This document shows, piece by piece, positions 1 to 64,000 of a stretch of 64,000 bases of DNA. Source of the DNA: an uncultured candidate division Zixibacteria bacterium (GTDB lineage Bacteria; Zixibacteria; MSB-5A5; UBA10806); NCBI GenBank assembly GCA_963817915.1, contig CAWFQL010000016.1:205690-269689 (forward strand), given 5' to 3'. A model generated the notes under the pieces. It was given only the letters and a program-made list of their open reading frames with translations. It was not told the DNA's origin and searched no databases. Numbering within the stretch: position 1 is the first letter of the stretch; the number at the start of each line of letters is the position of its first letter. Made by a program: the position numbers and the translations under genes.

Positions 1-224
1 CCATCGATGCTCATCAATGTGAAATTTCCCCGGGAAGTGGAAACGGGGTAAAAATCTATTTTGCCGATTTCCATTTGGAGTGTCAGTCCGGCCTGATCCT
101 GTCTTACAAGAGTGACGCCGGATGCTGAGCTGCTTAGTTGAATTGATTGACTCGCAAGCGTATTTCCAAAGAGCAGTACGCAAGCGAAAACGGTCAACAC
201 CAAACATTGAACCAATTTCTTCAT
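1..224 (-). CDS. 5' part (runs off window) of a secreted protein, probably peptidase C25 (gingipain-like) propeptide region
   Basis: Not in the ORF track. Manual translation MKKLVQCLVLTVFACVLLFGNTLASQSIQLSSSASGVTLVRQDQAGLTLQMEIGKIDFYPVSTSRGNFTLMSIDG...; signal peptide; GGAGG RBS before ATG 224. Resemblance to C25 propeptides judged by eye. Confidence 0.65.
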   Translation of the reverse strand, partial: MKKLVQCLVLTVFACVLLFGNTLASQSIQLSSSASGVTLVRQDQAGLTLQMEIGKIDFYPVSTSRGNFTLMSID

Positions 225-698
225 AGAACCTCCGATTTATTGAACCAATTATTCATCGACATAGACCGAGCCTGGAGTCTTTGCTTCTCTTTCCCCCAAA
301 CTGTCATTGCCGGACAGGTTACGAAGATATAACCATCGACTTTTTAGTATAAACAACGTTCCCGTAAAAATAAAGAAAAATTTCACAATTTCCCTGTTCG
401 ACTTGCCTCTAAAACATTAAATACAAGCACGACATTATTTTAAATATCGTCATTTTGGGCAATATTTTAATCATGCCGATTTTCTTTATTTTGTCTGATT
501 TAAAGGCTCATTCCGCCTGTCATATCGGGCGGTTTTCGCTTTGCAAAGTTTGGCAGTTAAAAATGCTCTTTGTTTCAAAATGAAAAATGTCGGCCGATCG
601 CTTTTGGGATTCATATTATTGGGAAAAATGACGAATAGTAAATTAGGAGCCATTGTCCACGAGTTAGATGATGAGCTCTAAAATATGAAAGGTTCGTT

Positions 699-1559
699 AT
701 GCTGGCAATAATAGGGATTGTTGTTGTAATAGTGGCGGTTGTCGGTGGCTATCTCATGGAAGGCGGCAATCTGTTGGTCCTCTTCCAACCGGCGGAGTTT
801 TTGATTATCGGAGGCGCCGCTTTAGGTTCGATCTTGATCGCGTTGCCGGTCAAGGTTGTTAAAGACCTCATCTCCCAATTAACAGGCATATTAAAGCCGA
901 CTCCCGGCAAGCAAACTTATACTAACATGCTTGTCATGCTATATGAGATATTTCAAGTGGCCCGAAAAGACGGACTTGTAGCCCTTGAGACACATATTGA
1001 AAAGCCGGAAGAGAGTAAGATTCTGACAAAGTACCCTGAATTCCTTTCTAATCATCATCTGGTCGCATTTTTCGCGGACACCATGAGGATAATAATGTCA
1101 GGTTCGGTTCCATCATACGACCTCGAAGCATTAATAGATGCGGACCTCAGCACTCATCATACTGAAACCGCTCTTCCACCGGCAGCCTTAAATAGAGTTG
1201 GCGATTCATTGCCGGGACTTGGAATCGTGGCGGCGGTTCTTGGTGTAGTCATTACCATGGGCGCGATAGGCGGCCCGCCTGAGCAAATCGGCGAAAAAGT
1301 AGGCGCCGCCCTGGTAGGAACATTTTTGGGTATTTTGCTATCGTATGGTTTTGTGCAGCCATTGGCCGCTAATATAGAGACAACAAATAATAACAAATCG
1401 CAATTCTACAATCTTATCAAATCCGCGTTATTGGGTTTCCAAAAGGGAATGGCGCCTTCTATCGCAGTCGAGTTCGCGCGTCGTTCTATACCCTCTGATG
1501 TGCGCCCTGGATTTGTCGAACTTGAAGAGGCATGCCGCGCTTCAAGAGATAAGGCGTAA
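699..1559 (+). CDS. motA: Flagellar motor stator protein MotA
   Basis: 4 TM segments; ARKDGLVALE, LPGLGIVAAVLGVV, GAALVGTFLGILLSYG, AVEFARR motifs; adjacent motB. Confidence 0.96.
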   Translation: MLAIIGIVVVIVAVVGGYLMEGGNLLVLFQPAEFLIIGGAALGSILIALPVKVVKDLISQLTGILKPTPGKQTYTNMLVMLYEIFQVARKDGLVALETHIEKPEESKILTKYPEFLSNHHLVAFFADTMRIIMSGSVPSYDLEALIDADLSTHHTETALPPAALNRVGDSLPGLGIVAAVLGVVITMGAIGGPPEQIGEKVGAALVGTFLGILLSYGFVQPLAANIETTNNNKSQFYNLIKSALLGFQKGMAPSIAVEFARRSIPSDVRPGFVELEEACRASRDKA

Positions 1560-1562
1560 ATC

Positions 1563-2438
1563 ATGCCTGAAGATACTGGCGACCAGCAACAGATTATAGT
1601 CGTCAAGAAAGGTACTGCCCATGCCGGACATCACGGCGGCGCGTGGAAGGTTGCCTATGCCGATTTTGTGACCGCTATGATGGCATTCTTCCTCGTGATG
1701 TGGCTGGTCAACCAGAGCCAGGTAATTAAGGATAATGTCGCCGGCTACTTCAATGACCCGGCTGGTTATATGAAAAGCGGCGGTAAATCGATTCTCAAGG
1801 GTGGCGGTTCAATGCTTAAAGCCCCCGTGGCTCCCAAAGTACAATCAAAGGGAAGCGAGGAAGGCGAGAAAATGCAGAAGCAGCTCGAAGAAGCCGGCGA
1901 GAGGATTAAGGAAGCATTGAGCAAGATGCCTAATTTTGAAGCGCTCAAAAACAATATCGAAATTCGAATGACCCCTGAAGGCTTGAGGATTCAGCTTATT
2001 GAAGCGTCGAGCACCAATGATGATTCGTCTTATTTCTTTGATTTGGGGAGCTCGCATCTTTCCAAGTATGGATCGAATGTTCTCCTGGAGATCGCCAAAG
2101 AGCTGGGGCATCTTGATAATCGCATAGTAATCGAGGGGCATACGGACAGCCGACAATTTGTCTATGAGAAGAAATATTCCAATTGGGAGCTTTCAGCGGA
2201 TCGCGCCAACAGCGCGAGAAAGCTTATGGAGACTCAGGGCCTATGGAAAGATCAGGTGGCTGAAATCAGAGGATATGCGGCGAATTTGCCCCGTATTGCA
2301 GAGAATCCACTGGACGCTAGAAATCGGCGAATCGCAATTATAGTTCTCAAGGAGTTCAAGCCAAAAGATGTAGCCCAGGTGGACAGCGTTTCGACAGTCA
2401 GCCTGATTGAAAAACCAGATGTTATTGGAAAACCATAA
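1563..2438 (+). CDS. motB: Flagellar motor stator protein MotB
   Basis: HHGGAWKVAYADFVTAMMAFF with the conserved Asp; OmpA-like C-terminus (GHTD, NWELSADRA, NRRI). Confidence 0.96.
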   Translation: MPEDTGDQQQIIVVKKGTAHAGHHGGAWKVAYADFVTAMMAFFLVMWLVNQSQVIKDNVAGYFNDPAGYMKSGGKSILKGGGSMLKAPVAPKVQSKGSEEGEKMQKQLEEAGERIKEALSKMPNFEALKNNIEIRMTPEGLRIQLIEASSTNDDSSYFFDLGSSHLSKYGSNVLLEIAKELGHLDNRIVIEGHTDSRQFVYEKKYSNWELSADRANSARKLMETQGLWKDQVAEIRGYAANLPRIAENPLDARNRRIAIIVLKEFKPKDVAQVDSVSTVSLIEKPDVIGKP

Positions 2439-2493
2439 ATCCAATATTTAATAAACTCGCCCGATTCAATATGCCAAATTAGGGATAATAGTC

Positions 2494-2522
2494 TTGACAA
2501 GTATACTCATATAAAATATTGT
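2494..2522 (+). promoter_or_regulatory. Putative sigma-70 promoter TTGACA-N17-TATTGT
   Basis: Perfect -35, 17-nt spacer, TAnnnT -10; ATG 13 nt downstream without an SD. Confidence 0.55.
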
Positions 2523-2535
2523 TTATCAGTATATT

Positions 2536-3318
2536 ATGACAATATCGAGGCTTAAATTATTCGCCGCCATCGTAGTTGCCTTGCTGGATTTTTCTGTACT
2601 GCAGGCCGGCACAAAATTCACGATTGAAGGTGCATCCGGTTTCAGCTCACCGAATCTGCCATTTTCTGAGAATTGGAATGGCAGAGTGACTAACGAGGGC
2701 CTACTGTATCGCGAATTCGCGCTCAGGGGAACTGCCAAGATTAATTCCCTAATTTCCTTGAGTTTTATGGTCGGGTGGCTCAGGGAAAGAGAGGATTTGC
2801 GAGGCATGATTATCTCTTATGGAATAGACCACGGTAAGACATCTTTTTTTCCCCCATATTATTCGCTTTTTTCGAGGGAAATCGTATACTATGTCCCATC
2901 GATAAGACTATCCTCGCAGATAGTCAGACTAGATTTGGGAACGATAATTTATCAAGTTTTCAGGGAAAGCCCTTATAGCCATTTTGAATATCCATTCGAT
3001 GGTGAACACGATTTTAAGCCGGTGTTTGGCGTGGAATTTGGGGAGCCGGGATTTTATGTTTTGGCCAAATATTTTGATGAATTTCCTCTCTATTCGGGCG
3101 GCGGGAATTTCGAAATCGGCCTGGGGGGCAGGTATAACGAAAAGTTCGAGCATAAAATATTTTTCTCGAGAGCTTCGTATGATTATGTGGGAATTGGCTA
3201 TAGAGGCGAATTCGGCCTGTATAAGAATTTTGCGCTGCTTCTGGGACTGACAGCAGGTGGAATAGAAAACAAAAGCCAATACTCCGGCATGATTGGTGTA
3301 AGAACTACTTTAAGATAG
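2536..3318 (+). CDS. Hypothetical exported protein, probable outer-membrane beta-barrel
   Basis: Signal peptide; Gly/aromatic-rich alternating strands (NFEIGLGGRY, VGIGYRGEF, YSGMIGVR). Confidence 0.6.
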   Translation: MTISRLKLFAAIVVALLDFSVLQAGTKFTIEGASGFSSPNLPFSENWNGRVTNEGLLYREFALRGTAKINSLISLSFMVGWLREREDLRGMIISYGIDHGKTSFFPPYYSLFSREIVYYVPSIRLSSQIVRLDLGTIIYQVFRESPYSHFEYPFDGEHDFKPVFGVEFGEPGFYVLAKYFDEFPLYSGGGNFEIGLGGRYNEKFEHKIFFSRASYDYVGIGYRGEFGLYKNFALLLGLTAGGIENKSQYSGMIGVRTTLR

Positions 3319-3347
3319 ATCAAACAATTATCAATTATTCGAATAAT

Positions 3348-4427
3348 TTGAAAGACATAAATAAATCAAAGCCGCTTTCCTTGGGAATATGGTGGGCAGT
3401 TTTTTCTGCGCTGCTATTCGGCCTGGTCACGCCAATTTCAAAATTATTCCTGTCATATGTCAATCCGATAGGGCTTGCCGGATTATTTTATCTCGGTTCC
3501 GGTATTGGGCTCGGGATAATCTACTTAGGGAATAGAATTTTCCGGTCCGATGATAATACCTCGGAAATTTTATTTACCAAACACAATCTCCCGTGGCTGG
3601 CAGGAGCAATATTAGCGGGAGGAGTGGCGGCACCGATACTTCTCATGACCGGTATTAACCTTTCGACCGCGTCGTCGTCATCACTGATGCTAAATATGGA
3701 AAGCGTGTTCACGATTATAATAGCATCGCTTTTGTTTAATGAACGTCTTGAAAAAAAGGGGCTTGTTGGAATCGGCATAATTATCTTGGGAGGAATTCTT
3801 CTTTCATGGCCGGAAAAAATGGAATTCGGATCATTGCAGGGACCGATTTTTATAGCATTCGCCTGTCTGGCATGGGGGATAGACAATAATTTGACAAGGC
3901 AATTATCGGCTGGTGACCCTGTCCAGATAGCTTCGATAAAAGGAATGTCGGCAGGAATTACGAATATTGTTCTATCGTTTATCGTGGGTCTATCGTTCCC
4001 TTCGATTGCTGTAGCGTCCGGTATCGCCGCGGTCGGTCTTTTGGGTTATGGATTCAGTATCGTATTCTTTATAATTTCACTCAGGCATCTTGGCAGCGCC
4101 AGAACATCGGCATTCTTTTCAGTGGCTCCATTTATAGGCGCGTTGGCTTCATTTTTAATATTAGGCGAACCGTTGACATTAAAATTTACCGGCTCATTCA
4201 TATTTATGGGAATTGGAATTTATCTGCTATTTCTTGAGAAACATCAACATGTACATATTCATGATACTCTGACTCACAGTCATTTGCATGAGCATGACGA
4301 GCATCACAAACATGCCCATCCCGATGAAGTCGAGAACGATACTAAACATAGCCACGAACATATCCATGAAAATTTGATGCATTCTCATCCTCATTATCCG
4401 GACATACATCATCGCCATATTCATTGA
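3348..4427 (+). CDS. DMT/EamA family transporter with His-rich C-terminal tail
   Basis: About 10 TM in two EamA repeats (ESVFTIIIASLLFNE, WGIDNNLTR, APFIGALASFLILGE); tail ending HSHPHYPDIHHRHIH. Confidence 0.9.
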   Translation: MKDINKSKPLSLGIWWAVFSALLFGLVTPISKLFLSYVNPIGLAGLFYLGSGIGLGIIYLGNRIFRSDDNTSEILFTKHNLPWLAGAILAGGVAAPILLMTGINLSTASSSSLMLNMESVFTIIIASLLFNERLEKKGLVGIGIIILGGILLSWPEKMEFGSLQGPIFIAFACLAWGIDNNLTRQLSAGDPVQIASIKGMSAGITNIVLSFIVGLSFPSIAVASGIAAVGLLGYGFSIVFFIISLRHLGSARTSAFFSVAPFIGALASFLILGEPLTLKFTGSFIFMGIGIYLLFLEKHQHVHIHDTLTHSHLHEHDEHHKHAHPDEVENDTKHSHEHIHENLMHSHPHYPDIHHRHIH

Positions 4428-4447
4428 CAGGCCTGTCAGGTTTGTTG

Positions 4448-4476
4448 TTGCCGGATACGATTATGTTGCATATAAT
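4448..4476 (+). promoter_or_regulatory. Putative sigma-70 promoter TTGCCG-N17-TATAAT (leaderless mRNA)
   Basis: Consensus -10 ends 6 nt before ATG 4483; no SD. Confidence 0.55.
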
Positions 4477-4482
4477 TACTAA

Positions 4483-6663
4483 ATGAATAAAGAGAAACAA
4501 CGCGATCTGCTTTTATTTGGCATACCATTCATACTGACATTCTCAACATATTTACAAACAGTATGCCCGACAATTTATACCGGCGATTCGGGCGAGCTGG
4601 CATTCGCAATTAGCTCAATGGGGATCGCGCATCCGCCCGGCTACCCTTTGCTGACATTGATAGGCAAATTCTTTACTATTTTTATTCCGGGGAATCCAGC
4701 ATATATTTTAAATATTCTTTCATCGTTGCTGGCGGCAAGTTCGGCTGGAATAGCGGCATTTCTATTGCGCAATATTTTCTACAAACCACCGCAACGAAAT
4801 GACATTCAGCCCATAATTATCTCAATGGCGTTAGCCACTATTTGGGGATTTTCGAATTCGCTTTGGGCAACGGCAGTTGGTATCGAAGTTTATTCGCTGG
4901 GGATTTTGCTCGCGATATTATCATTACTCTCCTTGATCGCATTTATCGAGCGAAATGATTTCAAATATTTTTTAGCTACGACTTATCTTCTATCGCTCGG
5001 ATTAGCAAACCATTTATCAATTGCCGCATTATTTATTCCGATAGTATATGTCGCCATCTCATCCAGGCTCGGTGTAAAGCAAATCGCATTTCTCATATTG
5101 GCCATGATTTTGGGATTGACTGTTTATTTATATCTGCCGATCAGGTCATCTCTAAATCCCATAGCCGATTGGGATCATCCCGCCGGTTTGGCTTCATTAA
5201 TCAATCACATAACCGCGCGTCGTTACGCGGGATATATATCGGGAATCAGATTTGACAATTACTTCGTGAATTTATGGCGTTCGATAAAAATACTCGCAAG
5301 CCAATTTCCGGGATACGCGTCAATCTTTGGACTGATTGGACTTATCGTTTTGAGAAATATCCCGTCAAAAATAAAAACAATTCTCCTGATGATTTTTGCA
5401 TTCAACTTGTTAACTGTTCCCCTCTACGATATACCGGATATCGACCAGTATTATCTGCCTACGATCTTTATTTCAGTGATAGGCCTTTTGATGATATTCC
5501 TTTGGATTAAAGAATTAGTAATTGGCAAATGGGGAGCGATCGCTGTTTCGGCCATGATCGTATTTTTGCTCGGCGGAGCCGCAGGCCGCAATTTCGCCAA
5601 AAACAACCAATCTGAAAACAGGCTGGCATATATTTACGGCATGAATATTCTAAATTCAACTCCGCAGAATTCGAAATTGATCTCTGTCGGCGACAATTCT
5701 AATTCCTCACTCTATTATCTTCGCTATATAGAAAAAATCAGGCCCGATCTTGAAATATATGATCCGGTCATCACAATTGAGAGATTAAAAGACAAGCTTA
5801 ATCTTAATGGATCCAATCGAAATCGTCCTGGAAATGATATTTGTATGGATTTTATAAAGGCCGATCCTGAAAACTCAAGCATTGTCAAAGAGCATGTGCT
5901 GATTCGCGGGAGAGCGTTCAGGTATTCCGAGACGCGGCTGACTCCTCATGGGATGACATATCAATTGGGCACGAATCAACCCGATATGGCGGTCTGGCAA
6001 AATATCACCATGCCATCAATAGATGACTATCAGGCACATCTGGATTTTAAGGGAATGACAATGCTTTGCAATATTTATCTTAGCCGTGGGGAAGATTTGT
6101 ATTGGGCTAAGGATAGTACCGCTGCTGTACAAGCGTTCTCGGAGGCTCGCCGAATCGCGGCGGATATCGGGGAAGCCTCGGTGCACAACAGTCTTGGCGT
6201 CTTTTTCAGACGGATTGGATGGAGATTAGTTTCAGAATCCGAATATTTGCTCGCCTTGAAAGCATCGCATCTCACCGCATTCGAGAAGGCAAATATTTTT
6301 GTCAACCTCGGCAACCTCAAAAAAGACGAGGGATACTATAAGGAATCGATTGATTATTACAATAAGGCCCTGGCAATTAATAAAGATAATCGAGATGCCT
6401 CCTATAATATGTATCTGGCGCAAGCCTATAACAGCCTCAATCAGGGGGCTACCGCCGACGCTGTAAAATATTTCGAGGAGGCCTTAGTTCAGCCGGGTGC
6501 GGATGGCCGACTTTGTTTCAATATCGGAGCGTTATATGATAACAGCCTCAAGGACACTGTTAAGGCCATATTTTATTATAAGCAATATGTTCAGTCCAAT
6601 CCAACAGGGACTCAAGTCGAGAATGCCAGGAAAAGAATCAGCGAACTGACAAAGCAGAATTAA
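4483..6663 (+). CDS. DUF2723 / TMEM260-like GT-C membrane glycosyltransferase with C-terminal TPRs
   Basis: GDSGEL...GIAHPPGYPL motif, EVY, NH, YLYLPIRS; many TM helices; TPRs at C-terminus (VNLGNLKKDEGYYKESIDYYNKALAIN). Confidence 0.88.
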   Translation: MNKEKQRDLLLFGIPFILTFSTYLQTVCPTIYTGDSGELAFAISSMGIAHPPGYPLLTLIGKFFTIFIPGNPAYILNILSSLLAASSAGIAAFLLRNIFYKPPQRNDIQPIIISMALATIWGFSNSLWATAVGIEVYSLGILLAILSLLSLIAFIERNDFKYFLATTYLLSLGLANHLSIAALFIPIVYVAISSRLGVKQIAFLILAMILGLTVYLYLPIRSSLNPIADWDHPAGLASLINHITARRYAGYISGIRFDNYFVNLWRSIKILASQFPGYASIFGLIGLIVLRNIPSKIKTILLMIFAFNLLTVPLYDIPDIDQYYLPTIFISVIGLLMIFLWIKELVIGKWGAIAVSAMIVFLLGGAAGRNFAKNNQSENRLAYIYGMNILNSTPQNSKLISVGDNSNSSLYYLRYIEKIRPDLEIYDPVITIERLKDKLNLNGSNRNRPGNDICMDFIKADPENSSIVKEHVLIRGRAFRYSETRLTPHGMTYQLGTNQPDMAVWQNITMPSIDDYQAHLDFKGMTMLCNIYLSRGEDLYWAKDSTAAVQAFSEARRIAADIGEASVHNSLGVFFRRIGWRLVSESEYLLALKASHLTAFEKANIFVNLGNLKKDEGYYKESIDYYNKALAINKDNRDASYNMYLAQAYNSLNQGATADAVKYFEEALVQPGADGRLCFNIGALYDNSLKDTVKAIFYYKQYVQSNPTGTQVENARKRISELTKQN

Positions 6664-6859
6664 AACCTAAAACTCCTACTATAAACAAACCGATATAACT
6701 AACCATTTTTATCTTGACATCAATATCGTTATGTTATTTATTTTCTTCTGCAAGAATTAGCTTTTAGTTTGACAGATTTTGTTTGATCAAAAATACTTAT
6801 AGGAATTATTAGGTATAATTTCATCAATTGATACGAATTTATTAGAAGGAGGTTGAACA

Positions 6860-7240
6860 ATGAAGTCGAAAATAACTTTCGGTGTACTGATTCTCATCTT
6901 AATAACAGTTTCCGGCTATTCGCAAAGTCCCTGTGACAACCCCTCGCCAGGCAATTGCATGATTCCGGACACATGCTGTGTAGTACCCGAAAATGAATGT
7001 CCCTGGCATATCACAGGCTTGGATTTGACTTATATGATAAATTACTTTAAAGGCGGCGCGGCTCCGCAAAATTATGGCAGGTTTGATGTTAACTGCAGCT
7101 GTCGCTTCAACGGTCTCGATGTAATCTATCTCGTAAATTTTGCCAAAGGTCGAGGACCGGCGCCGCTGTGCTGTTTCTACATCTGCCCCGATTTACAAAA
7201 ACAAAATCAGAGCATCAAACCCACAGAGAAAAAACAATAA
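6860..7240 (+). CDS. Small secreted Cys-rich protein with a dockerin-type domain
   Basis: Signal peptide; AAGGAGG RBS; duplicated GLDLTYMINYFKGG / DVNCSCRFNGLDVIYLVNFAKG; 10 Cys. Confidence 0.75.
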   Translation: MKSKITFGVLILILITVSGYSQSPCDNPSPGNCMIPDTCCVVPENECPWHITGLDLTYMINYFKGGAAPQNYGRFDVNCSCRFNGLDVIYLVNFAKGRGPAPLCCFYICPDLQKQNQSIKPTEKKQ

Positions 7241-7259
7241 ATTCGAGATATTATAAATT

Positions 7260-7300
7260 AATCCCTCAAGGCAATTTTGTCCTGAGGGATTTTCTTATTT
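7260..7300. terminator. Probable bidirectional intrinsic terminator
   Basis: aatccctca...tgagggatt stem with a T-rich tail, between convergent genes. Confidence 0.65.
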
Positions 7301-7318
7301 CAGTATAGTAATATCGAA

Positions 7319-9217
7319 TTAGCTTATCTTCGCGCCGGGAGGGATATCGCTATCGGTAGTGAGCAAGACCAGACTCTTCCCGGATTTTGCGGCTAATAGC
7401 ATACCGTTGGATTCGACACCCTTTATCTTCGCGGGCTGCAAATTCGCCACGACGATCAATGTCTTTCCAACCATCTGCTCAGGCGTATAAAATTGAGCGA
7501 CACCTGCAACGATCTGCCGTTTTTCTGTGCCTAAATCTATCTGCAGTTTTAAGAGTTTGTCTGCTCCCTCTACTCTTTCGGCCGCCAGTACCTTTGCGGT
7601 TCGCAGTTCGGTCTTGGCGAAATCATCGTAGGCGAGAAGATTGGAGGCTTCAGATGTGGATTTAGCGCCAGCTGCCTCAGCGGCTACTGGTTTTTGGAGC
7701 CGAGGGAAAAGCGGATCGCCCTGTTGAATTTTAGTTCCCGAAACAAGCACGCCCCATTTGGCGCGTGTAGTTTGATCTTTATCTCCGGCGATTCCAATTT
7801 GTCTTTGAATTTCCCGGCACTTTTCCGGCATCACCGGAGAAAGCAGAACTGAAACCAGGCGCAAAGACTCGGCGGCATTATAGAGCACACCGCTTAGTCT
7901 ATCGGTCTGACTGTTTTTGGCTAGTTCCCAGGGCTTATTATGTTCGACATAACGATTGGTTGCCCGCACCAATTCCAAAATATCTTCGACAGCCTGATTT
8001 AGCTTAAAAGACTCTATTTTGCCCTTAATAGAACCAACCAGATCAAGTGCCTTTTTTAATAGCTCTCTATCTGATTCGCTGGCGTCGCTGCCCTTTGGCG
8101 GTAATGGTATCGAGCCATTAAAATATGTCCCGACCATTTTGGTGACCCTGGACAGAAGATTGCCAAGATCATTGGCGAGATCGGAATTATAACGCAGTAC
8201 GAATGAGTCTTCAGAGTAGCTTGAATCCTGCCCCAATGTCATATCGCGCACCAAAAAATACCGAAAGGGATCGATGCCGTATTTATCCGCCAGATCCAAC
8301 GGCTTGACAACATTCCCGACCGATTTAGACATTTTGGCATCGCCGGCGAGCCACCAGCCATGAGCGAATATTGTTTTCGGCTGTTCAATCCCCATCGCCT
8401 TCAGCATGCAGGGCCAATAGACGGCGTGAGTAGTCAGAATATCTTTTCCGATTAGATGAACCGCGGGCCAACGACGATCGAACTGCTTTTGATCTTTCAA
8501 ATATCCAATGGCCGAAATATAGTTTATCAAGGCATCGAACCAGACATAGCAGACATAATCCTTATCGAAGGGCAATTCAATTCCCCACGATAGACGCGAT
8601 TTGGGACGGGAAATGCAGAGGTCGCCGAGGGGCTGTTTGAGGAATCCGAGAATTTCGTTGCGTCTGAAATCGGGCAGAATAAAATCGGGATGACTATTGA
8701 TATATTCGATCAGCCAATTCTGATATTTGGACATTTTGAAAAAATAATTTTTCTCAGTGATCTTGATCACCGGTCGATTGCAGTCGGGACAGTTCCCGTC
8801 TTTTAAGTCTTTTTCGGTCCAAAATCGTTCGTCAGGGATGCAATACCAACCTTCATAATCGGCGGAATATATTTCGCCTTTATCATAGATGTCCTGGAGT
8901 ATTTCCTGAACTATTTTTATATGGCGATTTTCGGTAGTCCTGATAAAATCATCATTGCTGATATTCAGTTTTTTCCAGGTATCCTGAAAACGAACAACCA
9001 TTTCATTGCAATATTCAAGAGGCGAAATATTTTTCTTTTTAGCCGCTTCCTGGAGTTTTTGTCCGTGCTCATCGGTACCTGTCAGAAAATAGACATCCTC
9101 GCCGAAAATGCGATGATACCCCGCCAGAACATCGGCAAGAATAGTCGTGTAGGCGTGCCCGATATGCGGTTCGTCATTTACGTAATAGATAGGAGTAGTG
9201 ACATAGAATTTATCCAT
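7319..9217 (-). CDS. metG: Methionine--tRNA ligase with C-terminal tRNA-binding domain
   Basis: HIGH and KMSKS motifs; GTDEHG; YVWFDAL; C-terminal OB fold (KRQIVAG, NLQPAKIKGVESNGMLL). Confidence 0.98.
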   Translation of the reverse strand: MDKFYVTTPIYYVNDEPHIGHAYTTILADVLAGYHRIFGEDVYFLTGTDEHGQKLQEAAKKKNISPLEYCNEMVVRFQDTWKKLNISNDDFIRTTENRHIKIVQEILQDIYDKGEIYSADYEGWYCIPDERFWTEKDLKDGNCPDCNRPVIKITEKNYFFKMSKYQNWLIEYINSHPDFILPDFRRNEILGFLKQPLGDLCISRPKSRLSWGIELPFDKDYVCYVWFDALINYISAIGYLKDQKQFDRRWPAVHLIGKDILTTHAVYWPCMLKAMGIEQPKTIFAHGWWLAGDAKMSKSVGNVVKPLDLADKYGIDPFRYFLVRDMTLGQDSSYSEDSFVLRYNSDLANDLGNLLSRVTKMVGTYFNGSIPLPPKGSDASESDRELLKKALDLVGSIKGKIESFKLNQAVEDILELVRATNRYVEHNKPWELAKNSQTDRLSGVLYNAAESLRLVSVLLSPVMPEKCREIQRQIGIAGDKDQTTRAKWGVLVSGTKIQQGDPLFPRLQKPVAAEAAGAKSTSEASNLLAYDDFAKTELRTAKVLAAERVEGADKLLKLQIDLGTEKRQIVAGVAQFYTPEQMVGKTLIVVANLQPAKIKGVESNGMLLAAKSGKSLVLLTTDSDIPPGAKIS

Positions 9218-9359
9218 TGTATCCTCTTGCTGATATACTTTTCGCTAAACGGTAAAATAGCTGCGTCAAATGCCGCGCATCAACGGCTTTGTTTTGCCGG
9301 GCAAGAATTTAGGAAAATCGGGAGCCATATTTATCTTATCGTCATTAGCAAAAATTACA

Positions 9360-10235
9360 TTATCCCTGCAGATCGTCCAGTTCCTTATTGTTTACATCAC
9401 TTTGCCTGCCGGGAGCATCGAGAACTTTAAAGTGGTCCCTGCTGATAGCTCTTTTTAATTCCGCCAGGCTCATTTTAAATTCCCCTCCCTCATTCAAGAG
9501 GATGCTAATCTGCTCATTGAAAATATCGACTTTGATGATCTTCCCATCGCCGCGTTTGGTGGAACAGCGGGCTCCGGCCGGAGGATAAAGAGGAGCCACC
9601 TCTTCATAGAAATTCATTTCGTATTTCAAACAGCAAAGTAGACGCCCGCAATTCCCGCTCAGTTTTTGCGGATTTAGAGCCAGATTCTGAGAACGAGCCA
9701 TTTGTGTCGTAATTGTAGAAAAATCCTGAAGCCAACCGGCACAGCATTGTCTTTTGCCGCAAATTCCATAGCCATCTTTTCGCTTGGCCTCGTCGCGGAC
9801 TCCTATTTGGCGCAGTTCAATTCTTGTTCGATATGTAGCCGCCAGGTCTTTCACCAATTCACGGAAATCGACTCGTTTTTCGGCGGTGAAGTAAAATGTG
9901 ATTTTATTGCAATCGAATTGGTACTCGACATCGACCAGCTTCATCTTGAGATTATGCTTGGCAATAAATTTTAGACATTCATCATAGGTTTCTTCTTCTT
10001 TTTGCCTATTGAATATCATGCGATCATAATCAAAATCGGTTCCCAATCTTAGAATCTTCGGCAGTTCACCTTTCCGTTCGCATTCGGCGGAACCGGTTTT
10101 GCGAATAATCTTGCCATAGTCTTCGCCTCGTTCCGCCTGCACCACAACCTGGCTTCCCTTGGCGACCGGGAGATCGCTGAAATTGATGTAGCAATCTTTG
10201 CGATTGCCCTTAAATGCAACTATGTATGAATCCAT
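9360..10235 (-). CDS. PSP1-domain protein (YaaT/RicT family)
   Basis: RVDFRELVKDLA, RIELRQIGVRDEA, CG..CC, KLSGNCGRLLCCLKYE; holB-yaaT-metG synteny. Confidence 0.92.
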   Translation of the reverse strand: MDSYIVAFKGNRKDCYINFSDLPVAKGSQVVVQAERGEDYGKIIRKTGSAECERKGELPKILRLGTDFDYDRMIFNRQKEEETYDECLKFIAKHNLKMKLVDVEYQFDCNKITFYFTAEKRVDFRELVKDLAATYRTRIELRQIGVRDEAKRKDGYGICGKRQCCAGWLQDFSTITTQMARSQNLALNPQKLSGNCGRLLCCLKYEMNFYEEVAPLYPPAGARCSTKRGDGKIIKVDIFNEQISILLNEGGEFKMSLAELKRAISRDHFKVLDAPGRQSDVNNKELDDLQG

Positions 10236-10296
10236 AAATTAATTCCTTTATGAAACTCCGGCGATAAAATCCTTCTAATTACTTCGGCCTTTTAGA

Positions 10297-11484
10297 TTAA
10301 GGCAATTTATACTTTGGCATGGTCAGGTCTCGCATCGCCTGCGCGAATGATAAGTATAAAAACACCATTGCGCTATTCGCGGCGACATTATTCACAAGAC
10401 AAGCCCTGCTGGTTTCGGCATTGCAGCTGCTCCAGATATCAAGAACTTCTCGCTCCGGGCGGTTCAGCCGCTTCAAGTTACCTGCAATATCGGTATTAAT
10501 AAGATGATTTTCAAGGCCATTTTCGCCAATTAGATAAATGTCATGGATTATGGATTCAATTATTTCGAAATCCATCTTGATTTCATCGAATCCGATCTTG
10601 ATCCCGGCCTTAAGGTTGCCTGTATACGCGTTGTTAATATCGTATATAAGGGCATTCATAGGCGCACCGGAGAGCAATCGCGCAAAGAAGCCCACGATTT
10701 TGTCTCGACGATCCTTGATGTCGCTTTCGTGAAGACGGACAGACATGCCCAACGACCCACCGGAAGCACGGGCCAGGTATGACGCGTAATCATCCTGTAC
10801 ACCCAATTTTTCGATTAGGCTTTTTACCAGGATATCTTGGGGAACCGGCGGGACAGTTATTCGATGAGTACGCGAAAGCAATGTTGGAAATAGTAAATCC
10901 GGACGAGATGTCGTTAGAAGCAGATGAGTGTTTTCGGGCGGCTCTTCGACAGTTTTTAAAAACAGATCGGCGGCGCCAAATGCCATCTTATCGATATCAA
11001 GTATCGCCACCACCCTCCTGCCGCCTCGAAATGGCCGTCGGGTAAGGGCATGAATGAGATCTTTAATTACTTCGACCGGGATATTCTCTTTTTTCTCGAA
11101 ATCGAGTATGGCGTAGGGGTTTTCAAGTTTACTTTTTTTGAATAATTCTACTTCATCGCGGGTGTCCTCGGAATAGCGGGCGTTAGAGGAAACAGGATCG
11201 GAGAATGAGAATATGGTTACTTTTTTCGATTCGGGGCGAATATTCGGGAATGGAAACGCGAAAAGGAAATCGGGATGATAGAATCGAATCACATCTTTGC
11301 ATGATTGGCAATTTCCACAGGCCGAATGGTCATTCTCGCAAAGCAGGGCCTTGGTGAGCTCCATTATCAATGCGAACTTCCCGATTCCTTCAGGACCAAT
11401 CAGGAGTATTGATTGGCTCAGGCTGCCTTTTTGGGCAGAAGATATAAGATTGGCCGACAATTTATTCAGGTGGTCGAAAAGCAT
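10297..11484 (-). CDS. holB: DNA polymerase III subunit delta'
   Basis: GPEGIGK; Zn motif C..ACGNCQSC; HPDF; FLKTVEEPP; PTLLSR. Confidence 0.9.
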   Translation of the reverse strand: MLFDHLNKLSANLISSAQKGSLSQSILLIGPEGIGKFALIMELTKALLCENDHSACGNCQSCKDVIRFYHPDFLFAFPFPNIRPESKKVTIFSFSDPVSSNARYSEDTRDEVELFKKSKLENPYAILDFEKKENIPVEVIKDLIHALTRRPFRGGRRVVAILDIDKMAFGAADLFLKTVEEPPENTHLLLTTSRPDLLFPTLLSRTHRITVPPVPQDILVKSLIEKLGVQDDYASYLARASGGSLGMSVRLHESDIKDRRDKIVGFFARLLSGAPMNALIYDINNAYTGNLKAGIKIGFDEIKMDFEIIESIIHDIYLIGENGLENHLINTDIAGNLKRLNRPEREVLDIWSSCNAETSRACLVNNVAANSAMVFLYLSFAQAMRDLTMPKYKLP

Positions 11485-11485
11485 T

Positions 11486-12631
11486 TTATCGGAGCCATTC
11501 TCTGGGGTTTAATTGTTCTTTTTTATGGCGCACCTCGAAATGAAGCTTCGAGCCTTCAAGAGAACCGGAATCACCGGCCTCGGCTATTATATCCCCCGCA
11601 TTCACCCTATCGCCGACTTCGAATAGCACTTCGGACAAATTAGCGTAAAGGGTATAATACCCGTCCCCATGATCAAGAATTATAAATTGCCCATAACCCC
11701 GAAGCGAGCTGACATAAATTACAATCCCGTTGGCGGCGGCCCTGACATTAGCGCCATAATCTGCCTTGATATCGATACCGGGATTGGAAAGCTCGATGCC
11801 CCGTTTATCCTTAATTGTTCCGAAATCTTTTAGAATACCGCCTTCCACCGGCCATATTAACTTGCCTTTGCTTTCAGCAAGTCCCGGCAGGCCGGTGATA
11901 TTAACATCCTGCTCGCTGGCATTCTGGAGATTTTCTATGATTCCTTCGATCTCCTTGGCATCCTCTTCAAGACGGGATATCGACCTTTGCACTTCATTTT
12001 TATCTTTTCTGAGTTTATCAATCAATTTTTTTCGGGATTGTAATGATTGCTTTCTTAATTCCAATTCATTTTCGTTTTCGAGACGCATTTTCTCGAGAAG
12101 CGCGGCATTCTGCTCCATTTGCGAAAGACCGGACTTAATTGATTTAGATAAATTAATATAATTCAGCATTAGCATCTTATCATATTGAATTAGAGCCATA
12201 AAATTTTTATAAGCGACCAAAGCCGATGACGCATCTTGAGAAGTTAGAATCTGAAGCCAATCCTGTTCCTCGCCATTTTTATAAATATATCTCAGTCTGG
12301 CATTCAGAATATTTTTTTTCTCCATCCTGGTTTTTTCGGCGGACGACAATTCGACTTTTTGAGTTTCGATATTTCCGGAGACACGATCGATTTCGCGATT
12401 CAATTTCAAGAGTAATTGGCCGGACAATGTCATTTCCTGTTCGATATCGCGGAGCCGGCCGACCTCATCCTTTTCCTTATTCCCGAGTTTACTAAATTCC
12501 GTCCTTTTGGCATCGAGCTCAGCTTTAATAGTCTCCAACTGCTCCTGACGATCTTTGACTTCGGTCGCGCTAACAGTGTCAAATACCAATAGCAAGGTTG
12601 ATAGCAATAGAATTGGATATAGACGAGCCAT
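11486..12631 (-). CDS. envC: Murein hydrolase activator EnvC-like (coiled coil + degenerate M23)
   Basis: Signal peptide, long coiled coil, M23 domain with NPGIDI and YANL (metal His lost) and LHFEVR; downstream of ftsEX. Confidence 0.85.
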   Translation of the reverse strand: MARLYPILLLSTLLLVFDTVSATEVKDRQEQLETIKAELDAKRTEFSKLGNKEKDEVGRLRDIEQEMTLSGQLLLKLNREIDRVSGNIETQKVELSSAEKTRMEKKNILNARLRYIYKNGEEQDWLQILTSQDASSALVAYKNFMALIQYDKMLMLNYINLSKSIKSGLSQMEQNAALLEKMRLENENELELRKQSLQSRKKLIDKLRKDKNEVQRSISRLEEDAKEIEGIIENLQNASEQDVNITGLPGLAESKGKLIWPVEGGILKDFGTIKDKRGIELSNPGIDIKADYGANVRAAANGIVIYVSSLRGYGQFIILDHGDGYYTLYANLSEVLFEVGDRVNAGDIIAEAGDSGSLEGSKLHFEVRHKKEQLNPREWLR

Positions 12632-12633
12632 AA

Positions 12634-13492
12634 TTAGATTTTCATGTATCGTTTCGAGGCCACCATAGCCCCCAGCATTCCTAACAATAAACCTATTAGC
12701 AGAAATGCTATCACCTCATTGATTTCGAGAAACACGAGGTCTATCAAATTTTTGGAAATATACGCGATTGAATATTTGAGAAAGACAATTGCCAAAATCG
12801 AACCCAGCAGACCGACAATCCCGCCGAGCGACACAAATGGTGTCAAAATATAACTTCGCGTCGCGCCAACCAATTGCATCATTTCAACAGTTTTTCGCCG
12901 ATCTGTAATCGCAATTCTGACAGTATTGGCTACAATAAATATCGCCGAGAATGCCACAATAATAGCTATTGAAAGACCCAATTTTTCAATCGATTTCATT
13001 ATGGAATTCAAGCGATTGACCATTTTATTGGCAAAAACAACATCCTCGACTTCGGGCATTTTTTTTATTGTCGCAATCAATGAGTCTGAGTTGCCCGGTT
13101 CGAAAATATAATCGCTGACCCGTATTTCGAATGATGACGGAAGCGGGTTTTCCTCAAGTCCCTGTATCATTTCTGATCCGAATCGTTCCCTGATCTTGAA
13201 TAGCGCATCCTCTTTTGAAATAAATCGAACATCCCTTAACACCCTTAAATCCAGCCAACTGAGTTTGCATCGTCTGAATCATTTCGGGTGGTGGATTCCC
13301 AGCCAGGAAAACATCCATGGTCAGGCTGTTTTTAAGATCATCGATTGTTTTGGTTAAATTTTTCGATGCTATCCAAAGTATTCCAGGGATCATCATCGCT
13401 AAAAAGACTGTAAGCAATGTGCCAAATGACGATAACAACTCGAATCGAATTGCCCTTATAATTTCTGAAAAGACCCGCATCATGGATCTCAT
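12634..13492 (-). CDS. ftsX: Cell division permease FtsX, split by one extra base near 13233-13235 (probable sequencing error)
   Basis: ORFs 13154..13492 and 12634..13242 join as GFKGVK-DVRFISKEDA after removing one G; ENPLPSS, NTVRIAI, MQLVGAT..YI..PF motifs; 858 nt after correction. Confidence 0.9.
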
Positions 13493-14151
13493 TTGGCCTC
13501 CTGCTCCAACATGCCTGATACCAAATGCAATCGCCGATGTCCGAACTCAGTTGCCATCGCTACCTGATGAGTCGCAATTATAACTGTAGCGCCTCGGGTG
13601 TTAATTTCTTTAAAGAGACTGAATAAAGCTCGCGAGTTTTGCTCATCCAAATTGCCAGTCGGCTCATCAGCCAATAACAGCAATGGTTCATTGACAATCG
13701 CCCTCGCAAGCGCGACTCGCTGAGCCTCTCCACCGGAAAGCTGATGAGGATAGTTATTTCGCTTTGGCCAGACCCCCGCCAATTTCAAGGCATCATCGGT
13801 CTTCTTTTTTATCTCCTTGATCGGCCGTCCGACAACCTCGAGCGCCAGCGAAACATTCTCGAATGCATTCCGTTCGGGAATCAGCCGAAAATCCTGAAAT
13901 ACTATTCCCAGGCGTCGCCTCAATCTCGGTATTTGCCTTTTTTTAATTTTATCAAAATCAAATTTATCGAGAATAATATTGCCCTCGGTTGGCCGTTCCT
14001 CAAAATAAAGCAGTCTCAGTAATGTCGATTTCCCTGCTCCCGATGGTCCGGTTAGGAAAACCATCTCGCCTTTTTTAATAGAAAATGTGATTTTGGAAAG
14101 CGCAGCTAACCGTTCACCATAAATCTTGCTCACATTCCCAACATTCAACAT
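13489..14151 (-). CDS. ftsE: Cell division ATP-binding protein FtsE
   Basis: GPSGAGKS, GIVFQDFRL, LSGGE, LADEPTGNLD; start taken at ATG 14151. Confidence 0.95.
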   Translation of the reverse strand: MLNVGNVSKIYGERLAALSKITFSIKKGEMVFLTGPSGAGKSTLLRLLYFEERPTEGNIILDKFDFDKIKKRQIPRLRRRLGIVFQDFRLIPERNAFENVSLALEVVGRPIKEIKKKTDDALKLAGVWPKRNNYPHQLSGGEAQRVALARAIVNEPLLLLADEPTGNLDEQNSRALFSLFKEINTRGATVIIATHQVAMATEFGHRRLHLVSGMLEQEAK

Positions 14152-14159
14152 GATTTTTG

Positions 14160-14188
14160 AAGTTAAAGCATCCGGTCTCAAGCGTCAA
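14160..14188 (-). promoter_or_regulatory. Putative sigma-70 promoter of the ftsE operon, TTGACG-N17-TAACTT
   Basis: Exact 17-nt spacer; -10 ends 8 nt before ATG 14151; no SD. Confidence 0.55.
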
Positions 14189-14215
14189 GTGAATGTTTGA
14201 AGCAGCATCGTTCAA

Positions 14216-14350
14216 CGGGCGGCGTGTTTTATTTGACATGGAATGTCAAATTCAGCATGTAATACGGATCGTAAATTTGTGATTTGGCACGGATGGTTTT
14301 TCCGTATTGCATGCTTACCCGCCGAAGGCGGGAAAACACGCCGCCCGCCA
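14216..14350 (+). other. Highly structured ~135-nt element (four-way junction); ncRNA or MITE/REP composite
   Basis: 15-bp perfect terminal IR (14216-14230/14333-14347); hairpin 14231-14251; 15-bp stem 14254-14268/14301-14315 with one G-U; hairpin 14318-14332; followed by CCA. Confidence 0.5.
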
Positions 14351-14367
14351 GCCCTGCATTAATGCGA

Positions 14368-14396
14368 TTGACTTGTTTTGCAGGTCGATATAACTT
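14368..14396 (+). promoter_or_regulatory. Putative sigma-70 promoter of ilvC, TTGACT-N17-TAACTT
   Basis: Same -10 hexamer as the divergent ftsE promoter; ends 5 nt before ATG 14402. Confidence 0.55.
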
Positions 14397-14401
14397 TATA
14401 A

Positions 14402-15388
14402 ATGACTATGGCGGAAAGATCTAAAACGTTAATAAAATTTTTGAAGACAAAAAAAATAGCCATAATCGGCTACGGCTCTCAGGGACGAGCGCAGGCCTTG
14501 AATTTGCGCGATTCGGGAGTAATACCGATTATTGGCCTGCCAGCATCGAGCAAATCCAGAAAAATAGCAAAGAAAGATGGATTAGAAGTAATTTCGCCTC
14601 GGGAGGCGATTGAGATCGCAAATATTGCTGTAATTCTTATCCCCGATCATAAACATCAAGAACTTTTTGAAGACTTGAAAAGGCCTGGCAAGTTGGCTGG
14701 CAAGGCTTTGATATTCGCGCATGGCTTTTCGGTAACATTCAAAACAGTCAGGCTTCCTCGAGAATGCGATATTATTCTGGTCGCTCCTCATGGCCCGGGA
14801 TTAAGACTTCGAGAAAAGTATCTGGATAGCGAACCATTCACAGCTTTTGTCGGAATTTATCAGAATTATTCGGGCGAGGCATTGAAGATTGCAAGGGCGT
14901 ACGCGGCAGCTATCGGGATTCCGGCAAAATTCTTATTCAAATCATCATTCAAGGATGAAGCCATCGGAGATATATTCGGCGAACAGGCCGTTCTTTGCGG
15001 AGGGCTGGTTGGGTTGATGGAATCCGGGGTTGAGACACTTATAAAAAAGGGGCTGTCTTCCGAATCCGCCTACCTCGAATGCATATATCAACTCGATTTG
15101 ATAGTCGATCTAATTAAAAAATATGGTCCCGCAGGCATGTTCGAGCGAATCAGTAAGACCGCGGCATTCGGATCATTGAAAAACAAGAATAGACTATTCG
15201 ACAGACAGATGAAACAAAAAATGGAAGTGCTCTACTCCGAAATAAAATCGGGCAAATTCGCAAAAGCCCTTTCATCCGAAAGCAAAAAAGGGATGAAAAA
15301 CTTTAATCGCGATTTAAATAATTATAAAAAATCGGTACTTCAAAAAACTCATATACTATTGACCAAAAAGCTTAAAAACCGGGATTGA
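14402..15388 (+). CDS. ilvC: Ketol-acid reductoisomerase (short type)
   Basis: IIGYGSQGRAQALNLRDSG, AHGF, DIFGEQAVLCGG, AYLEC motifs. Confidence 0.93.
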   Translation: MTMAERSKTLIKFLKTKKIAIIGYGSQGRAQALNLRDSGVIPIIGLPASSKSRKIAKKDGLEVISPREAIEIANIAVILIPDHKHQELFEDLKRPGKLAGKALIFAHGFSVTFKTVRLPRECDIILVAPHGPGLRLREKYLDSEPFTAFVGIYQNYSGEALKIARAYAAAIGIPAKFLFKSSFKDEAIGDIFGEQAVLCGGLVGLMESGVETLIKKGLSSESAYLECIYQLDLIVDLIKKYGPAGMFERISKTAAFGSLKNKNRLFDRQMKQKMEVLYSEIKSGKFAKALSSESKKGMKNFNRDLNNYKKSVLQKTHILLTKKLKNRD

Positions 15389-15572
15389 TACTATTATTAT
15401 CCGGAAGTTTATGCGGATGATGGCCGCCCGATAATCTGGCATTTTGTACAACCTGTGAATATCCTGCAAGATCCATCAAGCAATGCTGGCATAGCGGCAA
15501 TGGATCTGTTTCCTTGTAGGGTGTCCCGCAATTGGAACATATTCTTTTTACACGATCATGTTTTAACGCCAT
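15372..15572 (-). CDS. Small hypothetical zinc-ribbon protein
   Basis: 66 aa with CSNC...CQHC; GGAG RBS; overlaps the upstream small ORF. Confidence 0.55.
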   Translation of the reverse strand: MALKHDRVKRICSNCGTPYKETDPLPLCQHCLMDLAGYSQVVQNARLSGGHHPHKLPDNNSINPGF

Positions 15573-15724
15573 ATTCTACTCCAATCATCGCCCGTCCACT
15601 GCGGACGAATCTGCGTATCCCCGACTAATTTTGTACCGCAGTCAGGACAATGATAATACTTTTTTTCCTTTATCATTTCCTGGCCACAGGCGGGGCATTT
15701 CTTTTTATTTTTCCTAAGTCTCAT
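15563..15724 (-). CDS. Small hypothetical zinc-ribbon protein (53 aa, below the ORF-track cutoff)
   Basis: Manual translation MRLRKNKKKCPACGQEMIKEKKYYHCPDCGTKLVGDTQIRPQWTGDDWSRIWR; starts 1 nt after the stop at 15726. Confidence 0.65.
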   Translation of the reverse strand: MRLRKNKKKCPACGQEMIKEKKYYHCPDCGTKLVGDTQIRPQWTGDDWSRIWR

Positions 15725-15725
15725 A

Positions 15726-16055
15726 TCACGAATCCATTTGAAATTTATGCGAAAACAATACTATCGCTACTCCGAGCCCTGTGAATGGCAAAAGCCCCCA
15801 AAATGAGAATGATGTGAAATAGGCAACTATTCCAGCCACAATAGCAGCTCCTGCCGCTATTGTAATCGACCATTTAATGAGGGGCTTAATTATCACCAGT
15901 ACTAAAAGGAACATGATCCCGATAAAAACCCATTCGAGCTGATTCTCGGCCAAATTCTGCACGTAAGGAATTTGCCTTAAAAGCCAGATAATCATCTTCT
16001 TGAATTTCTCGAATTGCTCTATTGCGACATTAAGCAGCCAGGAGTACCGTTCCAT
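15726..16055 (-). CDS. Hypothetical membrane protein (about 3 TM)
   Basis: GGAGG RBS; hydrophobic segments; tightly packed in a small operon. Confidence 0.75.
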   Translation of the reverse strand: MERYSWLLNVAIEQFEKFKKMIIWLLRQIPYVQNLAENQLEWVFIGIMFLLVLVIIKPLIKWSITIAAGAAIVAGIVAYFTSFSFWGLLPFTGLGVAIVLFSHKFQMDS

Positions 16056-16060
16056 GGTTT

Positions 16061-16276
16061 TCAGTCCTCCACCGGCTCTATTGTCAGGCTTGATTCGCCG
16101 ACCTTGCTCAGGCCAGTCATCTTATCTGTCAGGAAAGTCTGCGAGGAAATCCATTGCTGTGACATTTCAAGAACCTGATCCTGGCTAACCTCGTCGACCC
16201 AGTCTAAGATCATGTTGTCAATTGAGTTACCATTGACAATGAGGTCTTCCATGCTCAACGTGAATCTCATCTTCAT
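16061..16276 (-). CDS. Small acidic hypothetical protein (71 aa)
   Basis: GAAGGGGG RBS before ATG 16276 (MKMRFTLSMEDL...). Confidence 0.7.
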   Translation of the reverse strand: MKMRFTLSMEDLIVNGNSIDNMILDWVDEVSQDQVLEMSQQWISSQTFLTDKMTGLSKVGESSLTIEPVED

Positions 16277-16647
16277 ACTTCCCCCTTCGTTTGAGTTCTG
16301 CCCTAATGAAAACAAAGGGTATGCCTCGCCCTGACATGGCCACAAAAACGTTGCAGGAAACCGGCCATTTTGTTGTTATGCAACGACTTACGATTGAAAC
16401 ATGGCTGTGACAGGCATCATCTGCTGTTCAAAAAATGGTCAATTAATATTGGGGGTATCCCATTAAGTGATGGAATAACTCAAGTATTTTTGTCGATATT
16501 AATTGGGAGGCGAATATTATTCCTAAAATATGCCAAATAGGAATTATTAGTTTTGATTGTGCAGGTAACTATATTATATTAATTTTCAGCGAGTGGTGAG
16601 CTCAAGCTAAACAAGCTTCTTGAGGGAAAAAAATAAATTTTAATAAA

Positions 16648-18744
16648 ATGAGAAGAAATATTATTACGGCAATATCAATTGCCTTCAGCATTATAGTTTT
16701 AGCATCCCCGGTAAGGGCATTTGATCCCTCCGGACTTCTGGAAATCCGCTACATTAATGTTGGATGGGGCAGTTCGATCCTTGTAATTGGACCTGACGGC
16801 ACTACTATTCTTATGGACGGCGGAAGTGATGGCAAAGGAAATTCCAGAATTATCCCATATCTGCAATCAATCGGTCTTACGCCATCGGATGATCTTGACT
16901 ATATGATCGCAAGCCATCAGCATTCGGACCATATAGGCGGCCTGGATGAAGTAATTTACGGCGGTTACGATGTCCTCAACGCGGTCTATTACAACGGCAG
17001 CAATTATAGCAATAGCTACGTCACGGCATTCAGAAACGCCGCGGCGACAACAACGGCAGGGCCAATACGCATATTCCCCCTGGGCTCATCGATTCAGCTG
17101 GGCGACAGCGCCACTGCTACCTGTGTCTGCCAGGATGGTACTGTTATCGGTCATGGTCTCGTGCCGGGCTCAAGAACAGATGAAAACGATCGCTCATTGG
17201 CTATTCTGATAAAATATAAAAACTTCGAATATCTTTTTGCGGGAGATATGGGCGGCGGCAATACTGACCAGTCATGCACCGGCAGATCCACCAGCCAAGC
17301 CAATGTTGAAACTCCATTAGCCCAGGCAATCACTCCGGGCGGGGAATTCCCACTGCTCACAAGTAATGGAGTCGAAGTCCTTCATGTCAACCATCACGCC
17401 AGCGAAAGCTCTACAAATAGCGATTACATGAATCTTTTAAAACCGGCGGTCGCCTGTATTTCAGTAGGCGCAGGTCAATCTCCTGACTATATGTTCCCCA
17501 GACATGATGTAGTCGATAATGTTCTGCGGGCCGAAGCATATTGTATTACTGCCGATCCCGCTATCGTGCTTCAAAATGAAGAAGGATATCCGGCGGGAAG
17601 CCTGACCAGTTATTCGGGATATTGTGTTGGTAATATAATTATCAAAACCGCAGGTGTTAGTACTTTTATAATTGATGGTGACGGCGCTGTAACGGAAGGC
17701 CCCGACGAGAGAGCCGCCCTCGGAATGCCGCGGACAATTCCTCTCGACGGCACGACAGGTGACACGATCCCGCCGGCAGTGACTGTCAATTCTCCCAATG
17801 GCAGCGAACAATGGTTGGTTGGCTCTCAGCACCCAATCCTCTGGACTGCGACAGATGCCGGTGGCGTCGCTCAATACGGAGTCGAATATACCACGAATTC
17901 CGGTTCCAACTGGCTTTCACTGAGAACTTTCGGCCCCGGAAACCCCGGTATCTTCAATTGGACAATACCATCGACACCATCTGTGAATTGCAAGGTTCGC
18001 GTGACATGTGCCGATTCATCTGGAAATTCCACTAATGATATTTCCGATGCCGCTTTTACAATATATGCCTCGCAGGATACGGCTTATCCAGTAGTCAATG
18101 TTGTCTTCCCAAATGGCGGAGAAATATTGAGTCCCGGAGATATCGATACTATCATGTGGACCGCCACCGATGACGCAGGTGTCGACTCATACGCTCTAAG
18201 TTATACAATTAATGGAGGCAGTTCTTGGATTACTATAATTTCCAGGACGGCTGGCAATCCTCAGGTTTACGCCTGGACTATCCCAAGTGTCAATTCGGCC
18301 AACTGTAAAGTCAGGGTGATGGTGTGGGATACTGCCCAGCATATATCATTGGATGTTTCCAACGCCGTATTTTCAATCACGCCGGTCGATCACCGGCCAC
18401 CGCTTGTCAATATTTCCTCGCCTAATGGAGGTGAAAGCTTCTTTGTTGGCGGCAATCATTCGATCAATTGGACAGCTACCGACTCGGTTGGTGTTGATTC
18501 GATTTCGATACAATATTCGATCGATAATGGCGCAAGCTGGACTATAATTCAGCCATTCACCCATAGCAATCCTGGAAGCTATAGCTGGAATGTGCCTGAG
18601 ACTCCGTCTCGTGTCGCATTGATCAGAATTAGCGCAAAGGATCCTTCGGGTAATATTGGAACCGATAATTCTAATTCAACATTTTATATCCGCAAATCGC
18701 GAGAGGATATAAAAGAGATGAAGACTATTCATCCTGCGCGATAG
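16648..18744 (+). CDS. Secreted ComEC/Rec2-type metallo-beta-lactamase-fold hydrolase with three Ig-like repeats
   Basis: Signal peptide; SHQHSDHIGG, END.S, FAGD, HH motifs; three ~100-aa repeats beginning PP/YP.V.V..PNG.E. Confidence 0.85.
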   Translation: MRRNIITAISIAFSIIVLASPVRAFDPSGLLEIRYINVGWGSSILVIGPDGTTILMDGGSDGKGNSRIIPYLQSIGLTPSDDLDYMIASHQHSDHIGGLDEVIYGGYDVLNAVYYNGSNYSNSYVTAFRNAAATTTAGPIRIFPLGSSIQLGDSATATCVCQDGTVIGHGLVPGSRTDENDRSLAILIKYKNFEYLFAGDMGGGNTDQSCTGRSTSQANVETPLAQAITPGGEFPLLTSNGVEVLHVNHHASESSTNSDYMNLLKPAVACISVGAGQSPDYMFPRHDVVDNVLRAEAYCITADPAIVLQNEEGYPAGSLTSYSGYCVGNIIIKTAGVSTFIIDGDGAVTEGPDERAALGMPRTIPLDGTTGDTIPPAVTVNSPNGSEQWLVGSQHPILWTATDAGGVAQYGVEYTTNSGSNWLSLRTFGPGNPGIFNWTIPSTPSVNCKVRVTCADSSGNSTNDISDAAFTIYASQDTAYPVVNVVFPNGGEILSPGDIDTIMWTATDDAGVDSYALSYTINGGSSWITIISRTAGNPQVYAWTIPSVNSANCKVRVMVWDTAQHISLDVSNAVFSITPVDHRPPLVNISSPNGGESFFVGGNHSINWTATDSVGVDSISIQYSIDNGASWTIIQPFTHSNPGSYSWNVPETPSRVALIRISAKDPSGNIGTDNSNSTFYIRKSREDIKEMKTIHPAR

Positions 18745-18861
18745 ACGCTCAATTATTTATCTTTTAATAGAACCATAATTCCCTAAATAAATTTCGTTGA
18801 ACTATTATAAATTTGTATCTTCTTTTGTGATTTCATTGTATAAATACTCAAGAAGATAGAT

Positions 18862-19626
18862 ATGCAAGGACATCCATCAAATATTCCAAAAACCGGGAGG
18901 CACCCGGCACATATACCCAAGGGGCCTGTAAGACCTCTATCCACCAAAAAAGAGGTTATTACCATGATACCTTTTTTTGAGAGCCTCGGTCCGGCAGAAA
19001 TAGCGAATATAGAGCCCCATTTTCACGAATATAAATTCGACCGAAACCAATATCTATTTCAGGAAGGCGACGCGGCTTCACTCCTTTATGTCATCAAGTC
19101 CGGCAGGGTCCGTTTGCTGAAGGCAGCGGCGTCGGGCAAGGAAATGGTATTCGAAGTTATGGTGCCGGGTCAGATTTGCGGCGGAGATACTTTATTCAAT
19201 GACCTGCACAGAAATGGGGCACAGGCGGTTGATTCTACTGTCACATATGGGTTATCCAGGGGCGACTACGATGAGCTATTATCGAAATATCCTAAAATCG
19301 CAATGGGCATCATCAAATTTTTGGGCGGAAAATTAATGGACGCGCACGATGTCATTATATCTTTGGTGTCATCGAAAGTGGAGAATAGAATCGCCTCGGT
19401 AATTGTCCGTCTGGCCGAGAATCACGGGACTCATACCGATAAGGGAATAATGATTAATATCCGCCTGACGCGGAGTGAAATTGCCGATATTGTCGGCGCT
19501 ACTGTTGAAACTACCATTCGCAGTATAAGCCGTTTCCAGAAAAAGGGGCTTATTTCTACTGTCGCTGGCAGATTGCTTGTCAAAGACATCGCCGCTTTCA
19601 GGGAAATGATGCAGTCCAAGAAGTAA
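18862..19626 (+). CDS. Crp/Fnr family transcriptional regulator
   Basis: cNMP-binding fold (LFQEGD, YVIKSGRV); HTH TRSEIADIVGATVETTIR; no Fnr-type Cys cluster; start uncertain. Confidence 0.92.
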   Translation: MQGHPSNIPKTGRHPAHIPKGPVRPLSTKKEVITMIPFFESLGPAEIANIEPHFHEYKFDRNQYLFQEGDAASLLYVIKSGRVRLLKAAASGKEMVFEVMVPGQICGGDTLFNDLHRNGAQAVDSTVTYGLSRGDYDELLSKYPKIAMGIIKFLGGKLMDAHDVIISLVSSKVENRIASVIVRLAENHGTHTDKGIMINIRLTRSEIADIVGATVETTIRSISRFQKKGLISTVAGRLLVKDIAAFREMMQSKK

Positions 19627-19801
19627 TTCCAATCCATATAGTAGTCAATTATTGGCATTTAAAATCATTATATTTGACAATTATCCAATAGCACATTTAT
19701 ATAGTATCGGTGTGTGATTTTGATGTCCGAAAAGGCTCAATTTTTTTTTATATTAGTCGATGATTCATTGGTAGATCAGTTTGTGAGATGAAGGAGCAAT
19801 A

Positions 19802-21796
19802 ATGAATGGTCCCCTGGACATAACGCCAGTCGGTCTTGAAAAGATAGTATTTATAATAGCGTTTATCGCGGGTCTGGCAGTATTCGCATATATAATACAA
19901 TTTTATATTCGTCTGCTCAAGTCGATGAAACCCGAAAATCGTTTCGATCAGATCGGCAAACGGTTCAAACGATTATTAGTTTTCGTATTCGGCCAGCGAA
20001 GATTGTTAGATCAATTGGCTATGGGATCGGCCCATTTTATGATATTCTGGGGATTTATTATTGTATCATTGGCGACAATTAAATTCTTCGGCAAGGGTTT
20101 TTCGTCCGGTTTTGAATTGCCATTGTTGGGGACATTATTGCGCCAACCTTTTTTATTCCTGGTTGATCTTTTTAGCATACTAGTCTTACTTGGAATTCTA
20201 ATAGCGGTCTTTAAACGATATGTCATGCGTTCGGCCAGAATGCCGCGAGGCATGGAAGCGGCGACTATTCTGCTTTTGATCGCCGGTCTGATGATTTTCG
20301 ATCTGCTATCGGATGGCTGTAATATGGCGGCGCAAGGAACATTTGAGCCGGCGTCATTTGTAGGGACTTATCTGGCAGGCGTATTTGCCGGATCGGGCAT
20401 ACCTTCTCTAACATTGAATATCTACGCTCATATATTCTGGTGGCTACATTTTGTATTTTTCATGATCATGATCAATTATGTTCCGATATCGAAACACATG
20501 CATGTTTTTTCATCATTGCCGAATGTCTTCTTTTCGAGTCTCAAGTCGAATGGCAGACTGACCAAACCAAATCTCGAAGAGTCCGAGGATTTCGGTGTTA
20601 CGAAAGTTGAACAATATAGTTGGAAACAGCTTCTAGATGGTTATTCTTGCACCGAATGCGGCCGTTGCCAGGACCAATGCCCGGCATTCAATACTCAAAA
20701 GCCTTTATCTCCCAAAAAGGTCGTCATGCAGCTTCGAGAACATGCCGAAAAGAAGGGGCCGCTTTTATTCGCAGGCAAAGGCGATGAATTCAAAGAAAGA
20801 TTCATCGAGGATGTGATTACGGAAGAAGCCATCTGGGATTGCACGACCTGCTATGCCTGCATGAGAGCCTGCCCGCTTATTATCGAACATATCCCATTGC
20901 TGATGGAATTGCGCCGTTCGCTGGTGCTCAACGAAGGCCGAATCGGCTCCGAGGGAGCGTTGGCTCTGAAGAATATCGAAAAATCCGGCGATCCCTGGGG
21001 AATGGGACAAAAGGCCCGCTCCGATTGGTATAAGGGGCTCGACGTAAAACATATCAATGACAAGCCCGATGCCGAATATCTTTTCTGGGTTGGGTGCGCC
21101 GGTGCGCTCGATGCCCGCAATGTCAAAGTCAGCCAGGCTACTGTTCGTCTGATGAACAAGGCTGGCGTATCATTCGCGATACTTGGCGAGGATGAAATCT
21201 GCAATGGCGACCCGGCCCGCAGGCTGGGTGAGGAATATCTCTTTCAGACTCAAGCGCAGGCCGTGGTTGAATTGATAAATTCCACCGGAGTCAAAAAGAT
21301 ATTCTCGAATTGCCCGCATTGCTTTAATACATTGAAAAATGAATATCCCGATTTCGGCGGCAGCTGGCAGGTTTATCATACCCATGAATTGCTTGCTCAT
21401 TTAATCGCCGATGGCAAGCTCAAGCTCTCCGGCAATCCGCTTGGCGAGATAACATTCCATGACTCCTGCTATCTTGGACGGCACAACCATCTCTATGAGC
21501 CTGCGCGCAAGATTATCGATGCGATTCCCGGCGCCAAACGGATCGAGATGGATCGTTCCAAAGAATGGTCATTCTGCTGTGGCGCGGGCGGGGGACGGAT
21601 GTTCCTCGAAGAGACCCGCGGCACACGTATCAACGAAGACCGCACTAAGGAAGCATTGGCAACCGGCGCGAAGACTATCGGGACCGCCTGCCCATTCTGC
21701 ATGACTATGCTTACCGACGGCCTCAAGACATTCGATAAAATCGATACCCATCAGGTAAAAGAGCTGACAGAACTGATCGCCGAACGGGCAGTCTAG
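19802..21796 (+). CDS. Membrane-bound Fe-S oxidoreductase (HdrD/FadF/GlpC-like, NarI-like N-terminus)
   Basis: About 5-6 TM with conserved His; CTECGRCQDQCP and CTTCYACMRACP; two CCG domains (CNG..CPHC, CCGAGGG..CPFC). Confidence 0.92.
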   Translation: MNGPLDITPVGLEKIVFIIAFIAGLAVFAYIIQFYIRLLKSMKPENRFDQIGKRFKRLLVFVFGQRRLLDQLAMGSAHFMIFWGFIIVSLATIKFFGKGFSSGFELPLLGTLLRQPFLFLVDLFSILVLLGILIAVFKRYVMRSARMPRGMEAATILLLIAGLMIFDLLSDGCNMAAQGTFEPASFVGTYLAGVFAGSGIPSLTLNIYAHIFWWLHFVFFMIMINYVPISKHMHVFSSLPNVFFSSLKSNGRLTKPNLEESEDFGVTKVEQYSWKQLLDGYSCTECGRCQDQCPAFNTQKPLSPKKVVMQLREHAEKKGPLLFAGKGDEFKERFIEDVITEEAIWDCTTCYACMRACPLIIEHIPLLMELRRSLVLNEGRIGSEGALALKNIEKSGDPWGMGQKARSDWYKGLDVKHINDKPDAEYLFWVGCAGALDARNVKVSQATVRLMNKAGVSFAILGEDEICNGDPARRLGEEYLFQTQAQAVVELINSTGVKKIFSNCPHCFNTLKNEYPDFGGSWQVYHTHELLAHLIADGKLKLSGNPLGEITFHDSCYLGRHNHLYEPARKIIDAIPGAKRIEMDRSKEWSFCCGAGGGRMFLEETRGTRINEDRTKEALATGAKTIGTACPFCMTMLTDGLKTFDKIDTHQVKELTELIAERAV

Positions 21797-21823
21797 CGAG
21801 TTATATTTATCTAGATTTCCCCT

Positions 21824-21934
21824 ATGAAAAAGCCTCGCCGACGGATACCATTGCCCAAGAAGACGGAGAAGGTCATTCCCGATAAAACCCTCTATACCCG
21901 CAGGCCAAAACATAAGAAGAAGAACGCGGTGTAG
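21824..21934 (+). CDS. 36-aa highly basic peptide, possibly ArfA-like
   Basis: MKKPRRRIPLPKKTEKVIPDKTLYTRRPKHKKKNAV; TAGATT 6 nt before the ATG; not in the ORF track. Confidence 0.55.
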   Translation: MKKPRRRIPLPKKTEKVIPDKTLYTRRPKHKKKNAV

Positions 21935-22082
21935 ATATACTCCCGGCAGGGCTTGGGATCCCTTCCTGACCCTTCCATGCTATGATGCTGTAAGGAAAGG
22001 ATTCCTGACAGCGCGATGAAATTGATCTTGCTGATTTAATTAAAAATATATTCCCAAAATTCACTTTTCCGCATTAATTACT

Positions 22083-22145
22083 GTAGGGGCCGACCTATGT
22101 GTCGGCCCGGGCAAGGCGGGCGTCCGCCGCGGCGGACGCCCCTAC
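22083..22145. repeat. GTAG-family REP doublet (two inverted REP hairpins)
   Basis: GTAG-gggccgac-ctatgt-gtcggccc and an inverted gggcgtccgccgcggcggacgccc-CTAC directly upstream of the RAYT. Confidence 0.85.
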
Positions 22146-22164
22146 CAGGAGAGAATGAATAATA

Positions 22165-22704
22165 TTGCCGCAAGACCCTTCAAAATATTTGCCTAAACGC
22201 AAACAAACTCGTTTGAGGGAATATGATTATTCGAATCCAGTCGCATATTTCATTACGATTTGCTCGCAAGGTAGGAAATGCATTTTCGGCGAAATTGCGG
22301 GCGAGAAGATGAACCTAAATCATTTGGGACAGTTGATTCAAGAATGGTGGCTTGAATTGTCCCGCAAATTCCCGGAGATTAAGACGGACGAATGCGTCAT
22401 TATGCCCAACCATTTTCATGGCATCATAATTATTGTAGGGGCCGACCTATGTGTCGGCCCGATCATGACGGGCGCACGCGCAGGTGCGCCCCTACAGAAA
22501 ATTGTTCAATGGTTCAAAACAATGACGACAAACAGTATTTTCCGCGAAATGAAGAAGGAAAAAAAGCAAATTAAATTGTGGCAACGCTGCTATTATGAGC
22601 ATGTAATCCGCAATGAAAACGAGCTAAATGCCATCAGAGAATATATCATCAATAATCCATTAAAATGGGCGCTCGATGCCGATAATCCCGCAAATTTAAT
22701 CTAA
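22165..22704 (+). mobile_element. REP-associated tyrosine transposase (RAYT, Y1 HUH, IS200-like)
   Basis: RL..YDYS...YFITIC, MPNHFHGI (HUH), WQR.YYEHVIR, EYIINNP (catalytic Tyr); flanking REPs; no TnpB. Confidence 0.93.
22435..22495. repeat. Second REP doublet, inside the RAYT coding sequence
   Basis: 22434-22461 is identical to 22082-22109 (28 bp), plus an inverted REP ending CTAC; read in frame as VGADLCVGPIMTGARAGAPL. Confidence 0.85.
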
Positions 22705-22862
22705 CTTGTCGGCTGTTGTAATTTAAACTATAATCAATTCAAATAATTCGTTTTTTCCATTTCTCCCATCCGGCGGAAACTATATATATTAACCGCATGT
22801 TGTGTTTGTTGGGGTAGGGGTGGGATATTATTATTTTGAATAATCTACAAAAGGAGAATACA

Positions 22863-23402
22863 ATGGGCCCGATAGAAAAACTCGTGGCTGAGCATGAGAT
22901 TATTTTGCGCGGGATCGATCTTCTGGAAAAAGGCGCCGACCGTTTGCAGGACGGCGAGACTGTCGCTCCCGAATATTTCAGCAAGCTTGTCGATTTTATC
23001 CGCAATTATGCCGACAAATATCATCACGCCAAAGAAGAGGATATACTTTTTCTCGAAATGAATAAGGTCGGATTTTCATCCGAGGGCGGGCCGATTGCTG
23101 TCATGCTTTACGACCATACACAGGGCAGAGATTTTGTCGCCAGAATGGAAAAGGCAAATGATCGTTATGCCAGCGGTGATAAAAATGCCATACCGATTAT
23201 CATTACCAATGCCCGTAATTACGCGACTTTATTGAAGATGCATATCCAGAAGGAGAATGTCGTCCTGTATCCGATGGCTGAAAATGCTATGGGTGTGGCG
23301 GGAATCGCAAAAATGCAACCGGCATTCGATAAGGTCGAACAGGAAAAGGCCACCACCGAAAAGAAATATTTGGCAATTTTGAATGAATTGGAATCGATGT
23401 AG
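22863..23402 (+). CDS. Hemerythrin-like (HHE cation-binding) domain protein
   Basis: EH, HHAKEEDILF, DH..GR, HIQKENVVLYP; AAGGAG RBS before ATG 22863. Confidence 0.9.
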   Translation: MGPIEKLVAEHEIILRGIDLLEKGADRLQDGETVAPEYFSKLVDFIRNYADKYHHAKEEDILFLEMNKVGFSSEGGPIAVMLYDHTQGRDFVARMEKANDRYASGDKNAIPIIITNARNYATLLKMHIQKENVVLYPMAENAMGVAGIAKMQPAFDKVEQEKATTEKKYLAILNELESM

Positions 23403-23450
23403 GATTCAGCTTGAGATTGACATTAATTCAGTAAAGCATTATTTATATTA

Positions 23451-23584
23451 CAAGTTCAGCCGGTTCGTAGACTCGACATGAAATGTCGGGGCGTGAACTT
23501 GCTGTGAGGAAGTACAAATGGCGCCAGGTCACGTCCGCGGTAGCGGATTGCAAATCCGGCTTTTGACGGACTACGACCCGGCGC
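23451..23584 (+). ncRNA. Candidate structured RNA or 5' leader upstream of the DUF6125 gene
   Basis: Begins just after TTGACA (23417) plus an AT-rich -10 region; closing stem 23459-70/23571-82, two side hairpins, apical stem with G-U pairs, alternative pairings; no known family recognised. Confidence 0.4.
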
Positions 23585-23593
23585 AACCGAGAA

Positions 23594-24085
23594 ATGATGG
23601 ATATCAAAGACACAATAATACTGGATTTTGCCAAGCTTTGGCTGGCGCATGACGGCCTCTGGTTTCAGGCAGTCGAAAATGAATATGGTCTCGAGGCCGC
23701 TATCATGCTCGATGCCATCGCCTGGAGCAAGTTTTCGCCGTTGGAAGCACAGCGGATTCTCGAACGGCTTGGCAAAAAGCCGGGCGGCGGACTTGATCTG
23801 CTGGCGGAAGCGCTAGACCAAAGGCTCTATGCCCATTTGAATAAGCAGCGGGTGGTCGAACAAACCGATGGTAAATTGATTTTCGAAATGAATAGCTGTC
23901 GAGTTCAGGATGCTCGCCATCGCAAGCAATTGGCGCCATTCCCGTGCAAGGAAGTCGGAATAGTGGAATATTCGACATTCGCCAAGGCGATTGATCCGAG
24001 AATCGAAACTCGCTGCCTGCATTGCCCGCCGGATGAGTACAATGGCGAATACTGGTGCCGGTGGGAATTTTCGATTTCCAAGTAG
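23594..24085 (+). CDS. DUF6125 family protein
   Basis: WLAHDGLWFQAVE, CRVQ.AR.RK, FPCK, ID.RI...C..CPPD, WC.WEF. Confidence 0.85.
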   Translation: MMDIKDTIILDFAKLWLAHDGLWFQAVENEYGLEAAIMLDAIAWSKFSPLEAQRILERLGKKPGGGLDLLAEALDQRLYAHLNKQRVVEQTDGKLIFEMNSCRVQDARHRKQLAPFPCKEVGIVEYSTFAKAIDPRIETRCLHCPPDEYNGEYWCRWEFSISK

Positions 24086-24315
24086 GAATTTCATCCATAA
24101 AATATCATATTACTATCCTATTATTTTAATGTTAAATCTTTCTTGACAAGCCAATATATTAAGTTTTACTTGCCGAAAAATACGCAGAGTTCGGAGATAT
24201 TTTCTCGAACATATTAGCGAATTTTTCTTTGGCAAGTTAAGAAGTGGCATCAAGAGACCGATTCTAAGAAAAATGGATATAAGTCGTATTATTCAAAAGA
24301 TATGGAGGAACAGGG

Positions 24316-24498
24316 TTGGCTTACAAAATTACTGAGGAATGCATCATGTGCGATGCCTGTCTGCCCGAATGCCCTCAAGAGGCAATAACGTTAGGCAATC
24401 CCAAATACAAGGTCAATGTCGAGCTCTGCGATGACTGCGGAAGTTGCGCCGAGGTTTGCCCTATCGAAGCTTGTCTCCCTATAGATGATGACGATTAA
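24316..24498 (+). CDS. 2x[4Fe-4S] ferredoxin
   Basis: CIMCDACLPECP and CDDCGSCAEVCP; GGAGG RBS, TTG start. Confidence 0.93.
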   Translation: MAYKITEECIMCDACLPECPQEAITLGNPKYKVNVELCDDCGSCAEVCPIEACLPIDDDD

Positions 24499-24531
24499 CG
24501 CCTGAAACTGGCATCTCAGCATATAGAAAAT

Positions 24532-24570
24532 AATACCGGAGGACACTTGAGTTCTTCGGTATTTATTTAT
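24532..24570 (+). terminator. Intrinsic terminator after the ferredoxin gene
   Basis: aataccggaggac / gttcttcggtatt stem with a T-rich tail. Confidence 0.6.
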
Positions 24571-24652
24571 AATATACACTGATGATAGAAATTAATAATG
24601 TTCGTAATCTGATTGTTGATATTTGGGCCGCGAAATCGAGCGATAAAGTAAA

Positions 24653-26527
24653 ATGATTGTTGCCGGTTTTTCTTCTATCCTTAAATCATACCAGGGAAAA
24701 GTGATTCTCAGGGGCGCGTCAGGCGCGGTGAAAGAGGGCGAACGAATCGCGCTTTTGGGAGTCAATGGCAGTGGCAAGACAACCCTGCTCGATATCCTGG
24801 CAGGCCTTATAGATTGTGATTCGGGTAGTGTCGATATCCCCAACGCGGTTAGAAAAGGCTATCTCCCGCAGACTATCGAAATCACAAGCGGCGGGCCATT
24901 GTTCAATTATGTCCTCGAAGGATTGGGGGATTTAATTTCAATGCATAGTAGGCTGGACGAGTTGCACAACCTTCTCGAAGTACGGCATGATGAACCGTTA
25001 TTGCTGAAAGAGCTTGGGAATCTTCAGGATAAATTCGATAAGGCGGGCGGGTATGACATGGAAACCAAGGCGCATGAGGTGCTGAATGGCCTTGGATTCG
25101 ATCCGGAAGACCATCAGATGGATATCCGTACGCTATCTGGGGGCCAGCGCAACAGGGCCGCGTTGGCAAGAACTCTGATAGGCAAACCGGACTTATTGCT
25201 TTTGGATGAGCCGACCAACCACCTCGATATATCCGGATTAGAATTTTTGGAAAATCATTTAAATTCGTTTCGCGGCGGAGTCATTTTTGTCTCACACGAT
25301 AGAGCGTTTATTCATAAAGCCGCCACCACGATTTGGGAAATGGTCGCCGGTAGAATAATTTCTTATCCTGGCACTTACGAAAATTATCTGACAGAACGAG
25401 AAAAACGTCTGGAATCGATGCATAAAGCATTCGAGTCTCAAAAAGAATTCATAGAAAAAACCGAAGATTTCATCCGGCGGAATATCGCCGGCCAGAAAAC
25501 CAAACAAGCCCAATCGCGCCGTCAGATGCTGAAAAAAATCGAACGACTCGAAAGACCCGGCGGCACAGATGAGATCAATGGTATCCGTTTCGCTGGCGCC
25601 GAGCGAAGCGCGCGGATTGTCATCAAATGCAAGCAAACGGATTTCTCCTATGATGGAACTCCATTTCTAAAAAATCTCGATTTCGAAATCGAGCGCGGTG
25701 ACAGAATCGGATTAGTCGGCCCCAATGGAAGCGGCAAGACGACAATTATCAGACTTATCATGGGGCAATTGGAACCGACCATTGGGCAAGTATATCTTGG
25801 GAAAAAACTGACCACGGGATATTACGATCAGTTGGCCGAAAATCTAAAACAGGATTCAACCCCCCTCGCCACAATTTACGATATCAAGCGCGAATGGAAC
25901 GAAGGGCAGGTTCGAGGATATCTTGCGAAATTTCTCTTCAGAGGCGATGACGTATTTCGTCGAATAGATTCATTCTCAGGCGGCGAACAATCCCGTCTGG
26001 CGCTGGCAAAATTGATAGTCGGTGAGCCAAATTTTCTGGTACTCGATGAGCCGACCAATCATCTCGATATCCAGTCGCGTGAGGCATTGGAAGAAGCCTT
26101 ATCGACATACAGCGGTACCGTGCTCTGCGTATCGCATGATAGATATTTCCTCGATGTTTTCGCCGACAAAATATTTGCATTGGAAAATGACGAGGTGAAA
26201 ATATATCTCGGCAACTACTCGGAATACCGGGAAAAATATCTCCAGTTAAACCAGCAGCCAGCACCCACTGTTCGGAGGATCAAATCAACCCCACTGCCTC
26301 CTCCTCGAAAAAAAGATAAGCGAACTAACCCACAGGTAATCGAAAAACTCGAAAGCGATATTTCGCGTATCGAAATCAATCTCAATGAAATAGAAAATAC
26401 TCTGGCCAATACCGAAAATTCATCCGACTGGCAGAAGCTTTCCAGCCTCCTCAACGAGCGAGACAGGCTTTATGCCGAGTTGGAAGAGCTTTATCAAAAG
26501 CGGCAGGATATCGATTTGCCTCAATAA
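24653..26527 (+). CDS. ABC-F family ATPase (ribosome-associated) with C-terminal coiled coil
   Basis: Two NBDs (GVNGSGKT/LSGGQ/LDEPTNHLD; GPNGSGKT/FSGGE/LDEPTNHLD); linker KTKQAQSR; no TM. Confidence 0.95.
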   Translation: MIVAGFSSILKSYQGKVILRGASGAVKEGERIALLGVNGSGKTTLLDILAGLIDCDSGSVDIPNAVRKGYLPQTIEITSGGPLFNYVLEGLGDLISMHSRLDELHNLLEVRHDEPLLLKELGNLQDKFDKAGGYDMETKAHEVLNGLGFDPEDHQMDIRTLSGGQRNRAALARTLIGKPDLLLLDEPTNHLDISGLEFLENHLNSFRGGVIFVSHDRAFIHKAATTIWEMVAGRIISYPGTYENYLTEREKRLESMHKAFESQKEFIEKTEDFIRRNIAGQKTKQAQSRRQMLKKIERLERPGGTDEINGIRFAGAERSARIVIKCKQTDFSYDGTPFLKNLDFEIERGDRIGLVGPNGSGKTTIIRLIMGQLEPTIGQVYLGKKLTTGYYDQLAENLKQDSTPLATIYDIKREWNEGQVRGYLAKFLFRGDDVFRRIDSFSGGEQSRLALAKLIVGEPNFLVLDEPTNHLDIQSREALEEALSTYSGTVLCVSHDRYFLDVFADKIFALENDEVKIYLGNYSEYREKYLQLNQQPAPTVRRIKSTPLPPPRKKDKRTNPQVIEKLESDISRIEINLNEIENTLANTENSSDWQKLSSLLNERDRLYAELEELYQKRQDIDLPQ

Positions 26528-26622
26528 AATTAAGCAAATTCAATATCTATAGTTTATTTTCAGGCCCGAATTTATTATATAGTCCTTGTTGACAACATGT
26601 CTTTCGGAGAAATGGAGATATT

Positions 26623-27726
26623 ATGCTTGACCCTCGAATTGAAAAATATGCAGACGTCCTTTTGAATTACTGCATAAAATTGAAAAAAGGAGAAATAGCG
26701 ATTTTGGCCGCTACTCCTCTGGCGACTGATTTGGTGAAGGAGCTATTCAGGCAATCGCTTCTAATAGGAGCGTATCCTACCACGAGGATAGTCCTGGAAG
26801 GTATCGACGAAATATTCTTTAAGAATGCCTCAAAAGAGCAATTGGAATTTGTGTCGCCTATAAGAAAATTCGAAATAGAAAAAGTTGATGCTTTGGTTTC
26901 TATTATGTCGAGCTACAATACGAAAGCCCTTTCAAATATCGATCCCAAAAAACAAGCCCTGAACCAAAAATCAAATTCCGGTATTATGAGAAGACTGATG
27001 GAGAGAACCGCCAAGGAAGAATGCACCTGGGTTGGATGTCTTTATCCAACATTCGCGTCGGCACAGGATGCCGGGATGTCACTTGTCGATTACGAGAATT
27101 TTGTTTTCGGCGCCTGCATGCTTGATAAAAAAGACCCGGTCGCGGAATGGCGTAAGGTCTCTAAATATAATTCCAGCTTGATAAAATATCTTTCCCGCAA
27201 AAAGAGTATCCGAGTTGTCGCACCCGATACTGATCTGACTTACAAGGTAACCGGCCGCAAATGGTTGAATTGCGATGGCTCTAATAATTTCCCGGATGGA
27301 GAGGTATTTACGGGACCATTAGAGGATTCCGCCAACGGTCATATAAGATTCTCGTTCCCTGCAATCTACGCCGGGAGAGAAGTCGAAGATGTGCGGATCG
27401 AATTTAAGGATGGAAAAGCGATAAAGGCCACTGCGGTCAAGGGCGAGAAATTTCTCAATACTATGCTCGACATGGATAAGGGAGCGCGGTATCTGGGCGA
27501 AGTTGCTATCGGTACCAATCATGGTATCCAGAAATTCACCAGGAATATACTTTTCGATGAAAAAATCGGCGGCACAGTCCATATGGCATTGGGACAATCA
27601 TACCCCGAAAGCGGCGGCAAAAATAAATCAGGGCTTCATTGGGACTTGTTATGCGATTTACGCAAATCCGGCGAGTTATATGCCGATGGCGAACTGTTTT
27701 TCAAAAATGGAAAATTTCTGAAATAA
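26623..27726 (+). CDS. Aminopeptidase, M29 family (AmpS/AmpT-like)
   Basis: NFPDGEVFT, LGEVAIG, LFDEKIGGTVHMALG, S.LHWD. Confidence 0.94.
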   Translation: MLDPRIEKYADVLLNYCIKLKKGEIAILAATPLATDLVKELFRQSLLIGAYPTTRIVLEGIDEIFFKNASKEQLEFVSPIRKFEIEKVDALVSIMSSYNTKALSNIDPKKQALNQKSNSGIMRRLMERTAKEECTWVGCLYPTFASAQDAGMSLVDYENFVFGACMLDKKDPVAEWRKVSKYNSSLIKYLSRKKSIRVVAPDTDLTYKVTGRKWLNCDGSNNFPDGEVFTGPLEDSANGHIRFSFPAIYAGREVEDVRIEFKDGKAIKATAVKGEKFLNTMLDMDKGARYLGEVAIGTNHGIQKFTRNILFDEKIGGTVHMALGQSYPESGGKNKSGLHWDLLCDLRKSGELYADGELFFKNGKFLK

Positions 27727-27765
27727 TTATAAATATTCGTCTAAGCTGATTTGCCATTGCGCATC

Positions 27766-29220
27766 TTAATCTATCGGCAATGTAAATTCCACGACGGCGC
27801 CATTGTCGTTGTAGAATTTAATCTGGCCGCCATGTTCTTTGATTATTTTTTCGATTATGACCAGTCCCAGACCAGTGCCTCGTTTTTTCGATGTAATATA
27901 AGGCTGATCGATCTTTTCAAGCTTTTCCCTGGGAAATCCCGGACCGTTGTCCTTGAAAATTATATTTATATTGTTTGACTGTTTGCTGACATCTATAGTG
28001 GCTTCAATATCTTTTTGCGATGCTTCGATACTGTTTTTTAGGAGATTATTGAATACTCGTGTAATCATTTGCTGATCGATACTTATTGATGGCAGGTTGT
28101 CGGGAATATTAATTTTAATTGAGATCCTCTGGGACCCCGAATAAGACTGCGCGCAATTTTCGATTAGCTGCTTCAGAGAGCATTTCGATTTTTTTAACTC
28201 AGGCTCCCTGGCAAATGTAGCAAATTGATCGGCCAAATCCTGAAGAATCGTAATTTGATTTTGAATTGAATTCAAAGCCTGTTCGGTCTTTTCACCAGTT
28301 ACCTTTTGGATATCGCCGCAAATTTCCCGAAGCCTGTATATTTCGATATTAATCGGAGTCAAAGGATTTCTGATTTCGTGGGCAATTCTCCGAGCTACCT
28401 CGCGCCAAGCGACTAACCTCTGCATCTCCATCATCTTCTTCTGGTTTTCGCTGATTTCTAACGCCATCTTATTGAATGAATCAGCTAAATTAGAAAATTC
28501 GTCATCGCCGGCGAGTTCTACCTTGAAATCGAGGTTGCCTGCTCCTATCTGACGGGCGCCATTGCCGAGCACGACGAGCGGTTTCGATAGCTGCTTGCTG
28601 ACAACGGCCGACACTGCCAGGCCCGCAAATACGACCAGCCCCATGGCCATCAGAGTGGACAAGCCAAGCAGCTTCAATGATAGCTTACGATACATTTCAA
28701 GACCGCTGGAGGCCGCTACCGCCAGGGCCAATCTCTGCCCGCTCTCCGCATATCCAGCGGGCATAAGAATGGCGCATCCAATTTCAGATAAAGAATCTCC
28801 ACGGGCCGCCGCAAGAAAGAAACGGCCATCGATATTCAAATGAAAGAAGCCTGATTTGCCCTTCAATTCCAACCAGAGGGAATTGGCATCAATTTGGATT
28901 GAATCGTTTAATGCAAATAGAGTGTCGGCATTGCTTATTCTGAATGCCAGATCGACATTGTTTTCATGCGCCCATTTTAAAAGGCCGGAATTATCGGATA
29001 TCGCAAAGCCCGGCTGCAATTTATCAACCAATACAGCAGATAACCTATTTTGCGATTGCTCTATCATCTGTTCGGCGTTTTCGAGGTTTTTCTCCAACGC
29101 TCCCGCGCCTACTTTATTCAAAGTCGAATTGAGAAGGCTAAACGATAATGCCATTATCAAAATTACCGGAATCAGACCCACCGATAATATGATGATGAAT
29201 ATCCGCCTGCGAAATGACAT
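27766..29220 (-). CDS. NtrY-like sensor histidine kinase (HAMP-HisKA-HATPase)
   Basis: 2 TM, HAMP, AWREVARRIAHEIRNPLTP, NLLKNS, DNGPG, GTGLGL. Confidence 0.92.
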   Translation of the reverse strand: MSFRRRIFIIILSVGLIPVILIMALSFSLLNSTLNKVGAGALEKNLENAEQMIEQSQNRLSAVLVDKLQPGFAISDNSGLLKWAHENNVDLAFRISNADTLFALNDSIQIDANSLWLELKGKSGFFHLNIDGRFFLAAARGDSLSEIGCAILMPAGYAESGQRLALAVAASSGLEMYRKLSLKLLGLSTLMAMGLVVFAGLAVSAVVSKQLSKPLVVLGNGARQIGAGNLDFKVELAGDDEFSNLADSFNKMALEISENQKKMMEMQRLVAWREVARRIAHEIRNPLTPINIEIYRLREICGDIQKVTGEKTEQALNSIQNQITILQDLADQFATFAREPELKKSKCSLKQLIENCAQSYSGSQRISIKINIPDNLPSISIDQQMITRVFNNLLKNSIEASQKDIEATIDVSKQSNNINIIFKDNGPGFPREKLEKIDQPYITSKKRGTGLGLVIIEKIIKEHGGQIKFYNDNGAVVEFTLPID

Positions 29221-29310
29221 AAGTATTAATTAGCCTTTAATTCCGTGCGATGTCAATCCTGAATTGATAGTTGGTATTAGTAAGGAAGATAAGACTGGGT
29301 GCCGATCAAT

Positions 29311-32300
29311 TTAATAAATCTTGTATATGGCTGAAAATGCCCAATAATACGGCAGGCCATTATAAATGCCATAATTATATGAATTTGCCTCGCCGACAGC
29401 CTTGGTCAATTCTATGCCATCCCGCAGATCAGTAAGCAATTTCCAAAAATAGTATGACAATGATTGTTCCGGAATTGACCAAAGAGGTTTAAGATATGAA
29501 TCGAATCCATCTCTGCCAGCCAGCATTATTTCCAAGGCAATTTCCTTGCTTTTAGTCATTGAGTCTCGCGGAATTTCGCTTATAATCGAATTTGACCGGT
29601 TAATATTTTCTCCGGCAATATTTAGATATGAGCGACCGCTGATAATAATCTTTCCATAATGTTCATTACATTTACCGACCGCCTCCGCGATTCCCATAAT
29701 CGCCAGCGTGGCATTATCGCTTGACGCGCTGGTGTCAATAAAGCAAGGCATGGTTTTTAAGCTTTTTCGAGTTACCGTCTTGCCGGGAAGTCCAATGGCT
29801 CTTGTTATTGAATACATATCGGCCAGGTATGCGGCTCCGGGCCTCTTTAACGCCTCAAACGGAAATGCCATCCACTCGAAATCAGGACAAATTATCAAAT
29901 CGGTTTTTTGCTCCAATTGCTTTTCGAATGGCAAAATCAGAACATTATACCAGTATTCCAACGCTGAATCAGCGCGACTCTGATATTTCATAACTTCTGA
30001 AAAAGAACCAATATCCCTATTTATCGAAGCAGTATCTTTCGACACGCTGCTATGTATCAATGTATCCTCGTCAATGTAAAACAACTCAAGCTCAGTCGGT
30101 GTTTGATAAAGCCTTATTACCGCATTATTGCCGTTCAATTTTGTTTGCAGATCACTCAGGCTTCCGCCATACCCGGCCCAGAGCGCGATTCTACTGTTAT
30201 TTTCTCCACCGGATTTTGTAAGATAATTCGAGTAATTTCCTGATGAATCATTTTCAAATAATTTTATGCTTTTGTCCAGGATCGATTCATCGACACTATC
30301 ATACCTGCCAATCAAAATATTTTCCTCTGCCAGCTCGCGCACGAAGCCGACTTCAAAATAAGCCAATGACGAAGATAGATCGCGAATTTCAATTTTATAT
30401 GCAGCATAATCATCATAAAATTGCGCGATGTTGCCATCGAGAAAATATTTATTCCTGAAGTAACCTGATTCAGTCGGAATTATCCTAACAATCGAATCAG
30501 CGCTCGCCAAGTATTTTTCTAATTGCGGTCCCTTAAGCGATTTCCCCATGTGGTAATATGCACGCCATTTCAAAAAGCGTGTAACGGCAGGGTTATTATG
30601 TTCGGCCGCGGCCAAAAATAATTCGTTCGCTTTGTTTTGATCGCCGCGCTTTTCATTTAGTAAGGCCAATTGATATTGACAGAGAGAGCGCATGAATTCG
30701 TCCGATGTGGAATCTGATATACTCTGAAAAAGCGAATCGGCTTTCTCGCCAAGGCTCGCACGAGTAGCTGCCTGCTTAAACTCTAAAATATAGTCCTTTT
30801 CAGCCAGCGAATCGGATTTGATATATTCCAACGCTAATCTGTATTGTTCGAGCGCACTTTTGTAATCGTTCTTCTGGCGGAGAATATCGCCGATTTGCTC
30901 ATAGATACTATGGTATGTTGGCCTCGAATCGCCGGTAGCCGTTGCCAACGCCTTTTGGGCATAAAACCAAGCCGAATCCGTCTTATCAAACCATTGATAT
31001 ATTTCACTCCTCTCAAGACTGCCCTGAATACCATAATATTTACTATCCGGCAGGCCTTCCAATTGAGTCAGAGCTTTTCGCGGATTGCTATTCAATAGAT
31101 AAGAATGGCTCAAGAGCAGTCTGCTTCTAAAAACCGAGAATGAGTCTCCAGAAGTTTGCGAATATTTGTAAGCGTCCTGCAAAATTGTATTTTCTCGACC
31201 ATAATAATAAAGAGCATTATATATTTTCGATATTGCGGACGAGACACGATAGGCATTGCGATAATCATTATTATCCAGATATGGCTGCAATGATTTCGAA
31301 TAATTCGCCCCGGCTTCAGCATAATTATTCTCCATATAAAATGACTGACCGAGCGTGAAATAGGAAGCCGCCTTTAATGTATCATCATTCGCCCCCTCGG
31401 CCAAATTTACTGCCAGAATTGCATACTTTTTCATATCGTCAGGCTTTTTTAAGTCACTATAATATCGAGCGAAATCCAAATATCCTCTAACTACGATACT
31501 GGAATCACCTGATTTAATACCGATATCGATCGATTTATTAAGCGCCAAGTATTCGTCATCGTACAGTTTCGCGTTGCGCGCGATTCGCGCGTAATCCTGC
31601 CACATTTTCGCCTGTGTATTCAATGGCCAAAACAAACCGTTTATCATTTCTTTTTGGCTGCTAAGGGCTTTGCGGGAATTGCCCGCTCTAAGATAGACTC
31701 CGACTGCGCGATCCATCACGCTGTATTTGTCTGAAACCGATATTCCCGACCCTTGCCACTGAGCTAGCCCCGAATCATATAATCGTGCCGCCTTATTCCA
31801 ATCTTTCAATGCGGCCGCGCTATCCGCTCTCGCGATCGCTTGTTTATACCATAAAGCTTTTATCGTTTGTTTGTCTTTCGAATTCCAGCCGTTATTTCCA
31901 TAAAAACAGGCCTTTTCACTTTTAAAATTATTCAGGCCGGTCAATTTATAAGAAGTGTTAAATCCCTCAGCCGGACTCTGGGATTTTATTTTATCGAAAA
32001 AACTTAATAAAAATTCATTATATTGATTTTTCGAAAGGGAATCTGATAATGTTATTATGGCTCCGATACCGTTGGCCGAAAGTGATTTAAGTATCAGCCA
32101 TTTATCGGCAGCTCTATTGATTTCGGGGAAGCCGGTAATAATCAATCCAAATCCATCGGTCGAGAATTTGATAATATCTTTCACATAGAATCTTTGTCTA
32201 CTACTATCCGAACCATCCAGCGAATATTCCCAAAATGATAGCAGCGGATTTTCGCTATCATAATTTAGATGACCATCGATGACGATCCATCCAATGCCAT

Positions 32301-32691
32301 TTATACTATTGCCGGCTATCAAAGTATCAGGGGCTATTTCTACTGAATTCAATGAATTGAGCTCGGCAGAATCCAATATTGAATCGTCGAATTTAATATG
32401 GCATATATTTTCGAGCGAGTAATTATTCCGGTTCTGCCACTCGAGGCAATCATTAATTGAATAGGCGCTTTTTATTGTCTTTTGCGGATAATATTTATAC
32501 AGCAGGTTTCGTAGATATCCGCCGAAATTCCCTAACGATGAAACTATAACCGTTTGCTTTTTCTCTAATATTTTGGCTGCTGATGTTGGCAACGAATCGT
32601 TTGACCGATTTACGACAAACGAATTGATGCTATCGTGATCGATGGCCAGGACTTTGATGCTATCGTTATAATCCACGGGGAGAAGATACAA
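29311..32691 (-). CDS. C-terminal fragment of a giant exported protein: pseudo-CHAT / TPR / pseudo-CHAT
   Basis: CHAT-like motifs (GHLNYDSENPLLS; LIICPD...AFPFEAL; LWSIP; PYYWAF) without an HG/SAC dyad; TPR helices; frame open upstream of the TTG. Confidence 0.75.
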   Translation of the reverse strand: MYLLPVDYNDSIKVLAIDHDSINSFVVNRSNDSLPTSAAKILEKKQTVIVSSLGNFGGYLRNLLYKYYPQKTIKSAYSINDCLEWQNRNNYSLENICHIKFDDSILDSAELNSLNSVEIAPDTLIAGNSINGIGWIVIDGHLNYDSENPLLSFWEYSLDGSDSSRQRFYVKDIIKFSTDGFGLIITGFPEINRAADKWLILKSLSANGIGAIITLSDSLSKNQYNEFLLSFFDKIKSQSPAEGFNTSYKLTGLNNFKSEKACFYGNNGWNSKDKQTIKALWYKQAIARADSAAALKDWNKAARLYDSGLAQWQGSGISVSDKYSVMDRAVGVYLRAGNSRKALSSQKEMINGLFWPLNTQAKMWQDYARIARNAKLYDDEYLALNKSIDIGIKSGDSSIVVRGYLDFARYYSDLKKPDDMKKYAILAVNLAEGANDDTLKAASYFTLGQSFYMENNYAEAGANYSKSLQPYLDNNDYRNAYRVSSAISKIYNALYYYGRENTILQDAYKYSQTSGDSFSVFRSRLLLSHSYLLNSNPRKALTQLEGLPDSKYYGIQGSLERSEIYQWFDKTDSAWFYAQKALATATGDSRPTYHSIYEQIGDILRQKNDYKSALEQYRLALEYIKSDSLAEKDYILEFKQAATRASLGEKADSLFQSISDSTSDEFMRSLCQYQLALLNEKRGDQNKANELFLAAAEHNNPAVTRFLKWRAYYHMGKSLKGPQLEKYLASADSIVRIIPTESGYFRNKYFLDGNIAQFYDDYAAYKIEIRDLSSSLAYFEVGFVRELAEENILIGRYDSVDESILDKSIKLFENDSSGNYSNYLTKSGGENNSRIALWAGYGGSLSDLQTKLNGNNAVIRLYQTPTELELFYIDEDTLIHSSVSKDTASINRDIGSFSEVMKYQSRADSALEYWYNVLILPFEKQLEQKTDLIICPDFEWMAFPFEALKRPGAAYLADMYSITRAIGLPGKTVTRKSLKTMPCFIDTSASSDNATLAIMGIAEAVGKCNEHYGKIIISGRSYLNIAGENINRSNSIISEIPRDSMTKSKEIALEIMLAGRDGFDSYLKPLWSIPEQSLSYYFWKLLTDLRDGIELTKAVGEANSYNYGIYNGLPYYWAFSAIYKIY

Positions 32692-32698
32692 TTCATCA

Positions 32699-33061
32699 TT
32701 AGATATATTTTTCTGCAGTGAAATTGGAGATTCGGTTTCGAAATAGCAGGAAGGAGGCCAAGTTGGTATCGGCCGCGATCGCCTTATTCCTCATATCAGC
32801 AAGTCTTTGATATTGATGGGACAACTGATCACTGGTCTTTTTCAGTTCGATTTGCCCCTGGCTTCCAAGGTGTTCGAGCCGGCGTTTGGCCGATTTTAAT
32901 TCGGTCAAACTATTCGTATAATCCTTAACCTGATTGATATAGACCGAAAACAGTTTGCTTCTTGAGTCCTGTAGAGGATACAAATCGGCCCTCGCCAGTA
33001 AATTATATTTGCACTGCCTTTCGATATAAGACAATGCATCGATCAAATTATCCTTTTGCAT
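32699..33061 (-). CDS. Internal coiled-coil fragment of the same giant protein
   Basis: Frame open back to about 33250; ALSYIER plus coiled coil, typical of the region preceding CHAT domains. Confidence 0.6.
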   Translation of the reverse strand: MQKDNLIDALSYIERQCKYNLLARADLYPLQDSRSKLFSVYINQVKDYTNSLTELKSAKRRLEHLGSQGQIELKKTSDQLSHQYQRLADMRNKAIAADTNLASFLLFRNRISNFTAEKYI

Positions 33062-33179
33062 GGATATTAGAAACGCCCGGTCGTAAAGGCTATTGACGAA
33101 TTGAATATCGTCCTGAATAATTTTCGAAGGGATAATGCTCTCGTAGGAATTTATGGCATCGTTGATAGAAGTGATTGAA

Positions 33180-35639
33180 CTATCCTGGCTGAAAAATAGC
33201 CCTGATATTCCCTCGAATTTCGAATAGATATTTTCCGATAACGACTGATTTGCTGCATGTAGCGGCAGAAGACATATCTGAATTGGCTGTCGGGATATCT
33301 GAAAGAGCCAATGATGCTATCGAATGATTGGCAAGAAGCACGGTCATCATTGACTGCTCTCTTCCGTAGGGTATATCAGCCATAGCGTCTTGAAATAGTT
33401 TGCGGCTTTCCTGTAGCAGAGCGGTTGCGTTTGATCCCAGATTATTTAAGTCATTTATCCATTGCTCCAGATTAGCGCCATTGGGAAGTGTTTGAATTTC
33501 CATAATTTGAATAGCCCGATAGAATGCTATAACTCCCATGATGTTTTTCAGATTAGCCCTGGCTGTATAAAATGTCGGTTGAATATTCTTAAGTAATTTC
33601 GAAATTTCATTCTTTAACTTATCAAGTTCCGCTGGATAGTTTTTACTTTTGATCATGTAGCTTGATGAAAGAACGATTTGCGACCAATTAACGAGATCGG
33701 TATACGCGCTAATATAGTCCGCCTTTTTTACAGATATGTCATAGGCATGCTCAAAGCAGGACTGCGCCGAGTCCAGCATCCCTATCTCAAAGTAATCTCT
33801 GCCCACTTGACTCCATGCGGAGGCTAATTTGGGCCATTCGGAATTTTTTTCTAGAATTTGGAGTATTATTCTCGATGAGCCAATGGAGATCAAACGGTTG
33901 TTTGAATCTTCTGCGACTGATAATAAAAACGCGTGATTCGCTGGTTTTGTAAAACCATCGGGGTAAAGAGATCCGCCAAATGTAAACGGAGGCAATTTTA
34001 TTGTCGGAATACTAATTTTCAGAAATGTTATTATAAATCTGACACGGTCATCCTCAGTGATTCCCCCGTTTTTGGCCAGGCCTAATTCCTTAATACCCCG
34101 AAGTGCCATGTCCGATGCCCGGGTCTTATCTCCGATTGCTTGAAAACAAATAGCCTCGCCCTTGCATATATTAGCCAACATAATATGGTCTCTAATAGAA
34201 TCGAAATATACGAGCGCTACTTCATAATATTTAAGCGCAGTATCATAATCATTAAGCAATTGATAAATCATACCCAGCTTAATCGCGAATTTTGCTTTGC
34301 TCTTATTGTCGGATATTTCGACCGCCATTGAATAAAGCGTTGAAAAACAAGCTCTTGCTATATTAAGACTATCTACTTGAAATGCCGATTCACCGTAATG
34401 CATCAAATATGGTATCGTGTTCTCCCGCCTGATAATACTGGAATCGGTTTTGATCGCCGTCAGATAATTCTCGAACGCTTTTTGATACTGCGCGATCCCG
34501 AAATAACCTTCGGCGGCATTGAGATAAAATCCGGCTCTCATAAAGGGATATTGGGATGATAGCGCGATTCCGGTCAGGGAGAGATCTATGGTCTCTTCAT
34601 ACAATCCCAAAGGCTTTTTCGATGTTTGTTCAAGCAGGCAATTGACATATCCCAGTGATAGATAGCTCGCGGGGTTTTTAAAATCCAACTCTCTGGCGGA
34701 CAATAATTCTTTGCGAGCCTTACCCAGATATCCGGTAGATTTTTCACTTTCAAAGCGCGCGACAGATTCCAGCGCGTCAAAATATTTTCGGACAGGCTGT
34801 TTATCGATAATGCCGGCTGTTTTTTCCCATTTATTCCAATCCTTGGTGATTTCTATGCATTTCGCCGCGCCCCATAATGTCCTGATATTGGAATGATCCA
34901 ATTCAAGCGCGTTCGAAAAATAGTCATAGGCGGTTTTGGCGTCCTGTGATAAGATATTTTCGCCCATCGATACTAACAGCGATACCATACTTTCCCGATA
35001 GGACCGTCGGTCCGCCTCGCTGTCGACAATTTGAATGTAGTTTCCCGATGAATCATAATAGACTTTAGCGAGTAGATAGTCATTTCGCTTTCTGGCAAGG
35101 TCTCCAAGCCGTTCGTATGAATAAAACATGATGTCTTTTTCATTCGGATAGTTCGAAAGTATCTCATTGTATTTCCATTCGGCGGTCAGGCTTTGCCCGG
35201 AATAGTAGAATCTATTGGCTTGTTCCAGGACCGCAAACGCCGATAATCTTTTGTATTCCGAAAAACTGTTTCGAATAGACTCCAACATTCCGGTGGCGAT
35301 ATCCGTCGGTTCTTTCCGTGTAATATTAATTATATCCCCAATCGCCGAGTCGCCCCAGGCGGCATCTTTTCCGAAATTATCGATATAATTTACATAGATG
35401 ACGACCAGGTCCAATGGATCTCCGGTAAAGCTTGAAACCATATTTCGCAATTTTAGAAGCTGCAGATAGGAGACAAAGCCGCTGTCGGAAGGGTACCGTT
35501 GTATCCCTTGCGTAATAAGACTATCGCTGATGTCGATATTCCCGATAATATTCCCGGCAATGACACAATGGATATAAGCCTTCTTTACAATTTCAGATGA
35601 GAGACTCGCATCGTTAACCAACTTACGTGTCAAATTCAA
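33180..35639 (-). CDS. TPR-rich internal fragment of the same giant protein
   Basis: Many TPR-like helices (LGMIYQLLNDYDTALKYYEVAL); frame open upstream to about 35760. Confidence 0.72.
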   Translation of the reverse strand: MNLTRKLVNDASLSSEIVKKAYIHCVIAGNIIGNIDISDSLITQGIQRYPSDSGFVSYLQLLKLRNMVSSFTGDPLDLVVIYVNYIDNFGKDAAWGDSAIGDIINITRKEPTDIATGMLESIRNSFSEYKRLSAFAVLEQANRFYYSGQSLTAEWKYNEILSNYPNEKDIMFYSYERLGDLARKRNDYLLAKVYYDSSGNYIQIVDSEADRRSYRESMVSLLVSMGENILSQDAKTAYDYFSNALELDHSNIRTLWGAAKCIEITKDWNKWEKTAGIIDKQPVRKYFDALESVARFESEKSTGYLGKARKELLSARELDFKNPASYLSLGYVNCLLEQTSKKPLGLYEETIDLSLTGIALSSQYPFMRAGFYLNAAEGYFGIAQYQKAFENYLTAIKTDSSIIRRENTIPYLMHYGESAFQVDSLNIARACFSTLYSMAVEISDNKSKAKFAIKLGMIYQLLNDYDTALKYYEVALVYFDSIRDHIMLANICKGEAICFQAIGDKTRASDMALRGIKELGLAKNGGITEDDRVRFIITFLKISIPTIKLPPFTFGGSLYPDGFTKPANHAFLLSVAEDSNNRLISIGSSRIILQILEKNSEWPKLASAWSQVGRDYFEIGMLDSAQSCFEHAYDISVKKADYISAYTDLVNWSQIVLSSSYMIKSKNYPAELDKLKNEISKLLKNIQPTFYTARANLKNIMGVIAFYRAIQIMEIQTLPNGANLEQWINDLNNLGSNATALLQESRKLFQDAMADIPYGREQSMMTVLLANHSIASLALSDIPTANSDMSSAATCSKSVVIGKYLFEIRGNIRAIFQPG

Positions 35640-35730
35640 GAGGGAATCCCATCCGGTGGTCTGCAGATTCTCCAGGCCATCCTGAAAATCCAGCCAGGCT
35701 AAGTCTAATTTGATATCTGCCCGAAAATTA

Positions 35731-36849
35731 TTATCGGTCGGTAGACAACGCCGGCGATAATTCCATCCGAGCCAGTTCTCGCAGATCCAGATTGCCGTAA
35801 ATTTCTGCTGATTTAATTAGGGAAGATTTGCAGGAATCCGGGAAATATTTATAAGCCGAATAATAAGCATCTGCCAGAACAATCGAATCTTTATAATTTA
35901 ATGAAAATCGTAATATAGAGTCGGCGAATAGCTGTTGTTCCCGAAACGTCTTAAGCCTTGGTGTCAGGCCATCGATATTAAGCGAATAGATATCACCATC
36001 GCTACCGACCGCGGCCAGGCTTCGTTCCCGAGAAATCGCGGGCTGGTCGAAACCATACCCATAATATAGGTAGGTGACAGTATTATCATTTAATCTCAGG
36101 GTCGCTATATTGGGAATATCATCGAGATTGATTTTGTCATTATTGTCAGTATCCCGGTTTCTATTAGAATAAATAATCTCCGAGCCATCAGGAGTATAAA
36201 CGGGATGTGTGGCGATCCCATCTCCGGTATTGAGCAAAATCTGAACGGAATTACTGACATCATAAGTCGCCAGTCGCATTAATCCTGACGAATCGACAGT
36301 TACATATACGATACTTTCGCCTGAAGGCGCGAATGACGGTTCTTTTCCGGATGGGCCTTTAACGGAATTTTTGACTTTAGTATCATAAAAATAGATAACC
36401 GGCTGTTTTTCGTTATCGATATGAACATAGGCTATCTTCTTATTATTTGGTGAAATGACTGGGCTATCGAATGAGCCAGGGCCCCCGACTAATTTTTCCG
36501 TTTTTGTCCCTTTGATATCGCTTAAATAAATCTCGCCCCCGGCATTATCCTTGGTAGAAACATATAAAATCCGGTCATTCCCCCAGAACGACGGTGAGTA
36601 TTCAGAGGATGTGTTTTTTGTGACCTGCCAGCCTTTTTTGGATTTGAGATCAACAACCCAAATATCCTCGTTCCCGCTTCGAGTCGATGTGTAGGCCAGA
36701 TATCTTCCGTTAGGCGAAAACGAAGGATCATAGTCCGGAGCAAGGTGACTCGTAATCGGCGTCGGTAGATTTAATTCAGATGCGACCAGCCCTCCGCCAA
36801 GAATCAGTGAGGCGATTGCTATAATTTTGAAAATTCTGCCTATAGCCAT
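35731..36849 (-). CDS. N-terminal fragment of the giant protein: signal peptide + TolB/PD40 beta-propeller
   Basis: PSFSPNGRYLAYTS.RSGNEDIW, PSFAPSG, PVYTPDG repeats; EF-hand-like loop DTDNNDKINLDD. Confidence 0.8.
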   Translation of the reverse strand: MAIGRIFKIIAIASLILGGGLVASELNLPTPITSHLAPDYDPSFSPNGRYLAYTSTRSGNEDIWVVDLKSKKGWQVTKNTSSEYSPSFWGNDRILYVSTKDNAGGEIYLSDIKGTKTEKLVGGPGSFDSPVISPNNKKIAYVHIDNEKQPVIYFYDTKVKNSVKGPSGKEPSFAPSGESIVYVTVDSSGLMRLATYDVSNSVQILLNTGDGIATHPVYTPDGSEIIYSNRNRDTDNNDKINLDDIPNIATLRLNDNTVTYLYYGYGFDQPAISRERSLAAVGSDGDIYSLNIDGLTPRLKTFREQQLFADSILRFSLNYKDSIVLADAYYSAYKYFPDSCKSSLIKSAEIYGNLDLRELARMELSPALSTDR

Positions 36850-37422
36850 CTACTTCCTTTGCCATTTGCCGGATGATTCTTCAATCCACGAGCCGCTGGG
36901 AGAAGAGCGAGCCATAAGGCCGGCGAAATCCTGTCCCGCGATTTTCAAACTGTCTTGCGATGTTATCCCGCGCGAACTGGCGTAAAATTCCAATATGATT
37001 TTGCGATCATGATTTTCGGCCTCGACCAGATTATTTACGGCATCGATCCCCTGAATTGTATCCGACATCACGCGTACTGTCCCATCGATTTTTTCGCCCA
37101 CATATCCCTGTTTTTTCAATTCATTCAGGTCGCCCGAAATTGTCTGGCGGCGAATTTGGGCCAGAATCAATTCTCGTCTCGAGTTTCTATCGGATATTAT
37201 GGAAGTATCCGCGGGAATTTTGAATTGATCCTGGAAAAATGTTCCCCCAGACCATACCGCGGCAACCATCAAGGGGTCTTGAGATAGCCGTTCTTGTTTT
37301 CCAAGGAGCTGATTTTCAAGGGCGGTTTTATCGGATGTAATCTTCATCTCAGGCGGTTTTATAGTGCATCCTAATGATAAGATTAATCCTGCCAATACCA
37401 TATTGCGAAGGTTTATTGCCAT
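36850..37422 (-). CDS. Lipoprotein with YnbE-like N-terminus and DUF1318 (YdbL-like) domain
   Basis: Lipobox LSLG-C; KTALENQLLG; LKKQGYVGEKIDG, LVEAENHDR, FA, G.WI...G.W motifs. Confidence 0.82.
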   Translation of the reverse strand: MAINLRNMVLAGLILSLGCTIKPPEMKITSDKTALENQLLGKQERLSQDPLMVAAVWSGGTFFQDQFKIPADTSIISDRNSRRELILAQIRRQTISGDLNELKKQGYVGEKIDGTVRVMSDTIQGIDAVNNLVEAENHDRKIILEFYASSRGITSQDSLKIAGQDFAGLMARSSPSGSWIEESSGKWQRK

Positions 37423-40400
37423 CCTGCCTCCTTCAAATTATCAATTATCGTCTTTATTGGTATGCGGCCATACCTTATTGGCATCGGAATCCTCAAAATC
37501 GGGATCGCCTCCGCAAAAAATGGCTGATCCATATAAATTTCCGGATACGCGGCGCCATGTTCTATCTTAAATGAGAAACTTTTCGGTCTGTAACTTAGGT
37601 CGATTATTTTGAGAAATTTTCTGTTCAATAGAGCTCGTGTTTGAGCTACGCCGGGATTCTGATTTTGAGGATCGATGACATCCAGAACCCTATTTGCTAC
37701 CTGCGGCCCCATTTCGGTTATATTAAATACGCCATCGAGCGTATAATCGGCGCCGGGCGCTATAAGGCCTCTGCCCCTAAATGAAAAATCAGCCGAGAAA
37801 AGAGCCGAACTCTCCTGAGGTCCGAACGATCCAACAAGCTGGTTGAAATCAAGACTGGCTAATTCGAGCGACATTTCATATCCCAGCCTATCGAAATTAG
37901 GAAATTCGCGCATCATGTTTATTTCGCTAATATCGAAACTGGATTTTCCTACGAAATTCCCACCGAGAATATTGCCGGTGATCAATGGCATCATCAGGAC
38001 ACCATCGCGGAACGATAAATCGACCGAAATATTATCTACATTGATATCGGGCGCGCGTACGCTGCCAATCGTAATATTCCCGAACTTCCCTTCGGAGATC
38101 ATTCCCTGTCGGTCGCGCCTGTAAGTCGATATAGGAAACATGCTCCCGACAGGTTTCTTGACGAATAACGAATCGTACATATTCATCGTACCGGTTATTG
38201 GCGCATTTCCGGTTATACCACTGCACGATATCCCCGCTGGCCCGACAATTCCGAGGCTATCGAGATTAAATTGGCCGCCGAATTTCAGCGTATCGCCAAG
38301 CTGATCGGTTTCAAAATCACAATTTAACGCTCCGTAAATCGAAATCATGCTGTTTAACGCTGAAGTATCCGGCGAATCGCGCTTAATTGAGTATTTGATA
38401 TTGGAAAATGGGATATCTTTTACCGAACCAAATTCGCCGGCGCAGACAATACTTGTTCTCAATGATGGGATAAGGGCAGTCAAGTTTCCCAGTTTCCAGA
38501 TTGAATCTGAACCATAGTCCAGGCGCGCGCTTATAGGAATATTTTCAAATGCGATATCGGAGTAATTCTCGGCGTAAAGAGCGCCAACAGTATCATGAGA
38601 TTCGATCGACATTTCAAGTCCATGCAGGCTAATCTCAGATAACCCGGTAAATTGGCGGATAAGTATTTTATAATCTTCCAAAAGCACATCGGTTGGCTCG
38701 ATAACAATTGAAATTGCCCCACTCGGATTAATACTGTCAGTTGGGCTGGATATATTTCCATTAATTTTAGTGAAACCCGAGATGTCCATCGGCCCCAATA
38801 TCTCTGTCAGATTTTTCGGGAAAAACGCGGGCAGTTGAGCATCGTCGATATTAAGATAAAATCTGGCGCTGATGCTGTCTTTGCTTGACTTCGATAACGG
38901 ATAATTCGCGGACAGATTACCATCGAAAACATTATCCAATTTATAATTTGCATCGGCCCTGATTCTATCTTTATCAATCATGGCATTTCCCTGAAGGTCA
39001 AATTTCCGGTCGCCCAATGAAAGAGTGTCATTTCCCGAAACAATTGACATGCCCATCCCGGCGATATCAGATTTAAACGCGACCGAGTCCCTGTGTCCCG
39101 AAAGAGAGGTAGTCATATTGATTTTGCCGTTTGCCGACATCTCGCCATTTGTCATCAGACGATTCGATAAATTCGATAGATCGAGATTATTGGCCGCGAT
39201 ATTGAAATTAACATTAGATTTTTCCAAGACTGCATTTATGACCATATCGCCGCCGAAGAAATCCGCGATCTTCCCATCTAAATCGAACGTGACAATATTA
39301 TCATTGATACCGCCATTTCCTTCCAACGTTAAATTAGCAATCTTCAAAGCCTTATCTTTGGCCAATAGATACCTGACACTTTCCACAGACGAAGCAATAG
39401 TGCCATTGGCCGAGCCATTTGTCCCATCCACAAGAATGCTGCCGTTGAGACCGGCCACAAACGCTGTGTCGCTATAATTTATGGCCAGATTTGAAAGCTC
39501 CAGCCCAAGATGGTAAACGAGGCTTTCCGTCGAAATGTTTATAAGGCCTTTATCGAGCGATATCGCCCCATCAAGCTTCAATGGCATGCCGGATTGTCGG
39601 ATCAAACCTGAGAATTGTTCTAATTTCCAGATAACTGGATCCAATACTATCATTACGTTGGGATTTTTGTTGATCTGCACCATCCCACCGCCCGAAATCA
39701 ACCGACTGTTATTTAGAGAGATTCTCATCGAATCAATATCAACCGAATTGTCGTTGATATTCGTGGTGGAATTCAGGGAAGCATCTACATTTCCAATATC
39801 ATACTTGTTCCCAAAAGTAGCTTCAATATTCGATATGCTTATATTGAAATTCTGTCTTGATTTATCAACGGTCGAAAATTTTCCCGAAGCCGCTATATCC
39901 AAATTGCATTCGATCCCGATTGTATCCTGCTCATAATGAATTTTGCCATCCTTGCCTTCTGCCTCATATGCAAACGAGAAATTCTTGATATTTGTGAAAT
40001 TCAGCTTTGATATTGCCAGCTCAAGGTTCATATCAGCCTGAGGGCCAATCACCGCGAATGAGCTGACGACGCAGCTATCCATAATTACCCTGAATGGCAA
40101 TTCGACTGTTTTAGGTTGGGATGTATCCGGAACGGCCGCCATTAGAGATTTGGGGATATTTCCGTAATCAAGCAAACCACCATCCACCAGGATATAACGG
40201 ATCTTCAGCTTTTTCGATATTAATTCATTGGGGGATATTTTGATTCTTATGCTATCCACCGAAAACCATTTGGTGGAATCTTCAGAATTAAGAAGCGTTA
40301 ATCCAATAATTTTTATTTGAAGCCAGTTGTCAATCTTGAGTGATTCTATTTGAACTTCGCTTGCAGTTGATTTTCTTAATGTCTCTGAAGCTAATGTCTT

Positions 40401-40505
40401 TAATCGATTATCACTGAAATATAGCCTGGCTGAAATAATGGCAATAATCAGAAACGCGAATAGTCCACCGATTATTCGCAACGATATTCGTATCTCTTTG
40501 CGCAC
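37413..40505 (-). CDS. AsmA/YdbH/TamB-like bridge protein
   Basis: Single N-terminal TM anchor followed by ~1000 aa of repeated amphipathic beta-strands; adjacent to a DUF1318 gene as in ydbH-ynbE-ydbL. Confidence 0.72.
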   Translation of the reverse strand: MRKEIRISLRIIGGLFAFLIIAIISARLYFSDNRLKTLASETLRKSTASEVQIESLKIDNWLQIKIIGLTLLNSEDSTKWFSVDSIRIKISPNELISKKLKIRYILVDGGLLDYGNIPKSLMAAVPDTSQPKTVELPFRVIMDSCVVSSFAVIGPQADMNLELAISKLNFTNIKNFSFAYEAEGKDGKIHYEQDTIGIECNLDIAASGKFSTVDKSRQNFNISISNIEATFGNKYDIGNVDASLNSTTNINDNSVDIDSMRISLNNSRLISGGGMVQINKNPNVMIVLDPVIWKLEQFSGLIRQSGMPLKLDGAISLDKGLINISTESLVYHLGLELSNLAINYSDTAFVAGLNGSILVDGTNGSANGTIASSVESVRYLLAKDKALKIANLTLEGNGGINDNIVTFDLDGKIADFFGGDMVINAVLEKSNVNFNIAANNLDLSNLSNRLMTNGEMSANGKINMTTSLSGHRDSVAFKSDIAGMGMSIVSGNDTLSLGDRKFDLQGNAMIDKDRIRADANYKLDNVFDGNLSANYPLSKSSKDSISARFYLNIDDAQLPAFFPKNLTEILGPMDISGFTKINGNISSPTDSINPSGAISIVIEPTDVLLEDYKILIRQFTGLSEISLHGLEMSIESHDTVGALYAENYSDIAFENIPISARLDYGSDSIWKLGNLTALIPSLRTSIVCAGEFGSVKDIPFSNIKYSIKRDSPDTSALNSMISIYGALNCDFETDQLGDTLKFGGQFNLDSLGIVGPAGISCSGITGNAPITGTMNMYDSLFVKKPVGSMFPISTYRRDRQGMISEGKFGNITIGSVRAPDINVDNISVDLSFRDGVLMMPLITGNILGGNFVGKSSFDISEINMMREFPNFDRLGYEMSLELASLDFNQLVGSFGPQESSALFSADFSFRGRGLIAPGADYTLDGVFNITEMGPQVANRVLDVIDPQNQNPGVAQTRALLNRKFLKIIDLSYRPKSFSFKIEHGAAYPEIYMDQPFFAEAIPILRIPMPIRYGRIPIKTIIDNLKEAGWQ

Positions 40506-40662
40506 GCATAATATTTATCGGTATATTTATGCGATGTCTATAAAAAAGAATGTGGCGAAGAGGAAATCTGCTTGATAAAACATCGGCTTATGACAGCCCC
40601 AACAATAGAAAATTTTCGCGGGATCCATTAAATTTATTAAAATTGTTCAATCAGACGGAAGT

Positions 40663-43600
40663 TCAGATTGTTTTTGTCTCGGCTGCGGTAAGGATTTCAC
40701 GAACCTTTTGTAGCAATTGACTCGTTTTAAATGGTTTTGCGATAAAATTGATCGTGGAATCGAGAGCGCCGTCCTTAATTATGGTCTTGTCGGTATGGCC
40801 CGACATAAATAGCACCTTGATATTGGGGAATGAGACAGAGACGCGATCATAAACTTGTTTGCCATTCATACCGGGCATAATGATATCAGTTATTATAAGC
40901 TGAATCGGTGAATCATAGCTGCTGCAAATAGCTATTGCCTCGCCGGGGTGAGATGCCTGCAACACCTTATAGCCTGCCTTGGATAATATTCTGAATGCCA
41001 GATCTCTGACAATATCTTCATCTTCTACCAAAAGTATAGTTTCCGTACCGCCTAAAACCAGGCTCTTATCTTTATCTTTGCTCGATTCATCAAATACCTC
41101 TTCCGAGCGTGGTAGAAATATACTAAATACCGTGCCGACACCCGCTTCGCTCTCGACCATAATCTGTCCGCCGCTCTGTTGTACAATACCATAAACCGTT
41201 GATAGCCCAAGGCCTGTACCTTTGCCGACATCCTTGGTCGTGAAAAATGGTTCGAAGATATGGCTTCGCGTCTTTTCATCCATCCCATATCCGGTATCGC
41301 TTACCGATAACTTTATATATCTACCCTTGCTAATTTCCACCCCGTATACGGCTGGATTATCATCAAAATTAACATTAGATGTCTCTATTATGAGCTTTCC
41401 GCCATGAGGCATGGCGTCGCGGGCATTGACGCTCAAATTCATTACGATCTGTTCAACCTGACTGATATCCGCTTTAATATTTCCCAAATCACCGGCTAAA
41501 TTCAGCTTAATATCTATGTTTTCCCCCATTACCCTTTGCATCATCTTGTTCATATCGACAACTACCGAATTCAGGTTAAGCGTTTTGGGCTGCAGCATCT
41601 GGCGACGGCTGAAGGCGAGGAGTTGACGAGTTAGCGACGCGGCCCTTTCGCCTGCCTTCTTGATTTCCTCAACGTCCTGCTTCATAGGATCAGAATCATC
41701 GAGCCGTTCCAGGGTTAATTCGCTGTAACCATTAATTGCGGTCAGTAGATTATTGAAGTCATGGGCGATTCCGCCGGCCAATTGGCCGATTGCTTCGAGC
41801 TTCTGCGAGTGGCGGAGTTGGTTTTCGAGCGCAACCTCTTGTGTCACATCACGTTTGACCGACACATAGTTGATGATTTTCCCCGCGCCATCGCGAATTG
41901 GCGAGATCGTAGCATCTTCCTCGTATAATTCGCCGGATTTCTTTTTATTAATGATGTGACCCTTCCAGGTTTCGCCTCTTGTAATAGTGTCCCACATCTC
42001 TTTATAGAATTTCGCGTCATGTTTGTTGCTTCTCAAAATCCGTGGGTTTTGGCCGATCGCCTCACTGGATTTGTAACCGGTTATCTCCTCGAACGCGGGA
42101 TTCACATATTGGATATTTCCTTGGGCGTCTGAAATAACAATAGCTTCCGCTGACTGTTCAACAGCGGTTCCAAGTCGGCGCAATGTTTCCTGCGCGTTTC
42201 TCAATTCGGTAATATCTCTCGCGAACACAAAATGATATTCCTGACCGTTAAATTCCTGATAATTGATATTAACTTCGACCGGGATATGGCCGCCATCTTT
42301 CTTTCTGAAATCGGACTCTGAAATGAAATTGCCGTGTAATTTGATTTTAGTCCATAGGCCCAACCAATTTTGAGGAGTGATAAATGTATCGATATCCATG
42401 ATAGTCATAGACTGCAGTTCGTCCTTTGTGAAGCCAAGCATCGTACTTGCAACTTCATTGACATTGATAAAGTGGCCATCTGGCGCAATCCAAAATATCA
42501 AGATATCTGAATGATCGATACCATACTGAGTCAGCTTTAAGGCGTCTTCCATCTTTTTCCGTCCGGTTATATCGCGGGCCGCCGCAAAAATGCCAATCAC
42601 CTGTCCCGCATCGTCTCGATAAACCGAGGCGTTATACAAAACCGACATTACGCTTCCACTCTTGTGCCTCAAGTCAAGGGCATAGTCTATAACTTTCTCA
42701 TCGTGGAATACTTGGAGGAATCCCTCTCGCGCCTTTTCAGGATTCGTAAAATAGCCGGAAAAATCGGTTCCGATTAGTTGATTTCGATTAAATCCGGTTG
42801 CCTTTTCCGTAGCGGCATTAACGTCGGTTATCTTGCCGTTTGGTCCGATCGTGAACATCGGATCAAGGCTGGCTTCGATCAGACTGCGGTTATAGACTCC
42901 CGCCAAGGCCAACGCTTCCTCGGCACGTTTATGATCCGTAATATCCTCTACCATCGCCAGCGTATATGAGTTATTTTTGCTATCCTCATTCAGCATTGCA
43001 ACTGTCAAATTAGCCCATATATACTCGCCGTTTCTTTTAACATATCTCTTTCTAATGCTGTAGCTTTTTACGTCGTTGGTGAATATCCGGTGGGCTTTTT
43101 CAAGGCTTTCGTCCATATCTTCAGGGTGAGTTATGTCATTGATCGTCATATTCATTAATTCTTCTTCCGTATACCCTAACATATTACAGAACGATGAATT
43201 AACTTTCGTGAAACGGAGGTCGGAATCTACGATTACAATACCCAATGGCCCGTGCTCAAATATATTCCTATATCTTTCTTCGCTGGCTTTTAACGCATCT
43301 TCCGCCCTTTTCCGTTTGGATATATCCCTGGCGGCGCTAACAAATCCTATAATATTGTTATTATTATCCCTGAGATAAGAAGCTTTTATTTCCGCCCAGA
43401 TTTTGCTCCCGTCTTTCCTGATATATTCAAGCTCAATCGTTCTGTATCTAAAGGGATCGCTACTATCAACTTTTTCCAGCTCAAGATCCTCTTTGAATTC
43501 CTGATTGAGTTTATTGAATGATTCGACAGTCAGATACCGATCGACGGTTAGTTCCATCGCTTCTTCGACAGTATAGCCCAGCATATTTTTTATTGAGGGA

Positions 43601-46107
43601 CTTATATAAGTGAAACGGAAATTCAAATCCAACGTCCAGATGATGTCCAGTGAATTATCCGCCAATAATCGATATCTTTTTTCGCTCTCGCGCAACGCTT
43701 CCTCGGCCAATCTGCGTTCAGTAATATCAGCAACAAATCCTTCAAGGGCTATGACAGCGCCATCGTTTGAAAATATACCCTGGCCTTTTTCCCAAACCCA
43801 TTTCTCAGTATTATCCGCCGTAATAATCCTATAAGTAGTTTCGAATGGCTCTTTCTTAATCAAAGCCTCCTGAACATCTTCGAATACGCGCATTTTATCG
43901 TCGGGATGAATTATATCATTATAGGTGATATTAGATTTGGTGATAAATTCATCCGGCGTATACCCGGTCAATCCGTAACAACCTTCGCTTAAAAATTCCA
44001 TCGTCCAGTCGATATCATTCCGGCAACGATATGCCATGCCGGGGAGATTGCCCATCAGGGTAGTAAGCGCCCTTTGTTTTTCGCGCAATTCATCCGAAAC
44101 ACTTGCCGCAGTGAGGGAAAGAGCTGCTTCTGTGGAAATAGATTCAAGCTGGTCTGCCTGCTCGGGCCCAAACGCATTGTACTGATAGCTTTGAACACTC
44201 AAGACGCCTACCAAACGCCCCTGGGTCTTTAATGGGAAATAAGTGAGTGAACATGATGGTCTAGTAGAACCATCAATAATCGGATAATTGCTTTTCTGCA
44301 ATTTCTGAATCTCTTCCGGCGTCCTGTGAATTATGACCGGACGGCCCTGAGTCATGACATGATGGAGATTTTCTCCTAATTTATGATAATTGATAACTCG
44401 GTTGGTCTCAATTATTTTGTCGCCGCTTGCTTCCGTATCAAACCTGTAAAGGATTTCAGATGATTCATTCGGCTCCGGCGAATTTAGGAGCGCGATAAAG
44501 CCGGCGTCACACGGCATCAATGTAGAGATGAAATCGAAAGTAGTTCTGGCTATTTCAGTTATTTCTGATAACCCCACCAATGCTTCCAAAAAGCTAGCTC
44601 GGGCCTTTGCCGTCTTTTCATCTCTCCTCGGTTCGGATATATCGGTTATACTAATAAGTAGTTTGCGACCCGATTTTCCCGATGCTCCCGAGATGCCGAT
44701 TATTTCGAAACTTAGCGTCTGGATAATATCGCCGGTGCCCGATCTGCACAGCAAATCAATTTCAAATCCGACGGGTTGTTCATATCTTTTATTGAGATAC
44801 TCCGTAAGCCGTTGTCTGATTGTACTGCATGTATCCAAATTATGCTGGGATTCCATTGTCGTGGCGTTTTTGATTGATTCGATAATGCTTTTGCCGACCA
44901 TGGGTTCGCGAAAAGCATTGAATTTCTTGGTAAAACCGAAATTGACATATTCAATTATAAGCTTATCATTGATGATTGCCAAGGGCGAAGGGATCGATTC
45001 GACTATCATTCTGTTCAATTCGCTCAGGCGTTGGATTTCGGCAGATTTTTGCTTTTCTAATTCAAGCTTTAGGCGCGCCTTAATCGCCCATCTCGACGAG
45101 ATTCCAAACAGTACAAATAATACCACGAGGAGCAGAATCATGAACGCCATCAGTAGATAATCTTTGTTTATGGGACTTGAAAGATCATCGCGGTTGCCTA
45201 CAATCGCCGAGCTAAAATGACGATTAAGAATATTTATCTCTGTGAACGCAACCAGTTCTATGGTGCCGCCCGCCAAATTATTTTTGTATTCAATTGTCCC
45301 GGATTTCTCATCCTGAATTCGCTTTCTTACGATATCTTCCATTTCTTCTTCTTCGGGATCTATACCGTTATGCTCCGCCCGATAATCTTCTTCGATTTCT
45401 GCCCAGGTTCTATAGAGATATTCGGGATTGGGGTGATACAAAATTCTGCCGTTGTCATCGACTATCCATATTTCGCCGCCATTAGAAGCGCCTTCCCGAA
45501 TGAACGATTGGGTCCAGAATTCCCTAAGATCAATTCCGGCCATAACTACGCCAATGAAATTCATGGACTTATCATATAGCGGTAAGCTTAAAAGCAGGGC
45601 TTTTTCTGTGCTATCATACGGGCATGTACTTATTCCGGTCAAATAGGCTTTACCAGTAATGCGAGGTTGGATGAAGCCTTCCTGATTCGAAATATCGGTA
45701 CCCCTTGAACTGTCATGCCTGGGATATCCAAAGAGGAAATGACCCTTTGAATCGGTCATATAAATATTCTGAATTACGTTATCGTGTGAGGCATAAAATT
45801 GCCTTATTTCTTCCATGGCTTCGGAGGTAGCCTCATTTGCCCTTATTGAATATTTAATATGGGTCAAATCCGAGTAAATATCCTCAAATTTGGCTTCTAC
45901 CGAATTCTTCAGATAATGGATTGTTGTCAACTGCTGTTTCTGATATGCATCTATTAAGGCTTTTTCGTTTTGAAGATGCTTCTTATTAACCAAAAATACC
46001 AGTACCGGTATAATAATGGCCACCAAAACCAATAGTCTTTGATGTTTTATAAAATTCTTAATATAGATTGCGAACTGAGAGAATCTCTTAAAACCTGAAT
46101 TAAACAA
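40663..46107 (-). CDS. Hybrid sensor histidine kinase (Cache-PAS-GAF-multiple PAS-HisKA-HATPase-REC)
   Basis: 2 TM around a Cache-like domain; at least 6 PAS/PAC units ending DIT/DIS/DVT; [13 protein letters not shown]; GTGLGL; C-terminal receiver. Confidence 0.95.
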
Positions 46108-46233
46108 AACGGATTACCCCCCGACAAATAATCACGGACATATTACCTCATCCCGGGCCAATATTTGCTTTCATTCTATTTAAGACGATATGGCCATATT
46201 TCATTCGTCATATCCCTATGTATGACATAGTAA

Positions 46234-46260
46234 ATATCGGCATTTGGCGTCGATACTTTA
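46234..46260 (-). promoter_or_regulatory. Sigma-28 (FliA)-type promoter TAAA-N15-GCCGATAT
   Basis: Near-perfect match to TAAA-N15-GCCGATAA upstream of the hybrid kinase. Confidence 0.7.
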
Positions 46261-46389
46261 TGATATTGGGACCCCGAAATTCGGTACAATTTCCGGCTGC
46301 GGAGTATTGAATAAGATATCTTCAGCTTTCTGACTTAATTTGAATTTATATGGCCGTAATGGATGGGGCTGAGCTTATAAAAACGAGGT

Positions 46390-46860
46390 TTAATAGCTGC
46401 AGATAGTAATCATATTTTTGAGTTCTTTGACTTGATCAAGAGCCTTATGCAGGTCTCGGCCTTTTTGTTTGAGGGTTGTCTCCAATTCCATAATTCTCTC
46501 ACCGATCTTCAGGCGCGACTTTAGCTCATTTGAATCGAATGGCCTGAATACGTAGTCATCGGCGCCAGCTTCCAACCCTTCGGCTATATCATCTTTGCGA
46601 TTCTTTGTGATCAACATTAATATATAAATATGGTAATAGGTTTCGTGCTTTCTAATTATTTTGCAGAGCTCCGCGCCGCTCATGTCGGGCTGGCTAACAT
46701 CTATTATTGCTAGCCTCGGGTATTCTTTAGACGTTAATATTTCCTTTGCCTCCTTGCCGGAGCAAGCCGCGGCTACTTCGTATCCCCAGTTGGACAAGGT
46801 TGCCTCAAGAAGTTTTCTCGATATTTCATCGGGCTCGGCCACCAATACTTTGAATTTCAT
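46390..46860 (-). CDS. Atypical response regulator (REC + coiled coil), possibly C-terminally truncated
   Basis: REC fold with EP in place of the acidic pair and YVFRPF (Lys to Arg); ends at ...ITICSY. Confidence 0.82.
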   Translation of the reverse strand: MKFKVLVAEPDEISRKLLEATLSNWGYEVAAACSGKEAKEILTSKEYPRLAIIDVSQPDMSGAELCKIIRKHETYYHIYILMLITKNRKDDIAEGLEAGADDYVFRPFDSNELKSRLKIGERIMELETTLKQKGRDLHKALDQVKELKNMITICSY

Positions 46861-46914
46861 ATTTTATCCATGGATCGTAATATTTTTTTAGGATTTCACA
46901 AACCTTCAAATATA

Positions 46915-46941
46915 TTATCGACATAATTTCGTGCAGTTTCA
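46915..46941 (-). promoter_or_regulatory. Possible sigma-28 promoter TGAA-N15-GTCGATAA
   Basis: Correct spacing, one mismatch per box. Confidence 0.4.
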
Positions 46942-46991
46942 ATTTTGCTAATTCATCTGCAGATATTTCCGAAAATATAGATTTTTTATTC

Positions 46992-47027
46992 AAAACGCAA
47001 AAGCCCCGAAAAAGATTCGGAGCCTTG
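46992..47027 (-). terminator. Intrinsic terminator of the che operon
   Basis: Minus strand ggctccgaa...ttcggggct followed by tttgcgtttt. Confidence 0.6.
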
Positions 47028-47130
47028 ACAGATATGCAAAATCTATTCGCATCGGCAAAAATCAAGAAGACAATGTGATTATTGCCTTTAATTAATTTTT
47101 ATCTATTAATAAAATAGTATTCCTTTCATA

Positions 47131-47646
47131 TTAAACAGTCATGGAGGCCGGATCAGGAGCCTTAACTGCTGTTTCGCCAGTTCTCACTTTCATGCTGATC
47201 TCCATCACAAAACTGCTGCCTTCCAATTTGAATGGCACGATAACAACCGGTGTGCCGGCCTTATGTGTAATGGTATGGGCATTACCCATGACGACTGTTG
47301 GGATTGAGATATCGAATGACAGCCTCATTTCGGAATATTCCTTTTTAGCACCGCCGGCAACTATATTAGCCAGCTCGCCTACGATATCGCGAACGTCATC
47401 ATTAATAGCGGTCAATGATTCATTCATCATTTTATTATAAATTTTGAGCGCCGTGGCAGTCGGAAAACTCAAAGCCACCGACCCGTAGATATTGCTGGCC
47501 GCGAATCCTATGATTCCCGAAATATCGCCCTGCGGAATACTATCATTCTTTACCGTAGGCGCCATTCGCTCTGCGGGCATCCCCAACATCGTCTCGATAG
47601 CCGCCACAACCGAATTTATGAAAGGATTGATAAATTTAACGTCCAT
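47131..47646 (-). CDS. cheX: Chemotaxis phosphatase CheX
   Basis: INPFI, DISGIIG, GELANIVAG (ExxN), ISIPTVVMG. Confidence 0.92.
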   Translation of the reverse strand: MDVKFINPFINSVVAAIETMLGMPAERMAPTVKNDSIPQGDISGIIGFAASNIYGSVALSFPTATALKIYNKMMNESLTAINDDVRDIVGELANIVAGGAKKEYSEMRLSFDISIPTVVMGNAHTITHKAGTPVVIVPFKLEGSSFVMEISMKVRTGETAVKAPDPASMTV

Positions 47647-47670
47647 TTTATCCTCCAGCTTCCACCAAGG

Positions 47671-48030
47671 TTATTTTCCAAGTGTGGCTTTAACTTTTTC
47701 GACCAGTGTTTCGGGCGTGAATGGTTTTACTATATAGTTATTAACGCCTTGCTTAAGGGCTTCCATGACCTCGGTTTTGGCTCCTTCTGTTGTAATCATT
47801 ATTATCGGAACCTGCGCCAATTCGTTACGTTTTCTTATTTCTTTTACCAGAGTAAGCCCGTCCATAATCGGCATATTCCAATCTGTAAGCACCAGCTCGA
47901 CGCCTTCGATATTATTAATTGCTTCGGCGCCGTTGCTTGCTTCGACTATCTCGCTAAATCCGGCGGATTTTAGATTTCCTCCGATAATTCTTCGCATAAT
48001 GGAGGAATCATCGACTACCATGATCTTCAT
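47671..48030 (-). CDS. cheY: Chemotaxis response regulator CheY
   Basis: VVDDS, TDWNMP, MITTE, YIVKPFT. Confidence 0.92.
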   Translation of the reverse strand: MKIMVVDDSSIMRRIIGGNLKSAGFSEIVEASNGAEAINNIEGVELVLTDWNMPIMDGLTLVKEIRKRNELAQVPIIMITTEGAKTEVMEALKQGVNNYIVKPFTPETLVEKVKATLGK

Positions 48031-48536
48031 TAAAAACCTCCCTGCATTGCAACATTATTTTTTCCAGCCATTTGGGGACTGCCTTCCGCCACGAAGGCTG
48101 TCAAGACTTGCCCGCCAACATCAAAGGAGAGAGAAAGTATTTTTTGGGGAACATTAGTCATCGCTCCCTTTCCGATTAGCGGAAGTCCGAGCTCGAAGCT
48201 TTTATCATGTGGCGTATATTCCTTCATAAAGACGCCGGCGATCGTATTCAGGATTTCAGCCAAGGCGTCACCGACAGATTCATCCGTCACATCTTCAGAC
48301 ACTTCTCCGTATAACGCTTCGGTGACCAGTCTGGCATATCCGGCAGACACTTCAATACATATTTCACCCGCGAACGGCTGCAGGATTGCGAGCCGAGCCC
48401 ATAAATTTTCTTCCGGTATCACAGGAGTAACCATATCGCATCCAAGGAATTCGACTTCCTCAAAAGCCATATCCTCCATCGTCTTCTTCAGAGCAGTCAT
48501 CAAAGAGGTCTTAATTAGTTCTGTATTTTCAATCAT
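48030..48536 (-). CDS. CheX/CheC-like protein
   Basis: DALAEILNTIAG (ExxN), LGLP; start taken at ATG 48536. Confidence 0.8.
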   Translation of the reverse strand: MIENTELIKTSLMTALKKTMEDMAFEEVEFLGCDMVTPVIPEENLWARLAILQPFAGEICIEVSAGYARLVTEALYGEVSEDVTDESVGDALAEILNTIAGVFMKEYTPHDKSFELGLPLIGKGAMTNVPQKILSLSFDVGGQVLTAFVAEGSPQMAGKNNVAMQGGF

Positions 48537-48933
48537 TGCCTGCCCCTTTTGATTTATGGGATAATGGTTCAAGGGCTTTGGCCATTTCCTGAGGTGAAAT
48601 CGGTTTATTCAATACGGCGAACGCTCCAAGGCCTTTGAGCTCGGCGGACCTGACATCATTGTTGGCGCTGGTGATCACCAGAATAGGAAGATTGGTCAAT
48701 GATGGAGTTGCCTTCATATGCATAAGAAGCGAACGTCCATCCATTTGCGGCATATTCAAGTCGGTAACGAGAAGGTCGACCTTGTTATTTTTGGCCAATT
48801 CCAGCGCCTCGGCGCCGTTTTTGGCATCAAGGAATTTAGCGTCGCTGCAACCGGCGATTTCCAGACATCTCTTTATGATCATCCTGGCAGTGGCAGAATC
48901 GTCAGCAACAATAATATTTTGAATCATGCCCAT
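48529..48933 (-). CDS. CheY-like single-domain response regulator
   Basis: ADDS, TDLNMP, VITS, KP; GAGGAGG RBS. Confidence 0.9.
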   Translation of the reverse strand: MGMIQNIIVADDSATARMIIKRCLEIAGCSDAKFLDAKNGAEALELAKNNKVDLLVTDLNMPQMDGRSLLMHMKATPSLTNLPILVITSANNDVRSAELKGLGAFAVLNKPISPQEMAKALEPLSHKSKGAGND

Positions 48934-49796
48934 GCCTCCTCGTCGCCGGCAATAAATTTCTTGGTTTTCGAAAATTCAATTTGGACGGTCAAGAGCACTC
49001 GCGCCAAATCATCCCTGCCAAATGTCAGGTATCGTTCGTAACCGTCGTCGATTTTGTAAGCCAGAACATCGGCGCCGGTTCCGCTTCCACCCATCATAGA
49101 AACTAAATCGGCAACATGGGTAACAAATATTAGCCCTTTATGCTTATCATCTGAATCTGCCGGTTTATGATGAAACTTTATTGCTTCAGCCAAAGACGCC
49201 GGAAGCTTCCAATGCATTGCCAATTCATATCCTACGGCAGCGTGATTAGTGCCAATCAGTGTATCCTCGGCCGCCAGGAAATCGTTGGTCTTGCGTTCAT
49301 CGCACCATTTAGTCAAAGTTTCGGTATTTCCAACCAAAAATTCGGATATAATCGCTTTCCCGATATCGTGCAGCAGACCGGCGGTGAAGGCCAGGTCCGA
49401 CGATACGCCTGTACGCGCAAATTGCGAAATCTCGCGGGCAGCTATAGCTGTTTGCAGAGAATGATTCCATAAATCGCCGGCTCCGCTTTCGTATCCTTGG
49501 AGAGGCAGATTGAAAATCCTCGATGAACACGAACCGACTGCAATACCCGCCACAATCTTTTCACCAAGATGGATAATCGCACGCCCTAAAGTGGTCATGG
49601 GATATCCCGGCGAAAATGCCGCCGAATTTGCGACTCGAAGCACACGCGCTGTCAAATAGGGATCATTCTCGACAATTTTGACTACATCCTTCAGGGAATG
49701 ATTGTCTTCGCCCGAAATGGCGAGGAGTCTCGACGCGACAACTGATAGCATCGGAACTTCATTGATTCTTTTTGAAACAGTTTCAAGTACGTTCAT
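48924..49796 (-). CDS. HDOD domain protein
   Basis: DPYLTARVLRVANSA, LWNHS, AGLLHDIGK, WKLP, FHH. Confidence 0.93.
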   Translation of the reverse strand: MNVLETVSKRINEVPMLSVVASRLLAISGEDNHSLKDVVKIVENDPYLTARVLRVANSAAFSPGYPMTTLGRAIIHLGEKIVAGIAVGSCSSRIFNLPLQGYESGAGDLWNHSLQTAIAAREISQFARTGVSSDLAFTAGLLHDIGKAIISEFLVGNTETLTKWCDERKTNDFLAAEDTLIGTNHAAVGYELAMHWKLPASLAEAIKFHHKPADSDDKHKGLIFVTHVADLVSMMGGSGTGADVLAYKIDDGYERYLTFGRDDLARVLLTVQIEFSKTKKFIAGDEEAWA

Positions 49797-50278
49797 AATT
49801 CCCATTCACCCCTTCCAGGTGAAGACAGCATGACTTTGCCTGTGTCGACGAATACTGTTACGGTTCTGCTGATTGCATCGCCTACGTCTTCCGCAATTGG
49901 GCCAAGTTTATATTTCCATAATATTTTTCTCACAGCTAATACATTTCTTTTCCCGATGTTGAATGTATTATTCGGGTCCATTATGCTCGCGCCGCCCGCG
50001 AGCTTTACTATTACCTTTCCGTTGACATCGCTTCCAAGCTTTTTCATCTCGCTGATCAATAAGGGTATTCCGGTGTCCGCGAACATACCGGGACGTTCGC
50101 TAACCCTGCTTTTATTGATCGACGAATCCGGCAAAGCCACGTGAAGCATTCCTACGACCATTACCCGCGGATCAAGCATTATTACCCCAACACAAGAGCC
50201 CAGAGCCATGGTTTTTACAATTTCGCCACCTGTTTTAGAGGCGGCTAATTCGCCAACACCGACGTATATCGTCCCCAC
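49793..50278 (-). CDS. cheD: Chemoreceptor glutamine deamidase CheD
   Basis: LGSCVGV, GMLHVALP, FADTG, KLAGGA, IGKRN, EDVG. Confidence 0.95.
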   Translation of the reverse strand: MGTIYVGVGELAASKTGGEIVKTMALGSCVGVIMLDPRVMVVGMLHVALPDSSINKSRVSERPGMFADTGIPLLISEMKKLGSDVNGKVIVKLAGGASIMDPNNTFNIGKRNVLAVRKILWKYKLGPIAEDVGDAISRTVTVFVDTGKVMLSSPGRGEWEL

Positions 50279-51333
50279 TATACCTTCTCCGCAAATAAAT
50301 TCATCACTGTCGAAGCCATTTTGTCTATTGCCACTACCCTCTCGGCTCCACCTCGTTCAAATGCTTCTTTGGGCATTCCATACACGACCGAGGATGCTTC
50401 ATCCTGGGCGAATGTCCGGGCCCCGGCTTTGCGCATGGCAACCATCCCATCAGCGCCGTCATGCCCCATTCCGGTCAGCATGACTCCAATAGCATTCGAT
50501 CCAACATATTTGGCCACTGACTGCATCATGACCTCTACCGATGGTCTATGACCGCAGACTTTATCCCCTTCTTTTATATCGACAAGATAAGTTCCGCCTG
50601 ATCTGCGCACTGTCATCTGAAAATCACCCGGAGCTATCAGAACCCTGCCAGCTATAATTCTATCGCCATTTTCGGCTTCCTTTACACTCATTGCGCATTG
50701 TTCGTTCAATCGTTCGGCAAACATCTTGGTAAATCCCGCGGGCATATGCTGCACGATGATCACACCAGGCATATCGGCAGGAAATTGCGTGATTACATTG
50801 CGGATTGCTTCGGTGCCGCCGGTCGATGCTCCAATGGCTACAACTTTATCGGTGGATTCAGCCAACGCATGGGAGCTTAATTTGGATCCTTTTGCGGCTA
50901 CATGACGCTCTTTCTTAAATGCGCTTACATTCGCTCCGGCCACCATCTTGACCTTTGAACGCAATTCCTCGAGCATCTCATTTAGTCCGCGAGCCACGTC
51001 CGCGCTGGGCTTGGTTACAAAATCAATGGCTCCCGCTTCCAGCGCTTCCATGGTTATTTGCTTTCCGCGCTGAGTCAAAGCGCTTACCATCAATACCGGC
51101 AACGGATATTGCGGCATCAATTTGCGCAAAAATTCAACACCGTCCATTTTGGGCATTTCGACATCGAGCGTCAAAACATCCGGCTTAAGCTCGACTATTT
51201 TATCCCGGGCGATATATGGATCCGAGGCCGCCCCAACTACCGAAATCTCCGGGTCCATCGATAAACCACGAGTCAATATTTCCCGAACCATCGCTGAATC
51301 ATCTACTACCAGCACTCTGACAGTCTTGCTCAT
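50278..51333 (-). CDS. cheB: Chemotaxis methylesterase CheB (REC-CheB)
   Basis: GASTGGTEA, QHMP, HRPSV, LTGMG.DGA, QDEASSVVYGMP. Confidence 0.97.
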   Translation of the reverse strand: MSKTVRVLVVDDSAMVREILTRGLSMDPEISVVGAASDPYIARDKIVELKPDVLTLDVEMPKMDGVEFLRKLMPQYPLPVLMVSALTQRGKQITMEALEAGAIDFVTKPSADVARGLNEMLEELRSKVKMVAGANVSAFKKERHVAAKGSKLSSHALAESTDKVVAIGASTGGTEAIRNVITQFPADMPGVIIVQHMPAGFTKMFAERLNEQCAMSVKEAENGDRIIAGRVLIAPGDFQMTVRRSGGTYLVDIKEGDKVCGHRPSVEVMMQSVAKYVGSNAIGVMLTGMGHDGADGMVAMRKAGARTFAQDEASSVVYGMPKEAFERGGAERVVAIDKMASTVMNLFAEKV

Positions 51334-51335
51334 TA

Positions 51336-52199
51336 TTATTGCCCTTTCCTATATACTGCTGGCTTCACATAGTTGAAATGGGCATTGGAACGTCCCAACG
51401 ATTCTGAATGTCCGATAAATAAATATGCGCTATCCTCCGAATGCCGACTGAAATGCTGCAGGAGGGTATCACGGGTCGGTTTATCAAAATATATCATGAC
51501 ATTTCTGCAAAATATCGCGTGGAATTTTTTTCTGAATGGATATTCTTCACGCATCAAATTTAATCTTCTGTATAATACGAGCTGTTGTAATTTTTCATGC
51601 ACTTTCCAGCTATTATCGGAAAGTTGATTAAAATATTTGTCTTGTAATATTTTCGGCATATGAGATACGTTTTCATCCGAATAAATGCCGGCTTTCGCGA
51701 TCTCCAATACTTTCGATGATATATCAGTCGCCAGGATGCCGATATCCCAGAATCCAAGGTCTCTGCCAAGATATTCCATAATAAGCATCGCCAGTGTGTA
51801 TGGCTCCTCGCCGGATGAGCAGCCCGCGCACCATATCCGCAGATCACGTTCATTATTTTCCTTTAAGCTTTTTATCATCGCCGGCAATGCTGTCTGCGAA
51901 AAGTACGCAAAGTGATCGTTTTCACGCCAAAAAAATGTATGATTGGTAGAAATCCTGTCAATCAATCCATTTAGCGCGTGACCGGTTGAGTCGCGCTGAA
52001 CATAATCATAATATTGTTCGAAACTGGTAAACCCGTTTTGACGAAGGATTTTATTTAATCGTCCAATTATCAATGATCTTTTTTGTTCACCCAAAATTAT
52101 GCCGAATTTGTCATAAACTAATTGGCTTATCAGCTTGAATTCTTTATCCGTGAGTTGAGTTAATTCGATTATTCCAATTTCATTTGCTGCCTGAGACAT
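51336..52199 (-). CDS. cheR: Chemotaxis methyltransferase CheR
   Basis: TNHTFFWRE, WCAGCSSGEEPYT, ATDIS, FCRNVMIYFD, GHSE; start taken at ATG 52199. Confidence 0.96.
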   Translation of the reverse strand: MSQAANEIGIIELTQLTDKEFKLISQLVYDKFGIILGEQKRSLIIGRLNKILRQNGFTSFEQYYDYVQRDSTGHALNGLIDRISTNHTFFWRENDHFAYFSQTALPAMIKSLKENNERDLRIWCAGCSSGEEPYTLAMLIMEYLGRDLGFWDIGILATDISSKVLEIAKAGIYSDENVSHMPKILQDKYFNQLSDNSWKVHEKLQQLVLYRRLNLMREEYPFRKKFHAIFCRNVMIYFDKPTRDTLLQHFSRHSEDSAYLFIGHSESLGRSNAHFNYVKPAVYRKGQ

Positions 52200-52241
52200 G
52201 ATTTGGGCTCCTACCAATTTTGTCTAAATCGTTTCTAAATG

Positions 52242-52273
52242 AGCCGGGGCATCTTGTTTTAGATGCCCCGACT
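52242..52273. other. Intra-operon hairpin between the MCP gene and cheR
   Basis: Perfect 10-bp stem cggggcatct/agatgccccg; no strong U-tract on the transcribed (minus) strand. Confidence 0.5.
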
Positions 52274-52283
52274 TCAGTATTAG

Positions 52284-54434
52284 TTAGAATTTCCCGAATT
52301 CTGTGTCGTCAAGCGCGATAGTTGCCGCGGGTTGATTTTTAGTCATATTACTCATTTTGGCATTATGAGCGCCCCAATTTATATGCGCGCTCTTTTTTGC
52401 CTTCGGAGGCATCTGCGCCTGCTCGGCTTTTTCTGTACGTTCGGTAGTCTGGTAATTGGAAATATTCCCATGCTTCAATGTAAACTTCGAGAGCATCTGC
52501 TTGAGCTGATTGGCCTGGCCGGATAATTCCTCGGCCGCTGATGCGCTCTCTTCGGCGCTGGCCGTATTGGATTGAGTTACCTGATCGATCTGACCTAAGC
52601 CGGTATTCACCTGCTCGATACCTTGAGCCTGCTCATTGGAAGCGCTGGCAATCTCGCCAACCAGGTCGGTTACCTTGGTTACTCCGCCGACTATCTCCTC
52701 CAGTGCCTTGGCTGTAGTGTTGGCGATATTGGTGCCATTCTCGACTTTTTTCACTGAACCTTCAATTAACTCTGTTGTCTCTTTGGCGGCTTTCGCTGAA
52801 CGTTGAGCCAGATTCCTGACTTCTTCCGCCACGACCGCGAATCCCTTGCCATGTACTCCCGCTCGGGCCGCTTCAACCGCCGCATTCAAAGCCAGCAGGT
52901 TGGTCTGGAATGCTATTTCATCTATTACCTTGATAATCTTAGATATCTGGCTTGATGATTCATTGATTTCTTTCATCGCCGATAGCATCTCTTTCATCTG
53001 GTCATTGCCGCGACCGGCATTGTCTCTGGCGGATGACGCTAATTGATTCGCCTGGGTGGCGTTCTCGGCGTTCTGCTTGGTCTGCGAGGTCATCTCGGTC
53101 ATCGATGAGGTTACTTCCTCTATCGAACTGGCTTGTTCGGTCGCGCCCTGCGATAACGCCTGGCTCGAATCCGAAACCTGCTGCGAACCGGATGCAATCT
53201 GCTCTACCGCATTTGCGACCTGACCCAGTATATCATTGAGAGAAGCCAATGTGCCGTTAACAGCATTCTTCATGATAGCATGATCGCCCTTGTAGTCGCC
53301 GACCATAGAACCTGAAAGATCACCCTTCGACATTTCCTCAAGAACCGCTACAGCTTCGTTCACCGGCTTGATTACCGCGTCTAATGTCTCGTTGACACCC
53401 TGGACTATCTCGGCGTAGCTTCCCTTGAAATTGCCGGCGTTACCGCGGGTTTCCAATTTGCCCTCTACGGCCGACTTGGAAAGCATACCGGTCTCATTAG
53501 CCAATCCGCGCAATGATTCGGTGACGGTCTTAATCGCGGGCGATATTTCGTCCATTGAATCTTTTGCCACGATGTTGGTTGAAAGATCGCCTTCCGCGAT
53601 CTTCTTTAATGTCGCTACCACGTTATTCTGGAGGTCATCCGCGAATTCATCCATGGTGTTAGCTAGGACTCCAATTTCATCGCTTCTACGCATCCGAAGA
53701 CGAGTATTAAGATGACCCTTAGCCAGTTCCTGCAAGAGCTGGACGCCTTTGGTCATGGGATTAACAATGCTTTTCGGGTAAGAAATATGCCCAGCGCTAT
53801 CGCGACGACAAATCCAATCGCAAGTACGATTATCATTGTGGCTCTGGAACTTGACGAGGTTTTATCGCTTGCATCTGTGACCCTCGCCGCTTCAACATCA
53901 GTCAATTCAATTTCCTTATTTAATAGCTCCTCAGCTACTTTGAATGACTTCGAAGCAACTTCCATTCCCTGATTTTTTGCTTTTTCAAATGTAGCTTCAT
54001 CTTTGGTAGAATAATATTTACGTATAATGCTTTACATATTCATCTTCGTCTGTCTTCCAGGCCTGCCACGCTGCCCAGAATTTATTCCAGATCTCCTGCT
54101 CCTCGGTTGATTTTGGGCAATGGTTCATAAACATCTTTGGCCTTATCCGCTCTGTCGAATGCATTGGCAATATGCTGTAATTCTCGTTCGGACCGAGCCT
54201 GGTCTAATCCGGCATACCAATAATGTCCGTTCAGCGGCCTTAACCGCTGTCTGAGCCTGATAAATAATCTGCATTGATCTGACACTCGGGAAGTTCAACC
54301 TTCCCAAGTGTATTCGCTGAATCGCCAACAGTCTTTAGGCTATAATATCCAATTCCGCCTATAATACCGGCGATAATCGCGACTGCGACGAACCCGCCAA
54401 TTAATTTGGGTCCCAATTTGAGTTTGTTAAGCAT
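52284..54434 (-). CDS. Methyl-accepting chemotaxis protein (4HB sensor, poly-HAMP), 5' part broken by 5 frameshifts
   Basis: Fragments 54240..54434, 54143..54328, 54082..54285, 53753..53965 and 52284..53756 stitch into about 714 aa; [20 protein letters not shown]; C-terminal pentapeptide-like EFGKF. Confidence 0.9.
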
Positions 54435-54511
54435 TTTAATCCCCCTTCATTTTTAGATTTCTACTACGATTGAATTCTGCTAAAAATTCTATCTACGATT
54501 AAATTATATCC

Positions 54512-55549
54512 TCAAAATACATAAATCATTTCAAAGGCCAGTGACTGATTCGCGTTATATCTTGAATCGAATCCGCTCAGTCGTGAGCTTAGTATTGAGT
54601 AATTTATTCTGTATTCCATCAATGCCTTTATTCCTCCCGGCACTGTAACCATCGGAGCCAACGAAATAGAATGTAATTTTTCGGCGACTCCATGTTCCAG
54701 ACGGGAACCATTGATGTCATTAAAATAGTCGTATCTTGATGTCAGCCCGAATCTATCGGTCAGATTGTAATTAGTCGCAATATAATATCCCATCCAGCGC
54801 GCTTTTTCATTTGGCAGGCGGCTTTCTCCGTATGAAACATTGCCGCTTAATAGAAGATTGATAAATGGATTATATGTGCAATCCACTTCGTACAATGCCA
54901 CCTTCGTTTCGTTATCGGCGCTCTCCGAACCGTAAATTGAAGAAACACCAAAACTTAATTTCTCTTCGCTGGCAAATTCGATTCTTCCGCCAACATTCTT
55001 CCCTTTTTTGAAATCCACATTCTGATTCCAACCGTTGGTGACAAAAAGCGTCAAGCCAAATGAGTTGGAAATATCCGAATAAACCATTAGCCCCGTAAGA
55101 TTTTCAGGACAACTATAGGTTGACACCAATGAGTATGAATATTGTGTTTTTTCCGCGGTATCTTCGGGCTCGCAACCCATTGGAGCGTTAAATTTGCCGA
55201 ATGTTAATTCGCTTGATCTTAATCCTGGGAATTTAAGGGTGATGAATCCTTGTTCGAGGTCGAAACTAAAGCCCCCATTACCATCACTTGTCCATTCCAA
55301 ATCCAACCGGGCGTTCCCGATCTCACCGACATCATTTTCGAGATCAACTTCGGCTTCATCAAAACCAAACGTGCTGGTATTCGGATTATTGGTGTAAAGG
55401 TAGCTCGCATCCATAAATCCGTTGATGCGAATGGTCTTTGCCCCTTCTGAGCCTGAAATAATCGGCATGTCTTGAGCGGCAACAGAAACCGACAAAGATA
55501 TGATGAATAGAAGAATCCAAACTTCCTTGTTGTGTCTCGATAATGCCAT
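54512..55549 (-). CDS. Outer-membrane beta-barrel porin (BBP2-like)
   Basis: Signal peptide; INGFMDASY, GKFNAPMG, NGWN, RYDYFND; C-terminal YVF. Confidence 0.82.
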   Translation of the reverse strand: MALSRHNKEVWILLFIISLSVSVAAQDMPIISGSEGAKTIRINGFMDASYLYTNNPNTSTFGFDEAEVDLENDVGEIGNARLDLEWTSDGNGGFSFDLEQGFITLKFPGLRSSELTFGKFNAPMGCEPEDTAEKTQYSYSLVSTYSCPENLTGLMVYSDISNSFGLTLFVTNGWNQNVDFKKGKNVGGRIEFASEEKLSFGVSSIYGSESADNETKVALYEVDCTYNPFINLLLSGNVSYGESRLPNEKARWMGYYIATNYNLTDRFGLTSRYDYFNDINGSRLEHGVAEKLHSISLAPMVTVPGGIKALMEYRINYSILSSRLSGFDSRYNANQSLAFEMIYVF

Positions 55550-55590
55550 GAACGTTCCCTCGTCTTGCAAAATGCCCTCTTATCTCAGTT

Positions 55591-56409
55591 CTAGGGCGCC
55601 ACGCAACCCAGCTGTTCGATTTCATCTCCGCTAAGCAATTCATTGACATTAAGCAAAACCTTTAGGCCATTGCCTATTTTGCCCATTCCATGAATATAGC
55701 GGCTGGCCTTGCCTTCCTTGGCCCTGGGTGATGGCTCAATATTGTCATTTGGGATATCGAGAACTTCAGTAACGGAATCCACAATAAATCCGATTCGATT
55801 GCTGTTGCACTCGCTTATGATTACGATTTCCCTGACGCTATCTTTTAGAATCTTAATTGTTTCATCAAAAATTTCTCTCACGACCGCCAATTCCCTGCCC
55901 CACGCTGCGGTAACCAATTCGAGAGCTTCGGAGAACATCTGCTTTTTTTCATATTCCTTGACTGTTTCCCCAAGGGCATGGATTTTTTTATGGGGGATAT
56001 CGAATTTGTTTAACTGGATTCTCAGAAGCTGGTTGTTTGTAAGAAATGTATCATACCATTTCCCGAATGCACATTTATGGGGATCTGTGGTCAATTTAAA
56101 TTCCCGTTTTTCTTCAACGGATTTTTGGAGTTCTTGCAGCCAATTGATATGGTCCTGCTCTCTGGCCATCAGCAAATCGATTAAGCCCTTAATCTCATCC
56201 TGAAAACTGGCCATCCCCAAACGCTTTCTAAGATCGATTGCCGGAATTACGAGCCCTCTAAGATTAATAATACCTCTCATAAAATCCGGTGAATCAGGTA
56301 ATTTTGACGGTTTACTAAGTAGCACCATTTCTTTCACGAACTCCGTTCGAATACCATACTCCTGGTGATTTAATTCAAACGTCACCCAGCTGTTTTCCAT
56401 CTCTGACAT
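55591..56409 (-). CDS. cheW: CheW with an inserted CZB (chemoreceptor zinc-binding) domain
   Basis: CheW halves (GIINLRG.VIP.IDLRKRLG / GFIVDSVTEV) flank DHINW...PHKCAFGKWY...PHKKIH. Confidence 0.88.
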   Translation of the reverse strand: MSEMENSWVTFELNHQEYGIRTEFVKEMVLLSKPSKLPDSPDFMRGIINLRGLVIPAIDLRKRLGMASFQDEIKGLIDLLMAREQDHINWLQELQKSVEEKREFKLTTDPHKCAFGKWYDTFLTNNQLLRIQLNKFDIPHKKIHALGETVKEYEKKQMFSEALELVTAAWGRELAVVREIFDETIKILKDSVREIVIISECNSNRIGFIVDSVTEVLDIPNDNIEPSPRAKEGKASRYIHGMGKIGNGLKVLLNVNELLSGDEIEQLGCVAP

Positions 56410-56480
56410 TTTCCCAACCTCCTCTTGTCGCCCCCCATGTTTAGCGATTAAAGCAGGTAAGAAAAGACTGTCGATATTTT

Positions 56481-56996
56481 TTAATTTACCGATGTTTCCT
56501 GGATCAACTCAGCTTCGCATTTTAGCAAAAGCTGTCTGATATCCAGGAGAATCTTTACTTCCTCTCCGACTTTTCCTAATCCTTGAATGAATCTGCTCGA
56601 TTCACCTTTATTTACCTTTGGCGGCGGCTCGATATGATCGGCAGGTATATCTATTACCTCAGAAACCGAATCGACTATCAGGCCGACAGCCATATTATTA
56701 ATGTTGACCACCACGATACATGTACGTTCGTCGTACTTGCGCTCTTCAAACCCGAAACGAAGCCTTACATCGACGACGGGAATAACCTTCCCGCGAAGAT
56801 TGATGACTCCCTTTACGTAATTGGGCATGTCGGGCAAATCAGTGATATTTTGAATGCCGATTATTTCGGTGACATTCTTGATTTCAATTCCATACTCTTC
56901 ATTTCCAAGCGTGAAAGTCAGGTATTTCCCTTCCTGGGTATCTTCCTGTTCCTCTTCGTCGAGAAGCTCACTATTGAGTCTTTCATTCTCTGCCAT
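56481..56996 (-). CDS. cheW: Chemotaxis coupling protein CheW
   Basis: YLTFTLGNEEYG, GVINLRGKVIPVVD, GLIVDSVSEV. Confidence 0.96.
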   Translation of the reverse strand: MAENERLNSELLDEEEQEDTQEGKYLTFTLGNEEYGIEIKNVTEIIGIQNITDLPDMPNYVKGVINLRGKVIPVVDVRLRFGFEERKYDERTCIVVVNINNMAVGLIVDSVSEVIDIPADHIEPPPKVNKGESSRFIQGLGKVGEEVKILLDIRQLLLKCEAELIQETSVN

Positions 56997-57025
56997 AACG
57001 TTCTCCTATTTTAAGGTAAGCAATT

Positions 57026-59446
57026 TCAAGCAGTTACAAGCTGTGCCTGCCCCTTTTGTGACTGCGTTATATCTATTTTTTTTGAATCTTTTTCTGCTAA
57101 GGCGAAAATTCCGGCGATATCGATAATCAGACTGATTGTGCCGTCTCCCTGTATTGTACAACCCGATACTGCCCGGATTTCACCAACATATTCGGACAAA
57201 CCCTTAATCACTATCTGTTGTTGGCCAACGACCTCATCAACAAATAGCCCCATAGTCTTATTTTCATTTTCAACAATGACAATTATCCCGTCTTCCAGTT
57301 CCATCTCCTTCTTGCCATTGTTCAGTAATGTCTGCATTCTCACGACTGGAAGTAGTTTTCCTCGGATATTTACGATTTCCTGGCCGTCCATCATTCTGGT
57401 TACATTCGATGAGTTCATTCTCAATGATTCTTTGATGGCAACTATCGGTATAATGTATCTCGTACCGCCGATCAGAACATTCATGCCGTCGATAATTGCC
57501 AGAGTCAGAGGTATTCGGAGTATAACGCTTGTGCCTTTGCCTGTCTCGCTGCGAACCTCTACTTTGCCTCTTATATTTTCGATATTACGTCTGACAACAT
57601 CCATGCCCACGCCACGGCCGGAAACATCCGTAACTTTATCGGCGGTAGAAAAACCGGGCAGGAATATCATCTGCCAAACCTGATCATCGCGCAGATCGCT
57701 ACCGTCGCCTTCGATTAGTCCTTTTTCCCGCGCCTTGGATAATATCCTGTCTTTATTTAGCCCCTTGCCATCGTCTTTAATAAGTATCCAAACCTCGCCG
57801 CCGACATATTTGGCTTCTAACGTTACATGGCCGATCGGGGATTTATTGGAATTTTCACGTTCTTCGGGAGTCTCTAGACCATGGTCTACCGAATTTCTGA
57901 TTATATGCACCAGAGGATCGTTTATCTGTTCGATAACTGTTTTGTCGACTTCAGTCTCTTCGCCGATTATCTCGAGTTCGACTTTTTTATCAACCTTCTG
58001 GGCAAGATCGCGAACCAGCCTTATCATCTTGCGGAATGTCCCGGACAAAGGAATCATCCTAATGGCGGTCGCGATATCCTGAAGGTCGCGGGTTATTTTA
58101 TTCAATTGCATGACCGATTTATCGAATCGTTCAAGCGATATGTTCAATCCTCTTATATCCGGATTTTGAGATACCATAGCTTCGGATATTACTAATTCCC
58201 CGACCAGATCCATTAATACATCGAGCTTTTCAATATCCACTCTTATCGATTGTTTCTGAGAAGTCTTATCCGGCGCCCTGCGATCTCCCATCCTTCTGTC
58301 TTCCCCCGAACGGCGATCGGATTGAGACTGCTGAGCGACTACATTATGTTCCAATGTCTGGATATTTTCGGATCCCACCGCCACCATAGGAATTCTGCCC
58401 GCGGCTTCTTCTGTTTTTTGCGGAGCAATTATGGATTCCATCGAAGGGGTAGTCTGAGTATGAATCGGGACGATTTCGGGTGTGTCCTTGCCGGTCTCAG
58501 GTGATAATTTCGCGATCGCGTCTTGCATCAGGCTTATCAATCCAGCCTTGCCCGCTATTTTGGGTTCATTGCCATCATTGACCTGGGCCACTGCGCCTCG
58601 TAGAAAATCGAGAACCTCCAACAGCATCGAAAATATCTGACCATCGGCAGCAGCCTTGCCCGCTCTGATCATATCCAGTACTGATTCTGCCTTATGGCTG
58701 ACTGTTTCAATATCCGCGAATCCAAAAAATCCCGCGTTACCCTTAAGGCTATGAAGAGACCGAAATGCCTGAGAAATATATTCATCGTGATTAGGCTCTT
58801 TTTCGAGATTCAATAACGCCTCTTCCGCTGATTCTATAAGCTCATCCGCCTCCGACGTAAACTGCTTTGTCATTTCAGGCGTGATACTTAACTGCATTGA
58901 GACCGGCGCGGCTCCGCTTGAATTTTCCGATGATACTGGCGCGGGATCAATCGTGCCCGGCTCGGCGATGGGAGCTTGTTGATTTTTTGGAGTTGGCGGC
59001 GGGGACGACTTGGCGCTATTTATTGCCGCTATCGTCTTTTTGAGGTCCTCAACAATTAATGCAGCCTCTTTTTCGAATCCTGAATCATTTAGATTGCTCT
59101 CGATATTATCAAGCAGTTGACGAATAAAATCCGCCGCCCTATTCATCAGATCGACATGTTCGCTTGATAAAACACCTACTCCCTTTCTAAAGAGATCCAG
59201 CAGGGTTTCAGCTTCGTGTGTTACTTTACTGACGGTACCGAAATTCAAAAAACCCGCCGCCCCTTTCAACGAATGGAACAGGCGAAAAATCGTATTGATT
59301 ACTTCCGGGTCGACTCCGCTTGAACGATCTGATATTTTTTCCAGTTCAATTAACAGGGGCTCGACATTATCAAGCATCTCCCGCCCCTCGTCTACAAATG
59401 CCTGGATAAATTCGCCCTGCTCGCTATCGTTATCGTATCCTGCCAT
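57026..59446 (-). CDS. cheA: Chemotaxis histidine kinase CheA with two Hpt domains
   Basis: FRLFHSLKG and FRSLHSLKG; SIRVD..KLD; HIIRNSVDHG; SGRGVGMDVV; C-terminal P5. Confidence 0.97.
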   Translation of the reverse strand: MAGYDNDSEQGEFIQAFVDEGREMLDNVEPLLIELEKISDRSSGVDPEVINTIFRLFHSLKGAAGFLNFGTVSKVTHEAETLLDLFRKGVGVLSSEHVDLMNRAADFIRQLLDNIESNLNDSGFEKEAALIVEDLKKTIAAINSAKSSPPPTPKNQQAPIAEPGTIDPAPVSSENSSGAAPVSMQLSITPEMTKQFTSEADELIESAEEALLNLEKEPNHDEYISQAFRSLHSLKGNAGFFGFADIETVSHKAESVLDMIRAGKAAADGQIFSMLLEVLDFLRGAVAQVNDGNEPKIAGKAGLISLMQDAIAKLSPETGKDTPEIVPIHTQTTPSMESIIAPQKTEEAAGRIPMVAVGSENIQTLEHNVVAQQSQSDRRSGEDRRMGDRRAPDKTSQKQSIRVDIEKLDVLMDLVGELVISEAMVSQNPDIRGLNISLERFDKSVMQLNKITRDLQDIATAIRMIPLSGTFRKMIRLVRDLAQKVDKKVELEIIGEETEVDKTVIEQINDPLVHIIRNSVDHGLETPEERENSNKSPIGHVTLEAKYVGGEVWILIKDDGKGLNKDRILSKAREKGLIEGDGSDLRDDQVWQMIFLPGFSTADKVTDVSGRGVGMDVVRRNIENIRGKVEVRSETGKGTSVILRIPLTLAIIDGMNVLIGGTRYIIPIVAIKESLRMNSSNVTRMMDGQEIVNIRGKLLPVVRMQTLLNNGKKEMELEDGIIVIVENENKTMGLFVDEVVGQQQIVIKGLSEYVGEIRAVSGCTIQGDGTISLIIDIAGIFALAEKDSKKIDITQSQKGQAQLVTA

Positions 59447-59535
59447 ACCGATCCTTCTCCGATTTTAAAAGCCATATTTATAGGGCAAAAATTTTATTCT
59501 ATCTTCCTTCTCAAAAATCGAGTAAGGCATTAAGT

Positions 59536-59562
59536 TTATCGGTATTAATATGAACGCATTGA
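59536..59562 (-). promoter_or_regulatory. Sigma-28-type promoter of the che operon, TCAA-N15-ACCGATAA
   Basis: Correct 15-nt spacing, about 90 nt upstream of cheA. Confidence 0.6.
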
Positions 59563-59925
59563 TTTTGAAGCGATTGTGCTGCTCAAGTTGAAACACTCGA
59601 TTTGGGCCGCTCAAAAACTACCGTAACAGCTTGAAGAATAACCGTTAAGTAAAAATACTACAGCTATTGCTAATTGCTCGCAATAAGAACTGGAATTTGA
59701 TGCATTCCGAAACAGCAAAGATGGTCATTCGCCACAAGAGGATGAACGTAAAGGATTTGTTCTGAATATCGTTTTTATTTTCAATCTTCGATGAGCTATA
59801 TAGATGAATGAGCCATAAATATTAATATTAAGTGTCATCCGAATAGAGCCGAAGATAACATCAGATTTTAAAAAATGTGTAATCCCCTCGGCGGGGACTA
59901 AAATTTATTGCGGAGCTTATAATAA

Positions 59926-60675
59926 GTGAAAATCTTATTGATAGAAAATGATGCTACTGTCGTTCATGAGGTCTGCAGCATCCTGGCCAAGAACCGCTTC
60001 GATACCATGCTGGCGACTACGGTGGAAGAAGCTCTCACCTTAATGAGTTCCGGCTCTCCATTGCAAATGGTGATCGCCGATATTGAGATTATCGGTAAAG
60101 AAAATTTCGATATCGTAAAATTCCTGAATGCCAACTATCAGCCGAATTCTGTCCCCGTAATACTATGCGGCAATTCCGCGGAGAAGGCTACAATAGTCAA
60201 AAGCATAGGTCTTGGAGCCAATGATTTCCTGGTCAAACCAATAAAATCCGATGTACTCTTGCGCAAGGTGAATAGCGCCCTTGGAAAAGACAAGGGCTCG
60301 ATTTTGCTTGTCGATGATGAAAAACTTATTCTCGACCTGCTGGCCAGAATTCTTGAATTGGAAGGATTTGAGACTATCACCGCGCAATCCGGTCCCGACG
60401 CCCTAACTCTGCTTAAAGTCAGCAAAGTCAGCTTAATCATTTCGGATATCGCCATGCCTGTTATGGATGGTTTTGAGCTAATGGCCGCGATCAAAGAGAA
60501 ATTCCCTGGAATCCCGGTGCTGCTTATCACCGGCTATTCCAAACAATATAGAAGAGAGGACGCGCTGGCCTCGGCCGCCGATGGTTTTATCACGAAACCA
60601 TTCAGAAATCTCGAAATTATCAGAATGGTCAAAAGCTTCAATATTCAGCCTGCTAAAAAAGGTCTGATAAATTAA
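59926..60675 (+). CDS. Tandem-receiver (REC-REC) response regulator
   Basis: Degenerate first REC (IEND, ADIEI, VKP) and canonical second REC (VDDE, SDIAMP, ITG, TKPF); GGAG RBS, GTG start. Confidence 0.88.
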   Translation: MKILLIENDATVVHEVCSILAKNRFDTMLATTVEEALTLMSSGSPLQMVIADIEIIGKENFDIVKFLNANYQPNSVPVILCGNSAEKATIVKSIGLGANDFLVKPIKSDVLLRKVNSALGKDKGSILLVDDEKLILDLLARILELEGFETITAQSGPDALTLLKVSKVSLIISDIAMPVMDGFELMAAIKEKFPGIPVLLITGYSKQYRREDALASAADGFITKPFRNLEIIRMVKSFNIQPAKKGLIN

Positions 60676-60715
60676 ATCATCTGAAATTATATTTTATAGA
60701 ATTTTCCGAATTAGC

Positions 60716-61771
60716 TTAGCATATGCGCGGTAACTGTTCGCCGCTCATCATATCAACAATACGGGTAGTTCCAATAACGGTCTTCATGGTCACTAATCCC
60801 GGAGATCCACTCGATACAGCGCCCAAAACAGTGGCTTCGCGGGATAAGACGTCTGCCTTTAGTATGTCAATTGCCTTGGGCACAGAATCTTTGGGCAATA
60901 TAATGATAAATCGCCCTTCATTGGCCACATAAAGCGGATCGAATCCTAATATCTCGCATGCCCCTCTGACATCTTCTCTCACCGGAATAGCGCATTCATT
61001 AATATTGATCTGCATTCCTGATGATTCCGCTATTTCTACTAACGCGCTTGCTAAGCCGCCGCGGGTCAGGTCTCTCATGCAGTGAATTTCGATTCCCGAA
61101 TCAATGAGCTTCATAACAGGTGATACCAATGACGCCGAATCGCTTTCAATTATAGTCTCAAATTCCAGCCCTTCGCGGGCCGCCATTATCGCGATACCGT
61201 GCCGCCCGATATCTCCGCTTAATATGATAGCATCGCCATCTTTTACCGATGATGGCGCTATCTTATTTGAATAATTTATTATTCCTATCCCCGCAGTGTT
61301 GATAAAGATACCATCGCCCTTGCCCTTATCAACCACCTTGGTGTCACCGGTGACTATGGTTACGTTCGCATCTTCCGCGGCTTTTTTCATCGATTGCACA
61401 ATCCGCCAGAATTTCTCCATCGGAAGGCCTTCTTCAATAATAAACCCAACACTTATATAAAGTGGTTTTGCCCCGCACATTGCCAGATCATTCAATGTGC
61501 CGTGGATTGCCAATGACCCGATATCCCCGCCGGGGAAAAACAGCGGCTTGATTACATAGGAATCTGTCGTGAATGCGTATTTTGATCCATTCAATTGAAA
61601 TACTGCTCCGTCATGACGCTCATCGAGAAGAGGATTATGGAATGACGGACCGATAATTTTTTCTATAAGCTGATGCGTAAGCTTTCCGCCGCCGCCATGT
61701 GCCATGAGAATATTGGGATAATCGGAAATAGGAATAGGGCAGCTTGGATTAAATTCTCTATTATCGGTCAT
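60716..61771 (-). CDS. hypE: Hydrogenase maturation protein HypE
   Basis: AHGGGG, FTTDSY, GDTKVV, RDLTRGG, ANEG, C-terminal LPRIC; start taken at ATG 61771. Confidence 0.97.
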
Positions 61772-62873
61772 TAATGTTTCCTGCAATTTGATATTTTCGA
61801 TAATGATAATAAGCCGCGCAGGTGCCTTCGGATGATACCATGGTCGCCCCTAATGGATGCTCGGGGTTGCATTTAGCGGCAAATGCCGTACAATCTTGCG
61901 GTTTTTTAATGCCCTGCAATATTAGTCCGCTGATACATTCGCCGGATTCATTCACTGTGTAATCGGTAACTCCGAATTTCAACTCGGCATCATATTCTGA
62001 GTATTCCTCATTCAGTCCCAGTCCGCTTAATGGGATTTCCCCGATGCCGCGCCATTTACGGGATACGACTCTAAATATTTTTCTAATCAAATCCTGGGCG
62101 GGGATATTGCCATCTCTTGTCACTGATCGGATATATTGATTTTCAACTTCGCATCGTCCCTGCTCCAGTTGTTTGACAGCCATATATATGCCGTGAAGAA
62201 TATCAATCGGCTCGAAACCTGTAACTACTATGGGCGTTTTATATTTTTTGCAGATTGGCTCATATTCAGAATATCCCATCACCGCGCAAACATGCCCGGC
62301 GGCAAGGAATGCTTGCACTCGATTATTGGTCGATGACAATATGGCCTCGATGGCGGGCGGGACCAAGACATGAGATACTAATATGGAGAAATTCTTTATA
62401 TTCTTAATTTTCGCCTGATAGACAGCCATACCGTTGGCGGGGGCGGTGGTCTCAAAACCGACCGCGAAGAAGACGACCTCTTTATTGGGATTATCAAGCG
62501 CCACTTTCAATGAGTCCAATGGCGAATAGACAATCCTGATATCTCCTCCCAACGATTTGACCGAGAGCAGATCGGTCTTTGTTCCGGGAACTCGCAACAT
62601 ATCGCCAAACGAACAAAAAATGACATTCTGTCGCGAGGCTATCTCAATCGCTTTATCGATTAATTCCACGGGGGTAACACAGACCGGGCATCCGGGACCA
62701 TGCACCAATGTTATTTTTTCAGGCAATAGCTCGTCGATTCCGAATTTTACAATAGAGTGAGTTTGCCCGCCGCAGACCTCCATGACTGTCCAGGGCTTAG
62801 TAGTGGCCCGCGATATTAATTCAGCCAATTTTTTGGCGGAATCGTTGTCGCGATATTCATCGATATACTTCAA
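61761..62873 (-). CDS. hypD: Hydrogenase maturation protein HypD
   Basis: [35 protein letters not shown]. Confidence 0.98.
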
Positions 62874-63124
62874 GATAGCTCACTTTCAGACGCGCCCAGT
62901 TCATCTACCTGACGGAGATACTCGAAAACTTTTTCCGCTTCGGAATCATCGATAATACTAATGGCGAATCCCGCGTGGACAAGGACATAATTCCCGATTA
63001 AGGCATCGGGTGTGTATGCCAGACTTATTTCTTTCACTACTCCGCCGAAGCTGACCTTGCCCACGCGAAACATTGGATCTTCTCCATTAACACTAATTAT
63101 TTTCCCAGGTATCGCTAAGCACAT
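62870..63124 (-). CDS. hypC: Hydrogenase maturation chaperone HypC
   Basis: N-terminal MCLAIPG; [10 protein letters not shown]. Confidence 0.97.
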
Positions 63125-63127
63125 AAA

Positions 63128-64000
63128 TTACGCCTCTGAATTCTCTCTAACCGCGGCAACAATTTGTCCCAATGATATTCCGCCATCGTTGGTCGGGATT
63201 CTTTGATGCCAGTATGGGACAAAATCATTATTGCGCAATTGCCCAATTACTTTTTCTGTCAAATATTTATTTTGAAAACATCCGCCGCTCAAGACTACTT
63301 TCTTTTCGCCGATCTTTTTGGAAATTTCAATAATGGATCGCGTCATCGTGTTGTGAAATTTCGCCGAAATTATTCCTGTAGCTATTTTCTCTTGAACGTC
63401 TGCCATAATTCCCATCATCATCGGCTTCCATTCAATTATGTACCTCGAGCTTGATTGCGAAATCTCCAAATCATAAAAATCATCTAATTTTTCTCCATCA
63501 ATGGCGAATTCAAGCTCCATCGCGGCCTGGCCTTCGAAATTGGATTTCTGTCTGATGCCTAATAGGGATGATATTGCATCGAATATCCGTCCAACACTCG
63601 ATGTTTTTGGACAATTAATATCTTTTTTAAGCATCGTCTTCAATGTCTTGATGTCGTTCGAGGAAAATTTTTTCAGCAATGGTAAACTTTCCATTTTCCA
63701 TAATTCATCGCCATAAATTTCATATAACATCCCTAACGCCGCCCGCCGCGGCTCTTTGACTGCGATTTCCCCTCCTGGCAGTGGAAAGGATCGAAATGTG
63801 CCGACTCGTTCGTATGATTTTTCATTTATCAAAAGGAATTCGCCGCCCCAGATTGTGCCATCCGGCCCATATCCGGTACCATCCCACGCGACCCCCAATA
63901 CGGGCGGCTCGATCTCATTCTCTGCCATACAAGAAAGAATATGCGCGTAGTGATGTTGAACTTTGATAGGAGTCTCAAAATACTTCATTGCTTGTCGAGT
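63128..64000 (-). CDS. hypF: Carbamoyltransferase HypF, C-terminal part (5' end outside window)
   Basis: VQHHYAH, DGTGYG.DG.IWGGE, SSVGRIFDA, SGGCFQN, NDGGISLGQ; frame open to the window edge. Confidence 0.96.
   Translation of the reverse strand, partial: TRQAMKYFETPIKVQHHYAHILSCMAENEIEPPVLGVAWDGTGYGPDGTIWGGEFLLINEKSYERVGTFRSFPLPGGEIAVKEPRRAALGMLYEIYGDELWKMESLPLLKKFSSNDIKTLKTMLKKDINCPKTSSVGRIFDAISSLLGIRQKSNFEGQAAMELEFAIDGEKLDDFYDLEISQSSSRYIIEWKPMMMGIMADVQEKIATGIISAKFHNTMTRSIIEISKKIGEKKVVLSGGCFQNKYLTEKVIGQLRNNDFVPYWHQRIPTNDGGISLGQIVAAVRENSEA

Follow-up and report, generated by a model that had tools for sequence, protein, structure and literature searches.

A three-gene locus and its reading frames

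Three genes, here called A, B and C, lie together on the minus strand of the window, by which we mean the whole 64,000-nucleotide stretch of DNA analysed.

37413-40505, minus strand: gene A, a 1030-aa ORF with a GTG start
36850-37422, minus strand: gene B, a 190-aa lipoprotein with an N-terminal extension and a C-terminal YdbL/DUF1318 domain
29311-36849, minus strand: gene C, one gene of about 2510 aa via three +1 shifts, for an exported scaffold with PD40, TPR and two pseudo-CHAT domains

Genes A and B share 10 nt (37413-37422) and the gap between B and C is 0 nt, the first ORF of C beginning at 36849, right after the stop codon of B. The ORF coordinates thus agree with the coupling claimed in the initial annotation, a 10-nt overlap followed by a 0-nt gap. 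No paper describing the A-B-C trio was found in the literature.

Gene C is distributed over four ORFs, whose frames step 0>2>1>0, corresponding to three +1 shifts. The zones in which these fall are given by the overlaps of the stop-to-stop open frames.

35731-36849, minus strand: C piece 1, 372 aa
33180-35639, minus strand: C piece 2, 819 aa
32699-33061, minus strand: C piece 3, 120 aa
29311-32691, minus strand: C piece 4, 1126 aa
35731-35816, minus strand: frameshift 1 zone, overlap of stop-to-stop open frames 1 and 2
33180-33316, minus strand: frameshift 2 zone, overlap of stop-to-stop open frames
32699-32790, minus strand: frameshift 3 zone, overlap of stop-to-stop open frames

At frameshift 1, the short T runs AATTTTCGG and GGATTTTCAGG are found inside the junction window 35639-35749, at positions 3' of most of the zone 35731-35816 rather than within all of it. 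Using tblastn, the four pieces were found to be colinear with residues 9-374, 403-1187, 1205-1360 and 1373-2517 of an intact 2518-aa homologue from a related genome (G007), and they contained no in-frame stops in this comparison. Once three 1-nt corrections are made, gene C totals 7536 nt or about 2511 codons. The colinearity of the four pieces is more than chance, because eight genomes of the same family keep a single uninterrupted frame (2412-2518 aa) at the corresponding locus; across all relatives, intact C proteins comprise 2412-2750 aa. Colinearity with intact relatives identifies the fragments as one gene rather than independent genes, and the earlier claim of a single gene of about 2510 aa stands on the ORFs and on the match to the intact homologue.

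A genuine pseudogene from recent decay, with three real shifts and just A and B still working, would be compatible with the shift rate in C, as three shifts per 7.5 kb exceed the genome-wide rate of about one per 11 kb. The excess is mild (Poisson P ~0.03, calculated from the rate in 146 orthologues). The same reading would fit the C-terminal CHAT domain, where Ser stands in place of a semi-conserved Cys. However, comparison of 146 orthologues with the relative G006 revealed 17 frameshift junctions in 14 genes, so that roughly every tenth gene of the assembly carries such a shift, and 14 of the 17 junctions are in the +1 direction. Three further junctions were located in lptD, a C1 peptidase gene and a gene encoding 767 aa; well-conserved genes of the housekeeping type, such as ftsX and lptD, are shifted as well. 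The junctions are rich in short T-run motifs, with TTTCG present in 8 of 20 junction windows (1.9 expected). Together with the stop-free pieces and the colinear, full-length homology, these observations make the pseudogene reading decidedly unlikely. The three shifts in C are most probably assembly errors, and therefore the gene is probably intact in this organism. By the same token, the many +1 shifts in this assembly should not be taken as pseudogenes.

Family assignments of the three proteins

The A protein has a hydrophobic helix at about residues 9-29, read from the sequence as an N-terminal membrane anchor, and a hydrophobic stretch at this end is kept in all homologues inspected. On its own, the window protein reaches 21.7 bits against Pfam AsmA/DUF748 over residues 1-113, below the 29.8-bit cut-off. 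AsmA and DUF748 are matched by 8 of 10 close relatives, and wider members of the A family exceed the AsmA cut-off, for example with 81.6 bits. An HMM of the A family, run on E. coli proteins, scored AsmA at 59.2 bits, TamB at 32.3 bits and YdbH at -1.4 bits, and the family profile matches the solved TamB structure 9xdc_B (E 2.8e-7). On these profile matches A is assigned to the AsmA-like superfamily, as the initial annotation had it; a continuous beta-groove fold would be implied by the homology to solved TamB alone. Akin to E. coli AsmA and TamB (solved as 9xdc/9xdd), A combines the profile match with an N-terminal anchor, and its 1030 aa compare with 617 aa in AsmA and 1259 aa in TamB. Unlike in AsmA and TamB, its C-terminal block is conserved solely within its own family, and unlike for TamB, no TamA-type barrel gene lies beside A.

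The narrower description of A as YdbH-like did not hold. The YdbH family model PF11739 had no match in this genome and matched 0 of 36 A-family members at E 1e-3, although 2 of 10 close relatives of A were matched at E 0.001. The NCBIfam search, which includes the YdbH model NF007971, returned no match for A. Comparison with E. coli YdbH by hhalign gave a probability of 0.3%, in line with the negative HMM score. A partner of the YdbH-type operon is nevertheless present, since the YdbL homologue B lies immediately downstream of A. A separate TamB-family gene over the Pfam cut-off is located elsewhere in this genome (contig C17, 132777-136313).

The B protein carries the lipobox LSLGC, with Cys19 as the lipidated residue, and two conserved regions.

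37297-37368, minus strand: B residues 19-42, the Cys and the motif C-T-I-K-P-P-E-x-x-I-T-x-[ED]-K-T-A-L-E-x-Q-L-L-G
36853-37137, minus strand: B residues 96-190, YdbL-type (DUF1318) domain, from Pfam, solved YdbL and hhalign

The motif columns are invariant or near-invariant in nine Zixibacteria sequences, and the core EKTALENQ is also retained in the B proteins of a second phylum. Residues 96-190 match DUF1318 (PF07027) with 54 bits (E 2.5e-14, cut-off 27), and B matches solved YdbL 28oj_A at E 0.002. The hhalign match to E. coli YdbL (86%, E 4.9e-6) extends across the whole mature protein. It aligns YdbL residues E35, N58, R61, W104 and K107 to B residues E110, N137, R140, W187 and K190, and all five mapped residues are invariant in the nine aligned sequences. 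In E. coli these YdbL residues are reported to be required for function (bioRxiv 10.64898/2026.03.16.712125 = PMC13464000). Judged from these alignments, the C-terminal domain of B is a true YdbL homologue, and its proposed identity as a DUF1318/YdbL lipoprotein is well founded. Unlike E. coli YdbL, a soluble periplasmic protein of about 90 mature residues, B is itself predicted to be lipidated at Cys19 and has a 75-residue N-terminal extension; it is probably anchored in the outer membrane. B-type proteins of 183-209 aa form 57 clusters.

A fused YnbE part, also proposed for B, was not recovered. The YnbE model PF13617 (Lipoprotein_19) did not match B even at E 10, and its best match in this genome (E 0.6) lies at another place. 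Against a YnbE alignment the B N-terminus gave an hhalign probability of 4.8%, or 4.7% for the mature form without signal peptide. A value of 79% obtained with the signal peptide was discounted as a generic lipobox signal. YnbE has a lipidated Cys, then a strand and an acidic helix to which YdbL binds; of these, B has the Cys. By eye, KPPEVxITSEKTALENQLLG of B loosely resembles PKEPITI...DKDVEELLE of YnbE, a likeness without statistical support.

For gene C, the following domains were delimited.

35950-36849, minus strand: N-terminal signal peptide and TolB-like PD40 beta-propeller (PD40 71.8 bits)
31879-32694, minus strand: internal degenerate CHAT-like domain, from an alignment of 27 giants and CHAT-like motifs
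29314-29901, minus strand: C-terminal CHAT-like domain (Pfam CHAT E 0.009), His absent, Ser at the Cys position

The signal peptide of the window protein is without a lipobox, and signal peptides are present in all C homologues inspected. In its PD40 propeller repeats C resembles TolB of the Tol-Pal system; unlike TolB, it shows a partial propeller match and no TolB N-terminal domain, an intact C homologue reaching 97.3 bits (E 9e-28) against TolB model TIGR02800 with its 343-bit cut-off. The middle of the protein is a long TPR region of about 1,900 residues of TPR-like helices. The internal CHAT-like domain has no Pfam match at E 0.01, and the C-terminal one reaches 15.9 bits against PF12770 (cut-off 24). 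Among the C homologues 6 of 7 match CHAT at E <= 0.01, two of them over the 24-bit cut-off and the best with 40.9 bits (G025), the matches covering just the ends of the PF12770 model.

The catalytic His/Cys dyad of CHAT domains is carried by the motifs HxxxHG and LSAC. Both motifs are present in four of four distant giants (P0157-P0160), canonical TPR-CHAT proteins (PF12770) of 2426-2846 aa in which propeller, TPR and C-terminal CHAT follow one another as in C. In contrast, neither motif occurs in the window protein or in the other Zixibacteria trio giants aligned; all these proteins additionally have the second, equally degenerate CHAT-like domain. The alignment of 27 giants contains no conserved His or Cys column in the CHAT domains of C, and at the Cys position, where relatives of the same family (f1) have Cys, the window protein has Ser. 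Both CHAT domains of C are, as far as the alignment tells, degenerate and without the His/Cys dyad. The signal peptide, the PD40 score and the loss of the motifs accord with the exported protein with propeller, TPR and dyad-less CHAT that had been predicted.

An active protease processing B or A, much as DegP acts on free YdbL in E. coli, would be in keeping with the dyad kept in the distant PD40-TPR-CHAT giants and with YdbL being a DegP substrate in vitro, as reported in bioRxiv 10.64898/2026.03.16.712125. The lack of the His motif and of the Cys in both CHAT-like domains of the window protein, and the absence of the His from all Zixibacteria trio giants aligned, render proteolysis by C very improbable here.

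Linkage and genomic neighbourhood of the trio

Of 285 genomes from the phylum, 18 contain gene B, and these 18 alone have full-length A (E <= 1e-76). A further 162 genomes match A at E <= 1e-10 through other AsmA-like proteins, whose matches extend over at most the first ~270 residues of A among those listed, a list that leaves aside 63 weaker ones. In all 18 genomes C comes after B, as far as contigs and scaffold gaps permit. In a second GTDB phylum, B is present in six of six genomes, each time with A and C flanking. Conserved linkage of the three genes, which the initial annotation had left to be checked, was therefore found for 24 of 24 B genes in a survey of B neighbourhoods in two phyla. 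In six relatives from family f1 (G007, G005, G006, G010, G001 and G009), the A-B overlap measures 4-10 nt and the B-C spacing 0-3 nt.

At least 11 of the 18 genomes have the trio downstream of lptD; in family f1 it is followed by ftsK-lolA. Many relatives have the trio between lptD and ftsK-lolA. In the present genome (G000), lptD and ftsK-lolA adjoin each other on contig C17, and the trio is found on C16 between two histidine kinases. The trio has been relocated here as one block.

This linkage bears on whether C acts with A and B at all. C might be a stand-alone periplasmic TPR/propeller scaffold, for example in cell-wall or outer-membrane protein turnover, which never touches the A-B pair and is merely co-regulated with it, the operon keeping amounts in step. 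A precedent may be seen in the TPR-lipoprotein/protease complexes NlpI-Prc and LbcA-CtpA, each pairing a periplasmic TPR scaffold with a protease. Their activity changes with the levels of AsmA-like proteins, and they are not reported as parts of a bridge in the available portion of PMC12569750. Their resemblance to C is functional only; the proteases are of other families and, unlike in the trio, no AsmA-like gene adjoins the genes of these systems. The trio is present or absent as a whole, its genes are adjacent at 24 of 24 loci from two phyla with a B-C spacing of 0-3 nt, and it was relocated as a single block; all this speaks against mere co-regulation, which we regard as unlikely.

The neighbourhood also raises the possibility of a module like TamA-TamB, in which A would assist the insertion or assembly of outer-membrane proteins or lipoproteins instead of moving phospholipid in bulk, with B and C as the outer-membrane-side partner replacing the TamA barrel. 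The outer-membrane assembly genes lptD and lolA adjoining the trio in relatives, and the matches of the A family to solved TamB and to E. coli TamB (32.3 bits), would suit such a role. However, this genome already has its TamB-family gene on C17, the nearest E. coli paralogue of A is AsmA and not TamB, and among the partners a characterised homologue exists only for B, namely YdbL of the YdbH lipid-bridge system (PMC11126948). We consider a TAM-like function unlikely.

A putative AsmA-like bridge with a giant scaffold

In E. coli, ydbH-ynbE-ydbL encodes an AsmA-like intermembrane bridge, YdbH-YnbE, and the periplasmic modulator YdbL, according to PMC11126948 and bioRxiv 10.64898/2026.03.16.712125 (PMC13464000). 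The trio is similar in having an inner-membrane-anchored AsmA-like gene translationally coupled to a small lipoprotein gene, and in its YdbL/DUF1318 domain with E35, N58, R61, W104 and K107 conserved. It differs in that A is outside the YdbH family, YnbE is missing and a third gene of 2,500 residues is added. As A is by sequence outside the YdbH family and the N-terminus of B is not demonstrably YnbE-like, transfer of the YdbH-YnbE-YdbL model draws on the YdbL domain and the gene order alone. For the E. coli proteins too, lipid transport is without biochemical demonstration in the available part of PMC11126948.

AsmA-like proteins of E. coli span the periplasm with a beta-groove, for which a role in carrying phospholipids has been proposed. 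By analogy, A would be an inner-membrane-anchored AsmA-like protein additional to the TamB-like gene of this genome, and its cargo may be lipid. B would dock at the distal end of A, in the manner of YdbL and YnbE on YdbH, and could stand in as the anchor for YnbE, which is absent from this genome. C, with its propeller, TPR-like helices and two caspase-like CHAT domains devoid of catalytic residues, may serve as a non-catalytic platform by which the A-B bridge is held, positioned or regulated with respect to partners in the outer membrane or cell wall. Taken as a whole, this reading, in which the trio is a conserved envelope module of three genes with contacts between A, B and C, is the one we slightly favour. 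A bolder version remains tentative and, to us, doubtful: an undescribed trans-envelope machine of several phyla, in which a lipid-anchored YdbL caps the AsmA-like lipid bridge and the giant TolB-propeller/TPR/caspase-fold scaffold physically holds both, coupling the supply of lipid to the outer membrane with assembly of the cell wall or outer membrane. In some lineages the caspase fold would then have catalytic activity, and in Zixibacteria it would be an inactive binding module.

To our knowledge, outer-membrane-side partners of AsmA-like proteins are known only for TamB (TamA) and YdbH (YnbE and YdbL). Here, a different AsmA-like protein occurs with a YdbL-type partner and a strictly linked, 2,500-residue putative periplasmic scaffold, in at least two phyla and often beside lptD and lolA. 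If A, B and C form one complex, lipid bridges would have a novel kind of partner on the outer-membrane side, and a caspase fold would have been reused as a non-catalytic periplasmic module.

Gene layout and origin of the frameshifts

Gene A (AsmA-like protein), gene B (YdbL/DUF1318 lipoprotein) and gene C (exported giant) lie head to tail, all on the minus strand:

37413-40505, minus strand: gene A, 1030 aa
36850-37422, minus strand: gene B, 190 aa, overlapping A by 10 nt

C is represented by four ORFs of 372, 819, 120 and 1126 aa, the first of which starts directly after the stop codon of B. The reading frame moves on by one base from each ORF to the next, and successive stop-to-stop frames share 86, 137 and 92 nt. 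In a tblastn comparison with the window, an intact 2518-aa C homologue was colinear through all four pieces (aligned residues 9-374, 403-1187, 1205-1360 and 1373-2517). At the corresponding position, C is a single open frame in eight genomes of this family (2412-2518 aa) and in one genome of the same class (2676 aa). Because of this colinearity and the intact frames in relatives, the proposal in the initial annotation that the third gene, corrected for three +1 shifts, is one gene of 7.5 kb was confirmed. In one MAG, the last ~75 residues of the C homologue lie in another frame (G009:C70:12006-12230, locus L017).

The shifts were checked with intact orthologues of relatives as a yardstick. In the source genome G000, the orthologues of three proteins from the relatives' loci (lptD, a C1 peptidase and a 767-aa protein) showed one clean frame change each. 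A 400-kb sample of the complete genome G006 yielded 227 ORFs of at least 200 aa, 146 of which had an orthologue in G000 (identity at least 40%, coverage at least 70%; 63,070 aa in total). Seventeen frameshift junctions, 14 of them in the +1 direction, were spread over 14 of these 146 genes; about one gene in ten of the G000 assembly is frameshifted relative to intact orthologues. One of the 17 junctions falls in the window:

12634-13492: ftsX, split by the junction

Motifs were counted in 20 +1-direction windows (14 from the 146-gene set and six others), leaving out the three opposite-direction junctions. TTTCG was present in 8 of the 20 (1.9 expected), as was GATTT (2.4 expected). Homopolymers of five or more were absent from the latter six junctions, whereas four windows of the whole set of 20 contained homopolymers of five or six bases. 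A reference-free count of +1 bias over adjacent ORF pairs gave 263 versus 273. One-sided, motif-linked shifts in roughly a tenth of the genes point to assembly error. Decay of C in the window organism retains a small probability, since a frequency near one per 11 kb would predict somewhat fewer than three shifts in 7.5 kb.

Linkage and distribution of the trio

Using a profile search, B was found in 18 of the 285 genomes of the Zixibacteria phylum, namely in 9/13 genomes of family f1 (which includes relatives of G000), 1/10 of f2, 2/3 of f3, 5/5 of f4 and none of the other families. Full-length A (E ≤ 1e-76 with the A profile) occurred in exactly the same 18 genomes. A further 162 genomes matched the A profile at E ≤ 1e-10 with other AsmA-like proteins, which span at most the first ~270 residues among the matches listed; 63 weaker A-profile matches lie outside that list.

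In all 18 genomes, the DNA around B shows C downstream of B and, as far as the contig extends, A upstream of it. G011 has the trio divided between two short contigs. In G013, a "complete chromosome" MAG, two 100-N scaffold gaps interrupt the C gene (L024:10577-11197 and L014:4019-11170, 2.6 Mb apart). A rearrangement was rejected here, the breaks being these gaps, which suggests a mis-ordered scaffold instead.

Locus L031 comes from a genome of a second, small GTDB phylum, in which B was present in 6/6 genomes (G+C 58-65%), every copy flanked by A and C. Where complete, A measures 1205-1318 aa and C 2569-2728 aa in this phylum, and C is a lipoprotein wherever its start was inspected. The trio was thus verified in two phyla, and the linkage of the three genes holds, as far as contigs and scaffold gaps permit, in all 18 Zixibacteria and all six second-phylum genomes. 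In the second phylum, a FecR-domain gene with a signal peptide follows C in 3/3 downstream genes scanned:

L061:14216-15247: FecR-domain gene
L063:13916-14653: FecR-domain gene
L064:1451-2191: FecR-domain gene

This gene may be a fourth, lineage-specific member of the trio.

While the trio is constant, its flanks are variable. lptD lies upstream in at least 11 of the 18 Zixibacteria, and ftsK-lolA downstream in family f1. In G000, lptD adjoins ftsK-lolA on contig C17, and the trio is located on contig C16 between two histidine-kinase genes. The upstream one encodes a hybrid kinase of 1814 aa (40663-46107) with dCache, GAF, five PAS, HisKA, HATPase and receiver domains; a chemotaxis-type cluster then extends over 46390-53756 (receivers, CheX, HDOD, CheD, CheB, CheR, MCP). 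A 179-aa ORF at 22165-22704 corresponds to the C-terminal portion of a Y1 transposase of the IS200-like type, and hence a mobile element remnant lies ~7 kb from the relocated trio. A promoter/terminator scan and Rfam yielded nothing decisive.

Sequence relationships of the three proteins

Window A by itself gave only a marginal Pfam AsmA/DUF748 match, below cut-off and at the N-terminus (21.7 bits). When 1.84 billion representatives were searched with a profile of A, the relatives numbered 6593 at E ≤ 1e-3, 924 at ≤ 1e-10 and 186 at ≤ 1e-30, most of them 1000-1130 aa long and matching over their full length. Pfam was run on 36 of the 150 listed; most matched AsmA and/or DUF748, many above cut-off, four matched YhdP and none matched the YdbH-like family. 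An HMM of 74 family sequences scored E. coli AsmA at 59.2 bits, TamB at 32.3, YhdP at 12.1 and YdbH at -1.4, and matched the solved TamB chain 9xdc_B (E 2.8e-7). A profile from 10 sequences gave nothing useful against the PDB, whereas the deeper one did match. NCBIfam offered no name for A or B. Of the original label "AsmA/YdbH-like", the first half therefore stands and the second does not: judged by these scores, the Pfam scan and the TamB match, A is AsmA-like, nearest to AsmA and outside the YdbH family. The Leptospira LIC_11026 family, also considered, had no match in G000. A second AsmA-like gene is present in this genome (G000:C17:132777-136313, open frame 1181 aa) and belongs to the TamB family (PF04357, 120 bits), so A is an accessory paralogue. 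Some relatives carry extra AsmA-like ORFs (~1300-1390 aa) with a match to the N-terminus of A.

B carries a lipobox (LSLGC) with Cys19, and residues 96-190 form a DUF1318 domain (54 bits). The B profile matched solved E. coli YdbL (28oj_A) at E 0.002, and hhalign covered the whole of mature YdbL (86%, E 4.9e-6); the identification of B as a DUF1318 lipoprotein is thus upheld. According to a preprint (bioRxiv 10.64898/2026.03.16.712125), YdbL residues E35, N58, R61, W104 and K107 are conserved and needed for function; all five align with invariant B residues. Residues 19-95 of B form an extension, with a conserved motif after the cysteine (C-T-I-K-P-P-E-V-x-I-T-S-E-K-T-A-L-E-x-Q-L-L-G) whose core, EKTALENQ, is retained in the second phylum. 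By eye, the motif resembles the proline-rich start and acidic C-terminal helix of YnbE. Neither Pfam nor hhalign supported homology to YnbE, and the suggested fusion of a YnbE-like part in B was not sustained. A YnbE gene was not found in G000 (93.9% complete). The N-terminal half of B as a second DUF1318 copy was rejected (hhalign 0.3%). There are 57 clusters of long B forms (183-209 aa); those that are named are all from Zixibacteria and annotated as "DUF1318" or "YdbL family". Among ~200-aa DUF1318 clusters in the Atlas (stored B homologue), the commonest label was Spirochaetota, which is a lead.

Every C homologue inspected has an N-terminal signal peptide, in some cases with a lipobox. 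A PD40 propeller follows (71.8 bits), which is TolB-like with a score far under the TolB cut-off, and then TPR matches over about 1,900 residues. The C-terminal CHAT match is weak in the window (E 0.009) and was obtained in 6/7 homologues, two above cut-off (best 40.9 bits, genome G025), with coverage limited to both ends of the model. Among 27 aligned giants, no His or Cys column is conserved. Four distant PD40-TPR-CHAT giants (P0157-P0160) contain the usual HxxxHG and LSAC motifs, whereas the trio giants lack both. A Cys is kept in family-f1 relatives (x-C-x-x-K-P) and is Ser in window C. A second CHAT-like domain is equally degenerate:

31879-32694: internal CHAT-like domain of C

Given the missing His and Cys motifs and the state of this internal domain, the term "pseudo-CHAT" is justified at sequence level, and for two domains. 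The giant family comprised only 12 proteins in a word-indexed search; the only close relative with an organism name comes from Zixibacteria, and one weak match (E 5.9e-5) was to a PD40 protein of Sulfidibacter. A profile of the C-terminus gave nothing useful against the PDB, and the window's C piece is absent from the Atlas.

Comparison with the YdbH-YnbE-YdbL bridge and possible role

In the literature covered, with supplementary neighbourhood tables outside scope, we found no link between an AsmA-like gene and a CHAT or TPR giant, and nothing on DUF1318 related to the trio. Publications on Zixibacteria and AsmA are, by their titles and the start of their abstracts, apparently unrelated; those found on YdbH-YnbE-YdbL deal with E. 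coli only. The core of an AsmA-like protein and YdbL is known already. The new features are that YdbL is long and lipidated, that YnbE is missing and that a giant pseudo-protease is an obligatory component.

In two sources on E. coli (PMC11126948; bioRxiv 10.64898/2026.03.16.712125), YdbH is described as too short to bridge the periplasm; its groove is lengthened by YnbE, which adds a strand from the outer-membrane side, and YdbL binds the C-terminal helix of YnbE and the C-terminus of YdbH. By analogy, in the trio lipid-anchored B could dock on the conserved C-terminal block of A and, with its complete YdbL interface, would serve as the outer-membrane tether. As C lacks catalytic residues, we propose that it may be a scaffold that positions or regulates the A-B bridge. 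A loose parallel only is offered by LbcA-CtpA, a TPR-lipoprotein/protease pair of P. aeruginosa whose activity is reported to fall when tamB, yhdP or ydbH is overexpressed (PMC12569750). The neighbourhood from lptD to lolA fits a role of the trio in outer-membrane building.
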